Origin: Moniliella sp. 'wahieum'
Lineage: Eukaryota
NCBI GenBank assembly: GCA_003971905.1
Contig: RSEE01000007.1
Coordinates: 744,001-808,000 of the forward strand
Length of the DNA stretch: 64,000 nt
Reading direction: 5' to 3'
The notes beneath the pieces are model-generated. The model was not told the DNA's origin and searched no databases. It was given only the letters and a program-made list of their open reading frames with translations. This document shows positions 1-64,000 of the stretch, one piece after another. Positions within the stretch are counted from its first letter, which is position 1; each line of letters begins with the position of its first letter. The position numbers and the translations under genes were made by a program.

Positions 1-2750
1 CTCTTCATCGAGTCCTGATGAGGGCGTTCCCCCCAAAGCGCAGGAGGAAGGAGTGACACCCAACCCCCCTATCAAGTCGAGGTGATTAGGGAAACGAGTC
101 AAGGTACTGCTCTGCCATCGGGTGACGACCTTCCAATAAAGGGGTCAGTTCACATTCCCTCTCTTCTTTGCTGTAAGAGAAACAAACCGTTGACGACGTG
201 AAGCACGTTTTCCTCTACCAACTTGGGCCGCACGTAATTGTGATCGCGCGCCACCATTGCAAAGGAAATCAAGCTGCAGCACAGAGTTGTAGCGCATACT
301 CTTTTGATCAGACGGAGAGAACAAGGGATAGGGCGTGCGTACCAGTCCAATTGGGCAATGCCTGAGCTGCCTGAAGAAGCTTGTGTTGACGTTGTACCAC
401 CTGGTTGTGCAGCTCTTCAAGAATCTCTACCTCACGATCAGTGATGGCGGTATGAAGGTCGCCAACCTAGGAAACGGGTATGGTCAGTCACATCAACTTC
501 AAAGCCCCCTGCCATTTACGGCCTTTCCACTGGGAAGTACTCACATGCTCATCCATCTCCTCCATTTCTCGTGCTTGTGGATGACCGTCAACTCGGACTC
601 GTGCAGAAACAAAGGGGGGAGAAACAGGGGGGACATACACTTGTAGAATACTTCCACGTTGCTTGTGAACGTAAACCGGAGCCCATCAATCTCAGGGAGC
701 GTGTCCATGTCGGTTGCAACGTCCGAACCATCATCCATCTCGCCGCGCTGCAATCGAACCCAGTTCCGCAGCTCTTGGATCGGGAGGGAGATAAAGTACC
801 CCAACTGGGGAAATATTGGACTTGCATCCTTCCCACGGTCCACATCATGGTCAATCTCACCACACATTTTTTCCCTCAGATCCATCATGTATATCGGAAT
901 CGACGTACACCTCAGCAAACTCACGATCACCTTGTCCCGCACCGAGCGGCCACCGAGGCAAGCAACTCGGGTAAGTCCTCGAACGCTTCACGGAGGTTAT
1001 CTAAGTCCTGGTCGATACCCCCACGTATACCACGTTTCGCTCCTGCGCGCTAAAAGAGAAGATGTAGGGAGGAAAGGTCAGCAAAGCAAAGTTCTTTGTG
1101 GAAACAACTGATACCGCCTTTGTACCTTTCGGTCCAATCGATCACGTTGAGCAGCCGCTCCAGTGTGTGTAAGGGTACTGGGTCAATCGAAGCATGCAAC
1201 TGGGAATGTTGTACCGTCAGAAACATGTCATGGCATCAAGACACCTGATTGGACTAAAGGGACCCACCGAAGCAAGCAAGGGCGCCTGAGAAACAAAGGT
1301 GGCCAAAGTACAATGCGCTTCCATGGCTACGGTGCAGAACTTGTGTACTTTTTTCCACGTTGACAGAGACACGTTTCCCTCGGCTAAGCTCCCCGTCAAG
1401 AGCGAAGGAGACGGCCAACGCCGCCAGCTGCGTCCGCAGCAGCTGCACCTCATCCCGCCCACGCAGCCCCGCCAAGACCTCAACTGCATCCAGACGCGCA
1501 GTGATCAACGCCGCATCCGTGGATGGAAAGGCGAGCCAGCGCCGCAAAAGGCTCCGGCCCGAGGGCGACACGGTTCGATCCAACACGTGGAGCAGCGGCA
1601 GTCCTTCACCCAGGGACGGGGCAGAGTGGAGGACGCCAAGAGCAGTACGAAGGCTGGAAGGGACCATCAAGAGTGAAGTGAGGTGCATGCGCTCCACTTG
1701 GCTGACCAGACCCCCCCCACCTCGCCGTGGGGGGCGAGGCGCAGCGCACGTGGCTCAGGAGCGGGGCAAGCGAAGCGCAGGAAGCGGGCATGCTGTCCAG
1801 CTCGAGGTAGGCGCCCAGAATCAGTTCCCGACCATACAACTCGTCTTGCTCCCCCCGCTCCTGCTCCTGCTCCTCCACTACCTGGGCGACGGAGCCACTG
1901 GTGACTTGTCCTGCGGCCTTCATCTTGAGTGTGAGAAGCTTGGACCGTCCTGCTTGGGTATTGAATTCGCGCGCCGGCTTTATATTTAGTTCTCCATCCC
2001 AGACCTGGACTGTGAAGGCAAAAGTCAGTCCTGTACAGGTCGTAAAGAAAAAAACGCGAGGGACGTACGTGCGGTGCGGATGTCTTCGGCATGCTCGTAC
2101 GACACGGCCGAGCTAAGGAGAACGATGGTTGGGCGGCACTGCTCCAATACTAAGTGAAGAAGTTAGTGCTGATCGCAATATGGATGGAGCGTTGACACGC
2201 CAAGGCAGCGATGGGGGAAGGCGCATGTACTCATGTTAATCGTGTCTTTCTCGCGGGGAAAGTCGGAGGCGGGAAGAGGCAAATTGGTCTGGCCTGTTGT
2301 GGGTCCGGAGCAAGACCAAAGTCCGAAGAATGGGCACCAAGAAGGGTATCCGGAAGCATTGTCAGCGTGCGCGACGCGCCATGCCAGACCGAGGCACCCA
2401 CAGCGCCTTGCTGGATGGAAAGCGATACAAGCGTCGGCAACTCCACCTCCGGCTGCTCTTGCTCCTCTTCGTTCGCATGGTCGTCGGAAGAGTGGCATGC
2501 TCATGGACGCGTCATGGCCCACCTCAACCTCCGTTGCATCCGCATCGCTGTGCCTCGGCTCCTGAGGACGACGAAGGTCAATACGTTGGAGCCACAAGGG
2601 CTGCGAGTCGGATGACGGACTGTCCTGACGAGGGCGAGAGGCGTCCCAGGCAATGGCTGGGGACTGTTCAAAGCGAGATTGGGGGCGACGAGGCGAAGCC
2701 GCAGTTGAAGAGCCTTCATGCGAAGGTAGGAATAGCGGTGTTTGCGGCAT
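1..2750 (-). CDS. MSH5: MutS homolog 5 (meiotic), multi-exon, 3' end outside window
   Basis: Fragments include LLHVLDRTVSPSGRSLLRRWLAFP (MutS domain III), FPQLGYFISLP and SFAMVARDHNYVRPKLVEENVLHVVNG, which match MSH5-type MutS proteins. The start (ATG 2750) is uncertain. Confidence 0.8.
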
Positions 2751-2845
2751 GGATCTATTGGAGATGTGAATGGCTTCCGTTGTGGTGGCAGGTAACCTGA
2801 AGAAGGAAAAGGCAGCAACACATTTCAAGGATGGGTCTGCCATAC

Positions 2846-2945
2846 GGTCGGATGGTCTAGCTGGTCATGACGTACGCTTCACATCCTGGAGCAACAGGTC
2901 TCGTTGAGACGCGTAAGGTCCCCGGTTCGATCCCGGGTTCGATCA
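2846..2945 (+). tRNA. tRNA-Val(CAC) with 26-nt intron (2884-2909)
   Basis: Acceptor GGTCGGA/TTCGATC, anticodon stem TACGC/GCGTA, CAC at 2880-2882, T-arm CCCGG-TTCGATC-CCGGG, T-run terminator downstream. Confidence 0.95.
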
Positions 2946-3481
2946 ATTTTTGGCTTTCCAAGCAAGAAATATTGATGTCCGAACCGTGAGTTGTTTTTGA
3001 CCAGGTTCGCCCGTATCCCTTGAAGCTAGCTTGACCCCTTGGCAACATAGTCGTCACCACTCAATCCACCAGTCCCATCCACTTCTCCATCATGCATCAC
3101 CCGCACGTGGGCGAGAGGGAGCCCGCTTGCGCGGGGTAACATCACATTAAGGCGCATGGCAAGCTCGGCGTCCTGAGTTATAGCGCACGGGGCCAACTCC
3201 AATGCCCTATCGCGTCCAGGACAAATGAAGACAAAACGTCCCTGCTACCAGTCAGATTAACGATCTACTTTGTTTCCCGCCCCCCAAGAAGGGTTCCCAC
3301 CAATATAGGCACATCGACGGCAAGTACATAAATGAAGTGTGTCATCAACAAGGAATGGGCCGAGCCCAGGGGGATTACTGGGTACCACAGCAAGGCCAAG
3401 GGGTGAGGGAATAGATATGCAAAGGGGAGAGAGAGTTATGCAGCGTCCTTTTGTCCGAAAGCGTACGCTCAACTTATGCGT

Positions 3482-6337
3482 TCAAAGCAGGCGAGGCGGA
3501 GGGTTGGGCGGCCGTAGCGAGCTGCAGTTGGGGTTCGGTGCCTTCACCCGAGGGAGAATGAGGTTTCCTTCGGAGTCCTCAGCGAGCGGGAGGGTGTCTT
3601 CCGGGTCGGCAGCGGCGGCAGCCTCGACGGCACTGGCCAAGTCGAGGTGGAAGAGCGGGGTGAGATCGTTGTCCCATACAATGGGGACTTGGACTTCGCC
3701 CTCGTCCTCGTCCTCTTCGTCCTCCTCAATGTCGCGCGGGAGTTGAGCAATGGCATCCGCATCGGCGTGGGCAGGGTCCGAGGCCAGGTCGGCCTCAAGG
3801 TCGGCCTGTTTCCTCTGGGCGGCCGATAACTTGAGGTACTCGTCTGAGTACTGGTCCCCATCGAGGTGGAACAGGCTCGAGTCGGGGGGTGGCCGCTGGT
3901 TGGCTCGTCGGAAGGCACGGTCGCGCAGGGCCATGATCCGTGCAATGCCCTTTTTGCGTCGCCTGTCTTCATCCGCGCGTCGTTGTGGCTCTTCTGCCAG
4001 CGCGACCGGCGTCGCATTGGGCACGACGGGGGCCACTTCGACCACGTGCTTGCGGGCCATGCCCGTGCCAAAGCCGCCGGCCAAGAGGCGCGGCGGATCC
4101 AGGGGGACAAATGTTGGCAAAGTGAAACTCAATGGGCGCGTCGGCGTAGATCTCGACGGTCCTTCGTACGTCGACCAAGGCCTGAATGGAGGTGGTATCC
4201 ACATTGCCCACACAAGAAAAGTCAAACACAAACGCGCGTAGCAACGGGCGCGAATCGGCCGGGGTATCCGTCCGGTTTTCCTCGGCAATCTTCTGATCAA
4301 TCTCGGCCTTTTTGTGTCCAGTGAGGAATCCGGTCGCACGACGCAGCCAAGGCTGCATCGGGCCCGGGTTATTCCACGGACGGTCGCCACGGGACGCATA
4401 GTTGGGCGGTTTGCCAGGACGGGTTAACAGCTTGGCCCGCTCAATCAGCCCATCTGAAAGGTGAGAAGCATTGGGGTAGAGGTACGCTTCTTCGAAACGG
4501 TACACCAGGACACCGGGTGGAGGGGGCTCGACATGCACCGACGGGTCGCGGAGCGCATCCTTCGAATCCAGCGGAACAAACACACTCGTTCATCGGGACG
4601 ACCGCCATCGTGCGAAGAGCGCCGCGAACGGTACGACCATGCCCCGGAACCAGCGACGGTGGTGCGAGAGCGGGTAAAGGCCGACCGGTTGTCGCCGTGG
4701 GAAACACGCACCATGCCGAGCCAGCGGCCACGAGGACGGGCAATTCGGATCAAGAGCAACGCTGCCGAAGCAGCAACAGAGGTGTACACACCATTGTCCA
4801 CCGAGGTGAAGACGGTAACCATGACCGAGGCGAACCAGATGACCAACTCGAGTGGGCTCATGAGCCAGTAGCGGTACAGCGTAGCCGGGGACGTGATCAG
4901 GTCGCCGACGGCATGGATGATGACGGCACTCAGGGCCGCATTGGGAATCCACTGCATCACGCCCGTCAGACCGTAGATGGCAATCAGAACCCCAATGCCC
5001 GTGATCCAGCCAGCGACGGGAGTCTTGACACCCGACTTGGCCTTGATGGCCGAGCGGCTGAAACTGCCCGTGGCAGCGTACGCACCAAAGAAGGGACTAA
5101 ACACATTGGTGACACCAATGGCGATCAGCTCCTGGGAAGGCACAACAGTGTAGTTGTTGATGCGACCAAAGGATTTGGCAATCGAAATGTGTTCGAGGAG
5201 GAGAACAATGATCGACACGGGGAGCTTGCTTCCAAGTTTGCCCAAGAGGCGGGTGTCCAGGTTGGGCTTGCCCATATCTTTGAATCCACGAGGAATGGGC
5301 CCGAGCAGCGAGATGGGCAGTTTCTTTTCGTGGTCGTTGCCAAGCCAAATACGAGCAGCAACGAGAAGAACAATGATCACAAAGGCATTCCGAAGGATGG
5401 TGCAGAAAAAGGAGAAGCGGGCCATGTGGGGGTAACGGGTCGGGAGCCACTTGAAGAACCAACGGATAAAGTACAGCATGAACAAGGCTGGCAGGCCAAA
5501 CGCTGCGTCCAAAGTGGTGTCCCCCAAATGTTTGAGTGTCTCGATTACGATCTTGTAGCACGGAAGCGTATTGGCGTGGACAGCTGAGATGCCCATCAGC
5601 TTGGGCACCTGCCCAATACCAATGGTCAGAGCTGAGCCCGTCATAAATCCGGCAATAGCGGTACTGGGGATATAGTCGATGATCCACCCGAGGCGGAGCA
5701 CACCGAGGCCGAGGGTGACCACGCCGCAGATGAAGGCAAGAGCTGAGGCAATCTCCTGCGGCGACCATTCATCGGTTTGGTGCAGTACATGCTGGATAAC
5801 AGAGTGAGTTTCGAGCGACATGACAGCAACGGGGCCAATGGTCACATCTTTAGCCGTAGCAAAGAGGGCGTAGATCATGACTCCGACAAACGAGGTGTAA
5901 AGACCGAATTGAGACTCGAGGCCAGCCACGGCGGCGTAACTGACACTTTGGGGGACGAGGACAAGGCAGACAGTGATGCCGGCAATCATGTCGCCGGTGA
6001 ACCAGTTCAAGTTGTACGAGCCAAGCCAGTGGCGAATAGGAAAGAGTGAGTCGAGATATTTGGTCGCCTGAAAGAAAAGTCAGCAATGTGAGGAGGAGGA
6101 AACAGAACGACTGTGTTACACACCATCGCGCCGGGGTTAGAAAAAACATCGCGGAACCAGTCGTTGACAGAGACGGTCTGGACGCCAAGGCGGTGGTACT
6201 CGAGACCGTCGTAGTCGACGATTTTCTTGCCAACCTTGAGGGCGGCGTCGCGCAGCGGCGGGAGCGACTGGAGGGCGCGTCGACGGGTGGAGCAGCAGCG
6301 AAGTGGCGCTGGCGCGCCTCCTGCTGGACGCGGGGAA

Positions 6338-6373
<36 letters not shown>

Positions 6374-6401
6374 CCGCGAATCCCTTGGACTCGAGCGACA
6401 T
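3482..6401 (-). CDS. SUL1: SulP/SLC26 sulfate permease with STAS domain
   Basis: GDMIAGITVCLVLVPQSVSYA, GPVAVMSL, QELIAIGVTN, TGSFSRSAI; STAS motifs VLVYRFEEAYLYPNA and FDFSCVGNVDTTSIQAL; C-terminal TPLFHLDL. Contains an intron and frameshifts. Confidence 0.92.
6338..6373 (-). repeat. Coding hexanucleotide microsatellite (GCGTCT)6, encoding a TQ repeat in the permease N-terminus
   Basis: Direct reading: gcgtctgcgtctgcgtct... Confidence 0.9.
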
Positions 6402-7320
6402 GGCAGGCAGAAGAGGAGGGGGTGGCGAGGAGAAGAGACAGGAGTAGTGGAGGTGATGGTGGAGGGTATAAGACGCAGAGCAGCCTCGAATTCTGCGGCT
6501 GTCCTCAGTGGTGTTCTTCGGCCGACAGGGGGCGAGAACGGTGAGACGAGAGCGCGAGGGCGGGGGCGTCTGAGTACTCAGGTACTCAGACAGATGACTG
6601 CTGAGGCGCTCAGGCGAGAGTGGAGTGGTGTTGGCAGCGATGAGGAAAGCCAAGCCCACCTCTTCCGAAGACGCCCATCCGGCCATCTTTTTTGAGCGCC
6701 CAGCGCCACGCCGCAGGCTGCATCAGTGCATCAGCGGGCAGGGCGGGACCAAGTCTGGATCGCTCGTGCCTGGGATTGAGGCCGCGGCTGAGGCGCTGGG
6801 CATGCCCGTCGTGGTTGCCGGTGAGCCCAATTGCGTCTTGTCCAACACCGCCGAGCACGCCATGCCCCCCCCTGGTGGCCAATTCCGCCCCCATTCCGCC
6901 CCAACGCCACTGTCGGAAGCGATTGCGCGATGCGAGCGGCGTATCTCCGCTGCTCAGACACAACTGTCTCGAAAAGTAGTAACTCGAAACCCGCCACTGC
7001 GGCTGCCTCTTCGCAATTCTGGGCTGGGCCACCACCCAATCGATCACCATTCTCATCTCCGCTCGACGTCCACCCCAGCATGGGGGCAGCACAAGCCCTT
7101 CAACAACCAACATGGCTTCTCGCAACTGGGAACTGCCATGTGACAAAAGATGCTGGAACCTGCTTGCTTGGTGCCATCGAGAGCTGCTCCTGCCAATCTC
7201 AGCGATTTTTCTTTGGGCTATCGACTATCCGATGACCAATGGGCCGTAATTAATCGACTTGCAGGTAAAACAGGGAAAACGTCCCCACCAGATTTGCATC
7301 TACTGAGAGGACGTAACCAT

Positions 7321-7412
7321 GGGTTCGTGGTGTAGTGGTATCATGCCTCTTTAGGGTGAGCGCATCTGCTTTCTCGTAGAGGTGGTCCTCGGTTCGATCC
7401 CGGGCGGACCCC
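7321..7412 (+). tRNA. tRNA-Pro(AGG) with 20-nt intron (7357-7376)
   Basis: Acceptor GGGTTCG/CGGACCC, anticodon stem CCTCT/AGAGG, AGG at 7353-7355, T-arm CTCGG-TTCGATC-CCGGG, TTTTT downstream. Confidence 0.93.
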
Positions 7413-8370
7413 ATTTTTACCTTAGGGTCTCGTTTTTCTCACTCTGGTTCCAGTTATCACTCGTTTTCAGGACCAACATTGCCCTCTCGTGCATGTCATC
7501 GTCTCGTCAAACCACCCTTTGATGTCGCGCGTCATCGAAACCGACGGAACCGATGACGCGGACTGCGTGCTTTCTCTAATAAACAAAGGGTGTGATGGAC
7601 GGGACAAAAGCCCGCGGTGGGTCTGGACCATCATATTTTGGCGAAAGTTCACTAGTTCTCAGATCTCACTCCGCACTGGCAGTAGAAGAGGAACCCACCA
7701 CAATCAAAGTGCATGAATGCAAGACGCGACCCATACTACCGTCGGGCCGCATGCATGTCCGCATTTTGCACTCCAACCAGCACAGGCCAACACCCTGTCC
7801 ACAGGCGACCAAGTTCGCTGGCGTGGTCGGTCTAACTCACTCGTTTTCGTTAGCATTGGCGCCCATGCGCTGTGCCTTTCCATCCCACTTCCGAGGTAAC
7901 ACAAAGGGGAAGGGGCACCATACAGGCACCACACCTCTGTCTGGGCACCGAGTCACCTCAGAGGAATGCGTAATCGGTTCCATTTCTCTTCTTTCACACA
8001 ATAGCTGTGTAGGGGTACAAGAGAAGACTCGAGAGCGACGCAAACGCACCAGGAAAACTAGGAGGAAAGTATGTAGTCAATGGAATCGTTCGATTGGCTC
8101 GATGGGTACAGAGGAGAAAGTGTCGAAGGGGAAGAGAGCAGGAAAAAGGGGAGTTGGGTTTTGTTAGCGTTCGTGATCGATCGTGATCGTCGTGGTCAAG
8201 CATCCGCCAAAGAGGGGGTATAAAGAGAAGGAGAGGGAAAGAGAAACAGTGGAGGGGCTCGGCGCACACCTGCCGATCCAAAGTATATACCGTCAGGCAC
8301 ATCCTCAGGCATATCATGCGCCACACCCCCAAATGGACGGATATATTCCTCCATCATCAGGCACACACTT

Positions 8371-10816
8371 TCAGGCACACATTTCTCCATCATCGACATC
8401 ATGAGGAGCTTCAATAAGCTGCAGTGTCATCATGTCATCCGGCACATTTACCAGGCCGCAATGCCCTCTCAACGGTTCGTTTTTTGTAGAGGAGGGGGAG
8501 GGATAAAGTACACATAGGCACCGCCCTACCCGGTCGGGAGGGAAGAAAGAACAAAGTACGGAGCCGGGTGAACTGAGAGGCTGAACAGGTGGGGCCCTAC
8601 TGTGTGGCCCCGATCCGGCTGCACTTGTCTCGAGGCTCAGGAACACGAGCGTCTGCCCGATCAAGAGGGGACAGTATGGGGGTTGGGGTTCGGAACAGCC
8701 TGGCAACCTTCCTCCATCATACCAAGGTGGCTGGGTAAGTCCGCCGTGGTTCGGCACCTGAACAGGGAGACGTGCCAGAGCGCGTACGGGCAAGAGGGCC
8801 GAGGTACAGTGCCGCGGCCTGGTCCAGGTGGATAGTGAACAAGGCCGCACCGACTCGCTCCACGTCCGAGGCAGGGAAGAACCCGCGTCTAATAGGCGGG
8901 TTGAGAACGAGGGCGAGCACGTTGTGGGAGAGGTACGCAGTCATCGGGTTAGCGGGTTGGGTGGGAGTGGGATTGACGAGCGTGGCAGCCCATACGTTTT
9001 CTACACCCTCGCATCCCTCAGGGGCAAGGTGAGGAAGGGTAAAGAGGCGAGGCTCGCTGTGGGCTTGGGCGGGATCGGGCAGCAAGAGTAGGATAGGTGC
9101 GGTATAATGGGGTGTGGCCCATAGGATAGTGTGGTTCGCCAGGGCTACGGCGCAGCGGGCTGCGTTGGCACCTGCAGCGCGGATGTAGTCGGAAACGCAC
9201 TCGAGGAAGGAGGAGGGAGAAGAACGGGAAGAGGCGTCTCTGTGTTGAAACGGAAACTCTGAATTTAAGGTGACATCGAAGGAACGACGAGAGTGGACGC
9301 CCTGAGGGACGCAGATGACATGGTGAATGGTAGGCTGAGTGATTGGGTCGGTGAGGAAGACGCGGTAGTCGCGCAGAACAAAGACACCGTTGGCTCCAGC
9401 GGAAAGGAGCGTTCCGTCTGATGGGGAGAGAGCCAAACTACCAGTCATGTCTGGCAACGTATCTTCCATTTCTTCGTCCGAATAGGGAATACAGGGGAGA
9501 TGTTGAAGTCGCCGACCGTTAGGGTGCTCATTGGGCGCATCCATGGCAATTAGGACAGTTGCTCTTGGTTCAGAAGAATTGGCAGGGGAAAGCCGACCTG
9601 TACGTGAACTCCACAAGGGGATACCATTGTCCATCGAAACAGCTGTCGTGTTTCCCAGCCAAGTCCCTAACCCCCGAATAGTTCTCCAGCGCTGGAAGGA
9701 GAAAAAGAGAAGACGAGTGTGGACATCAAATGCGAGAGCTCGAATAATAAACTCATCCCTGCTCTATCGTGTAAGTCGCTGCTCCTTACATTTATTCACA
9801 AAACGAGGGGCTGCTGGTCAACGGAGGGATGGGTAAGGGAGGAAGAAGAACGTACGTGGGAAGCAGCCCCATGGCTGGACCTGTCTTTTTCACCGCTTCG
9901 GTTAGGTCGACCGACTCGACATAGGTCTTCGTATCTACATTGTATACCACGACTCCGACTGGCCACTCGTCCATGTCACTCATAGAAAACGAGTTGGGTG
10001 CGACGGCCAATAACGGCGCGCAGAAGTACGCCGGACCAAACGGGCCTAACAAGCGATCCATCAAGGTTGTGAGATGATTTATCTCATCACCGAGGCGCAC
10101 CTTGCCCTGGAACTCGAATTGCCCCTTTCCCCTCTCCGTGGCAGAGGGAGAAGAGGAAGATGTCGCAGCCTCTACATCGGGACACTTCCAATATCCAGTT
10201 GGTACCACTGCTCCAAGAAGCCAACGTCTGCCATGCAGCAGTCAGTCGCACTTTGTCAAGGGACGATGTGGAACATACGCACGGTGGTACAGCATCAGGA
10301 TGTACCCGTCTCCCGCGAGGCACGTTGTATGCATATTGGAACATTTTTGACGGTGCATCCACGTGCGCTCGTGGGTACACAAGTCGACCGTCCAGACCAC
10401 GGTGTGATCAGGGCCATCAGGGCCCCAGAGGGCGAGCACGTTGGGACTGGGAGACCCAGCGACTTGAACGTGGGGGGGGGCGCTCTTCTCCTTGCAGATT
10501 GGGCGATGGATGCAGGAGAAATTTTTTGGATGTCACTGAGATCTGGGAGGAGGGGAGGGACAAATTCGCCCGAGGTGGTCCTTCCCAGTTGACGGGAGCG
10601 CAATTCGTGTCCGAGGGTGACGGTCCGCCAGGTATCATTGGGTTGTTTCGTGAGATGGTGGGTATGGGCAAATGCCTGCCAGTTTACCTCGGACCGTATC
10701 AACTGGTTCCACCCCTTGCTCACGAGGCGAAGACGGCAGGCGTCTGATATGGACAGGACGCCACAGCTGAGGATGTGGACGGCCACCTCGGCGGGGACGC
10801 GTGTGAGGATGTCCAT
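8371..10816 (-). CDS. F-box domain protein (lineage-specific C-terminus)
   Basis: N-terminal MDILTRVPAEVAVHILSCGVLSISDACRLRLVSKGWNQLI fits the F-box consensus. Downstream minus-strand ORFs (9792-10208, 8717-9634) are probably further parts of the same gene; the 3' end is uncertain. Confidence 0.7.
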
Positions 10817-12388
10817 ATACGACGGGGAGGCACAAGAGACGGGCGTCGGGGGGAGGGAGAAGGGGGGAGAGGGAGAAGGGGGGGGGGCGGAACGGGGCCA
10901 AGAGACGTGACACGCGTGACAAGATGGCCCAGGGACTGGCCAGAGTTCGATTGAGAGAACGGGTGGGCGTGTGCGCGAGTGGTGGTACAAAGGCATGGGA
11001 ACCAACAGGGAAACCGAGTGTTTTAACCGCCACACCCGGCGGCGTTGTACTGCGCCCTGGCCGGCCGCGCTAGGGGCGAAAGGGGCAACAGTAAGGCAGT
11101 GTATATGTGGCGCAGCCGCTATAACGCCCTATTAGGGAAGCGGTCTGGGGCATGCTGCATGTCACACGGGTATACTGATGTACTGATGGTCGATTCAACC
11201 TCCTTTCCCCCCGACCTGCTCGCGCTGGTTGACTCAGGGCCCACATCCCGCAGCCGTTGGCCCTATCTGGGGCCGCCACGGGCGGGAATCACATTATTAT
11301 AGCGGTGGCGACCTGCCGTGCGCTATAGACACCAGTGGCAACGGTCCATTTCAGAAAAAGTAACAGAGCTCACGAGGCCCTTGTGTGGGGGGGATATTCT
11401 ACGCCAAGGGCGCCTCAGGGGCGAATTAATGTTTAAGTCCGCACTCTCCGCCTTCTCATGCACTCTAAGATCTAACAGGCATTGTACACACTCTGCATAT
11501 GGCGTGGCGACGGGGGAGGGGTGCTTGGTGGCACCATTTGTCCGGCTTATTGACGTGTGTTATATCATGTTTTGACATCGTGGATTATAGGGAGGATCGT
11601 CTACTGTGGGATGTAGTAGTAGGAAACAGAACCTGGTATAATTGCGGTTCTCCCCGCTCCCCTATATGCGAAAGAGGGACGGGTTGGATTGACAACGTTG
11701 ACATATATTGACTGTGAGTTGAGCCATCGGGTGGCTCGTGCTTTGGCCACAATAATGTCCCTTCAGTTCCTCCTCATGCCTGGGAGTTCTGTTTCTCTCC
11801 TGTTTTTCCTGGTTCAGCAGCTTATAGCCCTGGTGGCGACTTGCTGCTTGATGTTCCTCTGTAGGCGCTGCTGGTGGTTCTTAGACCACCACCACCACCA
11901 GTGCGATTGCATCACCCTCGAGGACCATCTGGACTCCAGAGGTCTCATCATCAGATTGCCCTTTTTACGCAAAACAGCTGTTGTTGTGTGTGCATTGAAC
12001 CTATGGTATTCGCAGGCATCTGCTGTTTGTGGTCCTTGAAATCATATATCGAACTCGGAAGTTATTCGGGCTGAGGCGCTGAGGCCTGCTGGGGACGCAT
12101 TCATGCATGTGGCATTCCAAAGATTAAATAGGAAGAGGGACACCTGAGTACCGTTCATCAACCGCACTCCGCGGAGGCTCTAGAACGAGCGTGGGGGCTT
12201 CCTTTGCTGTTGGGGTAGAAGCAGGCATCTACGCAGTGTACCAGGCTCTGTCCATCCTTTTACACCATCCTCCACTTAGGCGCTTCTAGCTGAGCTGGCC
12301 CATATGGGGATGGAGCCCATTCTGAAAGATCAACGTGATCGCTCAACTGGAGTTGGACTCAAATTGTCTTCCACCAAAGGGATATCAA

Positions 12389-12483
12389 GCTTCAATGGGT
12401 TAGTGGTATACTACATCGTTGCCAGACAGCCCTAGTGCCTGTAAGACATCGATGTGACAGGGGTTCGATTCCCCTTTGAAGCA
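12389..12483 (+). tRNA. tRNA-Gly(GCC) with 24-nt intron (12425-12448)
   Basis: Acceptor GCTTCAA/TTGAAGC, anticodon stem CATCG/CGATG, GCC at 12421-12423, T-arm AGGGG-TTCGATT-CCCCT, T6 terminator. Confidence 0.95.
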
Positions 12484-12687
12484 TTTTTTCTGTCGATGCA
12501 GGAGAGCAAGCACCATGGATCTAGTTTGAGGCGGGCTACGTGGAAGTGGTCCTCTTTGGCTTAGATCGTCCTCTATCCTCCACGTTCCCTATCCCATGTC
12601 AACCACACAACGCCGTTAGCAAGATCAGGAGGTAAGATGGAAAGGCATGCGATTGACGTGGCGGGATGCGATACGATGCGATGCGCA

Positions 12688-14984
12688 TCAAATGTCCAGC
12701 ACGTTCTCCAGCCCCTGGTTCTGGGACAGACGCAGCATGGCCTGCAGCGTGTCCTCCAACGAGTGCGCCACCTCCTTGCCGTTGGCACGCACGTTGACCG
12801 CCTTGGTCTCCGCCTCGCGCGCACCGACGACCAGGATGAAGTTGTACTGTGCCTTTTCGGCATTGAAGATCTTCTTCTTGAGCGTGTTGTCGGTCACGTC
12901 GACATCGGCATAAAACTTGCCCTCGTCATGCAGCTTGTCGGCCACCTGCTGCGCATACGCATAGTTGTCCACTGACACGGGCACCACCATCACCTGCCGT
13001 GGCTGAGCCAGAAGGGCCACTTGCCCGCAAAGTGCTCGGTGAGGATCGCAATGAACCGCTCGAGCGAGCCAAGGATGGCACGGTGGATCATGACGGGCCG
13101 ATCAAAGTTGCCGCCGTCGAGGGTGCCTTGGCCCGGGAGCGCGCGGAACTTGAGGTCAAACCGGTTGGGCAGGTTAAAGTCGAGCTGGATCGTGGCGCAC
13201 TGGAACTCGCGGCCCATGGCATCCTTGATCTCAATGTCAATCTTGGGGCCGTAAAACGCGCCATCGCCCTCGTTCACCACCCACTGGTTCGGCACAAACT
13301 TGTCCAGCGCCGACTTGAGCCGTGCCTCAGCCGCGTCCCACACCGCCAGCTCCCCAATGTACTTCTTCTCGGGACGGGTCGACAGGCCGAGCTTGAACGA
13401 GAAGCCAAACTTGCCATAAATGTTCTCGAGGAAGGCAAAGCAGTTGGCCATTTCCTCTTCAATCTGGACGCCATGCAGAAAATGTGCGCGTCGTCTTGCA
13501 CAAAGCGCCGGACACGCGTCAGGCCACTCAACGCACCCGATGCCTCGTTCCGGTGGATCACACCAAACTCGGCCAGACGCAGGGGCAGTTCGCGGTACGA
13601 ACGGTCGCGATGCGCGTACACCAAGCAGTGACCCGGGCAGTTCATCGGCTTGAGCGCAAACGTCTCCTTCTCCACTGGCAGCGTAAACATATCGTCCTTG
13701 TAGTTGGCCCAGTGACCCGACGTCTCCCACAGCTTGGCGTTAAACATGTTGGGGTGCCAACCTCGGTGAAGCCGCGCTTTTGGTACTCCTGCTTCATCAG
13801 CGTCATCAGTTTCTCGTAGATCCGCGCTCCGTGCGGCAACCAGAACGCTGAGCCAGGCTCATGTCGTGGAAGAAGAAAAGCTCTTGCTCCTTGCCAATCT
13901 TGCGGTGGTCCCGCTTGGCTGCCTCTTCGAGCCATTTCTTGTACTCCTTCATGCGCGCATTGGGGGAACGAGATACCGTACAGCCGTTGGAGTGAGTCGT
14001 TGTTCTGGTCTCCGAGGAAGTACGACTGAGTTCTTCAGCACCGACAGAGCCTTGATGCGTCCCGTATGGGGGATGTGCGGCCGACACAGAGATCGATCAT
14101 GGGGCCGCACGGTAGACGGTGGTGGAAGTACCATCGGGGATTTTGTCCTTGATGATGTGCTGCTTGTACTTGTTGTACGCAAACATCTCCAGCAGTTTTT
14201 CCTTGGGCAGCACCACCCGCTCAAACGCCTGTTTCTCCTTGATTGCCTTGGTCGTCAGCTTCTCCAACGCGGGGAAGTCTTCCTGGCGGGTCACGCGGCC
14301 CGATTCGGCCGAGTCGCCCATGGCCATTTCATAGAAAAAGCCATCGTCGGTCGGAGGGCCAATGCAGAGGTGGCAGCCATACAGCAGTTCCGCCGCCTCA
14401 CCCAAAACGTGAGCAGACGAGTGCCAAAACACACGTTTTCCCTCTGGTGGTCAAAGTCGAGCAGCTCGAGCGACGCAGGCCCTTCAAACGGACGTTCCAA
14501 GTCCCACAGTTGCCCATCCACTTTGGCAATCACAATCTTCTCCGACAAGGACTTGGAGATTTGCTTGGCAATGTCCATTGGGCTAGTCTCCCATGCCGTA
14601 GCAACCCGGCTGCTCCCATCCGGAAGCGTCACGACAATCTCCTTGCGCGGGGGCAGCGACATACGCATCGCGCTCGGCCTTGGCCTTTTCAAAGAGCTCG
14701 ATGCGCTTGTCGAGGTACGAAGGGTGGACCGGTTGGGCCTGCGACGGGAAGCAGTGTGAGCAGGCAGGGAAGAAATGGAGCAGAGGAGAAACCAACGTAC
14801 CTCAGGCAGCGCCTCCTTGTCCTTCTTCTTGCCCTCCTTCTTGGGCTTGGGCGCCTTCTTGGCAGCGTCCGGGGCGGCAGGGGGTTGGATTGGGCAAGGC
14901 CGAGTTTGTCGCCAACATTCTTGGCCAGGTCGGACCTGGGCAGCCGCAGCTGGGGGGCCGAGGCGCGGGCTCAGGCGCAGACAT
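12688..14984 (-). CDS. THS1: Threonyl-tRNA synthetase (apparent frameshifts)
   Basis: TGS domain ([16 protein letters not shown]), [72 protein letters not shown]. Confidence 0.97.
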
Positions 14985-15409
14985 GGTGGTGGGGATGGGG
15001 ATGGAGGGTGGTGGGGATGGGCTACACCACAAGCAAAGCCAGGGCTGATGTCGTCGAGCCATTGGTTGTTCCTGCCGCTCTGAGTCACGCGGAAATTCCA
15101 TTCCGCCTGTTCCGCTGACAAGCCGGGGCCGAGGCAGCGTGCGGCACGTGACATGTGTTTCAGGGCCTGGTTATCAGTACCAGGGTGCAGTTACTAGTTA
15201 CAAAAGTTGGTCGTTGTGCCTGGTGGGGTTGGCGCCGCGGCTGGGTGCTTTCCTGTAGATGTCGCCCTCCTTCGCAAGACAACAAGAATGCATTGGGAGC
15301 GCATCGGCAGGATAACAAGATGGAAATGGTGTATGCAAGCAGATCGTGCAGCCAGTCGCTTTTCATCGACAGGCACAAACTGCGTGTGACCGCAGCGAAG
15401 CTTCGCGCT

Positions 15410-17555
15410 TCAAGCTCCTCCTCTTCGGGCGGGGAGTGGGTGGCAGGTACTGGGCCAGGGGCAGCACGGTGGCCCAGGCGCGTAGTGGTGGGCCGAGTCA
15501 AAGCGCCTCAAGCCGGTAGCGACAGCAACGGTGGCGGACGAAGGGGCGGGAGGCCAAGGCGCTTTGCCCCACTCGGTTCCGGCCAGTCCCGTGTCGAGGG
15601 CAACTGCGACGCCGATGCCCGTGACGCGTTCGGGTTCATGTCCCAGACTGGATAGTACGGCGGGGGCATCGGCGGTGGGCGAGTCGAGGATGGCCAGTTC
15701 CGGGGGCGAGAACCACCTGGGAAGAAGGTAGTACCGCACCGGGATTAAGAGGAGGATGATCACGGGGAACCCAAGTCCCGCCAGGGTTTGGGAGATGGCG
15801 ATGGTCATACCGAAAAAGGTCCATTGGATGGCGGTGAAGAGAAAAATCTTACGTCGCCGGACCCTCAACAGGGGTTGGAAGGATCGGCCATGGTGCGGTC
15901 TTGGACCAGGGCGAGAGCGCGTTGAACCAAATGGTTCTGCTCAATCGACCCCCATCCACCAGGAGAAAGACGCCGGCAAACACGGCGCGCGGCATGAGCC
16001 CAAGGCAAACGAGGAAAGGGCGTGTCATGGTGGCCAGTGTCAAGGCGCCAATGGCCAGGTGAGAAACTCGTTGCTCGACCACACGCACGTTGCGGATCTC
16101 CTGAGGGGCGGAACGGGGGCCGGCAGGGAGGGAGCCGACCACATCTTGTTCCATTTGGACGGTGCGAATGCGCTTTAGCTCGCATACGATGGTTCTTCGG
16201 TTGAGCAGCGCTCTGCCTGATTCAAAGTAGGGTGGTGGTGGTGGTGGGCCTGGTCCACCTGCGATAGATTGAGAGAGTCGGTATGTTCAGGCGCTTGGGG
16301 CACGAGTCCATTGGGAGCCGGAAGCCCGAAAAGCCAGAGACGAGCGTGGTGGCAGCGAGGACAGCCATGTCCCAATGGAAGCCTGCCGGCGTTCGAACGG
16401 GGAATTGACGCGCCTGAGCCATGATGGAGCTAACATTGTGTCAAAGTAGAAGAGAAGCATGACAAGAAAGCCAAAGGGGCAGCAACAAAGACCCACTTGA
16501 CATCAATGTGCCAGAAATCGACAAACCACCGCGGTCCATGGTGGGGAACCAAGAGCGAGTGATCGGCACCCGTTCCAACGGCACCTGTTTTAAAGATTCG
16601 TGCGGGAAATGCGAGAAGCCCGTCCAAAAAATGCAGCCGGCAGTAAAGGCGTAGGAGCCGATCCCCATTCGTACACGGAAGGGAAGAAAGGATGTTCTTC
16701 CTACCGCCGAGACAAGGTAGACGCTGACGGTGAACAAAATGGCAATCGTCACCGACAGCCACCGGTCGCATTGTCTCTGGGGCTCGGCTCGAATTCATTG
16801 ATCAGCAGCTCGATCCCCTTTTGAATGTAGACGACCCACATAAAAGCCAAAGGTCTGTGAGGTCATGTCGGTGATGAAACGGGTATAGTCCGACATGTTG
16901 AGCGCTGCTCCGGCAAACAAGAAGCCAGCGGCCCAGATGAGCATCCATGCCTGAAAGCGCAGGTAATGGAGGTGGTCAAACCCCCAATGGTGGACTGTGA
17001 CATTGTACATGTGTAATTGCACAGATTGATCAGCCCAGTCACACCCACAAAGGTCAGAGGCTGGCACCCAAAGATGGGGAAGACGATGGCGGCCAAAGCG
17101 CTGGCAAGGATAACTTCGTTCACACCGTACACGCCATGCGGTGGTTCATGTCGAGGACATACGCAATAGCCGGCATGAGACTGGGTGCCAAGTTAACCAT
17201 GCGAACGTGTACAGCCAATGCAGGAAAGACAACGTACTTGATAAAGTACATGCGCACATCGAGTCGAGAAGAGTGTACCAGTTGCGCGGCGCACAAGCGC
17301 TGGTCCAGTCGAGCGATAGAAGGCAGACGACGGCGCATATCGTAGTACATGCCTCGGAACGGAATTGGTACATCCAGGACCGTTGTGACCAGGGCAGATC
17401 GCCGGAAAAGATGGGGTAGCCTGGGTCGTGGGGAGGAGGGTGAAGACGCGGGGTGGCAGCGACGGAGGAGAGAGCTCCTCCTGGAGGCGGGAGCGAAGCT
17501 TGTCATTGTCCATGCTCCCCACATGGGGCGTCGCATCCACATCCGCGTCTGGCAT
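15410..17555 (-). CDS. BOR1: BOR1-like borate / HCO3- transporter family (SLC4-like)
   Basis: YGVNEVILASALAAIVF, QPLTFVGVTG, GFHWD, PNGLVPQAPEHT, VVEQRVSH, GFPVIILLLIPVR. Ends are approximate. Confidence 0.88.
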
Positions 17556-18185
17556 TTCTGCCCTGGCCCCCCTTGCGTCAGGAGGAGGAGGTGGTGTGGT
17601 GGGTGGCAGGGAGCCGGCGGGTGTTGAGTGTTGCTGCCAGAGGGAGAGCATATGGGAGAGCTGCGAGCGCGAGCAGCGGGAATCACGTGACGCTTACTAT
17701 GTGCTGCTATGGATACGAGCCAAGGGTTCCATCCCAGACCATCCTCTGGTGCCTCGATCGATGGGGAACGACATGTACTTTTTGGTTGACAGACAATCCT
17801 ACTGTCAACCCGTCCTACTGACTAGCGCCTTCCTCACCACCCCCCGCCGCGGTTCTCTCTGTCTGACACCATCCCACAACAACCTGTAGGACGACTACCA
17901 CATTCTGCTGGGGGGAGATGGCCTAGTGCCAACGCTGGCTTGGTTGCTGGACATGGAAATTGGATCGGTTGCTCATCAGTGCACCAGCACGCCCCGATGG
18001 GTTCCCTGGGAAACGCAAGGGGCAAGCAAGCGCCGGGCGGGCGTGTGGCGGGCAGATAGAGGGTACAAGAACAAACGCGCAGTGGTCGGGTCGCATGGGT
18101 TACAGGCTCACAGGCCAGAGCAAGCACACAAGAACGGCAAAGCAAGGCAGGATGCGAAGGCGGATAGGGAGCACGCAGTACGACT

Positions 18186-19722
18186 TCAGTACCGCTCTGC
18201 CCGGGCATAGTACGGCTCGCCGCGTGGAGGCGACCGTTCACGCTGGCGGTCGTATCCGCCCCAAGCCGGCGAGCCGGCGGGCACGGGCGGTCCCCAGGCC
18301 GGCGGCGCGGAGAGCGGAGGAGGAGCGCCCCAAGGGGAGCAAGCTCTGGATGTGCGCCCAGGGCCGGCGGGGTTCCATCGCGGCGTGCCATACCCGAGCG
18401 AAGTGAAGACCTGGGCCATGGTGGCAGCGTCAAATGGCATGGGGGGCGGAGGCGCGGCGGGCATGGGCGGAGCGGAATACTCGTCGCCGCCGTACCCGTC
18501 GAAGCCCGGGCGCCCCCCCATCCGCCTGCTCCCCTGGTGCGCCCCATGCAGGTCGCGGTGCGCCGCCATTGCGGCGCCCCCGCGGGCGCCACGCGGTGGC
18601 CCACGAAAGTTGTGTCCCATGTCAAACCCTCGTTTTTGGCCGAGGCACGTTTGATGTCCAACTGGGTTCACTAAAGTCAGCATGCCCGCACCCGAAAAAC
18701 GGAGCCACAAACAGTCGTCAGGAGAGAATGGAACGTACCAGCGAGCCTTGGTAGCTAGTGGCGCGTCGGCCAGGCAGCGATCCACGCTAGCATCGTCGGC
18801 GTAGGTGACAAAGGCGAATCCGCGTGGCCGGCCCGTCTCGTTGTCCATCATGACGGTCGAGTTGAGTACTTGGCCATAGCGTTCAAATAGTTTGCGGAAC
18901 GACTCTTGGGTCGCCGTTTGCGGCACTCCGCCTACAAAGCACTTTTGCGTGCGAGCTTGGTCCGGGCGCGGGATGGCACGTTTGGGATCGATCTGGGGCA
19001 AGGGCACAGTCCGTGGCAGTCAGTACTTGGGTCCGGTTCATTTGCACGCCGCACGCCGCAAAAAGCCTAGGGCCATGTCAGGGGGGAACCTACAATTTTT
19101 CCGTCGAGAAAATGTTCTCGGCCCATCACTTCGTTGACCGACGCTGGGTCTTCGAACGTGAGAAAGGCAAATCCACGCGACTTGCCCGTGCCGCCCTCGC
19201 GCATGATGACGCAGGACGACACGGGGCCAAACTGTTCAAAGTACTTGTGCAACGACTCGTCGGTCGTATCCCAGTTCAAGCCTCCAATAAACATCTTGCT
19301 GTCCACAACCAAACCAAAGCAAACAAGCAAGCAAACAAGCATGAGTCAGACCAGTCCGAACGATGCATTGGCACGTCGGTACGACGCCGAAGAGTACGAC
19401 AGCACGACCAGTGCACCTAGCTGTCTGCCCCTACCTGTCTGTCCCCCACGCTCAGGGCTGGGGTTGGGCGGGGGTGCAGGAGACAAGAGAAGACACAGAA
19501 AACAAACGCGGCTAGTTACACGACTAGTACTTACCCTTCATCGTAGTCGGACGCAAAGGCGGCTGCATTGCGCACCGCGCGTCGCTCGGGCCGAGGGCCC
19601 GCGGCGGGCGGGAGGGGGCGCGGGGCGCACTGGCAGGCGCAGACGTAGGCGCCGGGGGGGGCGGCGGACGCGAGGGATTCGGCGCGCTGTAGGGCGCCGT
19701 ACAGATCATCCTGGCTGTACAT
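18186..19722 (-). CDS. Two-RRM RNA-binding protein (Hrp1/Musashi/hnRNP A-like)
   Basis: RRM1 KMFIGGLNWDTTDESL...KSRGFAFLTF; linker IDPKRAIPR; RRM2 KCFVGGV...RPRGFAFVTY; Gly/Pro-rich tail; several introns. Confidence 0.9.
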
Positions 19723-19990
19723 CTCGATCGGTGGGGGGGGAGACGGTTAGACGCTGGTGGACCAGACGGTGGCGGTGTCTGGGCGCCAGAGCAGCTGAAG
19801 CAGGCAAACATAACATCCGCTGCCGCCTGCGCGCGGAACGCAGAAGCAGCGGGCGGAATACTCGTTTTTGTCTGGCAACGTTGCAAATTTTCATTACCAT
19901 CTAGCATCCTACAGCATCCGACGGTCTCCTACAGTCTCCTACAGTAGCTCCAATCAATCATTCGAATCATCGACGCATCGATTAGCGGCG

Positions 19991-21623
19991 CTACGGCCCC
20001 TTGAGGCTCGTCCGCCCCGCGCGGAGGATGGTGTCGGTGGCGAGGATCTGGGTGGCAATCACGCTTGCGCGTGCAGCAGGTTGCGTTTGACGCGGTAGTT
20101 GTCCCACACGCCCAGCGCCGCCATGTCCGCCGGCTCGCCCGTCGCCACGTCCAGGCCAATCGTCGGGGTCGCGAACAGGTCCTGCTCTTCCGCCGCGCCG
20201 CCTCGTCCTCGAGCGCGACGAGCGTGGCCAGTGCTCCAGCCCCGAGTGACCGCGAGCGTCTTGGGCGTGACCAGCAAGGCCTCGGCAAAGGCGGTGACGC
20301 CGAGCTTGGCCTTGCCCTTAGCCTTCTTGGTGGCCACGTGCCGAAGGTAGCGCGCCGCGCCCACCTCGAACGCGCCTCCGCCCGGGATGAGCGCCTTGTC
20401 CTCGATGCATTCTTGGTCGCACGCAGACCGTCGCGCAGGGCATCCTGGATTGCGGGTGGTGTGCGCGTTGGGGCACGAATCAGCAGGGTGACACTCTTGG
20501 GTGCACCACTTTTTCTACAACGTAAACTTCTCCTCGCCCAGCGTTTGCTCGTAGACCAGACCCGCGTAGCCCACAATTCTGGCTTCAAGTCATCCACCGA
20601 GTTCTGCGCCTCGCCGCCGCAAGCGAGCTGGAGACGTTCCATGTTGCGCCGCTTGGCGCGGCGGAGGGCGAGGATGCGTCCTTGGCGAGCATGTCGAGCG
20701 GAGCGCGGGTCAATGCCCTTTGGTTAAAGATGACAAAGTTCTTCTTGGGAGCCGACGGGTCCGCCTTGGCCGGCTCGTCGCACACGGCGCGCTTAAACTC
20801 AATAATCTTGCGTACCTTGGCATCCACAAACGCCGCTCGCTTTCCACCAGCTTCTCGCGCTGCTCGGCCGAGGAGTAAAAGAAGCCCGAGTTGACCTCGT
20901 CTTCTCGTACTCGAGACTGACATGAGCGTCAACACGTACGCGTTTTCCACCCGGCGCGGCATCGGCGTGACGCGACGCCATGGTCCAGAACCAGGCCGCG
21001 GGACCAACTGGGTGTCCGTCTCAGACTTGTGCACCATCTTGAGAATCTCAACCATGTGCAGATCAATCGGTTCGTTCTCCTGCTATTAATGGCCAACACC
21101 GCATCCACCACGTCGGCAGCGAGTTGCTTGGCCAACTTGCCACGCAGCTTGGTCCCCAACGACGTTTGTGCCACACTCACCAGCGTGGCCCGGTCCATCG
21201 TCGGCACCACCCGCACCTTTTCCAGGTACTCCAGTACTGCCGTCTTGGCTACGTCGTACCCTTCGCTCAGGACGCGGGGTGCAGCCGGTCGTCGGTCACG
21301 TACCGTTCCGCTTGCTTCAGCAGCTCGCCCACCCAAACACCACCGACGTCGTCCCGTCGCCGCACGTTCGTCCTGCGCCACCGCCGCCTTGGCGATCAGG
21401 CTGCAGTCGGGTTCTGGATCTGCATCTCGGTCAAGAGCACCTTGCCGTCCTTGGTCATCTTGAGGTTACCACTGCCATCCACCAGCAACTTGATCGTCCC
21501 GCGGGGGCCCAGGTTGGAGCGCACCACGTTCGCCAGCCCCACGGCACCGGCAATGTTGACCTGCAGCGCCTGCTCGCGGCGCACGGCCTCCGCACGGGGG
21601 TTGATCATCTCCAGCGCACTCAT
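19991..21623 (-). CDS. CCT6: T-complex protein 1 subunit zeta
   Basis: [75 protein letters not shown]-terminal [12 protein letters not shown]. Confidence 0.96.
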
Positions 21624-22029
21624 CTTGAACGGGTGCTTCCAGCGACAAGGGAGAGGAGCAAGAGCTAGGGCAGGAAGCGGCGATGGAGGGGTGGCGCACC
21701 AAAAGAAGACAACGCGTCCCACGCTCGGCGGGCCTCGCGGGAGGGGGCGCGCGGAATGCTAGCGGGAAGAAAGCGGTCGAAGCGCAGCGCAGCGCCAGTC
21801 TGGTCCTGCCCTCTGTCAAACTTTCATTTCCATGGCCCCGCCACCTCCTTGCGACGTATTTATTACCCTCTCGAAGCAGTCAGTAGTCCGCCTGGCGAGC
21901 AGCGCCACATCTTCCTGCCGAGTGGCCATCGCATCTGCACTAATAAGAGCAACACTATACACCAGGCCACCTCCACACACACATCCTAGCAGAACCACAT
22001 CCTCATCATCACAATAGGGCAACGACAGG

Positions 22030-22902
22030 TTAGTTGCCCCCGAGGCGCTGGATGGTCTGGTCGCGCTTTTGCTGAAGAGCTTCTAGCTTGGTCGCCTTGT
22101 CGGCATCGTACGCGACATGGAGCTGGTTGAATGGGTTCTCGGAGGATTTCTGCGCACGCACCATCGTCAGTCCCACTCCTCCTCACTGCAGGAACCCCCC
22201 CCCCCTCCCCAAAAAATCAAAAGAGCAAAGAAACGATACATACGATGAACTGCTTGTAGAGAATGTCGTCAATCTGAGTCTTGCGCAAGCCGGGGTTTTC
22301 CTTGCGTGCGTTCTGGTACTCGCGCTCCTTGTACGCCTCGAGCGCAGCTTTGAACCGTCGCTGGGTGGGCATCCACCATGGCCGCCTTGGACCCCATTGC
22401 CGCCTTATCTCCCGTCTTTTCATTCACCACATCCAGCGCGTCCAGCGCATCGTCAATGTTGGCCGCGGAGAGCTGGGTGATCATATCGTCAATCCCAGTT
22501 CCCTTGGCAGGCGCCTTGGCAGACGCGCCAGCCTGACCCTTCTTCTTGCCGCCTGCTTTGGGGTTGGCCTTGACGTGGGAGGGCAAGGAAGCTTCTTCCT
22601 CGGCCAACAGACGCTCCCGTTCGGCCTTTTTCCGCGCCGCTTCCGCCGCCTTTTCCGCTTTGCTCTCCCCGGCACTTTTGCCCTTCTTGGCGCCTTGCTC
22701 CCACTTGGCGCCTCGGCCGCTTCGGCCTGCGCTGCCGCCGCCGCCTGCTTCTTGTCGGATTGCTCTTGCTTGCGCGCTCGGCCCGCGGCGGCTTTGGAGT
22801 TGGCTAAGGTAGGGGGAGGGGGGGGGTCAGTGGGCGTCGCCGGGTCCCGCGTGCGTGGAGGATGACCGAGGAGGGAAGACGAAAACGTACTCTTGGTGCC
22901 AT
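22030..22902 (-). CDS. CCDC124 / DUF1014 family protein
   Basis: NSKAAAGRARK, LSAANIDDALDAL, RRFKAALEAYKERE..KENPGLR, and ENPFNQ after an intron. Confidence 0.88.
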
Positions 22903-23238
22903 CGTGCAACGGTTACCGGGTCTGTGGGTACGAGTGCAATCCGCAAGGGGTGGTGGAGGGGGAGGGGGATGGAGAGGAAGGGCAAGCGAGCGCATCTGAC
23001 CTCTGACATCAGATCTCTGATTCGATCATTTAATTTCAGGGCCTACTTGCAGTGCGCACTTGCTAGTTACTCGTCGCCCTGTCCGAGCGGCGGGGGGCCA
23101 ACTGGCGGAATTGGCGCTGGGGGCGGAACAGCGGAGGATTTTTAGGCTGGCAAGCGAGCGCGGCAAGCGCTGCGCCAGGAACCCACTCGGCCTGCCTGCT
23201 CTCCTCCCGAGTCACACCTCGGACCGGACCCACCACCG

Positions 23239-25632
23239 ATGCAAGCCAAGGGAAAGCCAGGCAAGTCGGTGTCCAAGCCCAAGGCGGGTGCCAAGGGCGC
23301 CAACGCCAAGTCCAAGCCTGCCCGGAAGAAGGAAGGGGAGGAGGAGGAGGCGCTGGTGGCCGTCGTGTTGGCCGACTCGTTCAATGGGCGCATGCTGCCC
23401 TTGACGGCCGAGCGGCCGCGGGCGTTGGTGCCGCTGGTCGGGGTGCCGCTGCTGGACTGGACGTTGGAAGCGTTATCGATGGCCCAGGTGGAGCATACCT
23501 TTATCCTTGTCCGTTCGTTTCCGGACCAAATCAAAGCGCATGTCGCTGGTCGCAAGGGAATCACCGTCGTGCCCATCCCGAGCGCGATGAGCGTCGGCGC
23601 GACGCAATGCGCGAGCTGGACAATGCCAAGCTGATCAAGACGGATTTCCTGCTGGTGCATGCGGATGGGGTGGGCAACTTGGATTTGGAAGAGGTGGTGC
23701 GGATCCACAAGGAACGACGCAAGGCCGATAAAGATGCGATCTTGACGCTGTGCACGATGGGTGCCAGCGGCGACAGTACGCGGCGACCGGCCGGCGACCG
23801 GAGTTTGATGGTCATCAATCCGCTCACGCACGAGCTGGTGCACTGAGTCCATCCCGGCCGTGCCGCACAAACGAGCATGGTGCTCCCTGTGCGGCTGTTT
23901 GATGCGGACGAGGGCACGGCGGATGTGGAAGTGCGCAACGATCTGGTGGATTGCGGGGTGGACGTGTGCAGTGTGGATGTGCCGCCGTTGTTTACGGAAA
24001 ACTTTGACTACCAACAACTGCGTCGCGACTTTGTCCCGGGCATCCTCACGTCGGAAATTTTGACCGCCAAGATTTTCTTGCACGTTGCCCCGGCGCGCGT
24101 TGGGCACGGCCGCGCCCAGCGCGCTCCTGCCCCGTGCGCCTGTGGCGTGGGACACGCGCATCGGACGCGGATGGGGGTACCACATGCGCGTACGGGATAC
24201 CAAGACGTACGATGTGGTGGCCAAGGACATTGTCGGCAAGTGGATCACGCCCCTCGGACCGGGCGGGTACTTGCCCGGCCACGATGGCGGCTTCACCGCC
24301 TACCCGGCCGGGCGCGGTACCAAGCGCCGGGCGTGTACCTCAGTCTCTCGACCGACATTGGCAAGGCCACCGTCTTGGGCCGCGACGCACGGGTTGGCAA
24401 GCACACGTCCATTTCCCATTCCATCCTGGGGGACCATACCCAGGTGGGGAATCAGTGCCGCATTGCGCATTCCTATCTCTGGTCGGGCGTGGTGATCGGG
24501 GACAAGGTGGAGATGGACCATGTGATTCTGGGGGACAAGGTCGGGTGGGCACGGGGTACGGCTGGGCCGTGGGTGCGTGGTGGCAGATGGATGTGTGTGG
24601 GCGATGGCGTTCCTCCCGCCGTTTACGCGGGTGGGGCGGATTTCCTATGGCGCCTACCTCGGGCGCTCGAGCAAGGACGAGCCTGCTTCTGCCCAGCTCG
24701 GCACAGGGGGGCGTAGGCCACATTTGGCCCTCCCATACGGCCGACGATTCGGACGAGGAAGAGGAGAGAGAAGAAGATCCGATCGAAGCATGGACCAATG
24801 CGTCTTACTTGCAAATCGGACGCGAGAGTCCGAGCCCAGCGGACGACGAGGATGTATCGTCGATTGATGGCGACAGCGAGCTGGCATCTTCGTCCGACGA
24901 GGAGAGTGATACATCGGACTCGCCTACGGAGGAGGACAAGGCGGCTCTGACGGTGACCGAGGGCCAAGCGACGCGGCCGAGGCCCAAGCCGAGGTGAACA
25001 AGATCAATGACTTTTACCAAGAGGCGCTGGCCTCGCTCCAACGCGCTGAAAGGAGGGCCACCGCAAGGAGAATGTGGCGATCGAACTGTCAACGTTACGG
25101 ATGGCATCAAATGTGGAGCAGCGCGAGTTGGTCGCCGTCGTTTACCTGGATCCTGCAGCAGGCCAAGCCCGACCTGCGTGAGCTGGGCAGTGTGCTGCAA
25201 AAGTGGGGCAGTCTGCTGGCCAAGATAGCAGAGGGCGAAGAGACGTTTGCGATCAGTGTAATGCAGTCCTACTGTGCCGTCACGCCGGGCTTCCGCCCGC
25301 TGTTCGGGCCGCTGCTGATGGGCTGCTACAACCTTGCGATCCCGGCGGAGGAAGGGGAGGAGGACGAGGACGAGGAGCAGGGCATCATTACCGAAGAAGG
25401 TCTGATGCAATGGTACAAGTCACGTGCCTCCAATGTGCCGGACGAGTCGGTGGAGCGGCTGCTGGCGCTGCCTGCACGACTCAAGGGCAGTGGGAACGAG
25501 ACGACCAAGGTGCCGGAAGAGGCGGTGTTGGAGCTGCGTGCAGGGGGGAGAGAGGTGTTGGAGTCGATTCTGGAGGAGTCGGATGAGGATTCGGACGAGT
25601 CGGAGGAGTCGAGGAGTCGGACTAATATATGA
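23239..25632 (+). CDS. GCD6: Translation initiation factor eIF2B epsilon subunit
   Basis: AVVLADSFNGRMLPLTAERPRALVPL..LLDWTLE, EVRNDLVDCGVDVCSVDVPPLFTENFDYQ, hexapeptide repeats, acidic linker, W2-like tail (IITEEGLMQW). Confidence 0.93.
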
Positions 25633-25735
25633 CGACACTAGCGGGTACGAGAAAAATGCGCATCTGGGATTTTGCTACAGCAGCGAAAGGGACTTTTAAG
25701 TAGGTGGGACACAGGACAGTGGTATCGTGGTTGGT

Positions 25736-26078
25736 TTACACCCTCGACCGTACCGGTTCGAGGCCCTCGATGGAGGTGACGCTGTTGCCACGGATGACCT
25801 GGAGAGATGGGTTAGAGGGACAGCGGCACGGCAGCAGCGCAGGCAAGCAGGACGTACAACCATGCCGCACGGCGCAGCATCGACCCAGGCATGCTGGTTG
25901 AGGCCGCCACCGCCGTTGGGAGCGGGCGGGTGGACCTGCTGGACGGCCTTGTCGATGACAGGTTGAGGAAGACGTCGTACCCACGCAGGGTGCCTGTGAC
26001 CTGGCGGTCGCCCTGGAGGGCAACGCGCACCTGCTTGTCGAGGTAGCGCTCTAGCTCGGGCTTTGCGACCTGCGCCAT
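25736..26078 (-). CDS. SMX2: Small nuclear ribonucleoprotein Sm G
   Basis: MAQVAKPELERYLDKQVRVALQGDRQVTGTLRGYDVFLNL...GMVV/IRGNSVTSIEGLE matches SmG Sm1/Sm2 motifs; one intron. Confidence 0.9.
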
Positions 26079-26405
26079 GGGGGGGATGGAGGCGGGGAGG
26101 CGTGGTGGTGGGGGCGGGCTCGAGGGCAAGCAGAATACAGCGGGCGGAATGAAGTAGCTGGGGGAGAGTTGATTCCGACCGAGGGGTCACGTGCCAGCGT
26201 GACATGTCACATGCATCGCGTGTCACATTTAGAATTTGAAATTGGAATGGAATGGACTGGCATGATGACGTCACATGCGTCACAGGAGCAGATCGGGGGG
26301 TAACGCTAACGTACGTTAACCCACACCTGAGTTTGTATTTCTGGCGGGGCCATCCATCGCTTGGCCATCGGAGGACGATCGTTGGCCAGAGCGAGTCCAC
26401 CGGTT

Positions 26406-26497
26406 GCCGTCGCTTGTCCGTCGATTGTCCGTCGCTTGTCCGTCGGCTGGCATCGCTTGTCCATCGATTGACTGCCCATCGATTGACTGCCCGTCGG
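26406..26497 (+). repeat. Degenerate minisatellite (11-bp CCGTCGCTTGT units, then 15-bp CCATCGATTGACTGC x2)
   Basis: Direct reading, in the SmG / 5-phosphatase divergent promoter region. Confidence 0.8.
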
Positions 26498-26516
26498 TTC
26501 GTTGCCATCAAGTGCA

Positions 26517-29500
26517 ATGCCCCCGCCAACGCCCACGTGTGGCAGCTCAGCCGGGGGAACAGCCCCTGCGCGCCCCCGCAAACGCCCCGCCGCGCCAACA
26601 AGCCGGCCGAGCAGCCACCCGACGCACACGACCCCCACTTCCACCAGCGCCTGTGGGAGGCCCAGTACCGCGCCGCACATGCCCCTGAGCGTGCCTTGAT
26701 TGCGCGCGCACGCCAAACGCCCGCCTCGGGCCTCCGCCGCCCAGCACCCGCCCCAGTGTCTGCTCCATCCGCCTCAACCTCAACCTCAGCATCAACAACA
26801 ACCTCACCATCGACCTCAACCTCAACCTCACCATCCGCATCCGCACCCGCATCGCCCTCGTCCGACACCCGCGCCCGCTCCGTGCCCCCCTCCTCCCCCG
26901 CCACCCCCACTCATCCCCGCCGCACCCAAACGCTGAGGCCAGCCGGCACCCCATCCGCCTCGGCCGCACCCACCAGCGTCCCTCGTCCCCCCGCCCCCAC
27001 GCTTCCCGCGCCCTCGTCGTCTCCGTCCACGATGTCGCCCCCTCGCACCGCCCCACCACCGCCCACCGCCTTGTCCCGCCGTACATCGCCCACGCACAAG
27101 AGCGATGCGGTGGGGGAGGCACCGCGCCCGCTGCCGCCTAGCTGGCGCAGGAACAAGCAGACGCACCTGACGACGCCTTCCTTGCCCTCGCTCACCACCT
27201 CTCTGCCCCCCCCACTCCGTCGAAGGGGGTGCACACCGCCCCTTCTTCCCCCAGTCGGAGTGTCCCGACGTTGACCCCGATCCACCCCTCCTCCACTCAC
27301 TCGACCTCGAACCTTCGGCCCCGGAGCACGTTGCCGCCCACACCCCGCATTGGCACCCCCGCCAGCACAGCACGCTCCCCTTGGTCGTCGGGGCTGCTGG
27401 AAGAGGAGGGAAGCTACACGAGCGAAGGCTCGGCGTACTCGGACCTGGACTCGTCCGACTCCGAGTCAGACATGGACACGGGCAGTCCAACGGTGCGTTG
27501 GTCGGCGTACCAGGCGCAGATCGAACATCGTCTCGTCGATGATGACCGCCACCACGGCCATGATGGTGAGAGGGAGGTGGGGGATGTGGTGCTGCATGGC
27601 CCAGCGGGCGGCGTCGCTTCCTCCCGCCGTCCGCCCGAGTACGACACGGGCGGTATATCTGGCCAGGAAAGCAAGATTACCTGGGTGCCACGCAAACCTG
27701 TCCCCTCCCGTTCCGTCGTTCCGGGCGAGGGGAGGCGGAGGAGACCGGGGAGGATGAGGTGGTGGGCAGTGCCAGTTCGCTGGTGGTGCATGCGCGCTTT
27801 GCCATGTTTGCCGTGTCGGGTCCGACGGTGCTACGGCCCACAACCATAAAGTCAAAATCTTGCGTGCTGGCACGGTGCGTGCCGAAGTGGCCGGTCTGAG
27901 CGAGCCCACTCGGTTGGCCAGTACCCCCACCAGCGCGGCTGGCAGTACAGCCAGTCTTGCCAACGCGCCCGAGAAGGTAGCTACGATCCAAGACCCGGAC
28001 CTTGTGCTGCAGGGGCGTGTGACGGCGCTGTGCTTCCTACGACCTACGGGGACAGAGGAAAGTGCTCGGTATGCATGGGTGGGCACGACGAGCGGGATGC
28101 TGTGGGAGCTGGATGTGGTCAATGAGGTGCGTACTGCACTCAACCGTGGGGTGCACAATGTGCCGATTGTCCGCATCTCGCGCTTGGGCGATCGCATCCT
28201 GGTTGTGGACGAGGGAGGCAAAATGTCCATCTGGTCGCCCTGGCGAGCCAACGCAGACAATTCGGCTAGCGCCCCACCGCGCTCTTCGTTGGGATTGGGA
28301 GACAAAACGGCGTCTGCCCGGGGTAGCACCGAACAGACGCAGGATAAAGAGGAGGGCAGCCTCCCATCCTCCCGCCTCTCTGGCGGACTGACGGACAAGC
28401 CGTCTGCCGAGAAGAGTTCCGATCGGACCTCTTCCACCCGCATGCTCACCACCACCCCTGTCATCCAGAAGTTTCCCGTCGAGGGGAAACACGTTGTGCC
28501 GCTGCTGGTGGGGGATCAGTTGTGGGTGGCAACGGGCGGGGCGACGCTGGGTACCTACCATGCGTCGGAGCCTGGCAGTACGGCACAAGGATCGGGTCAC
28601 CGCCACAAACATTCCCTCCACCGCTCCATCCGTAAAAGTTTGCGCCGTGCGGCCGACCTCGCGTTTCATGGCCCGGGAGATCACACGCCTGCCTTTACCC
28701 CCAACCTGCGCGACATTCGCCTGCAGATCTTCACGCCCCTTGCCAGTGCCAATGACGACCCGAGCAAGGCGCTGCCGGCACCTCCCCTCTTGCCTTCTAT
28801 CGTGGCGGGGGTGATGATCGGTCCAGCCACGGCGGCAGCCACGGTGCCCTGCTCCCCTGCCACCGTCTTCATCTCGCATACGACAGGCCATGTAAGTTCA
28901 CCTGCTCCTTGGCCCTTTTTGTCTCTGTATCCTGTCCTGCAGGCCTTCATCCCTAGCTTCTTCCATAAGACGCTCTACTGACTGGCCCTCCAGATCTCCG
29001 AATGGTCCCGCACGTCGTACCAGTGTGTAGCGGTGCACCAAAACGCATTGGATGCGATCCTGTGTATGACGGCTGCCGGACGGTACCTCTGGGCCGGGAC
29101 AAAGGGAGGCAAGATCTTGGTTTGGCCTGGCGGAGCAGAAAGAGCGCGCGCCAGCGTGCCGGTTGGTGGTGGTCAAATCCTGGGTGGCGCATGGCGGCAA
29201 CCCCGTTACGCGACTCGTAACGGACCCCGATGGCATTGCGCTCGGTCGACTGCAGGTCGTGAGCGGCGGGATGGACGGAGCGGTGAGGGTATGGGATGGG
29301 CTGTTGACGCACGATTGGTTTGAGCGTCGCATTGGCCGCTCCTTGCCGCACGTGGCTACCTCGCGCACCATCCGCACGCTCCATGTGACGTACAATGTCG
29401 ATGCGGCCGATCCGCTGCTTCTCCAAAGTCCCAAGGGCAAAACGGAGAACCGGGAATTTCTACAGGACCTTCTTCGAAGTGCTGGACACGCGCCGCCGGT

Positions 29501-30928
29501 AACGATGACGACGCGTGCCACAGAGTCAATCAAGCCGGTTGGCCCCGAGGTGATTGTGTTTGGGTTGCAGGAACTGATTGATCTGGAAGACAAGCGATTG
29601 ACAGCGAAAAGTTTTGTTGGGCAAGAAGTCGACGACCAACAAGAAACCCGTGGGCAACGACGTGGGCGACCGCATCTCGCACCAATATGCCGCCTGGCGC
29701 ACCGCGCTCATCACCGCCGTCGCCGACATGTTTGGGCAGGGCAAGTACGAGCTGGTGCAGTCCGAGTTGCTAGTGGGCCTGATGACGTGCGTGTTTGTCT
29801 CGGTGCAAGAGATTCGCGCCGGCACCTGTCCGAAGCGGCGGTGGGAACGGTCAAGACCGGCTTTGGAGGTCGGTACGGCAACAAGGGCGCTGTGGCAGCG
29901 CGCGTCGTGCTCGACGATACAAGCTTGTGCTTTGTCAATTGTCATTTGGCCGCCGGCCAACGCCACGTCCAAGCGCGCAACACTGATGCCGCTACCATTC
30001 TCACCGCACCCAAACTCTTCCCCAAAAGCGCCGCGGCCGCCAGCACGCTCCCGCCCGGACCCCACACCGCCCCCGGACCCATTCCCCCGGCACTGCGTCG
30101 CACCCTCGCCTTTACCCGCGGCGGCGACGGCGAGCAAATCTTGGATCACGACATTGTCTTTTGGAGCGGCGATCTGAACTGTGCGTCCCTTGCCCCTTGT
30201 CCCTTCCCCCTTGTCCCTTTGCTTTGCTCTTTGCCCTTTCGCCTGTGGTGACGAGAAATGTAGCGCTAACATCGGGATCGCGTCTGGTAGATCGGATCGA
30301 CCTTACGCGAAACGAGACGCTGGGGTACCTGCACACTGGCAACCTCGCCGCTCTTCGAGATGTGGACCAGTTGGGCAGCCAAACTTGTGGCAATGCGAGT
30401 TTTGCGCTGCGCGGGTTTGTCGAAGCGCCAATCGGGTTTGCGCCGACGTACAAGTACAACCACCTGTCTTGCGAGTACGACACGTCGAGCAAGCAACGTG
30501 TGCCGGCGTGGTGCGATCGGATCCTGTGGTGCGATGCTGGGGCGACGTTCCCGTCGAGGTGCGTGCGCGAGCACGACGCAGCGGACGACAAGTTGGTGGA
30601 GCAGGTGCTGGGTGCGGCATCGACGCCCGTGCCAGCTCGCGAGCCGGCGTTACGGCCGCGGCCGCAGTCGGTGCAGGGCCACAGCTACCGCTCCTGGCCC
30701 GCTAGCATCTCGGACCACCGCCCCGTGTCGAGCCAGTTTGATGTGCGCGTGCAGCGCATCGAGCCGGGCAAGCTGGCTCGGCTGCTGCCGCGCTTGCGCC
30801 AAGAGTGGGCAGTGGTCCAGGCCGCGCGGCTGGACGAGGCCAAGCTTTTACCACACCAGCATCCCCAGCTAACTACCCCACGCGGTCCCCTCCCTGTCCT
30901 GCTCCTTTGCCCTTCTATGGCGCGGTAG
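26517..30928 (+). CDS. Inositol polyphosphate 5-phosphatase with low-complexity N-terminus and WD40-like region
   Basis: VFGLQELIDLE, GNKGAVAAR, FVNCHLAAGQ, VFWSGDLN, FAPTYKY, RVPAWCDRILW, SDHRPVS. The start is uncertain. Confidence 0.92.
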
Positions 30929-31061
30929 CCCCTCGAGGCGCGGATCGGTTGTATGTTGCTTGCATGTGTATATGTATAGATGGACATGGATCGGAAGTTC
31001 CCCCCCCCTCCATCCACGTCCGCGTGCGCTGTGCGCCGTGGGCCCCAACCCCCATAGTGCC

Positions 31062-33691
31062 TTAGATCTCGCCGGCCTCCTGCGCCTCGAGGAAACTTTG
31101 GTGGAGCCGGACCTGGCCTTGAACTCTTTATCGAGCGCCTTGCGGCGCGACTTGGACAAGGCTTCGCCCTGGGCATCGGTGAGCGGGATGCCCTGGTCGT
31201 CGTACGTGGCATACTTGGTGCTGGCATCGGGGGCGGAGCGGAACAAGTCGGCCGGGGGCGTGCGACCTTTTTGCCAGAGAGCCAACTGCTTGGCGCGCGC
31301 GGCCTGTTGCGCAGCCTGTTTACGCGCGACTTTGTCCTGTGCCGCCTGCTCGCGCGCCGCGCGCGCCGCCCGCAGCTCCGCCGGCGGCACAAACTTGACC
31401 AACGCCGGACCCGTCGTGCTGTCCTCCAACGTCACCCCCAGCTCGTCCAGACGGCCATCGTCTCGTACCCGGTCGCACAGCGCCAGCAGTTCCTTGGCAA
31501 GGCGGCCGGCTCGGTCGTGCGCGCCAGCGCACGCACCTCGTCCCGGAACTGCGACAGCAGCGTCACGTACGGCGCGACCAGCTGTTCTTTATCGACCGTT
31601 GATGTGGATGCGGAGGCGGAGGCGCTCCGCTCGCCGCCCCGTCGTCGCCCGTCGGCCGGCGCAACGCCCCAGCCAAACTGCGTCTCGGTGGGGACGGGTA
31701 GGTGAGGCCCAAGATGGAGAAGAGGTGGGTCATCCAGTGCACGACCGACAGCAGCGTGGCATGTGCACGTGCACGGCCACGGGCAGGTTGGGCTTGTTGC
31801 CACTGTCGAGGTACACGTTGGTCTCGCCAATCAAGTCGCGGACCAACGCAGCGCGAGCGGCGTATCAAAGTTGTCCGCCAACGCGAGGCGCACGGCATGC
31901 TGGGTGCGACCCAGCGCGGCTGCCAAGCTACTTTCGCGGTGCGTGTAGCCATGCGTGATGCCCTCCCCGCTGGGCAGGGAGGGTCGAGCGCTTGGGCCTG
32001 CGCCGTGGCGTCCGACCCGGCCGCCTGTTGCGCGGCCAACACACGCGCGCGCACGGTACGGAACAAGTTGTCCGTCGCGGCCTCGAACCGGCGCACCTCA
32101 TCAATCGCCTTGGCACTAAAGTCCATCCTGCGGTCCCACGGCTGGAAGAGGAACGCAAGACGCAATTGGCGAGGGCTGTACTGGGCCAAGGCATCGTCGA
32201 CCGAGATAAAGTTCTTGAGCGACTTGGACATCTTGGCGCCTTCAATGTGCAGGTGGCCCGTGTGGAGGAAATAGTTGATCCACTGGTACGTGCCGTGGTA
32301 CGCCTCGCTTTGCGCCAGCTCATTGTCGTGGTGCGGGAACTTGAGGTCCTCCCCGCCGGAATGAATGTCAATTTTCGGACCAAACACGCGCTGGCCATGA
32401 CACTGCACTCAATGTGCCATCCTGGCCGGCCAGGACCCCAGGGCGACGGCCACGCCGGCTCGCCGGGCTTGCTGCTCTTCCACAGTGCAAAGTCCGCTGC
32501 ACTCTTCTTGCCCCGGGTCTGGGCCGCGCCCACCGACAGACTGCCCTCGCCCTCGGCAAGCAGCGCCGAATCCGTCTTGCTCGCGGGCCAACTTGGCGTA
32601 CACGTGGTGCAACGCGTGCACTGTGTGTGTTGGCACGATGCGCCTTGCGCTTGGCCTTCGACCTGCGCTGCGCCACGGGTCCACCGCCGCCCCATCAAAC
32701 GCACGCACATCAAACCACACATTGCCCGCCGCGTCGGCATAGCCAAACCCGCGCTCTACAATCCGCTCCACAAACGACACGATCTCCGGCACGTACTCGC
32801 TGACCCGGGTCAGTGTCGTCGGACGCTCCACATTGAGCCGCGCCATGTCGTGGAAAAATGCCGCTTCCCACCGGGCGGCCAAGGCGCGGAAAATCGCAGG
32901 ATCCGTCACGCTTGCCCCCTTGGCCGCATCCAAGTACGGCGCCAACACATCCCCGCCGCCGTGTGCAGCGCACTGGCATCCTCCCCGGCTGGCGCCAGCT
33001 TGGCTGCCAACAGCCATCGCGCGCCGACTGGACAGCAGTCAGATGCATCTTGAGCTTGGCGCTGCTCTCGGCGTTGGCTGGGGTGCCGTCGGCTTGGTCA
33101 ACGGCGTTTGGCCAGGGCTCTGCTCGTGGGCGGCATGGGCGGTACGGACGGCTTCGAAGATCGCTTCGGGATCGGGCGTCGACTCGTGCGGCGGCGGTGT
33201 GGTCCAGGCAGCAAGGTGGGTGAGCGTGTAGGCATCGGTCGCGCGCTGGACTTGGTCTAGCAGGGCCGGGGAAAGCGTAGCGGCAGTGCGGTTTTCAGTG
33301 AGGAGGAACTGCTGGCGGGCACGCAGGATGATCTTGTCATCATGTCGGTGATGTTCATGGCAAAGTGCACGTCAAAGCCAAAATAGTCGCGGAGGATGCG
33401 GCGGATGATGTCCTGGGTCACATAGTTGCGTGCATGGCCCATGTGCGACGCATCGTACACCGTCGGCCCGCAGTTGTACCACGTCACGACGCCGTCAGGG
33501 CGGACGGGGACAAAAGTCCTTGGAGCGCGTCAGGCTGTTCTGCATACGCAGCGGCACGGGCACCGGCGCTGGCGCGTGCGGGCGCAGCCAGGGGGCTGGG
33601 CAGCACTCATGGCGGTGGCGGAGGTGCTGAGCAAGCGGCGGGGAAGGAGGTGGAGGGCGAGCGGAGAAGAAGAGAAGAACCCGTGGCTCAT
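31062..33691 (-). CDS. CRS1: Cysteinyl-tRNA synthetase (two in-frame ATGs, 33691 and 33610)
   Basis: [70 protein letters not shown]. Confidence 0.97.
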
Positions 33692-33926
33692 CAACCGACG
33701 CAGCAGCCGCGTCGACGGAGAGGAGAGGCGGTGTGGTGGTGGTGGTGGTGGCCAGCAAAATTCTTCCGCCCTCGACGTCGCCGAGCAGCGGAGAGAAATG
33801 ATCGATGGCTTCGATGACTCACCGCCGCCAATTGGGGCATCACGTGATCCGGCGCCGCTTCTCTCGCCGGCGCCGTCTGTCTGCGCGCCTGCTTGGCCGC
33901 CGCGCACACCACCGCCAGTGGCGACG

Positions 33927-34917
33927 ATGGCTGGGCTGCGCTCTGCGGTGGGCATGCCGCCGCCCGTTCTGGCCTCGCCTCGCCGCTTCGTGTGCGGGCG
34001 CATGGTGTCCTCCACCGCGTCCGCCTCGGCCCCTCCCCCCGTACCCCCGCCAGCGGCCGTGCCCCTTTCGGGCGCGGGCGGCAAGGAGAGCCGGTGCGCA
34101 TCTATCGCTATGCCGTCGATGCGCACGGCCAACTTTTTCTGCACGACACGCCGGTCAAGAACATGGCGGTAAGGTAACCATCTCGCGCTTCGTCTTCACC
34201 CCGCTTGCTATGTTCTTGCCTGGGCACAGCCCCTTTGCTGTTGCTTCTCGCTGACCCGGCCCCGCTGTTGGCAGACGTGCTACAAGGACCTAGCCTTTCT
34301 TGATTTTTTCTTTGTCCGAATCAAGCCCAACCCGTACCCGGCGGCATCTCTGTCGGAATTGGTCGAAACGCTGGGCTGTGCGGACAGGAGCCCGGCCAGG
34401 ATGGCATCCCGGCATGGGACCGTCACGACTGGCCCGAGCAACTGGTATCGCACAGCTCCCCTAGTGCGACCAAGCCGAGGTGGAGCGCGTGCGGCCGCAG
34501 ATAGCCCAGCGCTGGGTACAGGTACCTGAGCCCTTGCATGGGCGAGCTGAACTTTGTCCGTCCCACTGAGCCGACGGGACGGCGGTGGTGTACCGCGACC
34601 TGGTTCCTTGCCCGAAAGCGCCCAGTGACTTGTCGCTTTTGTGGGCAGGCCGACGATTGGAGCCGTTTGAGCCAGCGCGCTTGACCCTCCATCCTGAAAC
34701 CGGACGGATCTACCACCCGTCCCCACGGCCGCTCTTGCGCGCCGGCATGCCCGTCTGCGCCCTGTCCGACTCGCTCGTCTTGCGCCACCTGGCGGACCGG
34801 TTGGAGTTGGTGGAAGAGCCAGAAGACGGACCATCTGCCGTTGCAGCTATCTGCATTGGCAAAGGAACTACTACCCTATCTCTGCCTTCGCCCCAGCGTC
34901 CCAATCAGACGGCATAG
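33927..34917 (+). CDS. C8orf82/UPF0598 (DUF4505)-like protein, probable mitochondrial presequence
   Basis: RIYRYAVDAHGQLFLHDTPVKN /intron/ TCYKDLAFLDFFFVRIKPN..YRYLSPCMGELNFV..VVYRDL..ETGRIYHP. Confidence 0.85.
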
Positions 34918-35404
34918 CACTGTGATCTCCCCGTTCGCACCATCTTCCTCGTCTTGCTACTGTATTATCCTTCTACGCCCTTCCCCCTGCAGGGCAGAAG
35001 GAAGGTTTTTGTTTTGATGGCACGCATGACCGGCACGAGTACAATCATTTCTGCGGGAGCTTCAGTTGAAGCCTGCTGCAGAGGCAAGGTGCCATGGTGA
35101 TACATAGGTACAGTGGGGTGTGCAGACACCAATGCAGATGCGAGGGAGACGGAACAATGATCAGGAGGGAGAAGGAGAAGGCCACGCCCGAGAAACAACA
35201 TCAACGCCAATGCCAATATGGTATGACCCTGTGGTCCACACAGGATATAGAAGTCAGGAGCGGGGAAAGGGGAGGGGCAGAAAAGAAAATGGCGGGGAGA
35301 CCGGTGCCCCGATGGGCGACACACGGTGGAGCAGCGTGGCGAGTGCGGATGAAGGGTTTGCCTGGAGGGGGATCCGAAGGAACAAGGTTGGAGAGCAAGC
35401 CACC

Positions 35405-35686
35405 CTAATGTCTTGATTGCAAGGTCCAGCCTTGGGTGAATGCAGGAAGTTGAGATGATGTGGATCGAGAGTGGAAGGGGGGGCGCGAGGGGGCTTGTTC
35501 AGCAATGCTTCGTCTGCTTGACAAGGCCGAGGAGAGGTCTTCAAGATGGCGATGGGGCCAGAGAGGACCGTTATCGGGAGCACCGGGGCGGCAAGCGAGG
35601 AAGAAGCCGCAGTTCTTGCACCGCTCCCAGTAGTAACTCACATTGTACTTGCAGTTTGGGCACCGGAGCTGAACGCCGCCAGACAT
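35405..35686 (-). CDS. Small zinc-ribbon protein A (C-x2-C-x10-C-x2-C)
   Basis: MSGGVQLRCPNCKYNVSYYWERCKNCGFFL; ATG preceded by CTGCAG|CTCAACC and a pyrimidine-rich leader. The C-terminus may be affected by indels. Confidence 0.6.
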   Translation of the reverse strand: MSGGVQLRCPNCKYNVSYYWERCKNCGFFLACRPGAPDNGPLWPHRHLEDLSSALSSRRSIAEQAPSRPPFHSRSTSSQLPAFTQGWTLQSRH

Positions 35687-38600
35687 GGTTGAGCTGCAGT
35701 AGGAGAGGCGGGCTGGGTCGGGGGGTTGGGTGGGTTGGTTGGGTTGAGTTGGGGTGGGGGGCAGAAGGCACGCGTGCGTCGAAGTGGGGAGCGAAGGAGA
35801 CAGCCAGGGGTGGAGGCGGTAGGTAAGGCCTCAACAAAGGAGGCGGATCGGCCAGGGACAGAAAAAGAGAAGCGAGACGGAGGGGGCGCTGGGCAGCGCC
35901 TTTAACCAGCGGGCAGTCGGGCAAGTCCGGGGGAGAGAGGGGGGACTGTGCACAGCACTGTACCTGACACTGGCGCCGTGCTGCGATGGTGCCAGGCTGA
36001 GCGCTCGGTGCGCTGCCTCAGCGAGGCTCAGCGCCCGGCCCTCAGCGGCGCAACGCGTCGCACGCACGGCGTACTGGCGCCGACAACCGTCGAGTATGGC
36101 TACCCCAGGGCGCAGGCTCAGCGCGCAGCCGCCCACGCCGCTCTCGGCTGTGGGGGTGTGGGGCTGTGGAGTGCGGGGATGCCAAGCGAAAAAGAGGAAA
36201 GAGGGGGCAGCGCAGGCGAGCTGCCGCAGTGCAGCAGCTCGCGCCGTTTTCGTTTCCGGCACCACAAATCCACACGGCGTGTATTGTCCTAGGAGCAGAG
36301 GGTACGTGGCAGTCCCACGAGGGACGGGGTGCTGGGTGCGATTGGGAAGGTGCTATCCCCCCACACCGCCTCCCTGCCCCGCGGCCCGTCGCGCCGCAGC
36401 TCCCGATTAATCCCACGGTTGAGCGTTGGCTCATAATTGTTGCCCCAGACGAGAGGTGCGCCCACCGTGCCATTGTACTGCTTCGCCCATCGTTCGCCAG
36501 CTACGCGTCCAACGCTGCTCAAGCTTTAGTACCTTGAAAAGGCTTCCAGGTGACGGGGGTGAATCATCCGCCACCGTGTCGCTCTGCGCAGAGAAGCATC
36601 ACGCATCGGCATCCATTGTCAATTGTGCTTGTCTCCGGCTGCGGCTGCGGAAAACAAGGGCCAACAGACGGTGGAAATGAGGCGGTGGAGATGAGACGTT
36701 GGGGGACGCTGAGGCTGAGCGCTGAACGAACGTTGCAACGTCCAACGCCGCGCTAGCGTTGGATGGCGGGGGGCGCGAGTGTGGAGAGTCTCTCCGTCGC
36801 GGGTTGTGGGGCGGAAAGGGGCGGAGATGGAATGATGGGTGATAATCGATAATGTTAGCAAGAGGGGAGGGGCGGGGTAAGCACCGGTGAGTGTGGCATC
36901 GTGGTAGTAGCACCTAGTAGGCTCTCGGACTACGTAGCAGTCTCGGGAGCTAAACAAGTGGAACATGGTCCTCCAGGAGAACCTAATAGCGGCCCTGTCA
37001 CCAGTCACTAGTGTCACTCACTCTCGAGCTGATGGTACGCAACTCCGAGCCGGCGCTGCTGCGGACTGCGACTCCAAAAGAAGCTGCACTGCCACTTTTT
37101 CTTGTCCATGCCCATCTCCATTCCTCGCCGGGCCCATCGGACATCCATCGAGAGACGCGATGAAACATCTCGCAGCTTCAGCACTCTGCTTTTGCGTCAT
37201 CTATCACATACGTCATGCAGAGTGCCGCGAGCGCGCGAGCATCACGCAGGGGTATTATTTTACACGCCACCATATAGGAACACCACTGGAACACCCCAAT
37301 TTCCCCAGGCTGTTCGCTGCCTGAACACACCGCCTGGCAAGTAAGTCTGACACGCACTGTTGAGAGATGGCATGACATGCACGATCCAGTCCTTATTTGG
37401 GGCGGAGGAGGCTCCGAGGCTCTCCCGGAGGGCTGGGGAGAGGTCCGGTGGTGTCATTTGCGTAGCATATTATCCTCTCTTCTCTCACCAGGGGGGGTGT
37501 CTGCTTACTTTCAGTTTCCTTCAGCGGTCGTCCCATTCAAAAGTGCAGGTCCCTACCGTGGTATATAGCCTGTGGGAGAACTGCGCTACTGTTGGTACAC
37601 ACACCACTCGGCACGTGGCGCGCGCGGATGGCGGGGGCTCCCACATTTTAGGTGGGCTTCAGCGCCAAGCACACAGAAAAGGGTGTTGGAGCAGTAGGTA
37701 TTGCCCCATCTTTGGAAAACGTGACGGATGACAAGTGGCAAGGGGGAGGCTATATACGCTCTAAGTATGATGTGAAGCTTCAACTTGAAGGCTAAGCCTT
37801 ATAGCGCTAAGCATTGCCGTAGTAGACTAGGGCCTAGCCCCACCTAGTCTACGTATGGCCCAACTGCCAAGACGAGAACTTTTGCGTCTCAACCAGCGCC
37901 GGCCCATCAGCGCTGAGGCTCAGCACACAAATTGCGGAACATGATGGTCCAGACGCAATGGGGTAGTCTTTTGCGCCCCCAGCACATGGTCTCTTCCTCC
38001 TTCTTCAGTGTACATATTTTGTACATGATGCTTGATGGAAGCAATAGATATGTTTTCCCTCCGTTCTTCTGTTGTTTTCCTCTTGTTGTTCGGCCCCACC
38101 GTGCATTTCCGAATCGCTTGTTGTTTTTTGTAGTTGGCCTCAGAGCACATGTGTGCAGTGGGTTAATTGTATGGTAGAGAGTCCGTGCGGGCGTTTTCCT
38201 GTTGAATTCATTCGAAGCAGGAGATGGGAAAAGAGATGTGAACAAAAAGTAAATGCACACCACTGACAGTGACCTGGCCCGTAGCTGAGAGACTCTCGGC
38301 CCAGGTCCCACAGGTCCAAGCGTACATGTTCGTGGATTTAGACGCGAAAAGGAGGAATACAGCCATGGATGTTCACAGGGTTGTATGAGGGCAACAGCCA
38401 TTGACGTAGTCACAGCCCCTGTACAGCATTCTTTCGATGTTACATGTTATAGGAACAGGAGGGGTGCGCACTACGAGTGATGCAACGCATATACGGAAGC
38501 CAATCATGTGGTGCACATTCGCTGTTGCACACTAAGGGTTGTATTGGTTTCTTCTTATAAGTATACCTAAGAGCCTGTGTCTCTCCCCTGGTGCCTTTCG

Positions 38601-41600
38601 TCCTTGGTCCTCACTTCTTCCCCTTGACTCATTTCCACTTTACACTGTAGACCTGTTCTCTTTCACCTTCTCTTCTCATGAATAAAACCTGCCTGTGTCT
38701 TATACATCCCAAATGGTGATGGCCAACAAGCCGACTAGCACTTCTTTCCCCTCTTTCCCCTCTTGAGGCACTCCACTGTAGAAGAACCTCCCTTTCAATT
38801 AACAGTTACCCGCTTTCACGTCCGGCGCCTGGGCCTATACGAATAACATGTGTGTACACAAAACCTCTTCCTTCTCGGACGCTGCCTGGCTCTGCCCGAC
38901 GATACAGCAAAGCACTATTTGTGCATGTCCCCCCCCCCCTAAACGTCCATTGCAGAGGTCATCTCATGGAGACACTCCGCCCTGGAACTCATGGCCAGAC
39001 GCAACGTTCGAGAGACCGTGGAAAAGTCCGGTTGTGCTGATCGGCGTCATCGCGTTTTCTCTATATCTTCAAACTTCATTCTTGATAGGCGCGAACGTTT
39101 TAGTTGGAGAACTGAAAGCTGGCTCTGTAATGCATCGTGCATGATCCTACCCAACAGTTCAATCACCCCACGCATGCCTCTTCCGTTGTCTCGAACGCTC
39201 CGATTGAAGAGTCCATCTCAGATCTCACACGGCCATTTGTTTGTCTGCCGGTAAGACTGGCTTGCCATGATACAATGCATGGCAAGCCCTCAGGTCCCTC
39301 AGGCCTCACCTCAGCTGAGCCTCAGGTTTCAGGCAGCCCACAGAGTACCTCACCTGGCCCAAACGCCGATCCGGCCAAGACCAGGGGAAAGGGTATTTCG
39401 GCCATAGACGAGATCTCGAATCAAAAAGCACAGCTGCGCTCTTCTCTGAGCGAGCACGTGGTCCTACTCTGATGCTCTCATTAGGGGGAGTAAAGAAAAA
39501 AGCCGTAGGCCTTGTCTCTTCCTTTACGTGAACGATTTTTCTGATCGCGGACCAAATACGAAGGCTACCGTCTGTATGGCGAAGATATCGAGATATCAGG
39601 ATAGGGGGGTCGCGCCGCGCAACGAGTAGGATGCATTTGATGGCGGCCGCGACCGCAGCCCCGACGGTGGTGGTAATTTCGTACAGTACGCACATAGGGC
39701 AAAGCTGGCATAGCATGATCTCATGATCTCGGTATGGATTCGGTGCGCGACGTGTGTATACGTACCCTGAAAAAAATAGGAGACACGCCACGCACAGCCG
39801 CGGGTGTACCTCGTATAAAAGCAAACAATCCGTCCCGCGTGCGCGATCGCAGGGCAGGGACTACATAGGGTGCATCCGCCAATGCGCCCGTGTCTTGCCG
39901 CGCTGGGCTCCTGTCTCGCTCTGCAAAGAGAGATGCCATAGTGAAACAGGCTGTTTTCTTCAAGTTCCTAGCTTCCTATACCCCACACGCCGTGAATCTT
40001 ATTATTGTGGATAGCTTATTATCCGACGGGTATATTATCGGATCTTGGGGATCCCCGCCTGTCCTCACTCTTTGGCGTCTCTGAGCACGAATGAGATCTG
40101 AGATCTGAGAGAGTTCCGTTGGCGGCGGGGGTTCTAGATTCTGAATTCTCGATCGTTACCCTCTCCATCTTACGATCGCGGGCGCGGCCGGATGTTTCGT
40201 ATGTTGGCCGTCGGCCATGCGCACAGTTGGCTACGCATTACGCTCCTTTCTCGGATGGGCAGCAGATCCTCCTGGACGCGACCTGGAGATGGATTGTTGT
40301 ACGTAACCGTTTTTTTGTGTACATTTTGCCCACAACACGCCATCTCGACTTGGCACACGGCCCAATACCTCTCATCTAGAGGCCTTACTCACGGAACATG
40401 TGACAGGGCAGTAGATTGTATACCCGGCTATGTGTCAGTGTATTAACTCCTGTGCAGTTCGGCATGCCTTTCTCTCCTGTCTCCCTTTTCTCTCTTGAGT
40501 CCCGCTGCCCCTATCCCCCCTTATCAAGGTGTTCGAATACCCTGTCCCGTAGTTCCCAGGGCTTATTTGGGGCTCATGGTCACAGGAGGCCACGTGCTAT
40601 ACGGCCCCTCTTGCTGCACCTCGCTCACAGAGAGCTTTGTTGTATGGAGAACTGTGTGGAGGGAAGTCGTATTAGGGATGAGCTTATTCAAAGATGATTG
40701 TATACCTTTCTTCGCTACTCACCCTCTCGGCCTTATGCGAACGCCCTGGCTCCTCACCTCTCTAAGCATTACTTACAGGAGACGCATTTCGTGAATCGTT
40801 TTACTAGCCAGCAAAACACGGCGTTTGGTTATATCCTTCCCGCACCCCTCCCAAAAAGCATCTAATAGCATATCACCGTCTTCACTATGAGTGAGAGCAT
40901 GCTACCACCACAGGATCGCGACGCGACATGAAACATCATGATCTGTGAAAGAAAAACGAAAGTCACTGGGAGGACGGACAACGCACGCGGGGGGAGGGAG
41001 TGACACCCACCGCATACTGGGCGTCCATTGAGGAATGAAGAAGGAGAGTTGAGCCCAGCGCTCACAATATAGGAGGTGATACGCGTCCCTGCTGACCTGT
41101 TTGCGTTTCTATCAGTGAAAGAACGCGGGGTAGGTGAACGTTGCTGCACTACAGAAATTGTGGTCTGAGCAAGGACGGTTCAACTTCGATCGATATGAGT
41201 ATAGGGTGTATATAATTTCTTCTGAAGTTCTGTCCCGGCAAGGGCATCAGAGATACTTCCCACATGTCACAAAAGGTGGGCGGACTGGTTTAACGGGAAA
41301 GAAAGCAGGACGCCCTCCCGAGGCCGGAGAATGATTGGAACTCTTTTGATGAGAAAGGGGCTAGGCTAGGGGGGTATGGAGATGTGCATGGAACCTCATC
41401 ATCCGGAGCAAAGAAATTCACAGCCGGCGGATCCTTCCAGAGCCAGTGTGCGGTCGCGCTCACTATTTACACAGAGACGGCAAAAGACCATATGGGATGG
41501 GAAAATGAGACCGAAGACCTAAGCCTGATGAGGTTTGAGATCTGTGGTCTGAGGTCTGAGTCTGATGCCGGCCTGGGATCTTGAATGATTAATGAGTTAA

Positions 41601-42469
41601 TGAGGGAAGAGCGCCCACGAGCACGTTAAACACGCACAGTTTTTCTGCACGGTAATTTTTTATAGTCAACAAGACAGAGTGTGGATCCGGCGAGCTCCTG
41701 GTTGTTGGAGCGTGTACGGGGCAGTAGGAGAACGACGCTGCTGGCGAGAGAGCACAGCTTGACGGCCCCGCTCCGCGGCGGCACCGCTTTCCTGCTTCGG
41801 CGGCAGGTCCTCTATAGTCACTATTTAGTCAACGCCATAGTCACTGTAATCGCTCTCTTCAGTCCTACTAGCACATAAACGCAACAGAAGAGTCTACCGA
41901 AACAACGGGGTTCCACTTGGTCCCACGTGGGTGTCCCCACACTGCGTCAACTCAACGTTCAACGTTCAGCATTGAACACGTAACACGTCGCGGGTTCCAC
42001 AACGCGGGCATGTGCCTTCCAGCACAGATGCCCGAGCTGTGGTGTTGAGATCCGGTGGACCTTTGCTCTGCCGTGATGCATGATGGAAGTACTCTACGGC
42101 GCAACGTCCCACAAGAAGATCTGTCGGTGGAAGAATGGCAGTGTTTGGAAGAATCGCACTATTATACGAGCGCCTTCTATTAATGACCAGCTTTCTTCAA
42201 AAGCTCTCAGATCTCTCATAGGCTCTCACGCGTCTTACGGCCCCCGTTTTGTCAACATGACTAGATGACTTGTTCTCGGGACAGTCTATAAGCCGGTTGT
42301 GGGGCGCGTGTGCCCACCACCAGAGAGACTGACTATATTTGCTACCTGTTACTCGTACAGGGAGCATCAGGCTCCAGGCCTCAGGCCCCAGGGAAGACCA
42401 TACACGCCCAAACGCACACAAAAGACGGACCAATGACTCATTACTCACATGGAACGAGAGAGAGAGACT

Positions 42470-42543
42470 GGGAGACTCCGATTATACTCACGCGGAAGAC
42501 GTCGGTGGGAGGCTCCGATACTCTCAACGCGGAAGACGTCGGC
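42470..42543 (+). repeat. Imperfect 37-bp tandem duplication
   Basis: gggagactccgattatactcacgcggaagacgtcggt / gggaggctccgatactctcaacgcggaagacgtcggc. Confidence 0.85.
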
Positions 42544-45215
42544 GGAGCGGGGGGGGGGGGAAGGTGGCCATTCGGAGCCCTTCGGCCGCGCCGGTACGAC
42601 TCAGAATTAACGCGACGCGTACGAAGCTTTTATTAATGGTGGACCCGGGTCGCCTCTCCTCTATCCGTTGGCAGTCTCACAGCGAAGTCAATACAAAGCC
42701 CAAACTACATTAATGACTAGGTGGGCAAAGGCTGCTGGCTCAACGCCTCAACGTTGTTCAACGCTTCTCCTGAGAGGCTGAGGCACACGCACCGCAGTCA
42801 TCGATCCCAAAGTGCTACGGCGCGCACATTTGAGGCGTTGAGATCTGAAGCGAGCCAGCACGGAGAGGGGAGACGTTTCTCTCTGTTTCTCCACTCCCCC
42901 CCACCTCCCACACCCCACAGCATATGTGCGTCCATGCGCATGTGTGCTTGCTCAGAACTTAGAATAGATCTCTCTTTTGGGGAGATTCTCACACCAAAAG
43001 AGCACTCCACCTCACTAGCAGCTTCACTCTGTGGCGTAGTGGATTGAGCATTGATGGCCTGGATTCTGCGATGGCGAGACGACGTCGTTTTTGTTGGGAC
43101 CTGTGGTCCCGTACTTAGGCCAAGGTGCCTCATCACCCTTCACCCCTGATTTGTCCTCCCAAGCCTCCACATGTATACTCAGGCTTGTTTGAACCCCTGT
43201 CTCTAGGTGTGGCACAAGGCTTAGACCTCAACCATCACCATCGCGATTGCATTGCTCTACATCTCCAGAGGTTCTTCACCCAATCCCTTGGGTTCCTCCG
43301 GTCTTACAGTTTTTTTGCATTCTTCCTTACAATACCTGGAAGAGTTTTCCCGGCTTCGCCGCTCCGACCTCAGTGTCTGGGTGGGCTCCACACTTGAGCC
43401 AACCTGGAAGTGTGGATCGGGGCATGGCCATCTGGCCGCGGGGTACCGCGTTCGAATATAGGTCCTCTCTTCGTGCAGGCGCATACATAGAATACGACAG
43501 ACATGTGGCGGCCGGTGGGGCATTGCAGCGGCCGGGGTATATATTTGTGCTAGTATATACACCCTGCCCCACCCCATGGAGAGCGCCATCACTAGCACGA
43601 TAGTATAGCCGTGACGCCGGTGGTGACGCGATGTGGGGTGTGGATGCGCGGAGCCTCGACAGAGAGGAGGGGCTCAGGGTTGGAGAGCACTCACTGAGTA
43701 CTGAGCTGGGGAAACGAGCAGGACCACATCCCCGCCATGTGTCCAATCCCTACTCTTCCACTTTCATCATAGTGGTGAGCACCACTTTGGGGAGCATACG
43801 ACTTGGGCAGGAGCCCCTGATTCTCGCTCTGGTTCTTCATTGCGTGTGTACGGAGGTCCCCCTCGCAGGTCGCCTGCTCTCGTCTCTGCCCTTGGGCGTC
43901 CCCCACTTTTTGATGTGGAGTGGGGTTCTCGTTGCGGCGCCAAGCTGGGGCGCAATGCTGTGGCAAACGAGAGCGCATCCGCACAGGGGGGCAGGCAGTA
44001 GGAGGTGGAGTAGGTCGTAGTCACTAGTCACTAGTCACTATCACTAGGCACTGTCGTCACTCGAGTAGTCACTAGAAGCTTGAAGCTGCGGCGCAGCGCT
44101 GCGTGCTGAGGCTCCGCCCCGCCGCCACGCGCCGAGCGAATGGCCGTCGACTGGCGCTGTGCCAGCGGCCCTAACCCTGCGCACACCCAAGGCTTGCCTT
44201 GGCATTCCGGCCTAGGCTGTGTTTGTTAGGGCAATGTGCAATGTTCAACGTTCCCTCCGCCGTGCTCACAGCGATCGGAGGAATGGATCGAGATGCATCC
44301 GATCCGGAGTAGGTAAGCGCGCTGATGCATGCACGCCTTCCTTCGCCCCTGCTTGCCTGCTTGACATGGCACGGGCGATGGATGTCGTGCGTTCACCGAT
44401 GGCTGGGATGGTCGATGGCTACGACTCGATGGGTGGATGGCTCGGATGACGCGATGATCGATGACGCTGGCCCAGCCCAGGGCGTTGGCCTGGGGTGGCC
44501 CGTGGACGGCCGAGCTGCTCGATGGTGCGAGAGCGGCTGTGAAGCTCAGCAGAGTGAGTACTAGTGAGTACTCAGACTGAGTACTGACGACTGCGATGCA
44601 CGCCCCCAGAGTCGATGGCTGATCGATGACGCTGGCCCAGCACGGGCGCTTGGCATGGGATGCTGCCGGGCGGCGCCCTATGGCCCCATGCGACGAGGCG
44701 CATCGCGATGGCCCAGCCGCAGGCAGTGCGTGCTGGTGCCTGCGCCGGTGCGCCCCCACCGCTGCACCACGCCGCACCACCCGCACCACGCCCCCCCAGC
44801 ATGCCCTGCCATGTCAGACGGGTGGCCTCCCCAGGCAGCGCGCAGGATGCATGACGCATGACGCGTGAGTGTGAGCTGGGGCACGATTCCGCTGCGCACT
44901 GGGCACTGCCCCTGCGCATCCGCGGCATGCTAATCACCCATCCGCATGCGCCTGCGCAGGCGCTGCCCCAGCGACCGCCTGTGCTGCGGTGCCCGGGGCC
45001 CCCCTGGCGGCGCCTCGCTCTAATGCAGAATGGGGGGCCCGGCATGCGCGGCGCCCGGGCAGTGTCCGCGCCGGCAACGTGGCCGGCGGTGGGCACTGGC
45101 GTGCTGCCTGCGTGCCTGGGCCGGCCGTCTTGGCTGCCAGCATCGCCCCAATCGCCCGCTGCCACCGTGCCGAATCGGGGCCCTGCGCCTGCCCCGGCCA
45201 ACGCCCGCCCGGGGA

Positions 45216-45497
45216 TATAATAGCCACCCCCACCTGGGTTCCCCGCCCGTGCTGCGCCCCCCCACCACCCTCCGCTTCTGCGCCTGCTCGCTCCTACGCC
45301 CACGCCCCCGCTTGCTCCCTGACGCTGCTGCTTCCTCTACAGCACGTCTTGCTCTTGCCCACCCCGCTCTTCTCCCACCCACCTCGTTCCACTTTCCGCC
45401 GCCTCCTCTCCGTAAGTTGGTGCTTCCCGCACGCGTCTGCCTCCTCCCCGCCACGCTCAGCTAACCCTCCTCTGCCCTTGCTCCGCTGCAGACAACC
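45216..45497 (+). promoter_or_regulatory. TATA-like box, pyrimidine-rich 5' UTR and 80-nt 5'-UTR intron of zinc-ribbon gene B
   Basis: TATAATA 45216; donor GTAAGT 45412; branch GCTAAC 45460; acceptor CAG 45489-45491; then ACAACC-ATG. Confidence 0.7.
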
Positions 45498-45755
45498 ATG
45501 ACGACGTACGCTGTCTGCGCCGAGTGCGGACATGTGACGCGCACCGGGACAGGAATCTGTGTCTTTTGCGACGCGGATCTGGTCAATGCGCGTCCGGTCA
45601 GCCGCGCGCCTGCGCTGCCGAAACAAACCGTGCACGACTGCACCAGCGCCCAAGTGCAACGTCAAGGCACACGGGGCCCGTTTGCGATCCTGCCGATGCA
45701 CGGTGCAGGACGATGCGGAGCTAGCGCCTCGTCGCTTGTTGCGCTCTGTCTGTGA
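45498..45755 (+). CDS. Small zinc-ribbon protein B (C-x2-C-x10-C-x2-C)
   Basis: MTTYAVCAECGHVTRTGTGICVFCDADL; a canonical intron ends 6 nt before the ATG. Confidence 0.65.
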   Translation: MTTYAVCAECGHVTRTGTGICVFCDADLVNARPVSRAPALPKQTVHDCTSAQVQRQGTRGPFAILPMHGAGRCGASASSLVALCL

Positions 45756-46818
45756 GCCTCGTTTCCTCGCTCCCCCACTGTTTTTATCCATGACCGTATG
45801 GGTCTCTGCGTGCCTCGCGCGCACGCACGCCCTTCACCCGCCCCCCCCGGTCTGCATTTTCTCTCGCCGCATCCCCATGTCTCTGCTTCATACGTCTCGC
45901 ATCGCCCCCCCCTCTCCACCCATCGTTTCCCGCACTCCTCGCTTTGTCTTCCCCTCGCTGGATTGGATCGTTCCGTGTCGGGCGCTGTGCCTCGGCTCCC
46001 AGATCTCAAGCATGAGCCCATGACCTGAGCTGGCCCCCTCGCACCCCGGCCTTGGATCTGTCACGTTTCTCTGTGCGGTTCACCGGGCGGGCTTTGGACG
46101 GCTCGCTTGGTCCCGTCTGCGCACGAGCCACGGCTTGTGGGTGCCTGGCTCGTCGCACCTCCCTCTCCGCTCGTCCCGCTGTATTTTCTCAGCATATACC
46201 TCTCGTTGCTGGTCTGGAGCGCTGGCGCTCAGACGGTTCTTATTTGTTTGTTTGAATGTACCGTACCATCTTTTCTCTGGAACTTGGCTGGGGGTTGGTC
46301 TGTGCATGGTATATTGGTCTGGTTCAGCACTGCAAGGTGGTCGAATCGCGTGAAGCTTGAAGCTTGACAGGTCTCCCAGCTGCTCCGGGGACTGGTAAGC
46401 GCCCAAACGCTGCTGCCCAGCCACGCCTCAAGGAGCACTATGGGCACGCTGTCCTGACGTACTGAAGGGCAACGTTCCCATTGCCAGCGCTGGGCGCTCG
46501 GGGAACTTTTGGGCTGCGGACGCTAGAGGGCGGGACTACCAGTTACTAAAAACTAGTTGCTACTGGCGGGAGGCGGATGCGAACCGCGCAGCGTCGAACG
46601 GGATGGTGTCCTGCATGGCAATGTCAAGGGTCACTCACGAGTCAGGCACTAGTCACTGGTCACTAGCTCACTCTCCATCGTCTCGCGCATCCGGCCCCAG
46701 GCCCAGGGCCCCAGCTCAGCACAGCGCTGAAGCTGAACTCAGCATTGCTTAACGTCTTAACGTTTAACTTGGTTGCCGAGAGTGGCGCTTAGCTTAGCGC
46801 GCTAAGCTTAGCTTTCAG

Positions 46819-47028
46819 TGTGACCACCAGTGGTCTAGAGCCCATCGGCCTTCAGTGACACGTGGCCCGATCCACACAGTGCACCGGGGCAGTGAGTTCC
46901 GACCCTTCCACGGGTTTCCACTGGCCTCCAGGCCAGGAGCCTATCAAGGCCCATAGCTCTAGCTCTCCTTAGCTCTTGAATGCCATCTCCATCGACCATC
47001 GCCAGCATCGCTAGCTAGGCCTGTGACA
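46819..47028 (+). repeat. 5' LTR (210 bp)
   Basis: Matches 51876-52085 except for two 1-nt indels. Confidence 0.97.
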
Positions 47029-47042
47029 GAGCTACAATCTGA
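47029..47042 (+). other. Putative primer-binding site complementary to the tRNA-Tyr(GUA) anticodon arm
   Basis: GAGCTACAATCTGA directly follows the LTR; its reverse complement is TCAGA-TT-GTA-GC-TC. No TGG is present. Confidence 0.65.
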
Positions 47043-47175
47043 AGCACCCCACTGGCGCAAAGGATCAATACTCAGCACCACCATCGGCGCCCACCGTCAC
47101 CACCACCACCCCAACGCCACCATCGGCACCACACACCAACCAATTCAAAAAAAAACAAAGGAAAAATCAGCCACC

Positions 47176-48408
47176 ATGCCCCCCGAACTGGAAGAAAACA
47201 CCCCTCCTCCCGAAGTCTCTGTCATCGAAGAGGCGCAGGACATCGACGAACCGACCACCACCCCTGTCTCCGACCCGACCTGGCAACAGGCCCTCACCGA
47301 CGTCAGAGACAACCTCCTCGCAAGCACCCGCGCGTTCAAGCCCACCAGCGCTGACAATCTCCGCTCCACATGCCGCTCGTTCGCTACGGATGCACACACG
47401 GCGGCGTATGGACCGAAGAGCAAGAAAACACCGGGCGGAAAGGAAAATTGGATCTACACGCTCACCCTCGCGTTGGAGAAATATGTATTGGCCGTTGAAT
47501 TCACGAAGCCGCAAAACACCCGTGAGGCCCTTGCATCCGCGAGTGAGGACATGGCCGAGCTTCGCCACGCTGAGAAACGCGCGTCAAAAGAGATCGAGCG
47601 TACCAACGCGACGCGCAAGGACGCCTTCCGCGACCCCACCGAATATGTGCTCTGGGAGCCCTCCATCCTCAACATCCTGGACCGCATCCACCCCGCCGCG
47701 AAGGACATCGTTCGCTCCGGTCCATCGTCACCACACTACGACTCGTCCCTCGATCTACGCCTCCAGAACCTTCTGTGGTCCCACCTCCCGAACGACGTTC
47801 AATCTGCCATTATTGCACAGGACAACGTTGACACGTCAGCTGACTTGCTCCGTGCCCTGCGAAACAAATACGGTACGGTCGACTGCAAGACGTATCATGA
47901 ATTGTCCAGTCGCTTTCACCACTGCTACCAAAACCGGCGCAGCGGGAGCGCGTTCCTATCTGAAATGGGGACGCTCCGCAACCGGATCAGCGCAACCACA
48001 CCGATGTCGGACGAGCAATTCCGCCGTATCCTCGTCGGGGCCCTCCGCGACCCTGGTGACCGTCGCCGCCTAGAGCACATGACTCTGGCGGAGACAATGC
48101 AAGACGTGGAGAGAATCCCAGCGGACCCAGAGTACAGAATTCCGTACCGGGGCCGTCACCCCCGGACCGCCAACTCGGGCGCTGGCAAACACGACAGCGC
48201 GGGATCCCAGCAGCATAGCGGGGGTCCTCCTGCCGGTGCATCTCCCCGTAGCGGGGGTGCTCTTGCGAGAAAGCCGTCCGGCCACACCGGGGTTCCTTCG
48301 AACAACAAATGGCACCGCAACAGCTCCGCGCGAGCGCACATTGCCACCGAAGACGACGTCTCCGAAGGGGAGACCCTGTCTGTGGACCTTGCCCTATCTG
48401 ACAAATAG
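47176..48408 (+). CDS. gag: Gag (410 aa, no CCHC knuckle)
   Basis: GCCACC-ATG start; copia Gag-like helical region (SADLLRALRNKYG..FLSEMGTLRNRI..ILVGAL); ends at TAG 48406-48408. Confidence 0.85.
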   Translation: MPPELEENTPPPEVSVIEEAQDIDEPTTTPVSDPTWQQALTDVRDNLLASTRAFKPTSADNLRSTCRSFATDAHTAAYGPKSKKTPGGKENWIYTLTLALEKYVLAVEFTKPQNTREALASASEDMAELRHAEKRASKEIERTNATRKDAFRDPTEYVLWEPSILNILDRIHPAAKDIVRSGPSSPHYDSSLDLRLQNLLWSHLPNDVQSAIIAQDNVDTSADLLRALRNKYGTVDCKTYHELSSRFHHCYQNRRSGSAFLSEMGTLRNRISATTPMSDEQFRRILVGALRDPGDRRRLEHMTLAETMQDVERIPADPEYRIPYRGRHPRTANSGAGKHDSAGSQQHSGGPPAGASPRSGGALARKPSGHTGVPSNNKWHRNSSARAHIATEDDVSEGETLSVDLALSDK

Positions 48409-51400
48409 GAACTCGCGGGCAACCAGGACATCCAGTCTCGTCACGACTCGGGCGCGGATCCTAGCATCTGGAAGGATCTCAGGGTATTCAAAACCCTCAA
48501 GCCCAGCAACCGCTCAATCGAAATCGCTGATGGAAAACATATTAAAGCCAGTGGACGCGGAACATGTAGCATCGGTATCAAGTGTACCGACGGCAAATGT
48601 ATCCATGTAGACCTACCCGGCAGTCTATACGTCCCCGGCATAGCAAGCAATCTCACGAGCGTAGCGCAAATAAGTGACGCAGGCCACGCATCCTGGTTCG
48701 CCCCCCACCGAAAAGGTATCTGGTTAAATGACAAGCATGGCAAATATCACCAAATCGCGGATTCCTCATACAAGCTGAACATCGTCCCGAAACCGACACC
48801 CACAAACGAACACGCGGCCAAAGCTGCCGTCGCCACCCAACACACCGCAGCCAACACCATCGAGCACGTCATGTACGTTCACCAACAGTACAACCACGCC
48901 GCGCTAGACCTACTCCCGACACTAACCGCCAACGCGCGAGCGAGCCTCCGCGTCAGCCCTGCCCAAATCCGACGCATCCGCCCCTTCTGGCATTGTCCCA
49001 CCTGCACAAAAGCTCTGGCCAAAGCGCCCAGCCACCCTTCGCGCCACGGCCGCCGCATTTCGGAACGTCCTTTCGAAGTACTGCACGCCGACGTAGTCGA
49101 CCTCCCTCGCATCACTGGCATGGGACATGGATACGCCCTGGTCGCGGTTGATGACTGGAGCCGTTACACCTTCGCTGTTCCCCTAAAGACGAAAGGACAA
49201 GCCACGGCGGAGCTGAAAAAACTCATCACCCGCGAGCAACGCATCGGAAAGGACCGTCTGCTTCGCATCTTGAAGACAGACAATGCCCCCGAGCTCACCA
49301 GCGCACTCCGTCCGTTCCTTGAATCCGAAGGTATCACGACGGAAACCACCATACCAGGCCAAAGTCAATCAAATGGGGTGGCCGAGCGAGCCATCCAGGC
49401 AATCACCACACGCGCGCGCCAACTCATCATCGCCTCGGGCCTCCCGACATCAAACTGGTGGCAGGATGCCTTGCTGGCAGGGTGCTGGACGCACAACCTC
49501 ATGCCACCGACATCTCCACGCCAGGGCACACAATCTCGGGCTGAGCTGTACAAGGGGTCACCCCCACCGCTGCCAATGCACGCCTTCGGATCCTTGGCGT
49601 ACCTTCACCTGGCCCAGGACCAACGTGACCATAAGCTCAGTCCGCGGGCTGTCGAAGCCATGCTCGTCGGGTACGACGCAGGTCGAGGTACAAAGGGTTG
49701 GCGCTGGGCTGTGTACGACCCGTCCATGGGCACGTTCCGATCCCAATGGGCAAAACCATACAAGTGGACCCAGCGCCAATACCACGAGGTTTTCCCCGAC
49801 CGCTTTCCGCCTGACGTATCTCGCTTCCCCGCTCAACCCCTGCCTGACAGAACTATGACTGACACTGAAACCAAAAAGGGAGAAGAAAAAATGAACAAAA
49901 TTGAAGTTGCAAATCCCAACACACCACCGAGAATCAACACTGATACTGACGCGACCATCGCAAGACAAAACGACACCCATCCAACCACCCCCACCACCAG
50001 ACGGTACCCCGCCCGGACCCACCAGCGCCGTTTTGACCTTGACTGGGCACAGCTCCCCGTAGCGGACGACCCTCATGATGGTGACTTCCACGCACACGCT
50101 GCCGCGCTGCCTCCGGTTCCCCTCCCTGACGGTAGTCGTAGTCCTGCGATCGGCCTACGCTTCCCACTGCCCGACACTGCCCTGCCCGCGTACAGCGACG
50201 GTCTCCATCCGCCTGAATACAAGGCGATGATCGCCCTTAGCGAGCCAGGGCCGCACGAGCGCATCCAGCTCACCAAGGACGGAGTACCTGTTGCACCCAA
50301 GACAATGAAGGGCCTCCAATCACACCCCTCATTCGAACCAGTGCTGGAGGCGATGCGCACGGAAATCGACACCCTAGCCCGCTACGGCACATTCGAAGTC
50401 GTCACGCCCCCTCCAGACGCAGCTGCTGATTGGTCTATGGCGCATCAACACCAAAACGGACGCGGACGGAAATTTCCTACGCTACCGAGCCCGTCTCGTT
50501 GCCGGGGGCCACCAGCAGGATGCTGACACATGGGGACAAACATTCGCCCCTGCCGTGCGCACTCCTGCCATCCTCAGCCTTATCGCCCTTGCTGGAAAGT
50601 TCGGCCTCCACCTCTTCACTGCTGATGTGCACTCTGCCTATTTGAACGCTCCCCTCACGGAAAAAGTGTACCTCCGCCCACCCCCATTCTTTCCCGAGGA
50701 AAAAGGCAAGGTCTGGCGTCTCCGGAAAAGCCTATATGGCCTCCACCAATCCGGCGCAAACTGGGCGGTATTCATCCGTGACTTGCTCCGCGGAGACATG
50801 GGTTTTTACAATCTCTGGCTGAGCCGTGCTTGTTCATCCGACCCCGTAAAGGCGACACGGTCCTCCTTGCCGTGCACACCGACGATCTTCTCATCGCCTG
50901 CACGTCTCACGCACGCTACGATTCCTTCCTCACTGAGATCAACACCCATATCGAGGTGCGGGGAAACGGCCCCCTACACTACCATCTTGGCTGCCAGTAC
51001 GACACCATAAACGGGAAACTGTACCTTAGCCAGCCAAAATTCATTGAGGAATCCATTGCCAAACATGAGGTTCCGCCACCCCTGGTTATGGGCCTCCCCC
51101 ACCCCAGCAAGATGATCCCCGCGCGCACCGACCCCAACCGCCCGCACTGCCCGCCGAGAGACGCGACTATCAAGCCAAAGTAGGATCTGGGCTGTGGGCT
51201 GCCCGCATGTGCCGCCCTGATGCGCTGTTCGGCATCTCAGCTCTAAGCCGAGCAACTGCCGATCCCTCCAAGGCCCACCGCGCTGCGGCAACAAACTTCC
51301 TCCGCTACCTCTACGGTACCAAGGGCTACGGTCTCCGACTAACACCCGAGCCTAACGCACCCGCTCTCGCGCTATACACGGATGCCGACCTGGCTGGAGA

Positions 51401-51881
51401 CCCTGACCAATGGCGTTCCACGTCGGGATGCCTGCTTTTCGTCTACGGGGTTCCAGTGTCCTGGAGGAGCGTGCGTCAACCCAAGAGCGTCACCAACACT
51501 GCTGCGGCCGAATATACGGCGGGATATGAGGGCCTCATTGATGCGAACTACGTTAAAAACATCTTACTGGAGCTCGGTGCCATCACCTCAGACGAGCCCA
51601 TACACTGGTACTGCGACAACATGGCGGCACTTGCCTTGGCCGAAAAAGTGGGCAGCACGGGCAAACTACGTGAGCTGAACATCCGGTACCACAACGTACG
51701 CCAGCATGTCGACTCGGGCGAAGTCAAAATCGCGCACATTGCTGGAAACGAGAACCCGGCCGACATCCTCACCAAACCAGCCACTAAGGTCTCACTCCTG
51801 GCCAACTTGCCTCGCCTCAAGCTTGAGGACGTTACAACCTTCCATCGTACCACTGAGACCTCTGGCCAGCGGGGGTGTTGA
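48409..51881 (+). CDS. pol: Pol: protease, integrase, reverse transcriptase, RNase H (RT part frameshifted in the assembly)
   Basis: PR DSGA, IADG, LYVPG..SNL.SV; IN HQQYNH..CPTC, LHAD, KTDN, NGVAER, GTKGW; RT DVHSAYLNA, KSLYGLHQSG, HTDD; RNase H YTDADLAGD, AEY, CDN, ADILTK; stop codon inside the 3' LTR. Confidence 0.95.
51868..51875 (+). other. Short polypurine tract (AGCGGGGG)
   Basis: Immediately precedes the 3' LTR TG. Confidence 0.7.
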
Positions 51882-52085
51882 CCACCAGTGGTCTAGAGCC
51901 CATCGGCCTTCAGTGACACGTGGCCCGATCCACACAGTGCACCGGGGCAGTGAGTTCCGACCCTTCCACGGGTTTCCACTGGCCTCCAGGCCAGGAGCCT
52001 ATCAAGGCCCATAGCTCTAGCTCTCCTTAGCTCTTGAATGCCATCTCCATCGACCATCGCCAGCATCGCTAGCTAGGCTGTGACA
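51876..52085 (+). repeat. 3' LTR (210 bp)
   Basis: TGTTGACC...TGTGACA followed by the TTCAG duplication. Confidence 0.97.
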
Positions 52086-52714
52086 TTCAGCGTAAAAAGC
52101 CAGCGCCTCAGCCCATCTTCCATCGTCCTGCCGCACCACAGGCCAGGCACAGGGCTGGGGGGGCTATAGGCTGGGCTAGGCCGTTCGGCCTTCGGAGAGT
52201 GCTGGTGATCTAGTGATTGACAAGGTCGAACTTGGGTGGCGCGGTTGCACCAAGCAGGCTCACGCGCTCACGTTCAGCAGGCCCACAGCCCCCCTGAGAA
52301 CAGTGGAGAGCAGTGGCTGCGATCGTTGCTTGGCATCGGGGGGAGCCGGGAGAAGGAGGCCAAGGCGAGGGTGGCTGCAATGGCTGATGGGATGGACGGT
52401 CGATGACCTCATCAACCTACCTCCTCGAGCGCCTCATTCAAATTCACCGGTCACTGGTCACCGGTCGCCCTGCCGCAGCTCACGTGTCACACACCCAAAC
52501 TGCCCTGGCCTGGAATTTCCGATTCGTGAGCTGGGAGCGTGAAGCGTGACGCGTGATCCGAATTGCCTTACGCAAACTACGTTTGAAATGTGACCTTGGC
52601 ATCCCCAGCCCCCCTTTTCTGGCACAAACTTTTTCTGGTGCGAGCGAGCGAGCAACCAACCCCAGGCAGCCCCCGGACCCCCCAATCGACAATCGTTCTT
52701 CAGAGGGGTGGCCT

Positions 52715-52995
52715 TGATGCATGATGCATGATGCACGATGCATGACTAGCATGACTGCTGAGTCTCAGATCTCAGCTACAAGTCGGGGTGCCCTTGCTTC
52801 GAGAACCCCCTCCCCCCGCTGGTTGGATTTTTTTAGTGTTTACGTTCCAAGCTGTAACACTGTTATAGCATGCACTACCAGGTGGCGGAATCCTGCACGC
52901 TCACGTCACGTGTCACGTGCCATGATGCATGATGCATGATGCATGAAGGTGGCCGCGTGACGCGTGACGCGTCGTAACGCGTAACGCGTAACGCG
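52715..52995. repeat. Cluster of heptamer arrays (TGATGCA)n, (TGACGCG)n, (TAACGCG)n
   Basis: Direct reading at 52715-52749 and 52923-52995. Confidence 0.9.
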
Positions 52996-53294
52996 CAAAA
53001 CGCGTCACCGTGGCGTCGTTGCGGCGCGCAGGTACTGCTTGCAGCTGCTTCATCTATGTGGCCCCGAAAAGCCCGGATTGTAGATGAATCGATGAGGGCG
53101 TTACCATAAGCTTGTAATGAAATGTTCACAAATGAACCCTTTAAGCTTTACTTTGATCCTGGCCGGCTTGTTCACGCGGCCGCTGGCAATAGGGTTGCGG
53201 GGTACAGTACCCCCGGTAGCACTGGCTGGCCATGCATGCAGTCTGACCATCTCAGATCTCACCACCGCCGCTTTTCCCTCTGGCCCAGGCCGCC

Positions 53295-55300
53295 ATGGCC
53301 AGTCTGCCGTACGAGGTGTGTCTGCAGATTGGCGCGACAGGCATCCTCAGTGCCAGCGACCTGGCCCGTGTGGCAGTGGTGTGCCAAGGTGCGTGTGTGC
53401 TTGGGTTGGGTTAGGAATCGGGTGCGCCACCCTGCTGGGAGCGCTGAGCCTGAGGCCTCAACTCAGGGGTCAGGCTGAACAGCCAGGCTGACGTGCGTGC
53501 TCTGTGCTGGCCAGGCTGGCATGCCGTGATCCTCGACGACACGCTGTGGCACACGCTCGCGCTCCGCTGGCAGCTTGCCGCTCCGACCCAGACGTTGGCC
53601 GATGCGCAGCAGCTGACCCGCTTCCGGACATGGCGCCATTTGGTCCTGTACCACGACCTGGTCGAGCAGCATGGGCTTTGATCTGACCAACACCCCTGTT
53701 GCCCGCGCTCGCCTCATCGCACCCCAGACCCACCTGTGGCCCAGCTTTTACCCCGCCAGTCTTCCTTCGCCCGGCGAGTTTGATGATGGCTCGTGGATCC
53801 GCACCTCGGTTCCCGCTGCGTACGAGGACACGGTTTGGTCGGACCACGATCCTGTTCCGCTCGCGCTGTCGGTCGTAGGGCCCCGTTCACATGTCCTCTC
53901 CCATCTCCCCAACAGGCGGGACACGATCGTGCTCTCCCACCCGAAAGGATACATTGCGCTCGCGCCTCGCAGCCGGCGCGCGCGCCCAGCACTACCTTCT
54001 ACCGCTTGGAAACGTACCTGTCCCCGGACCGGCTCGGCCGCTCGCCCCGCCCAGGCCAGTTTGCCAAACTCGCCACGTTCCCATTTGCTGTGGGGAGGCA
54101 TACGTTTGCCCCGCCCCTCTTGGCAAGGTGCGTTGCCAACCCCTCCCCCCTATGTCTGCTGGGTTGCAGCCACTGAACCGTTGGACTAGATGGACCGGGA
54201 AAGAAGTCCGCATCTATAATGTCGAAACTGGCGAGCAGGTCCAGACGACCGAGGTGGCCTCCCCCTCGGATTTGCGCAGGTTCTCGTACGTTCTCTTCTT
54301 GCGTTCTCGACTGTGGCAAGGAGAGGCTAACGAAGATTCAGGTATCGCAGCGTGCGCAACCCATGCTTTGATGGTACCTATCTCTTTTTTTCCGCGTTAG
54401 GGGAGGATGAGAGGTACGATACGTTTGCCGTCAACGCGTTCACAGGTGCGCCCATCTGGAGCTTAGGGCATGGCATGGTGCACCCTGACGGCCGTCCTCG
54501 GGGCAAATGCCATTGACGCAACAGATTGAATTTACTTTCCAAGCGAAGGATCCTGTCGCTTTGGTTGAACGAGTGGCCACGTTGGACAAAGTACGTCGTC
54601 TCCTCTTGTTGCTTCCAGGATGGGGATTAACATTGTGGTTTCCCCAGAGTCCTCGTACACTATGTGACTTTGTCTCGCTCGACCCACCAAGCCAGACGCT
54701 GGTAATCAGCTTTGGCAAGGGCAACACCACCGTGTTGTTCAAAAACTACCCTTCCTTCTTTCGCACTGGCCAAGGTGGCTTTGTGGCGTACGTTTCCGGC
54801 CTGACGCTGGGCGTGTATGGAAGCCAAGGAAAACGATTGGGGAATGGTCGTCTGTTAGTTCGCAACTGTCTTTTCTCCTGGCAGCATGCGCGTTGTCCTC
54901 TGCAAATTCGCCTTGTCCACCTCCGCCCGCCCGAGGGGGTGCAGGTGGACGATGCACCGCGAAACCTGTTTCTTAACCGCACCAGGCCGTCGCGCAGCTG
55001 TACTCGTACCCGACCTGGTCAGGGCGCGTGCCAGCCGGGTGGGTTTCCTGGTCCTGGTCCGATCGCGCGTTGCAGCAATTGGGCCTGCCTCCCATCACAC
55101 CCACCTCGGGCGGACATCAACCCGAGCCCGCGAGAACCAGGCCAGCTCGACCGCCTGCACCGGACCGGCTCCCGTTGTCGCCACCTTCAACGCCGGTCCC
55201 TGCGCCCTGCCTTGGACCCACCTCTCCGCCCATCACCTCTGACGATCTGGACGACCTGTTGTCTTGCTGACGTTTGTTGTTGCCCCGCTGCTGGCGTGGT
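53295..55300 (+). CDS. F-box domain protein, paralog of the gene at 8371-10816
   Basis: MASLPYEVCLQIGATGILSASDLARVAVVCK /intron/ GWHAVILDDTLW..TWRHLVLYHDL. The 3' end is uncertain. Confidence 0.7.
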
Positions 55301-55434
55301 AAACCGTACCCCACGTCATGTCCTCTCTTCCCCACATGCACCCATTTGTCTCCATCAACCACTGCCATGCCATGCCATACCATGCCATACCATACCACCA
55401 TGCCCTTCTAACCGAAGCTGTCATATCTTACCGT

Positions 55435-55813
55435 TCATTCCCCACGTCCCGCCTGGTTGCGTGCTAGCCTAGTTTCTTTCCGGTTCTTCTTGGCGTTCAA
55501 CCGATCTTGGCGTTCAAGAGCCTTTTCGCGCTTGGCGCGCGCCGCGACCGAGGACAGCGAGCCGCGTTTCCGATTGGCACCTTTCTTCTTGGCTTGCTGC
55601 ACACTGCTCGTCCATGCTTCGGACGTGGACGTGGGCTTGGGCTTGGGCTGGGCCTCGGCCTGGGCAGCGTCGGCCTCGATGATCGGGTGGGGCGCAGGTT
55701 GCTTGCGCTCCGCGCCTGAGAGAGCGGAGAGGAAGAGAGGCAACAGACGGTCAGACGGGGAGGAGGCGGGCGGGAGGAGGGGACGTACGGGTGAGCTTGC
55801 CAGCTTTGGGCAT
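55435..55813 (-). CDS. Small basic protein, possibly Alb1/Ecm1-like ribosome biogenesis factor
   Basis: MPKAGK start with a probable intron; K/R-rich tail AKREKALERQDRLNAKKNRKETR resembles Alb1-family C-termini. The family call is tentative. Confidence 0.5.
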
Positions 55814-56243
55814 GGTGGGGTGGTGAGGAGCAACCAGGCGAGGGTGAGCACGACGGTACGGGAGCCAATCAGTGTGGCTGCCTAGCTAGCCAGCAGCTAG
55901 CAGCTACTAACCAGCCACTGCCGGAGGGGGAGATGGCTAGAAAAAAATATAGCGGACACTGCTGACCTCAGCCAGGGCACGTGACCTCCCTTTGGCTCGG
56001 GGCTCGGGGCGGAGCAAGCGGAATTAGTAATGCGCAGGCGGGCGGGACTAGGCAGTGACTAGTGACTAGTGGATGTAGGCGGCAGCGGTTAATGAGGCAG
56101 GCGAAGCGCCCGAAGGCACTGGAAGAAGCCCGGCGTGGGAAGAGTCCAGAAGGGTACGTGGCCCGCCTGCTTATAAAAAACCCCCACCACCCCGCCCCGC
56201 CCCCGCCTCACTCCGCACCCCTCCACCGTCCAACTTGCTCACC

Positions 56244-56806
56244 ATGCCCCGCGGCGGCCGCTCCAGCTCTCGCCCCTCGCCCTCCTCGCGCATGCCCTCG
56301 GGCTCCCGCAGCGCCTCTACCCAGGCCTACCACCCGCCCCGCAGCACATGCCCCGCCCCCCGCCCCGCACCAGGCTGCGCCACCTCCGATGGCCCAGCCC
56401 AGCATGGGCGGCGGCGGTCTGTTTGCCAACATGGCCTCCACCGCGGCCGGTGTCGCGGTCGGGTCCACGGTTGGCCACGGCTGAGCAACATGCTCTTTGG
56501 TGGCTCCTCTTCTTCGGAGCCGGCGCCTGCCCCCCAGCAGGAGCAACAGCCCGCCGCGTGGGCCCAGGGCTACAATGCCCAAGACGCCACCAAGGGCGCT
56601 GCGTGCGAAGCGCAGTCTAAAGGTGCGTACTCCCCTGATTGATTTGGATTTGGAGTGGATTGGCCCGTGCGAATGGCAATCGCTAACTGTCTGCCCGGTT
56701 AGATCTCCTGCGCTGCTTTGAGGCGACCAACAACGACACGAACGCCTGTGCGTACTACTTGGAACAACTCAAGGCATGCTCAGCCGCGGCTCAGTCCTTT
56801 GCTTAG
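56244..56806 (+). CDS. MIX17: CHCHD2/CHCHD10-like mitochondrial twin CX9C protein
   Basis: GLFANMASTAAGVAVGSTVGHG; CEAQSK/DLLRC..CAYYLEQLKAC; TATAAAA at 56172. Confidence 0.93.
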
Positions 56807-57084
56807 ACCCTGGTTGGGCCTTGTTCCCTGTTACCCACTGGGACGGTGCGCTGTAGGCCCGGCTCGGCGCCTTGACTAGCCCCGTTCCCTCGCCACTCTT
56901 AAGCTCGGTAATATCACTGCTTGTCATATGGCCACTCTGCTCTGCCTGCGTGAATAGCTAGCAGCTTCCTATCTCAAGGGGAGAGGGGGAGAAGGCAACC
57001 AAACGTAGGAAAGTAAATGTGGATGGAGATAGGGTGGCGTCCCCATCAAGGAAGAGGTTTCTCCTGCCGCAAGGGAGAGGAATA

Positions 57085-57935
57085 TCAAAGGAGCTTGTCG
57101 TAGGTGACGCCGCCTGGTGAAAGGTTAGACCGAGCTAGGAAGACAAGGGAAACCAGGAACCCAACGTACGTAACGATCGACCACTGAGGCAAGCTCGGGC
57201 ATCCTTGCAAACGCTTTCCTGTCGCGACGCAGTGCCTCGGCGGCATCTATCAGATAGTCAGCGGAGGCGCTCCTGAAGAAGGAGGGGGGGGGGGGCGTAC
57301 CCTTATTCAACGGGTCGTCGGCATTGGGCTCGAGGAAGAGGAACTGGAGTCCGACCATTACGCCATTGAGGTTCAGAACGGGGTTCCAGTCCTCACGCAG
57401 GATGTTGAGGCAGATGTTGCCCTCGAGATCGATGTTGGGATGGTAGATCTTGTTGGCGCACTTGACCTTGGGCGCTTGGTGGGGGTAGTTGGTCGAGATG
57501 GTAAAGTCAAACTCGAAGGTAGCGTCCTTGTAAATGCCTGGGGGAAACGAGTGCGTCAGAGCCACGCACAGGGCCAAACGGCGCCAAGAGAGGGGAACCT
57601 ACCTTCGTCGGGAGTGATGAAGAGCTTAAAGTGCATCAGGTCAGCCGGGTCCGGAAACACGGTTCGCATTGTCGGGGGCAGATCCAGCTCAGAAACATCT
57701 GGCGGCAGCCGAGGGCAGAGGGAGACGTCAGTAAGTCTTGATTAGGACAGCAAGGATACGAGCGGGAGGGGGGGGATACATACCCTTCTGCGCACGCAGC
57801 TGTGCTGGCGAGGTCTTGGCACTCTTCTTCTTGGCCTCCTCCTTGGCCTTCAGCTGCCAAATCTGCCGGCGGACAAGGGGAAGGGGGTCAGCAACCGGAG
57901 GCTTGGCGAGGGCCAGGAGTGACGCACATCATCAT
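57085..57935 (-). CDS. UBC12: NEDD8-conjugating enzyme
   Basis: [60 protein letters not shown]; multiple introns. Confidence 0.95.
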
Positions 57936-58389
57936 GGTGGGCAAGGGGGGGGGGGTGGTATCAAGCGCAAGGAACGGCGTAGGCGTGGTGGTGTTGAAGG
58001 ACGCGGAGGCCAAGTGGCTGTCCTATTGCCCTTTCAGCGCCGCCCGGAGTGTTACTGGCGTCGAACGTTGAACGTTGACGACGCCTAAGCACCACTTTCC
58101 ACCAACCATCTCTCCCTCAGGGGGCTCGCAGCCTCACAGGCCACATGACCCGTTTGTCCATGTGGATCTGACGTAAGAGAAACGAACACACACTCGCTGA
58201 TGTTTCAACGTTCACTTTTCATCGATTCAGTATCCAACGGTCAGCTGGACATTGCCACAGCCGCCCAGACCATCGCCCCCAGTCATCGATTATTGATCAG
58301 CGACCATCAATCCCATCATTAATCATCCCATCCACCAGCCCGACTCGGCGCTACCCAGCTCCCGCAACTTGCACCCCGCCCCAACTGTC

Positions 58390-59415
58390 ATGGCCGATCC
58401 TGCCGTCCGCACCTTCCCGCCCCTCCGCGGCACGCGCAGCGCCATCGTCACCGGGGGGTCGCAGGGCATTGGCCGCTCCACTGCCGAGGCACTGGCGTTG
58501 GATGGATGGAACGTGCTCATTTCCGGCCGGCGGTTGGAAGCGCTCGAGTCGGTGGTGAAGAGCATTACTGCACGTGTGCGGCAGGAGGCGCCCGAGGCCG
58601 GGGGGCAGGTAAGACTGTACATGGGCGACATGGGGCAGGAAGGGGCAGTGACGAATATGTTTGCGCGGGCGGAGGAGCTGTTTGGGCATATTGATCTCAT
58701 TTATCAATGCGGGCATTGGGGCTCCGGCAGTGCCGATCCAAGAGTTGAGCTTTGAGCAGTGGACGAACGTGGTCCATGTCAACCTGAATGGCGGTATGGG
58801 GCGCGGTGCTGCGTCTGCTCCGTGTTTGTTTTGTTTGGTGCATACAGCTCACTCCGAATAGCCTTTCTCTGTAGCCGGGAGGCGTTCCGCTACATGGACG
58901 GCTCCAAGGGTACCAAGGGTGGACGCATCATCCTCAACGGTTCGATCAGCTCCAAGGTCCCACGTCCTCACTCTTCTGCCTGTCTGTTTTCCCCGCTCCG
59001 TATCTTTCGCTTCGTCTCAGCAGTCCATATACCTACTAACCCTCTCCCCATCAGACACTGCCACCAAGCATGCCATCACCGGCCTGACCAAATCCCTTGC
59101 GCTGGACGGGCGCAAGTACAGTGTGTTCCCCTCCTTTGCTATGGGATGAGGTAAGATCAATGTCTAACCTACAGTGCCGCAGATATTGCCGTGTCCCAAA
59201 TCGACATTGGCAATGCCAGTTCGTCCATGACGAAGCGCATGTCGGGCACGGGGGTGCTCCAAGCGGATGGGGTGACAGTCAAGACCGAACCTGTGTTTGA
59301 CCGTGAATTTGTTGCAAAGGAGATTGTCCACATTGCCAACCTACCCTTGTCGGTCAACATTCAGGAGGTGACCATCATGGCTACCAACATGCCTAGCTAC
59401 GTCGGGCGCGGTTGA
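58390..59415 (+). CDS. Short-chain dehydrogenase/reductase
   Basis: TGGSQGIG, INAG, GGRIILNGSISS..PRPHS, TKHAITGLTKSLALDGR, QIDIGNA, MATNMPSYVGRG. Confidence 0.92.
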
Positions 59416-59752
59416 ACTCTAGTTGCACGACTATGTGCTTCGAGGCAACTTGCACTACATGCCGTCTATCCTCCCATCTTCACTTTGAATCAATCACTTT
59501 GATTTATACGCAGCGTACATAACGGCAGTGCTTACTCACACCCTCGCCTTCACCACACTCGACGTCTTCGTTTGCACAGCCGCCCGCCTTCTCGCAAGAA
59601 GCCAAGGGTACAGTGAGTGCCACATGGCCCTCTGCCTCTGCATGTAAGAAAGCAAGCGGGGCCGCCCTGACATCCACACAAGATCCCAGAACGGACTACC
59701 CCATATGTCGTACGTGTGATGCATATTCATTTGTGGTTGTGCTTGGCCCGAA

Positions 59753-61343
59753 TCAACACAGGGTACTTATCCCGGTGGCGACGGGGACGACAGGCAAAGT
59801 ATCCAACGCTATTTTTGCTGTGGTGGAGGCCAAGTCGGATGCATGCGACAACCCAGGCGGGGGCTGTTTCGGTGCCATCACGTCGACCAACGCAGTTTGA
59901 AGGCGCAGCAAGCCTTGGGCCAAAGCATCTGGCTCGAGGGAAAACGTGATCCTAAACCAACCGGGACTGGGTGGTGGTAATTGAATCCAGGCGTGATGGC
60001 AACGCCATGGCTGAGGCAATGGGACCAGAGATGCGTCTCGCGTTGCTCGACCGTGCCAGGGCCTTTGGGGAGATAGGCGCTGAGGTTGACCATGACAAAA
60101 TGGCCGGCGTTGGAGGGGATGTATTCCAGGTGTTGATCCAGGCACCACGTTTTGACCGTCTCGTATGCGTCAGAAAGGCGATCTTGGTTGGTCGGATGTA
60201 CCATGGCAAAAAAGTTTCGTCGGTCAAGATGGCACTCCAGAGGCAATCAGCCGGCGAAGCCACCATGTTCAACTTGGCTGTGACCTTGAGCGCGTTGCGC
60301 AACGTCTCGTTGCGGCTTACTAGCGTCCCAACCCTCAACCCATTACTGCCCCAATCCTTGGATGCACTGCTGAGGATCACAATTCGGTCCCCATCCACCC
60401 TTGGACTCCCAATCAATCGACAAGGCCGAAATAAAGGGCTGGGGGGACCGGTTGTCCGAGGTGGGGAAGACGGAAAGCGCGTAGATTCATCAACCACAAG
60501 GAAAAGGTTGTGGCGCTGGGCAAACTGGCCATAGGCCACCAGTGCCGCCTCATCGTAGCACCGTCCCAAGGGGTTGTGCGGGTTGGTCACCATGACCGCG
60601 CGGGCAGGCGTCCCATTCAATGCGCAGGATTGGTACGCCTGCTCAAACCCACGGAGCGCACCTAGACCCGAGAAGGAGGATGCTTCGGCCTCATCATGGT
60701 CTGGGGAAAATACTGCGTGACACTTGACTTGCGACCGCGTGCCTAGATCGGCATCAAAGCCATTGTACAAGGGGGCTGCAGTGAGGAAGGCTTCCCCCGG
60801 GTCCGCCAGGTGTTCTGCAACTTGGTCCAAGTGACTCCCACAGCCTGGACCTGTGATAATGGTTCCGGCCGGACCGGCTCAAATGGACGATAGTAGTCCG
60901 AGTTGTACAGTTTGCACAAGGCATCAAACAGCCGGGAGGAACCAAACAAGGACGTTCCACTAGAAAGGGGGGGTTATCCGCATGTTAGCTGATAGCATAA
61001 TGGAGAAATATACGCAGCACAACGTACTAGGTCAAGTCCGTGGCCTGCATGGCACAGTTGGCGCGCATGTACTTTAGCAAATCTTTGCTCATGAGTGAAT
61101 TGTTGGCAATCGCCATGTTGACAATGCCGTTTGGGTTACTCTCGGCGTCATATGTGTCGGAGAGGATGCGATCAAAGATGCTCCCTAGGAAAGAGGACAG
61201 GGGCAATGTGGCAGGTCAGTGCATTGTTTCTTCCGGCATCACCCACACACGTAACGGCGACGGAGTGTTTTGCTGTACGCACAGAAGGGTGTGACCGATT
61301 GGGCATGCGCTGTGCCTCGACGGGAGAGTTGGGCTGGGCTCAT
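59753..61343 (-). CDS. PLP-dependent class I/II aminotransferase, ACC-synthase-like family
   Basis: NPNGIVNMAIANNSL, LADPGEAFL, TNPHNPLGRCY, VVDE, SKDWGSNGLRVG (PLP lysine), GWFRITF. Confidence 0.88.
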
Positions 61344-62272
61344 TTCTTGCCGTAATAGTATAGGGGTCGGGAGGGTTGGGAAAGAGAGAAGGAGGTGTGC
61401 TTTGGGGGGAGTCGAGCACGCCATCGTTTGGCGTTCGGCCTGTTTATAGCGGCCTGTACACACCCACTGCGTTATCAGTGTGTATCATGCGATCATTACG
61501 GCCACTTCTGTGTTCTCAATGATAACGCGAGGGAATTTGGGATCGGGGCAGAGGAGGGGTAGCATGCAGCATTCTCCGTCGAGGACACGTGGCTAATCAC
61601 ACTTTCATCTGTCCCGCTCGTAGTTCCAGACTACTATACCATCGAGTACAGTCGGGCACTTGTGTGTTCCTCAGCTGGGGCGCTGAGGTTTCAACGTGGA
61701 AGATCATGATCTTCAGGTGGCTCTGTGGATGGCGTGTGGAACACTGCTCTTCTTTCTATGAAAAAGGCCGAGCTAGGGGAAACCAATGTGTGTGCGGCTG
61801 GGCTGGGGACTGTCGGTTGGGGCGTGAAGCTTGAAGATCACTGAGGTGGGCAATGGGGAGGCAGTTGCCTCGCACAATTGATTCACAGTTCTATTGCTCG
61901 TTTCAATTATACTGCCCGACTTGTGTGTGATAAATAGTACTGAACGCGATCCGGCAACTTTAAGGCGAAAACTGGCCGGCAGCCAGTTGTTGTTACATGT
62001 TACCCCCCAGGCCTTGTCCAACTGCACTGATTACTAGACAGCTGCATGTAGCAAGCAAAGCTCAACATGGCATAATCTTCCTCGAAGCGCTAGGCAAAAG
62101 TCATTTTGAGATAACCTGTGGGAACTACCGGATGCTATCGGAGGCACACGAGCTACTATAAATGGACTGGCAGACCTGTTGTGGTGGTGCAGATGGTGTT
62201 GTATCTCTCTCATCGTCACAGGCTGGGGCGTCGTGTTGACAAATGTGTGTTCAGATGAGGGGTATTATTATT

Positions 62273-64000
62273 TTACTTGATCAACGACAACCGCACACGC
62301 GCCCGGGCGATCCCAGTGGGGGAGACAACGACGGGGGCTGGAGAGGGTGCTGAGGATGGGACTGGGGCGAATAGCGTACGCGACAGGCGGGCCCGGGGAA
62401 GGGGTGGTGGGGTGGGCGGACTTGGCATGGTCAGAGGAGGGGGATCTTCCAGCGGTGGCATGTCGTCCGCGTAGTATGGGGCCGTTTGCGACTAATGTGG
62501 GGCATGCAGGATGCTCGCGTGGGTGGAGTTTGCGGCTGCTGTACCAACGGGAGATACTCAGCTAACTCAAAGAGGGGGAGAAGATCCCCATACGTCAAGG
62601 TGAGGTGACGCAGCCTTGTCTCCAACTTGGTGAGGGTGGGGGGTGAAAGCGCGGCCGAGTGCCCCGCCTTGGACGAAAACCAGACTTTGATCAACGGGAC
62701 GAGAGCGGAAAGCACCACCACAAGCAGAAGTCTTCCCGTTGGAGGCTGGTCCAGCATGGATCCAAGCAGATCAACGCCTCGATCCACATGTCCTTGCATC
62801 ACTCTCACCAGCTGAGCTGGGGTAGGGCTTCCGTCTCCGTGTCACCCTCCCAACGAAGGGGAGATGACAGGGCCAGCTCCCACGCCTTAGCTAAGGCAGT
62901 GTAGGCCGATCCCAACTTGCCCCAGGCCGTTATGGCTCGAGTAGGGTGACAGAGCAGATGACCCGTTCCCGTTAGGTCTGGATCCAAGAGAAGCTGGCAC
63001 GCAGCGACAACCAAGGATGCGTGATCTTTTCGACCACAGAGGCGGGGGCCGCCGATGGCTCGTTCCGCACTTGGCGCGAGGAAGACGAGCGCGGAGCCAG
63101 CACTACTCTGCCTGGAACGACAGAGGAAGGGCGATAAGGTGAAGAGTGGCTAGGCGCGTGTTTGTCCAAAGGGCGCGAGACGACGCTAGGATGGGAAGGC
63201 CAGGCAGAGTTTTTCCAGAGGTTTTCAGGACTAAGCCGTTTGCGCTTTGCTGCGCCACACAGGGGCTCCCGGTTGGAGCTGGATGGCCTGGGGAAAGTGG
63301 ACTCTCGAGATCAGGTTCGGAGTCCGGCCCACCCGGAGAGCCCCTCCCATTGTGGGAAGGTCCTTTTCTTTCGGACGTTGGAGGGCGGGCTGGTCCAGCA
63401 AGCCAAGACTAACGCTGCTGCTGCTTTGATTCGATGCCACTGGCGGTACTTGGGGGGGCATAGGCACCGCCACAGGCGAAGGCTCGATTGTTTGATCCGC
63501 TAGCCGCAGGTTGGGATCTGGATCTAGGGCCGAGGCTAGACCGGTCTGGTACCTGGGGGTCGAACCTGGGATGGAGACGATGACATCGACTGGCCCGATC
63601 CGCGAGACATGCTCGGGTCCGCATCGTCTGGTGTGGCTTCAATTCCCGCTAAGACGGGCTGTGGTTGTACTCTGGAGCCGGAAACAGAGAGGGATGTGTC
63701 CCCATCTGGCTCCCGACTGGAGGGGTAGGCTACCAACTGAACGGGTGCGGGTGGGGACTTGGCCGGAAGGACGAACGGGGGCTCTGGCACATGCCGTGCT
63801 AGATCATACTGAACGCCAGCCGGCATCACCATGGATCCTTCCATCCCCGAAGCCGAAAGGGAAATGTTCATCACGGACACTTCAGCTGATCGAGACGGAG
63901 CGCTGGCGGAGCACCCGGGGCCTCCTTGAAGAAGCGCGCTCGGTGAATCCATAGGGTCAAGCGGATGAGAAACTGTGGCGCTCACATTCTCCTCCTCATG
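62273..64000 (-). CDS. Hypothetical protein, 5' end outside window
   Basis: A chain of overlapping minus-strand ORFs with plausible protein composition (helical and Pro/Ser-rich parts); no family recognised. Confidence 0.45.

Follow-up and report, generated by a model that had tools for sequence, protein, structure and literature searches.

How does an LTR retrotransposon of Moniliella sp. 'wahieum' prime its minus-strand cDNA when no TGG occurs within 24 nt after its 5' LTR, the first one lying at 47053? The element is located in a window of 64,000 nt, the whole stretch of DNA that we analysed, taken from the forward strand of assembly GCA_003971905.1 (contig RSEE01000007.1, positions 744,001-808,000); all coordinates below are those of the window. 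Sequence reading, a repeat search and Pfam identified it as a Ty1/copia LTR retrotransposon of 5,267 bp, extending from 46819 to 52085 (Table 1). Its Pfam domains follow the Ty1/copia order of Pol_BBD, rve, SH3_retrovirus and then RVT_2, and the motifs DSGA, HHCC, HTDD and ADILTK succeed one another along pol in the order protease, integrase, RT and RNase H. The letters of the 5' LTR run from TGTGACC to CTGTGACA. The direct repeat of TTCAG that flanks both LTRs fixes the 5' LTR's end at 47028, so the 14-mer GAGCTACAATCTGA adjoins the LTR directly and is the place where a primer-binding site (PBS) would be sought. At the other end of the element, the purine-rich tract AGCGGGGG is, to judge from its position, the putative plus-strand primer site. 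Directly beside the element lies a near-palindromic stretch, GCTTAGCTTAGCGCGCTAAGCTTAGC (46780-46813), and further short duplicated motifs occur near it at 46640-46780.

Table 1. Coordinates of the element's features and of the tRNA calls in the window
Feature	Position	Strand	Basis or remark
Target-site duplication TTCAG, left copy	46814-46818	+	identical 5 bases at 52086-52090
5' LTR, 210 bp, TGT...ACA	46819-47028	+	direct repeat of 51876-52085
Small hairpin CAGA/GCTACAA/TCTG over the LTR-PBS junction	47027-47041	+	MFE and centroid folds
Candidate minus-strand PBS GAGCTACAATCTGA	47029-47042	+	complement of tRNA positions 27-40; adjoins 5' LTR
PBS and leader, no listed difference from the ~96% identical copy	47026-47139	+	X1 contig, among differences listed
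gag ORF, 410 aa, no Pfam family	47176-48405	+	ORF and Pfam search
In-frame TAG between gag and pol	48406-48408	+	12 codons ahead of protease motif DSGA
pol: protease, integrase, RT, RNase H	48409-51875	+	motifs and Pfam
Protease motif DSGA	48445-48456	+	motif
Integrase HHCC, rve	HHCC 48865-49005	+	motif and Pfam
RT (RVT_2)	RARLVA 50486, HTDD 50875	+	motifs and Pfam
RNase H	CRPDA 51210, ADILTK 51759	+	motifs
Purine-rich tract AGCGGGGG immediately 5' of 3' LTR	51868-51875	+	read from sequence
3' LTR, 210 bp	51876-52085	+	direct repeat of 46819-47028
Target-site duplication TTCAG, right copy	52086-52090	+	matches left copy
tRNA gene, intron 26 nt	2846-2945		ARAGORN Leu(CAG), intron at 35/36; Rfam confirmed
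'Pro(AGG)' call, 92 nt	7321-7412		ARAGORN; Rfam does not confirm
tRNA gene, intron 24 nt	12389-12483		ARAGORN with introns; Rfam confirmed

The 5' and 3' LTRs, when aligned, are identical except for two single-base indels, both in short runs. In the window copy, the reading frame of pol shifts three times, near 50417, 50802 and 51131, and at these places the contigs of two public runs have 2, 1 and 1 extra bases, respectively. The window copy shows five length differences in all, two between its own LTRs (46822 and 47021) and three against other copies, the latter being the pol frame changes, and every one of them falls in a short homopolymer or dinucleotide run. Errors of long-read assembly typically take this form; the copy may therefore really be intact, and the frame changes in pol may be such errors rather than mutations.

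A second copy, about 96% identical, is represented by a 5,089-nt contig from sequencing run X1, which covers 46866-51953 with 184 differences. Two proteins of the second copy, both from a contig of this same length, were also recovered: P0001, an uninterrupted INT-RT-RH of 1004 aa with 95% identity, and P0006, a Gag of 410 aa with 94% identity that ends at the same residue as the window gag. With near-identical LTRs in one copy and an intact 1004-aa pol in the other, the element family looks young and possibly active. In a search with RT-RH, the closest relative outside the family was P0007, at 49%, and the rest of the matches listed reached at most 36%; these matches indicate that the copia lineage is isolated. 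P0007, a Logan-derived protein of 1210 aa, belongs to a sister family at 43-49% identity; it is without the ADxxTK and ARLVA motifs of the window element's family. All three close relatives (P0001, P0006 and P0007) came from the Logan-derived set ('lgn') only, and the nearest matches from other sources lay at about 29-36%. Most of the distant pol relatives among the matches listed carry PF14223 and PF13976. No relative of the element with DNA context was found in viral or genome contigs, an alignment-based query returned a single irrelevant integrase match at 27%, and a search with gag (47176-48405) among proteins of like length gave P0006 as the only homologue at E <= 1e-3. The sequencing runs listed as containing the element include no RNA run.

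The reverse complement of 47029-47042, TCAGATTGTAGCTC, parses as tRNA positions 27-40, with T33, a purine at 37, a pyrimidine at 32 and pairs 31-39 and 30-40; the anticodon loop read from this 14-mer is UUGUAGC and the anticodon GUA. A sequence-only reading of this DNA had claimed that no TGG follows the 5' LTR and that the adjoining bases are the complement of an anticodon arm with GUA, and the position of the first TGG, 24 nt downstream, and the direct parse bear out both points. The site had been drawn as 47029-47045, of which 47029-47042 stands and the last 3 nt, AGC, fall outside the claimed complement. Within the window GAGCTACAATCTGA occurs a single time, even when 2 mismatches are allowed. 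The terminal CA of the 5' LTR would extend the pairing with a closed arm by two bases, to 16 nt. An excerpt of PMC1181622 describes nt 40, within the anticodon stem-loop, as the nucleotide from whose 3'-OH cDNA synthesis starts in Hemivirus elements. The geometry of the site, with the primer's 3'-OH at nt 40, is that of a Hemivirus half-tRNA, as had also been proposed from the sequence, and it agrees with the nt-40 start in that excerpt. Because this geometry was published beforehand and was not chosen here, we take 47029-47042 to be probably a half-tRNA PBS. Past these 14 nt, or 16 if the CA of the LTR is counted, nothing looks tRNA-like: the Rfam tRNA model found no match in the complement of 47029-47110, even when truncated hits and E values up to 10 were admitted. 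A reading of the leader as an extended tRNA 5' half, for which a D-arm-like GCGC...GTGC had been seen by eye, was rejected on the same search.

The comparison of copies also bears on this site. The differences between the X1 contig and the window that are listed (40 of 190) fall into two groups, 12 of them in 46902-47025 and the other 28 in 47140-47589; 47026-47139 has none, a reading of that segment that assumes listing by place (the rows are ordered to 47589, but those kept are the 'best supported'). X1 is the only run covering 47030-47060. By the differences listed, the flanks of the segment differ at 6-7% between the copies, and a difference-free gap of the same length arises in 3.7% of random placements, which is mild evidence that the PBS and leader may be under constraint. 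Just 5' of the gag ATG, the A-run of the leader at 47146-47155 is 3 bases shorter in X1 and 4 bases shorter in X2.

Which tRNA would be used? With Watson-Crick pairs only, a loop of UUGUAGC means that it would be tRNA-Tyr(GUA). In the mechanism that we propose, a host tRNA would pair with 47029-47042 through its nt 27-40, a stretch made up of the anticodon stem's 5' strand, the anticodon loop in full and the two nt that begin the 3' strand, and a cut in the anticodon stem would leave a 3'-OH at nt 40, from which reverse transcription would start. An intron after position 37 is usual in eukaryotic tRNA-Tyr genes; positions 37 and 38 are contiguous in the complement, so the primer would be the spliced host tRNA-Tyr(GUA), if the gene has an intron there. 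That the PBS of this young copia element pairs with a spliced tRNA-Tyr(GUA) half as primer is our preferred reading, which we hold tentatively and at slightly under an even chance. From the complement we infer a host tRNA-Tyr with this arm that would be cut and used as primer.

The registers that we tested combined offsets of 0-3 from the LTR with primer ends at nt 38-43, giving 24 geometries, and were judged by T33, a purine at 37, a non-stop anticodon and paired closing stem positions, with a pyrimidine at 32 as an option. The GUA register passes at offset 0 with its end at 40, and trivially also at 1/39 and 2/38. Consistent with the choice of Tyr(GUA) in the sequence-only reading, it is the only register among those tested that has a pyrimidine at position 32; one other register, Thr-UGU (loop ATTGTAG), passes only if A32 is tolerated. 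In yeast, human and plants, the tRNA-Tyr loop is CUGUA(A/G)A, with C32 and A38 and not the U32 and C38 predicted here, and the arms have GA at 30-31 and UC at 39-40, as in the predicted arm. Another tRNA gene in the window has the loop TTCAGAC, that is, U32 and C38, so such unusual loop ends are not foreign to the host. G37 is normally modified to m1G37, which blocks both pairing and reverse transcriptases; such a block would leave only 3 nt of copied primer for plus-strand transfer and counts against Tyr.

The published half-tRNA primers that we found are all ANN decoders, which makes Tyr slightly unexpected and keeps tRNA-His(GUG) and tRNA-Thr(UGU) as rivals for the same kind of half-tRNA site, and we regard it as unlikely, if a serious contender, that one of these two is the primer. 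For His, the GUA register would be unchanged and the PBS U at 47033 would wobble with G36. In yeast and human the tRNA-His loop is UUGUGGC; its one departure from the predicted loop is at position 36, for which a U-G pair is possible, and this favours His. The wobble is nevertheless one that primer copying should erase over cycles, and His stems close with G31-C39, not with the required A31-U39; the GA...UC at 30-31 and 39-40 in the Tyr arms of yeast and human likewise favours Tyr over His. For Thr, the register would be shifted by one base, to a PBS at 47030-47043 with the loop AUUGUAG. If a pyrimidine at 32 is no longer demanded, this register satisfies the requirements for T33, R37 and stem pairs, and Thr fits the ANN-decoder pattern of the published primers, but the base next to the LTR then has no partner, and A32 and G38, both of which Thr requires, are rare.

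A matching tRNA gene was sought in the window and in contig collections. No tRNA-Tyr was found in the window by ARAGORN, run with and without introns, or by Rfam. None of the three tRNA calls there is Tyr, two being intron-containing genes confirmed by Rfam and the third doubtful (Table 1). The mature form of the gene at 2846-2945 has 74 nt and is without a long variable arm; if the intron is placed canonically at 37/38, the gene may be one for Val(CAC). The contigs were scanned with a pattern that begins with the predicted arm, allows 0-38 nt of intron after position 37 and ends with the closing strand and a T-loop. There were 4 matches among metagenome contigs, 3 among genome contigs and 0 among viral contigs, and ARAGORN with introns recognised none of the 7 as a tRNA. 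Close relatives of the element occur only among Logan-derived proteins, so the scanned contig collections are probably without the host, and the negative result says little.

As an alternative to a half-tRNA of any kind, the primer might not be a tRNA at all, and the junction hairpin (47027-47041) or another small host RNA might provide or position it. Such an arrangement, which we consider improbable and yet deserving of attention, would resemble the 'conserved hairpin site' that replaces the PBS in fungal GalEa copia elements. The hairpin has a 4-bp stem and a 7-nt loop across the LTR end and appears in both the MFE and the centroid fold; fungal copia elements with a post-LTR hairpin and no tRNA-type PBS are already published, and the HTDD and CRPDA of the window element resemble the QTDD and CQPEA of fungal GalEa (PMC5445492). 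A related LTR in run X3 is also followed by a different, hairpin-forming sequence. In the published definition, CHSeq1 is palindromic with the last A of the LTR, and a complementary CHSeq2 lies 12-41 bp downstream (PMC5445492). Neither CHSeq1 (CTGATCAGT or CTAATTAGT) nor CHSeq2 is present in 47029-47090, and the fold of 47015-47140 is unexceptional against shuffles, with a z of -0.93. Moreover, the complement of any anticodon arm necessarily forms such a hairpin; the one seen here uses the terminal CA of the LTR and is the mirror image of the anticodon arm. The X3 contig itself, from a surface-metagenome run, is 202 nt long and matches the LTR at about 92% (46845-47029) before continuing with 17 unrelated letters, for which a perfect 5-bp hairpin with a 3-nt loop is possible. 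Its source may be a solo LTR or a 3' LTR, together with flank, or a related element with another post-LTR site.

The likeness to an anticodon arm might also be fortuitous, with the true primer site or mechanism being something else. As a background, we used the 127,950 sites on both strands of the window. Of these sites, 0.65% have the exact geometry, in which the offset is 0 and the primer's 3' end is nt 40; 1.05% have offset 0 and end no earlier than nt 40, and 18% fit at least one of the 24 relaxed geometries. The site is above chance if the published Hemivirus geometry is the prior test, and it is unremarkable if any geometry is allowed. The contig scans, which gave no tRNA with the predicted arm, also speak for coincidence. 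The site nevertheless has the exact published geometry with its low base rate, the element is otherwise young and functional-looking, and the PBS and leader are without change between the copies among the differences listed; we therefore judge coincidence to be quite unlikely.

Tf1-like self-priming, in which the 5' end of the element's own transcript, in such elements about its first 11 nt and within the LTR, would fold back on the PBS, is the least credible of the alternatives and is not supported; a better fit of self-priming is what the sequence-only reading had named as telling against itself. TAGCTC, which can pair with the PBS over its first 6 nt, occurs three times in the LTR (46953-46975 region), but that pairing covers 6 nt only, the LTR nowhere has complementarity of about 10 nt or longer to 47029-47042, and the best duplex between LTR and PBS lies elsewhere, at -13.0 kcal/mol, a value equalled by 21% of 500 shuffled PBSs. 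The TGGCGC at 47053 was rejected as a displaced conventional PBS because of its distance of 24 nt from the LTR and because, by eye, its complement is without a well-spaced T-loop; the surrounding stretch, also by eye, is unlike the 3' end of a tRNA.

If the half-tRNA reading with tRNA-Tyr(GUA) is right, the stop codon between gag and pol acquires a further interest. In the second copy, no indel is listed between 47146 and 50417, so gag to pol is uninterrupted by any listed length change, and the pol ORF of P0007 starts with a Met 8 residues ahead of the protease DSGA. Taken together with the Gag end of the second copy, these observations indicate that the separation of gag and pol is conserved and is not a lesion of the window copy; the identity of the stop as TAG is read in the window copy, and what is conserved elsewhere is the position of the Gag end or the pol start. 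A stimulatory structure for read-through was not found 3' of the TAG when the fold of 48397-48500, around and after the stop, was compared with shuffles (z -0.13, 90 of 200 as good), pseudoknots being outside the scope of the tool. tRNA-Tyr(GUA) is a near-cognate reader of UAG. A single tRNA-Tyr(GUA) might conceivably serve twice, one half priming cDNA and the intact form decoding the conserved gag UAG, a coupling that we consider highly improbable. Were it true, priming and the Gag:Gag-Pol ratio would hinge on a single pool of tRNA. In the literature we found only one other copia element, Tca2, in which an in-frame gag stop accompanies a half-tRNA PBS for a non-initiator tRNA; there the stop is UGA and the tRNA is tRNA-Arg(UCU), whose codon, AGA, differs from UGA by one base. 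On a speculative view, Tca2 and the window element would form a pattern of two for a coupling between primer and stop codon.

A full-text search of the literature found no tRNA-Tyr half primer, and a sequence-string search found none of the 13-15-mers of the predicted arm, in keeping with the sequence-only reading, which did not recognise this combination as a described one. Tyr would, if confirmed, be a new primer species for an already known priming mechanism. If the host tRNA-Tyr matches, it would be the fifth tRNA species among the half-tRNA primers of copia-type elements and, to our knowledge, the first half-tRNA primer with G37 and the first that is not an ANN decoder. Such a primer would bear on how copia-type RTs cope with modifications of the anticodon loop and on what cuts the tRNA. 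The element is apparently young and perhaps active, which would make it usable for experiments. A PBS is in itself an ordinary feature of an ordinary element class; the analysis also describes an isolated copia lineage with a conserved gag-stop-pol boundary.

Copia of Drosophila and Ty5 of S. cerevisiae are not known as gag-stop-pol elements, unlike the window element, whose PBS complement reads GUA and is not an iMet arm. In excerpts of PMC1181622 and PMC5371799, both are described as Hemivirus elements primed by the 5' half of initiator tRNA-Met. They share with the window element the Ty1/copia domain order and a PBS that adjoins the LTR without a TGG, and in the same excerpts this PBS complements the anticodon stem-loop, with the 3' end of the primer at about nt 40. 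A full-length RT tree does not follow the split between half and full primers, according to the excerpt of PMC1181622. The half-tRNA or internal primers that we found in the literature are iMet (copia, Ty5, Osser, 1731 and Bryco, and in Candida too), Ile, Arg(UCU) and Lys, all of which decode ANN codons. The sequence-only reading had named iMet and Arg in a list that was too short, Ile (PMC6317226) and Lys (PMC5445492) being published as well. With Ile and Lys on record, a half-tRNA primer other than iMet is not unusual in itself.

The Ile half-tRNA primer is that of Bianca, a plant Ty1/copia element (PMC6317226); Bianca, Osser, Bryco and Gymco-II differ from the window element in being plant Ty1/copia lineages with other tRNAs. 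Achilles, an LTR retrotransposon of Bactrocera oleae, is reported in an excerpt of PMC4580426 to have a tRNA-Tyr PBS and shares the tRNA proposed as primer here, but there the 3' end of the tRNA is used and not a half. Fungal GalEa elements are alike in having TGT...CA LTRs of about 235 bp, a 5-bp target-site duplication, ADxxTK, xTDD and CxP(D/E)A-like motifs and a hairpin directly after the LTR (PMC5445492). They differ from the window element in their CHSeq1 and CHSeq2, in a single ORF as against gag-TAG-pol, and in QTDD, CQPEA and KSRLVI as against HTDD, CRPDA and RARLVA. In FunCo1, a fungal copia clade, the PBS ATTAAGAGTCT complements an internal region of tRNA-Lys (PMC5445492). Compared by description, FunCo1 is reported almost only in Pezizomycotina and uses another tRNA, and it is a further case of a fungal PBS of the half-tRNA type for a non-initiator tRNA, as proposed for the window element. 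Tca2 (pCal) of Candida albicans has a PBS class homologous to an internal stretch of tRNA-Arg(UCU), according to an excerpt of PMC4139406, and its gag and pol are parted by an in-frame stop whose bypass is given as unexplained in an excerpt of PMC2194720. Its tRNA is a different one, and the excerpts describe a UGA with a potential pseudoknot, whereas the window element has a UAG without a predicted structure. Drawn by description and not by the sequence of Tca2, the likeness between the two lies in their being Ty1/copia elements that combine a non-initiator, internal-tRNA PBS, a putative one in the window element, with an in-frame stop between gag and pol (excerpts of PMC4139406 and PMC2194720).

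What the first reader, a model, noticed from the sequence alone, without database searches (positions are those of the whole stretch)
48360..48470. Copia gag and pol separated by an in-frame UAG: candidate recoding junction (readthrough or +1 shift)
Seen: Gag (ATG 47176) ends AAA-TAG at 48406-48408. The same frame is then open again through the protease (DSGA 13 codons later) and integrase, with no ATG until 48871, and the LTRs are essentially identical (recent insertion). Known: most copia elements have one ORF and Ty1 uses a +1 shift; a stop between gag and pol is rare (Candida Tca2 UGA, gammaretroviral UAG). Inference: Pol needs recoding. Caveat: the in-frame residues before DSGA (QSRH) are atypical, while the +1 frame is open across the stop and reads ...SSLV. 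One missing base would give LV(I/T)DSGA, so a +1 frameshift near AAA-TAG-G plus a deletion error is a real alternative. A weak possible pseudoknot lies downstream (48415-20 with 48435-41; ATCC 48430 with GGAT 48456).
Basis: partly seen in the sequence, partly recalled or inferred. Interest (0 to 1): 0.8.

Follow-up and report, generated by a model that had tools for sequence, protein, structure and literature searches.

The report
Copia retrotransposon with gag-stop-pol junction
A copia-type jumping gene has a stop codon between its coat gene and its enzyme genes, and a diverged copy from elsewhere has it too, so the family must bypass that stop, a rare but already described arrangement in fungal copia elements.

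Summary
A 5,267-bp Ty1/copia element (46819-52085) has 210-bp LTRs and a 5-bp TTCAG target duplication. Its 410-codon gag ends at TAG 48406-48408. The same frame reopens at once and reaches the protease DSGA 13 codons later. No in-frame ATG follows until 48871.

The stop is not private. A ~96%-identical copy in an independent public run gives a 410-aa Gag ending on the same residue and an intact 1,004-aa Pol, with no length difference at the junction. The two copies differ at fewer residues than neutral drift predicts, so Pol has been used in lineages that carry the stop.

The "+1 shift plus missing base" alternative is not supported. Neither is the proposed pseudoknot: folding, a pseudoknot scan and Rfam give nothing beyond chance.

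The window copy is broken, or mis-assembled, at three small deletions in RT/RNase H.

The best reading is programmed stop bypass, most likely UAG readthrough, as proposed for Tca2 and VdLTRE5. Both of those use UGA, and the mechanism is still unresolved for Tca2. This is a new, very divergent member of a known rare kind, of moderate interest.

The parts
46814..46818 (+). 5-bp target-site duplication TTCAG (left)
   Evidence: Read. The same five bases lie at 52086-52090.
46819..47028 (+). 5' LTR, 210 nt, TGT...ACA ends
   Evidence: 200-nt core 100% identical to the 3' LTR. 208 nt aligned at 99.5% with one gap. Ends read.
47176..48405 (+). gag ORF, 410 codons, no Pfam family
   Evidence: 0 Pfam families. 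P0003 from another run is 410 aa and identical at 385 of 410 residues. The atlas feature search gives copia-type Gag clusters at 0.88-0.90, a lead only.
48406..48408 (+). in-frame TAG ending gag; context GAC AAA TAG GAA CTC
   Evidence: A stop at the same codon is implied in the diverged copy, because P0003 ends on the same residue and there is no indel.
48409..48444 (+). 12 codons between the stop and the protease active site (ELAGNQDIQSRH), with no start codon
48445..48684 (+). protease beta-barrel (Pol_BBD), beginning at DSGA
   Evidence: Pfam PF22936, E 9.3e-12, residues 13-92 of the ORF that starts at 48409.
49063..49362 (+). integrase core (rve)
   Evidence: Pfam PF00665, E 1.5e-9, residues 219-318.
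49576..49728 (+). SH3-like domain after the integrase
   Evidence: Pfam PF25597, E 2.5e-9, residues 390-440.
50435..51069 (+). reverse transcriptase (RVT_2), split over two frames in this copy
   Evidence: Profile positions 19-139 lie in the frame-2 ORF 50378-51010 (E 4e-24). Positions 140-231 lie in the frame-1 ORF 50782-51183 (E 1.9e-6, 28.1 bits, under Pfam's 31.6-bit cut-off on its own).
50417..50418 (+). frame break 1: the window lacks 2 bases that two relatives' contigs have
   Evidence: table 4 (X1 and X2). The site lies in a short dinucleotide run.
50802..50803 (+). frame break 2: the window lacks 1 base that relatives have
   Evidence: table 4 (X1 and X2). The site lies at a homopolymer run.
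51131..51132 (+). frame break 3: the window lacks 1 base that relatives have
   Evidence: table 4 (X1 and X2). The site lies at a homopolymer run.
51132..51878 (+). RNase H / C-terminal Pol region (frame 3 in this copy), holding ADILTK
   Evidence: 241 of 249 residues are identical to the end of P0002. No Pfam hit. The ADxxTK end motif of copia RNase H is described in PMC5445492 (passage seen).
51879..51881 (+). pol stop TGA, overlapping the start of the 3' LTR
51876..52085 (+). 3' LTR, 210 nt, preceded by a G run (51871-51875) as a putative polypurine tract
52086..52090 (+). 5-bp target-site duplication TTCAG (right)

Best explanation
This is one copy of a very divergent Ty1/copia LTR retrotransposon family. 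In this family gag and pol lie in the same reading frame, separated by a single stop codon (UAG in this copy) 13 codons before the protease active site.

Most ribosomes stop there and make Gag. A minority must pass the stop and make Gag-Pol, which sets the Gag:Pol ratio. The most likely route is translational readthrough, in which a near-cognate tRNA decodes the UAG.

Shown here: the architecture; its presence in a second, diverged copy; and purifying selection on Gag and Pol between the two copies.

Inferred: that the bypass is translational readthrough. No known local signal was found, so if readthrough occurs it rests on the bare context (AAA before the stop, G after it), on distant sequence, or on a host factor. 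The same question was left open for Tca2.

The window copy itself carries three small frame-breaking deletions in RT/RNase H. It is therefore either dead or mis-assembled.
For: 1. Anatomy. The 5-bp target duplication, the TG..CA LTRs and the domain order protease - integrase - RVT_2 fit Ty1/copia. The TAG is the only in-frame stop before the pol TGA. No in-frame ATG precedes 48871, which lies past the protease domain.

2. A second copy. One 5,089-nt contig of run X1 covers 46866-51953 with 184 substitutions. Its 7 gap letters are all accounted for at 47146, 50417, 50802 and 51131. The only two close proteins found in the 5.8-billion-protein collection both come from a contig of 5,089 nt, the length of the X1 contig. 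I take them to be from that contig; this rests on the matching length alone. P0003 is a 410-aa Gag ending ...LALSDK, exactly as in the window. P0002 is a 1,004-aa Pol running from the ATG that matches 48871 to the end without a break. So a stop sits at the same codon in a copy whose Pol is intact.

3. Selection. Amino-acid differences are 25 of 410 in Gag and 40 of 999 in Pol. Under neutral simulation with X1's own substitution spectrum, 113 to 149 substitutions would change 78.8 to 103 codons, against 65 observed. Only 3 of 2,000 simulations at n=113 reached 65 or fewer, and 0 of 2,000 at n=130 and at n=149. The simulations also create 2.6-3.3 new stops on average, against 0 observed. In the 414 nt of gag where each change is listed, 11 changed codons are synonymous and 9 are not.

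4. Precedent. Tca2 has a gag-UGA-pol arrangement, and its Pol is made from the LTR-driven gag-pol RNA (PMC2194720: abstract, Background and Discussion read). VdLTRE5 has a UGA between GAG and POL (PMC3441728, passages). AA just before a stop is said to promote readthrough in yeast (passage citing Tork 2004 in 10.1101/2022.12.06.519325). Here the preceding codon is AAA.
Against: - No downstream structure was detected. MFE z-scores were -0.43 for 95 nt and +0.86 for 201 nt. My H-type pseudoknot scan was matched by 256 of 500 shuffles. Rfam gave 0 matches at E up to 1.
- The six bases after the stop (GAACTC) do not fit the CARYYA readthrough motif quoted.
- Only one further copy gives protein-level evidence. 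Its stop codon type and its protease region (48409-48870) were not visible to me, because the difference table was cut: 151 rows were not shown.
- The number of substitutions inside the compared codons is an estimate (113-149), not a count.
- The protease flank S-R-H is unlike all 113 relatives' sites, so a crippled protease cannot be excluded.
- For Tca2 the 300 nt around the stop did not drive readthrough in S. cerevisiae. Readthrough is therefore unproven even for the closest precedent.
Confidence: 0.5

Rival explanations
1. The stop is bypassed, but not by readthrough. Candidate routes are removal of the stop by splicing of a short in-frame intron, initiation at a non-AUG codon just after the stop, or a separate weak promoter or RNA for pol.
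For: Local readthrough signals are absent. The Tca2 authors considered splicing and found a weak junction promoter. A frame-preserving GT...AG span exists at 48358-48408 (51 nt), with CTGAC 7 nt before a TAG acceptor.
Against: None of the 13 frame-preserving candidates has a GTRNGY donor. The one host intron I could read uses GTGCGT ... CTAAC ... TAG. No ATG in any frame lies in 48409-48460. Free Pol would still have to be packaged. No RNA data could be laid on the region.
Confidence: 0.2
2. The stop is an inherited null mutation. The sampled copies belong to a non-autonomous lineage copied in trans by intact relatives that have one uninterrupted gag-pol ORF, as most copia elements do.
For: Of 113 protease sites in distant relatives, 94 have more than 150 residues upstream in the same protein, so a single ORF is the norm. 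Only two copies are informative. The protease active-site flanks are atypical. The window copy has three further frame breaks.
Against: Pol shows purifying selection between the two stop-bearing copies: 40 of 999 residues differ and there are no new stops. No uninterrupted relative closer than about 31% identity turned up in any search. The stop sits exactly at the gag/protease boundary, and it is the only one.
Confidence: 0.15
3. Pol really starts in the +1 frame (...SSLV), is reached by a +1 shift at AAA-TAG-G, and a base is missing before GAC in this assembly.
For: The +1 frame is open over 48083-48610. L-V-T fits the hydrophobic positions before DSGA better than S-R-H does: at position -1, T occurs in 1 and H in 0 of 113; at -2, V in 15 and R in 0; at -3, L in 4 and S in 0. 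This assembly, or this copy, does lose bases in short runs elsewhere.
Against: Two independent contigs (X1; and X2 record 3, 47945-48558) show no length difference anywhere near the junction. There is no known shift heptamer. The residues after DSGA are equally atypical, so the protease is simply divergent. Open alternative frames of this length are common in the element.
Confidence: 0.04
4. The TAG is private to this copy or is an assembly error, and has no biological meaning.
For: The assembly or copy has length errors or defects elsewhere. No run holding this exact copy was available to check it: 0 of the laid records were 99% or more alike.
Against: The diverged copy's Gag ends on the same residue. 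Its Pol was called only from the downstream ATG rather than as one long ORF.
Confidence: 0.02

Closest known systems
Tca2 of Candida albicans (Ty1/copia; gag-UGA-pol)
   Same: A copia-type element with gag and pol in the same frame, separated by one stop. Pol must be made from the gag-pol RNA by bypassing that stop. Local sequence gives no convincing readthrough signal (PMC2194720; review PMC7175516).
   Different: Tca2 has UGA, 280-bp LTRs and a length of 6,426 bp, and a purine-rich spacer plus a proposed pseudoknot. Here the stop is UAG, the LTRs are 210 bp and the element is 5,267 bp, with no purine-rich spacer and no predicted structure. I made no direct comparison with the Tca2 sequence. 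The closest relatives found anywhere are only about 31% identical.
VdLTRE5 of Verticillium dahliae (Ty1/copia; GAG-UGA-POL)
   Same: A fungal copia element with short LTRs (159 bp) and a stop between GAG and POL. It lacks the CARYYA motif, and its authors call the arrangement very rare (PMC3441728, passages).
   Different: UGA rather than UAG. Only two copies were described. I made no sequence comparison.
Gammaretroviral gag-UAG-pol readthrough (Moloney MuLV)
   Same: The same stop codon (UAG) followed by G, an in-frame pol, and the protease encoded just after the stop. Readthrough of about 5% is quoted.
   Different: MuLV needs an 8-nt purine-rich spacer and a pseudoknot. Neither is detectable here. 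MuLV is a retrovirus, not a copia element.
Fission-yeast Ty3/gypsy elements Tj1, Tcry1, Tosmo1-3 (gag-TGA-pol)
   Same: A fungal LTR retrotransposon with an in-frame stop at the Gag-Pol junction. The stop is conserved among family members and was shown to be essential for Tj1 (10.1101/2022.12.06.519325, passages).
   Different: A different superfamily. Those elements have TGA within a strictly conserved 8-nt context (GAA TGA CT). Here the context is AAA TAG GA.
Ty1/Ty2/Ty4 +1 frameshifting
   Same: Copia-type elements that limit Pol by recoding at the end of gag.
   Different: In those elements pol lies in the +1 frame and a specific heptamer is used. Here pol is in frame with gag and the heptamer is absent (the heptamers are recalled from memory).

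Membership tests
Ty1/copia (Pseudoviridae) LTR retrotransposon | Pol domain order protease - integrase - reverse transcriptase (RVT_2) - RNase H | tested here: met
   Pol_BBD, rve and SH3_retrovirus, then RVT_2, in that order along the element. The C-terminal region holds ADILTK.
Ty1/copia (Pseudoviridae) LTR retrotransposon | Direct LTRs with TG...CA ends and a 5-bp target-site duplication | tested here: met
   210-nt LTRs with TGT...ACA ends, and TTCAG on both sides.
Ty1/copia (Pseudoviridae) LTR retrotransposon | A Gag recognisable as copia-type | tested here: inconclusive
   No Pfam family. Only feature-based leads to TYA and Retrotran_gag_2 clusters at 0.88-0.90. No CCHC knuckle is seen in the translation.
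Retroelements with gag-stop-pol readthrough (MuLV type) | A single in-frame stop between gag and pol, with the protease downstream in the same frame | tested here: met
Retroelements with gag-stop-pol readthrough (MuLV type) | The stop is conserved among functional family members | tested here: met
   One further copy, about 3.6% diverged, has a Gag of identical length and end and an intact Pol. Selection test. Only one extra copy was informative.
Retroelements with gag-stop-pol readthrough (MuLV type) | A purine-rich spacer and a stimulatory pseudoknot just 3' of the stop | tested here: not met
   The spacer GAACTCGC is not purine-rich. The folds are not better than shuffles. In the pseudoknot scan 256 of 500 shuffles did as well. 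No Rfam match. These are in-silico tests on a single sequence.
Retroelements with gag-stop-pol readthrough (MuLV type) | A measured low-level readthrough product (Gag-Pol fusion) | not testable with these tools
   This needs reporters, ribosome profiling or mass spectrometry.
Short-context leaky stops (TMV-type CARYYA) | [quoted passage not shown] | tested here: not met
   The six bases after the TAG are GAACTC. The motif is as quoted.
Ty1-type +1 frameshift elements | pol in the +1 frame overlapping gag, with a shift heptamer | tested here: not met
   Pol from DSGA onward is in the gag frame. Relatives show no indel at the junction. No CTTAGGC or GCGAGTT lies in 48083-48470.

The most novel reading that the evidence does not exclude
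A second, unrelated fungal copia family (UAG rather than Tca2's UGA) that depends on bypassing its gag stop without any recognisable local signal: no leaky hexanucleotide, no purine spacer and no pseudoknot. That would point to a still undescribed, possibly general, stop-bypass route for fungal copia elements. The signal could be long-range RNA, a host or element-encoded factor acting on termination, or a tiny non-canonical intron ending at the TAG itself, since CTGAC lies 7 nt upstream of it.
Probability: 0.25. Interest if true: 0.6.

Novelty: new member of a known kind. Interest (0 to 1): 0.4.

Why it matters
How copia elements with an in-frame gag stop make Pol is unsettled even for the one studied case. 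For Tca2, the sequence flanking the stop did not drive readthrough in yeast.

A second family with the same layout but a different stop codon gives an independent system on which to ask that question. It has a very different sequence, and there is evidence that the layout is kept under selection.

For annotation, it shows that a 'broken' gag-pol in such elements need not mean a dead copy. Beyond that it is an expected variation on retroelement gene expression, not a new principle.

Tried and rejected
- Whole genome. None is held, so other copies in the host could not be counted. The window itself holds no second copy and no solo LTR.
- Sequencing runs. Seven runs were listed and 4 hold part of the stretch. 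No RNA holder was listed. None holds this exact copy: 0 records were 99% or more alike. The window copy therefore could not be polished, and expression could not be examined.
- Difference table. It was cut after position 47589 (151 rows not shown).
- Protein searches. The word-indexed searches returned only P0002 and P0003. No partial proteins from the short X2-X4 contigs are on record.
- Full HMMER scan. It gave 16,307 hits at E up to 0.001, but after P0002 and P0003 the best is 31% identical. That is too far to align the junction.
- Metagenome contig scan. 109 pattern matches, none confirmed.
- Earlier findings of this scan. Nothing relevant.
- Structure around the stop. Rfam gave nothing, and the folds and the pseudoknot scan were not above shuffles.
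- Intron hypothesis. There are 13 frame-preserving GT..AG spans, none with a GTRNGY donor.
- Stop-codon reassignment in the host. Rejected, because there is only one in-frame TAG in about 1,560 codons, exactly at the gag/pol boundary.
- Gao et al. 2003 (RNA 9:1422), the survey of gag-pol recoding. It is not held, and what I say of it is recalled or taken from papers that cite it.
- Two literature leads were irrelevant: PMC9744471 and PMC6875170, and PMC12810828.
Full report
**What is there**

The finding lies inside a complete-looking LTR retrotransposon at 46819-52085 (5,267 bp). A 200-nt direct repeat is 100% identical. Read out to the TG...CA ends, the LTRs are 210 nt each (46819-47028 and 51876-52085). 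The same five bases, TTCAG, flank the element on both sides. The two LTRs show no substitution, but they differ by two single-base length differences a few bases from their outer and inner ends. The window has no other copy and no solo LTR.

Pfam gives Pol_BBD (protease barrel), rve and SH3_retrovirus, then RVT_2, in that order. This is a Ty1/copia element. The surrounding DNA holds ordinary eukaryotic genes: a sulfate permease, an F-box protein, TCP-1, eIF2B-epsilon, an inositol-phosphatase-like gene and an aminotransferase. At least one canonical fungal-style intron is present, GTGCGT ... CTAAC ... TAG.

**The observation**

- Gag starts at the first ATG of its frame (47176, context GCCACCATGC). 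It runs 410 codons to GAC AAA TAG at 48406-48408.
- The same frame reopens at 48409 for 705 codons.
- The D of DSGA is the 13th codon after the stop and aligns to position 4 of the 81-position protease profile.
- The first in-frame ATG is at 48871, beyond the protease domain, and no ATG in any frame lies in 48409-48460.
- TAG 48406 is the only in-frame stop before the pol TGA at 51879. A reassigned TAG in the host is therefore not the explanation.

**Related copies**

No genome is held. Seven public runs were listed for 47900-48900, and four hold part of it. I laid those four on 46700-52200.

Run X1 has one 5,089-nt contig covering 46866-51953, with 184 substitutions and 7 gap letters. Those 7 letters are fully accounted for by four places: 3 in the A-run before the gag ATG (47146), 2 behind 50417, 1 behind 50802 and 1 behind 51131. 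X2 shows the same three internal differences, and its 614-nt contig spans 47945-48558 with 0 gaps.

Two things follow:
- The window copy lacks 2, 1 and 1 bases that relatives have. With those bases the relatives' Pol stays in one frame. Each place is a short mono- or dinucleotide run.
- No length difference exists anywhere near the gag/pol junction. The frame relation of gag and pol is the same in the relatives.

**The stop is shared**

Word-indexed searches of 5.8 billion proteins returned only two close proteins. Both come from a contig of 5,089 nt, the length of the X1 contig. I take them to be from that contig; this rests on the matching length alone.

- P0003 is a 410-aa Gag, identical to the window's Gag at 385 of 410 residues. 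It ends on the same ...LALSDK.
- P0002 is a 1,004-aa Pol. It starts at the methionine that corresponds to 48871 and runs unbroken through RT and RNase H to the same C-terminus. It differs at 40 of 999 comparable residues.

A gene caller that found one long open frame from the gag ATG would not have produced these two proteins. Together with the absence of indels, this shows a stop at the same codon in a copy about 3.6% diverged whose Pol is intact. I could not see which stop codon it is, nor the protease region of that copy.

**Selection**

In the first 414 nt of gag every X1 difference is listed. Eleven changed codons are synonymous and nine are not.

For the whole comparison I simulated neutral substitutions on the window's 1,410 compared codons, using X1's own substitution spectrum. 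The true number of substitutions inside these codons is not known exactly. My proportional estimate is 149, and 113 is a deliberately low bound.

| Substitutions simulated | Codons changed, neutral expectation | Simulations with 65 or fewer (observed = 65) |
|---|---|---|
| 113 | 78.8 | 3 of 2,000 |
| 130 | 90.3 | 0 of 2,000 |
| 149 | 103.2 | 0 of 2,000 |

The simulations also create 2.6-3.3 new stops on average, against none observed. No new stop arose in 148, 116 and 71 of the 2,000 simulations respectively.

Gag and Pol have therefore been under purifying selection along the path that joins two stop-bearing copies. This is hard to reconcile with the stop being a dead-end null mutation.

**The +1 alternative**

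The +1 frame is open over 48083-48610 and reads ...SSLVT just before the D codon. I examined 113 protease sites in the 148 distant relatives held. I dropped 11 sites by eye as low-complexity or second, non-copia-like sites.

| Position relative to D | Commonest in relatives | In-frame residue here | Seen in relatives |
|---|---|---|---|
| -1 | I, L or V in 100 of 113 | H | 0 of 113 |
| -2 | hydrophobic in nearly all | R | 0 of 113 |
| -3 | W or F in 98 of 113 | S | 0 of 113 |

But the residues after DSGA, which are in frame beyond doubt, are just as odd. D at +4 occurs in 0 of 113, and the H found at +6 in 102 of 113 is missing. No contig shows a missing base there. No Ty1 or Ty3 heptamer and no XXXYYYZ site lies in 48083-48470. 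Open alternative frames of 100 or more codons are common in this G+C-rich element, with 12 forward and 10 reverse. I conclude that the protease is simply divergent and the +1 reading is chance.

**Search for a bypass signal**

- The six bases after the stop (GAACTC) do not fit CARYYA.
- The 8 bases after the stop are not purine-rich.
- The 95 nt from the stop fold no better than shuffles (z -0.43; 67 of 200 shuffles did as well). The 201 nt around the stop do no better either (z +0.86; 154 of 200).
- My own scan for an H-type pseudoknot starting 2-12 nt after the stop found two 5-bp helices. 256 of 500 dinucleotide shuffles scored as well.
- Rfam has nothing at E up to 1.
- Of 13 GT...AG spans that would remove the stop and keep the frame, none has a GTRNGY donor. 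The most suggestive is 48358-48408, where CTGAC sits 7 nt before the TAG, but its donor GTCTCC is poor.
- The only favourable feature is the AAA codon before the stop. AA at that place is reported to favour readthrough in yeast (passage).

**What is known**

Tca2 of Candida albicans is a copia element with gag-UGA-pol. Its Pol is made from the LTR-driven gag-pol RNA. Yet 300 nt around the stop gave only 0.3% readthrough in S. cerevisiae, so the mechanism is called non-canonical (PMC2194720: abstract, Background and Discussion read).

VdLTRE5 of Verticillium dahliae is a second copia element with a UGA between GAG and POL. It lacks CARYYA, and its authors call the arrangement very rare (PMC3441728, passages).

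In-frame TGA stops are conserved in the fission-yeast gypsy elements Tj1, Tcry1 and Tosmo1-3, and the stop is essential in Tj1 (10.1101/2022.12.06.519325, passages).

The survey by Gao et al. 2003 is not held. Searches for copia elements with an in-frame stop turned up no UAG case. That covers only the library searched.

**Verdict**

The junction is real, and it is a family trait kept under selection. Pol needs a stop bypass. Translational readthrough of UAG is the most likely route (about 0.5). Another bypass route is next (about 0.2), then a shared null mutation (about 0.15). The +1 or missing-base idea and a private or erroneous TAG are unlikely.

The family is very isolated: the next relatives are about 31% identical. 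The arrangement itself is a known, rare one.

The window copy is either dead or mis-assembled in RT/RNase H. Five length differences against no LTR substitution, all in short runs, lean towards assembly error, but this could not be tested.

Noticed in passing
window 50417, 50802, 51131; LTR ends 46821/51878 and 47020/52078: This copy differs from relatives, and its own LTRs differ from each other, only by 1-2-base length differences in short runs. The LTRs show no substitution. That pattern looks more like long-read assembly error than decay, but no run holding this exact copy was available.
   Followed up: partly
window 30183-30291: This is an intron in an inositol-phosphatase-like gene. It splits the GDLNYRID motif, with donor GTGCGT, branch CTAAC and acceptor TAG. 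I used it as the single example of host splice signals.
   Followed up: partly
window 7321-7412 (+): A tRNA-Pro (AGG) gene of 92 nt. It is long enough to hold an intron, and it is the only tRNA in the window.
   Followed up: no
window 47029-47175: The leader between the 5' LTR and the gag ATG holds an A-run at 47147-47155 whose length varies among copies: 3 or 4 bases fewer in X1 and X2. I did not identify the primer-binding site next to the LTR.
   Followed up: no
window 47029, run X4: In run X4 a contig matching the LTR continues past the LTR end with 17 unrelated letters. This may be a solo LTR or another insertion site of the family in that sample.
   Followed up: no
window 33050-44570: This stretch of about 11 kb has no stop-free run of 250 codons or more on either strand, unlike the rest of the window. 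I did not examine it.
   Followed up: no
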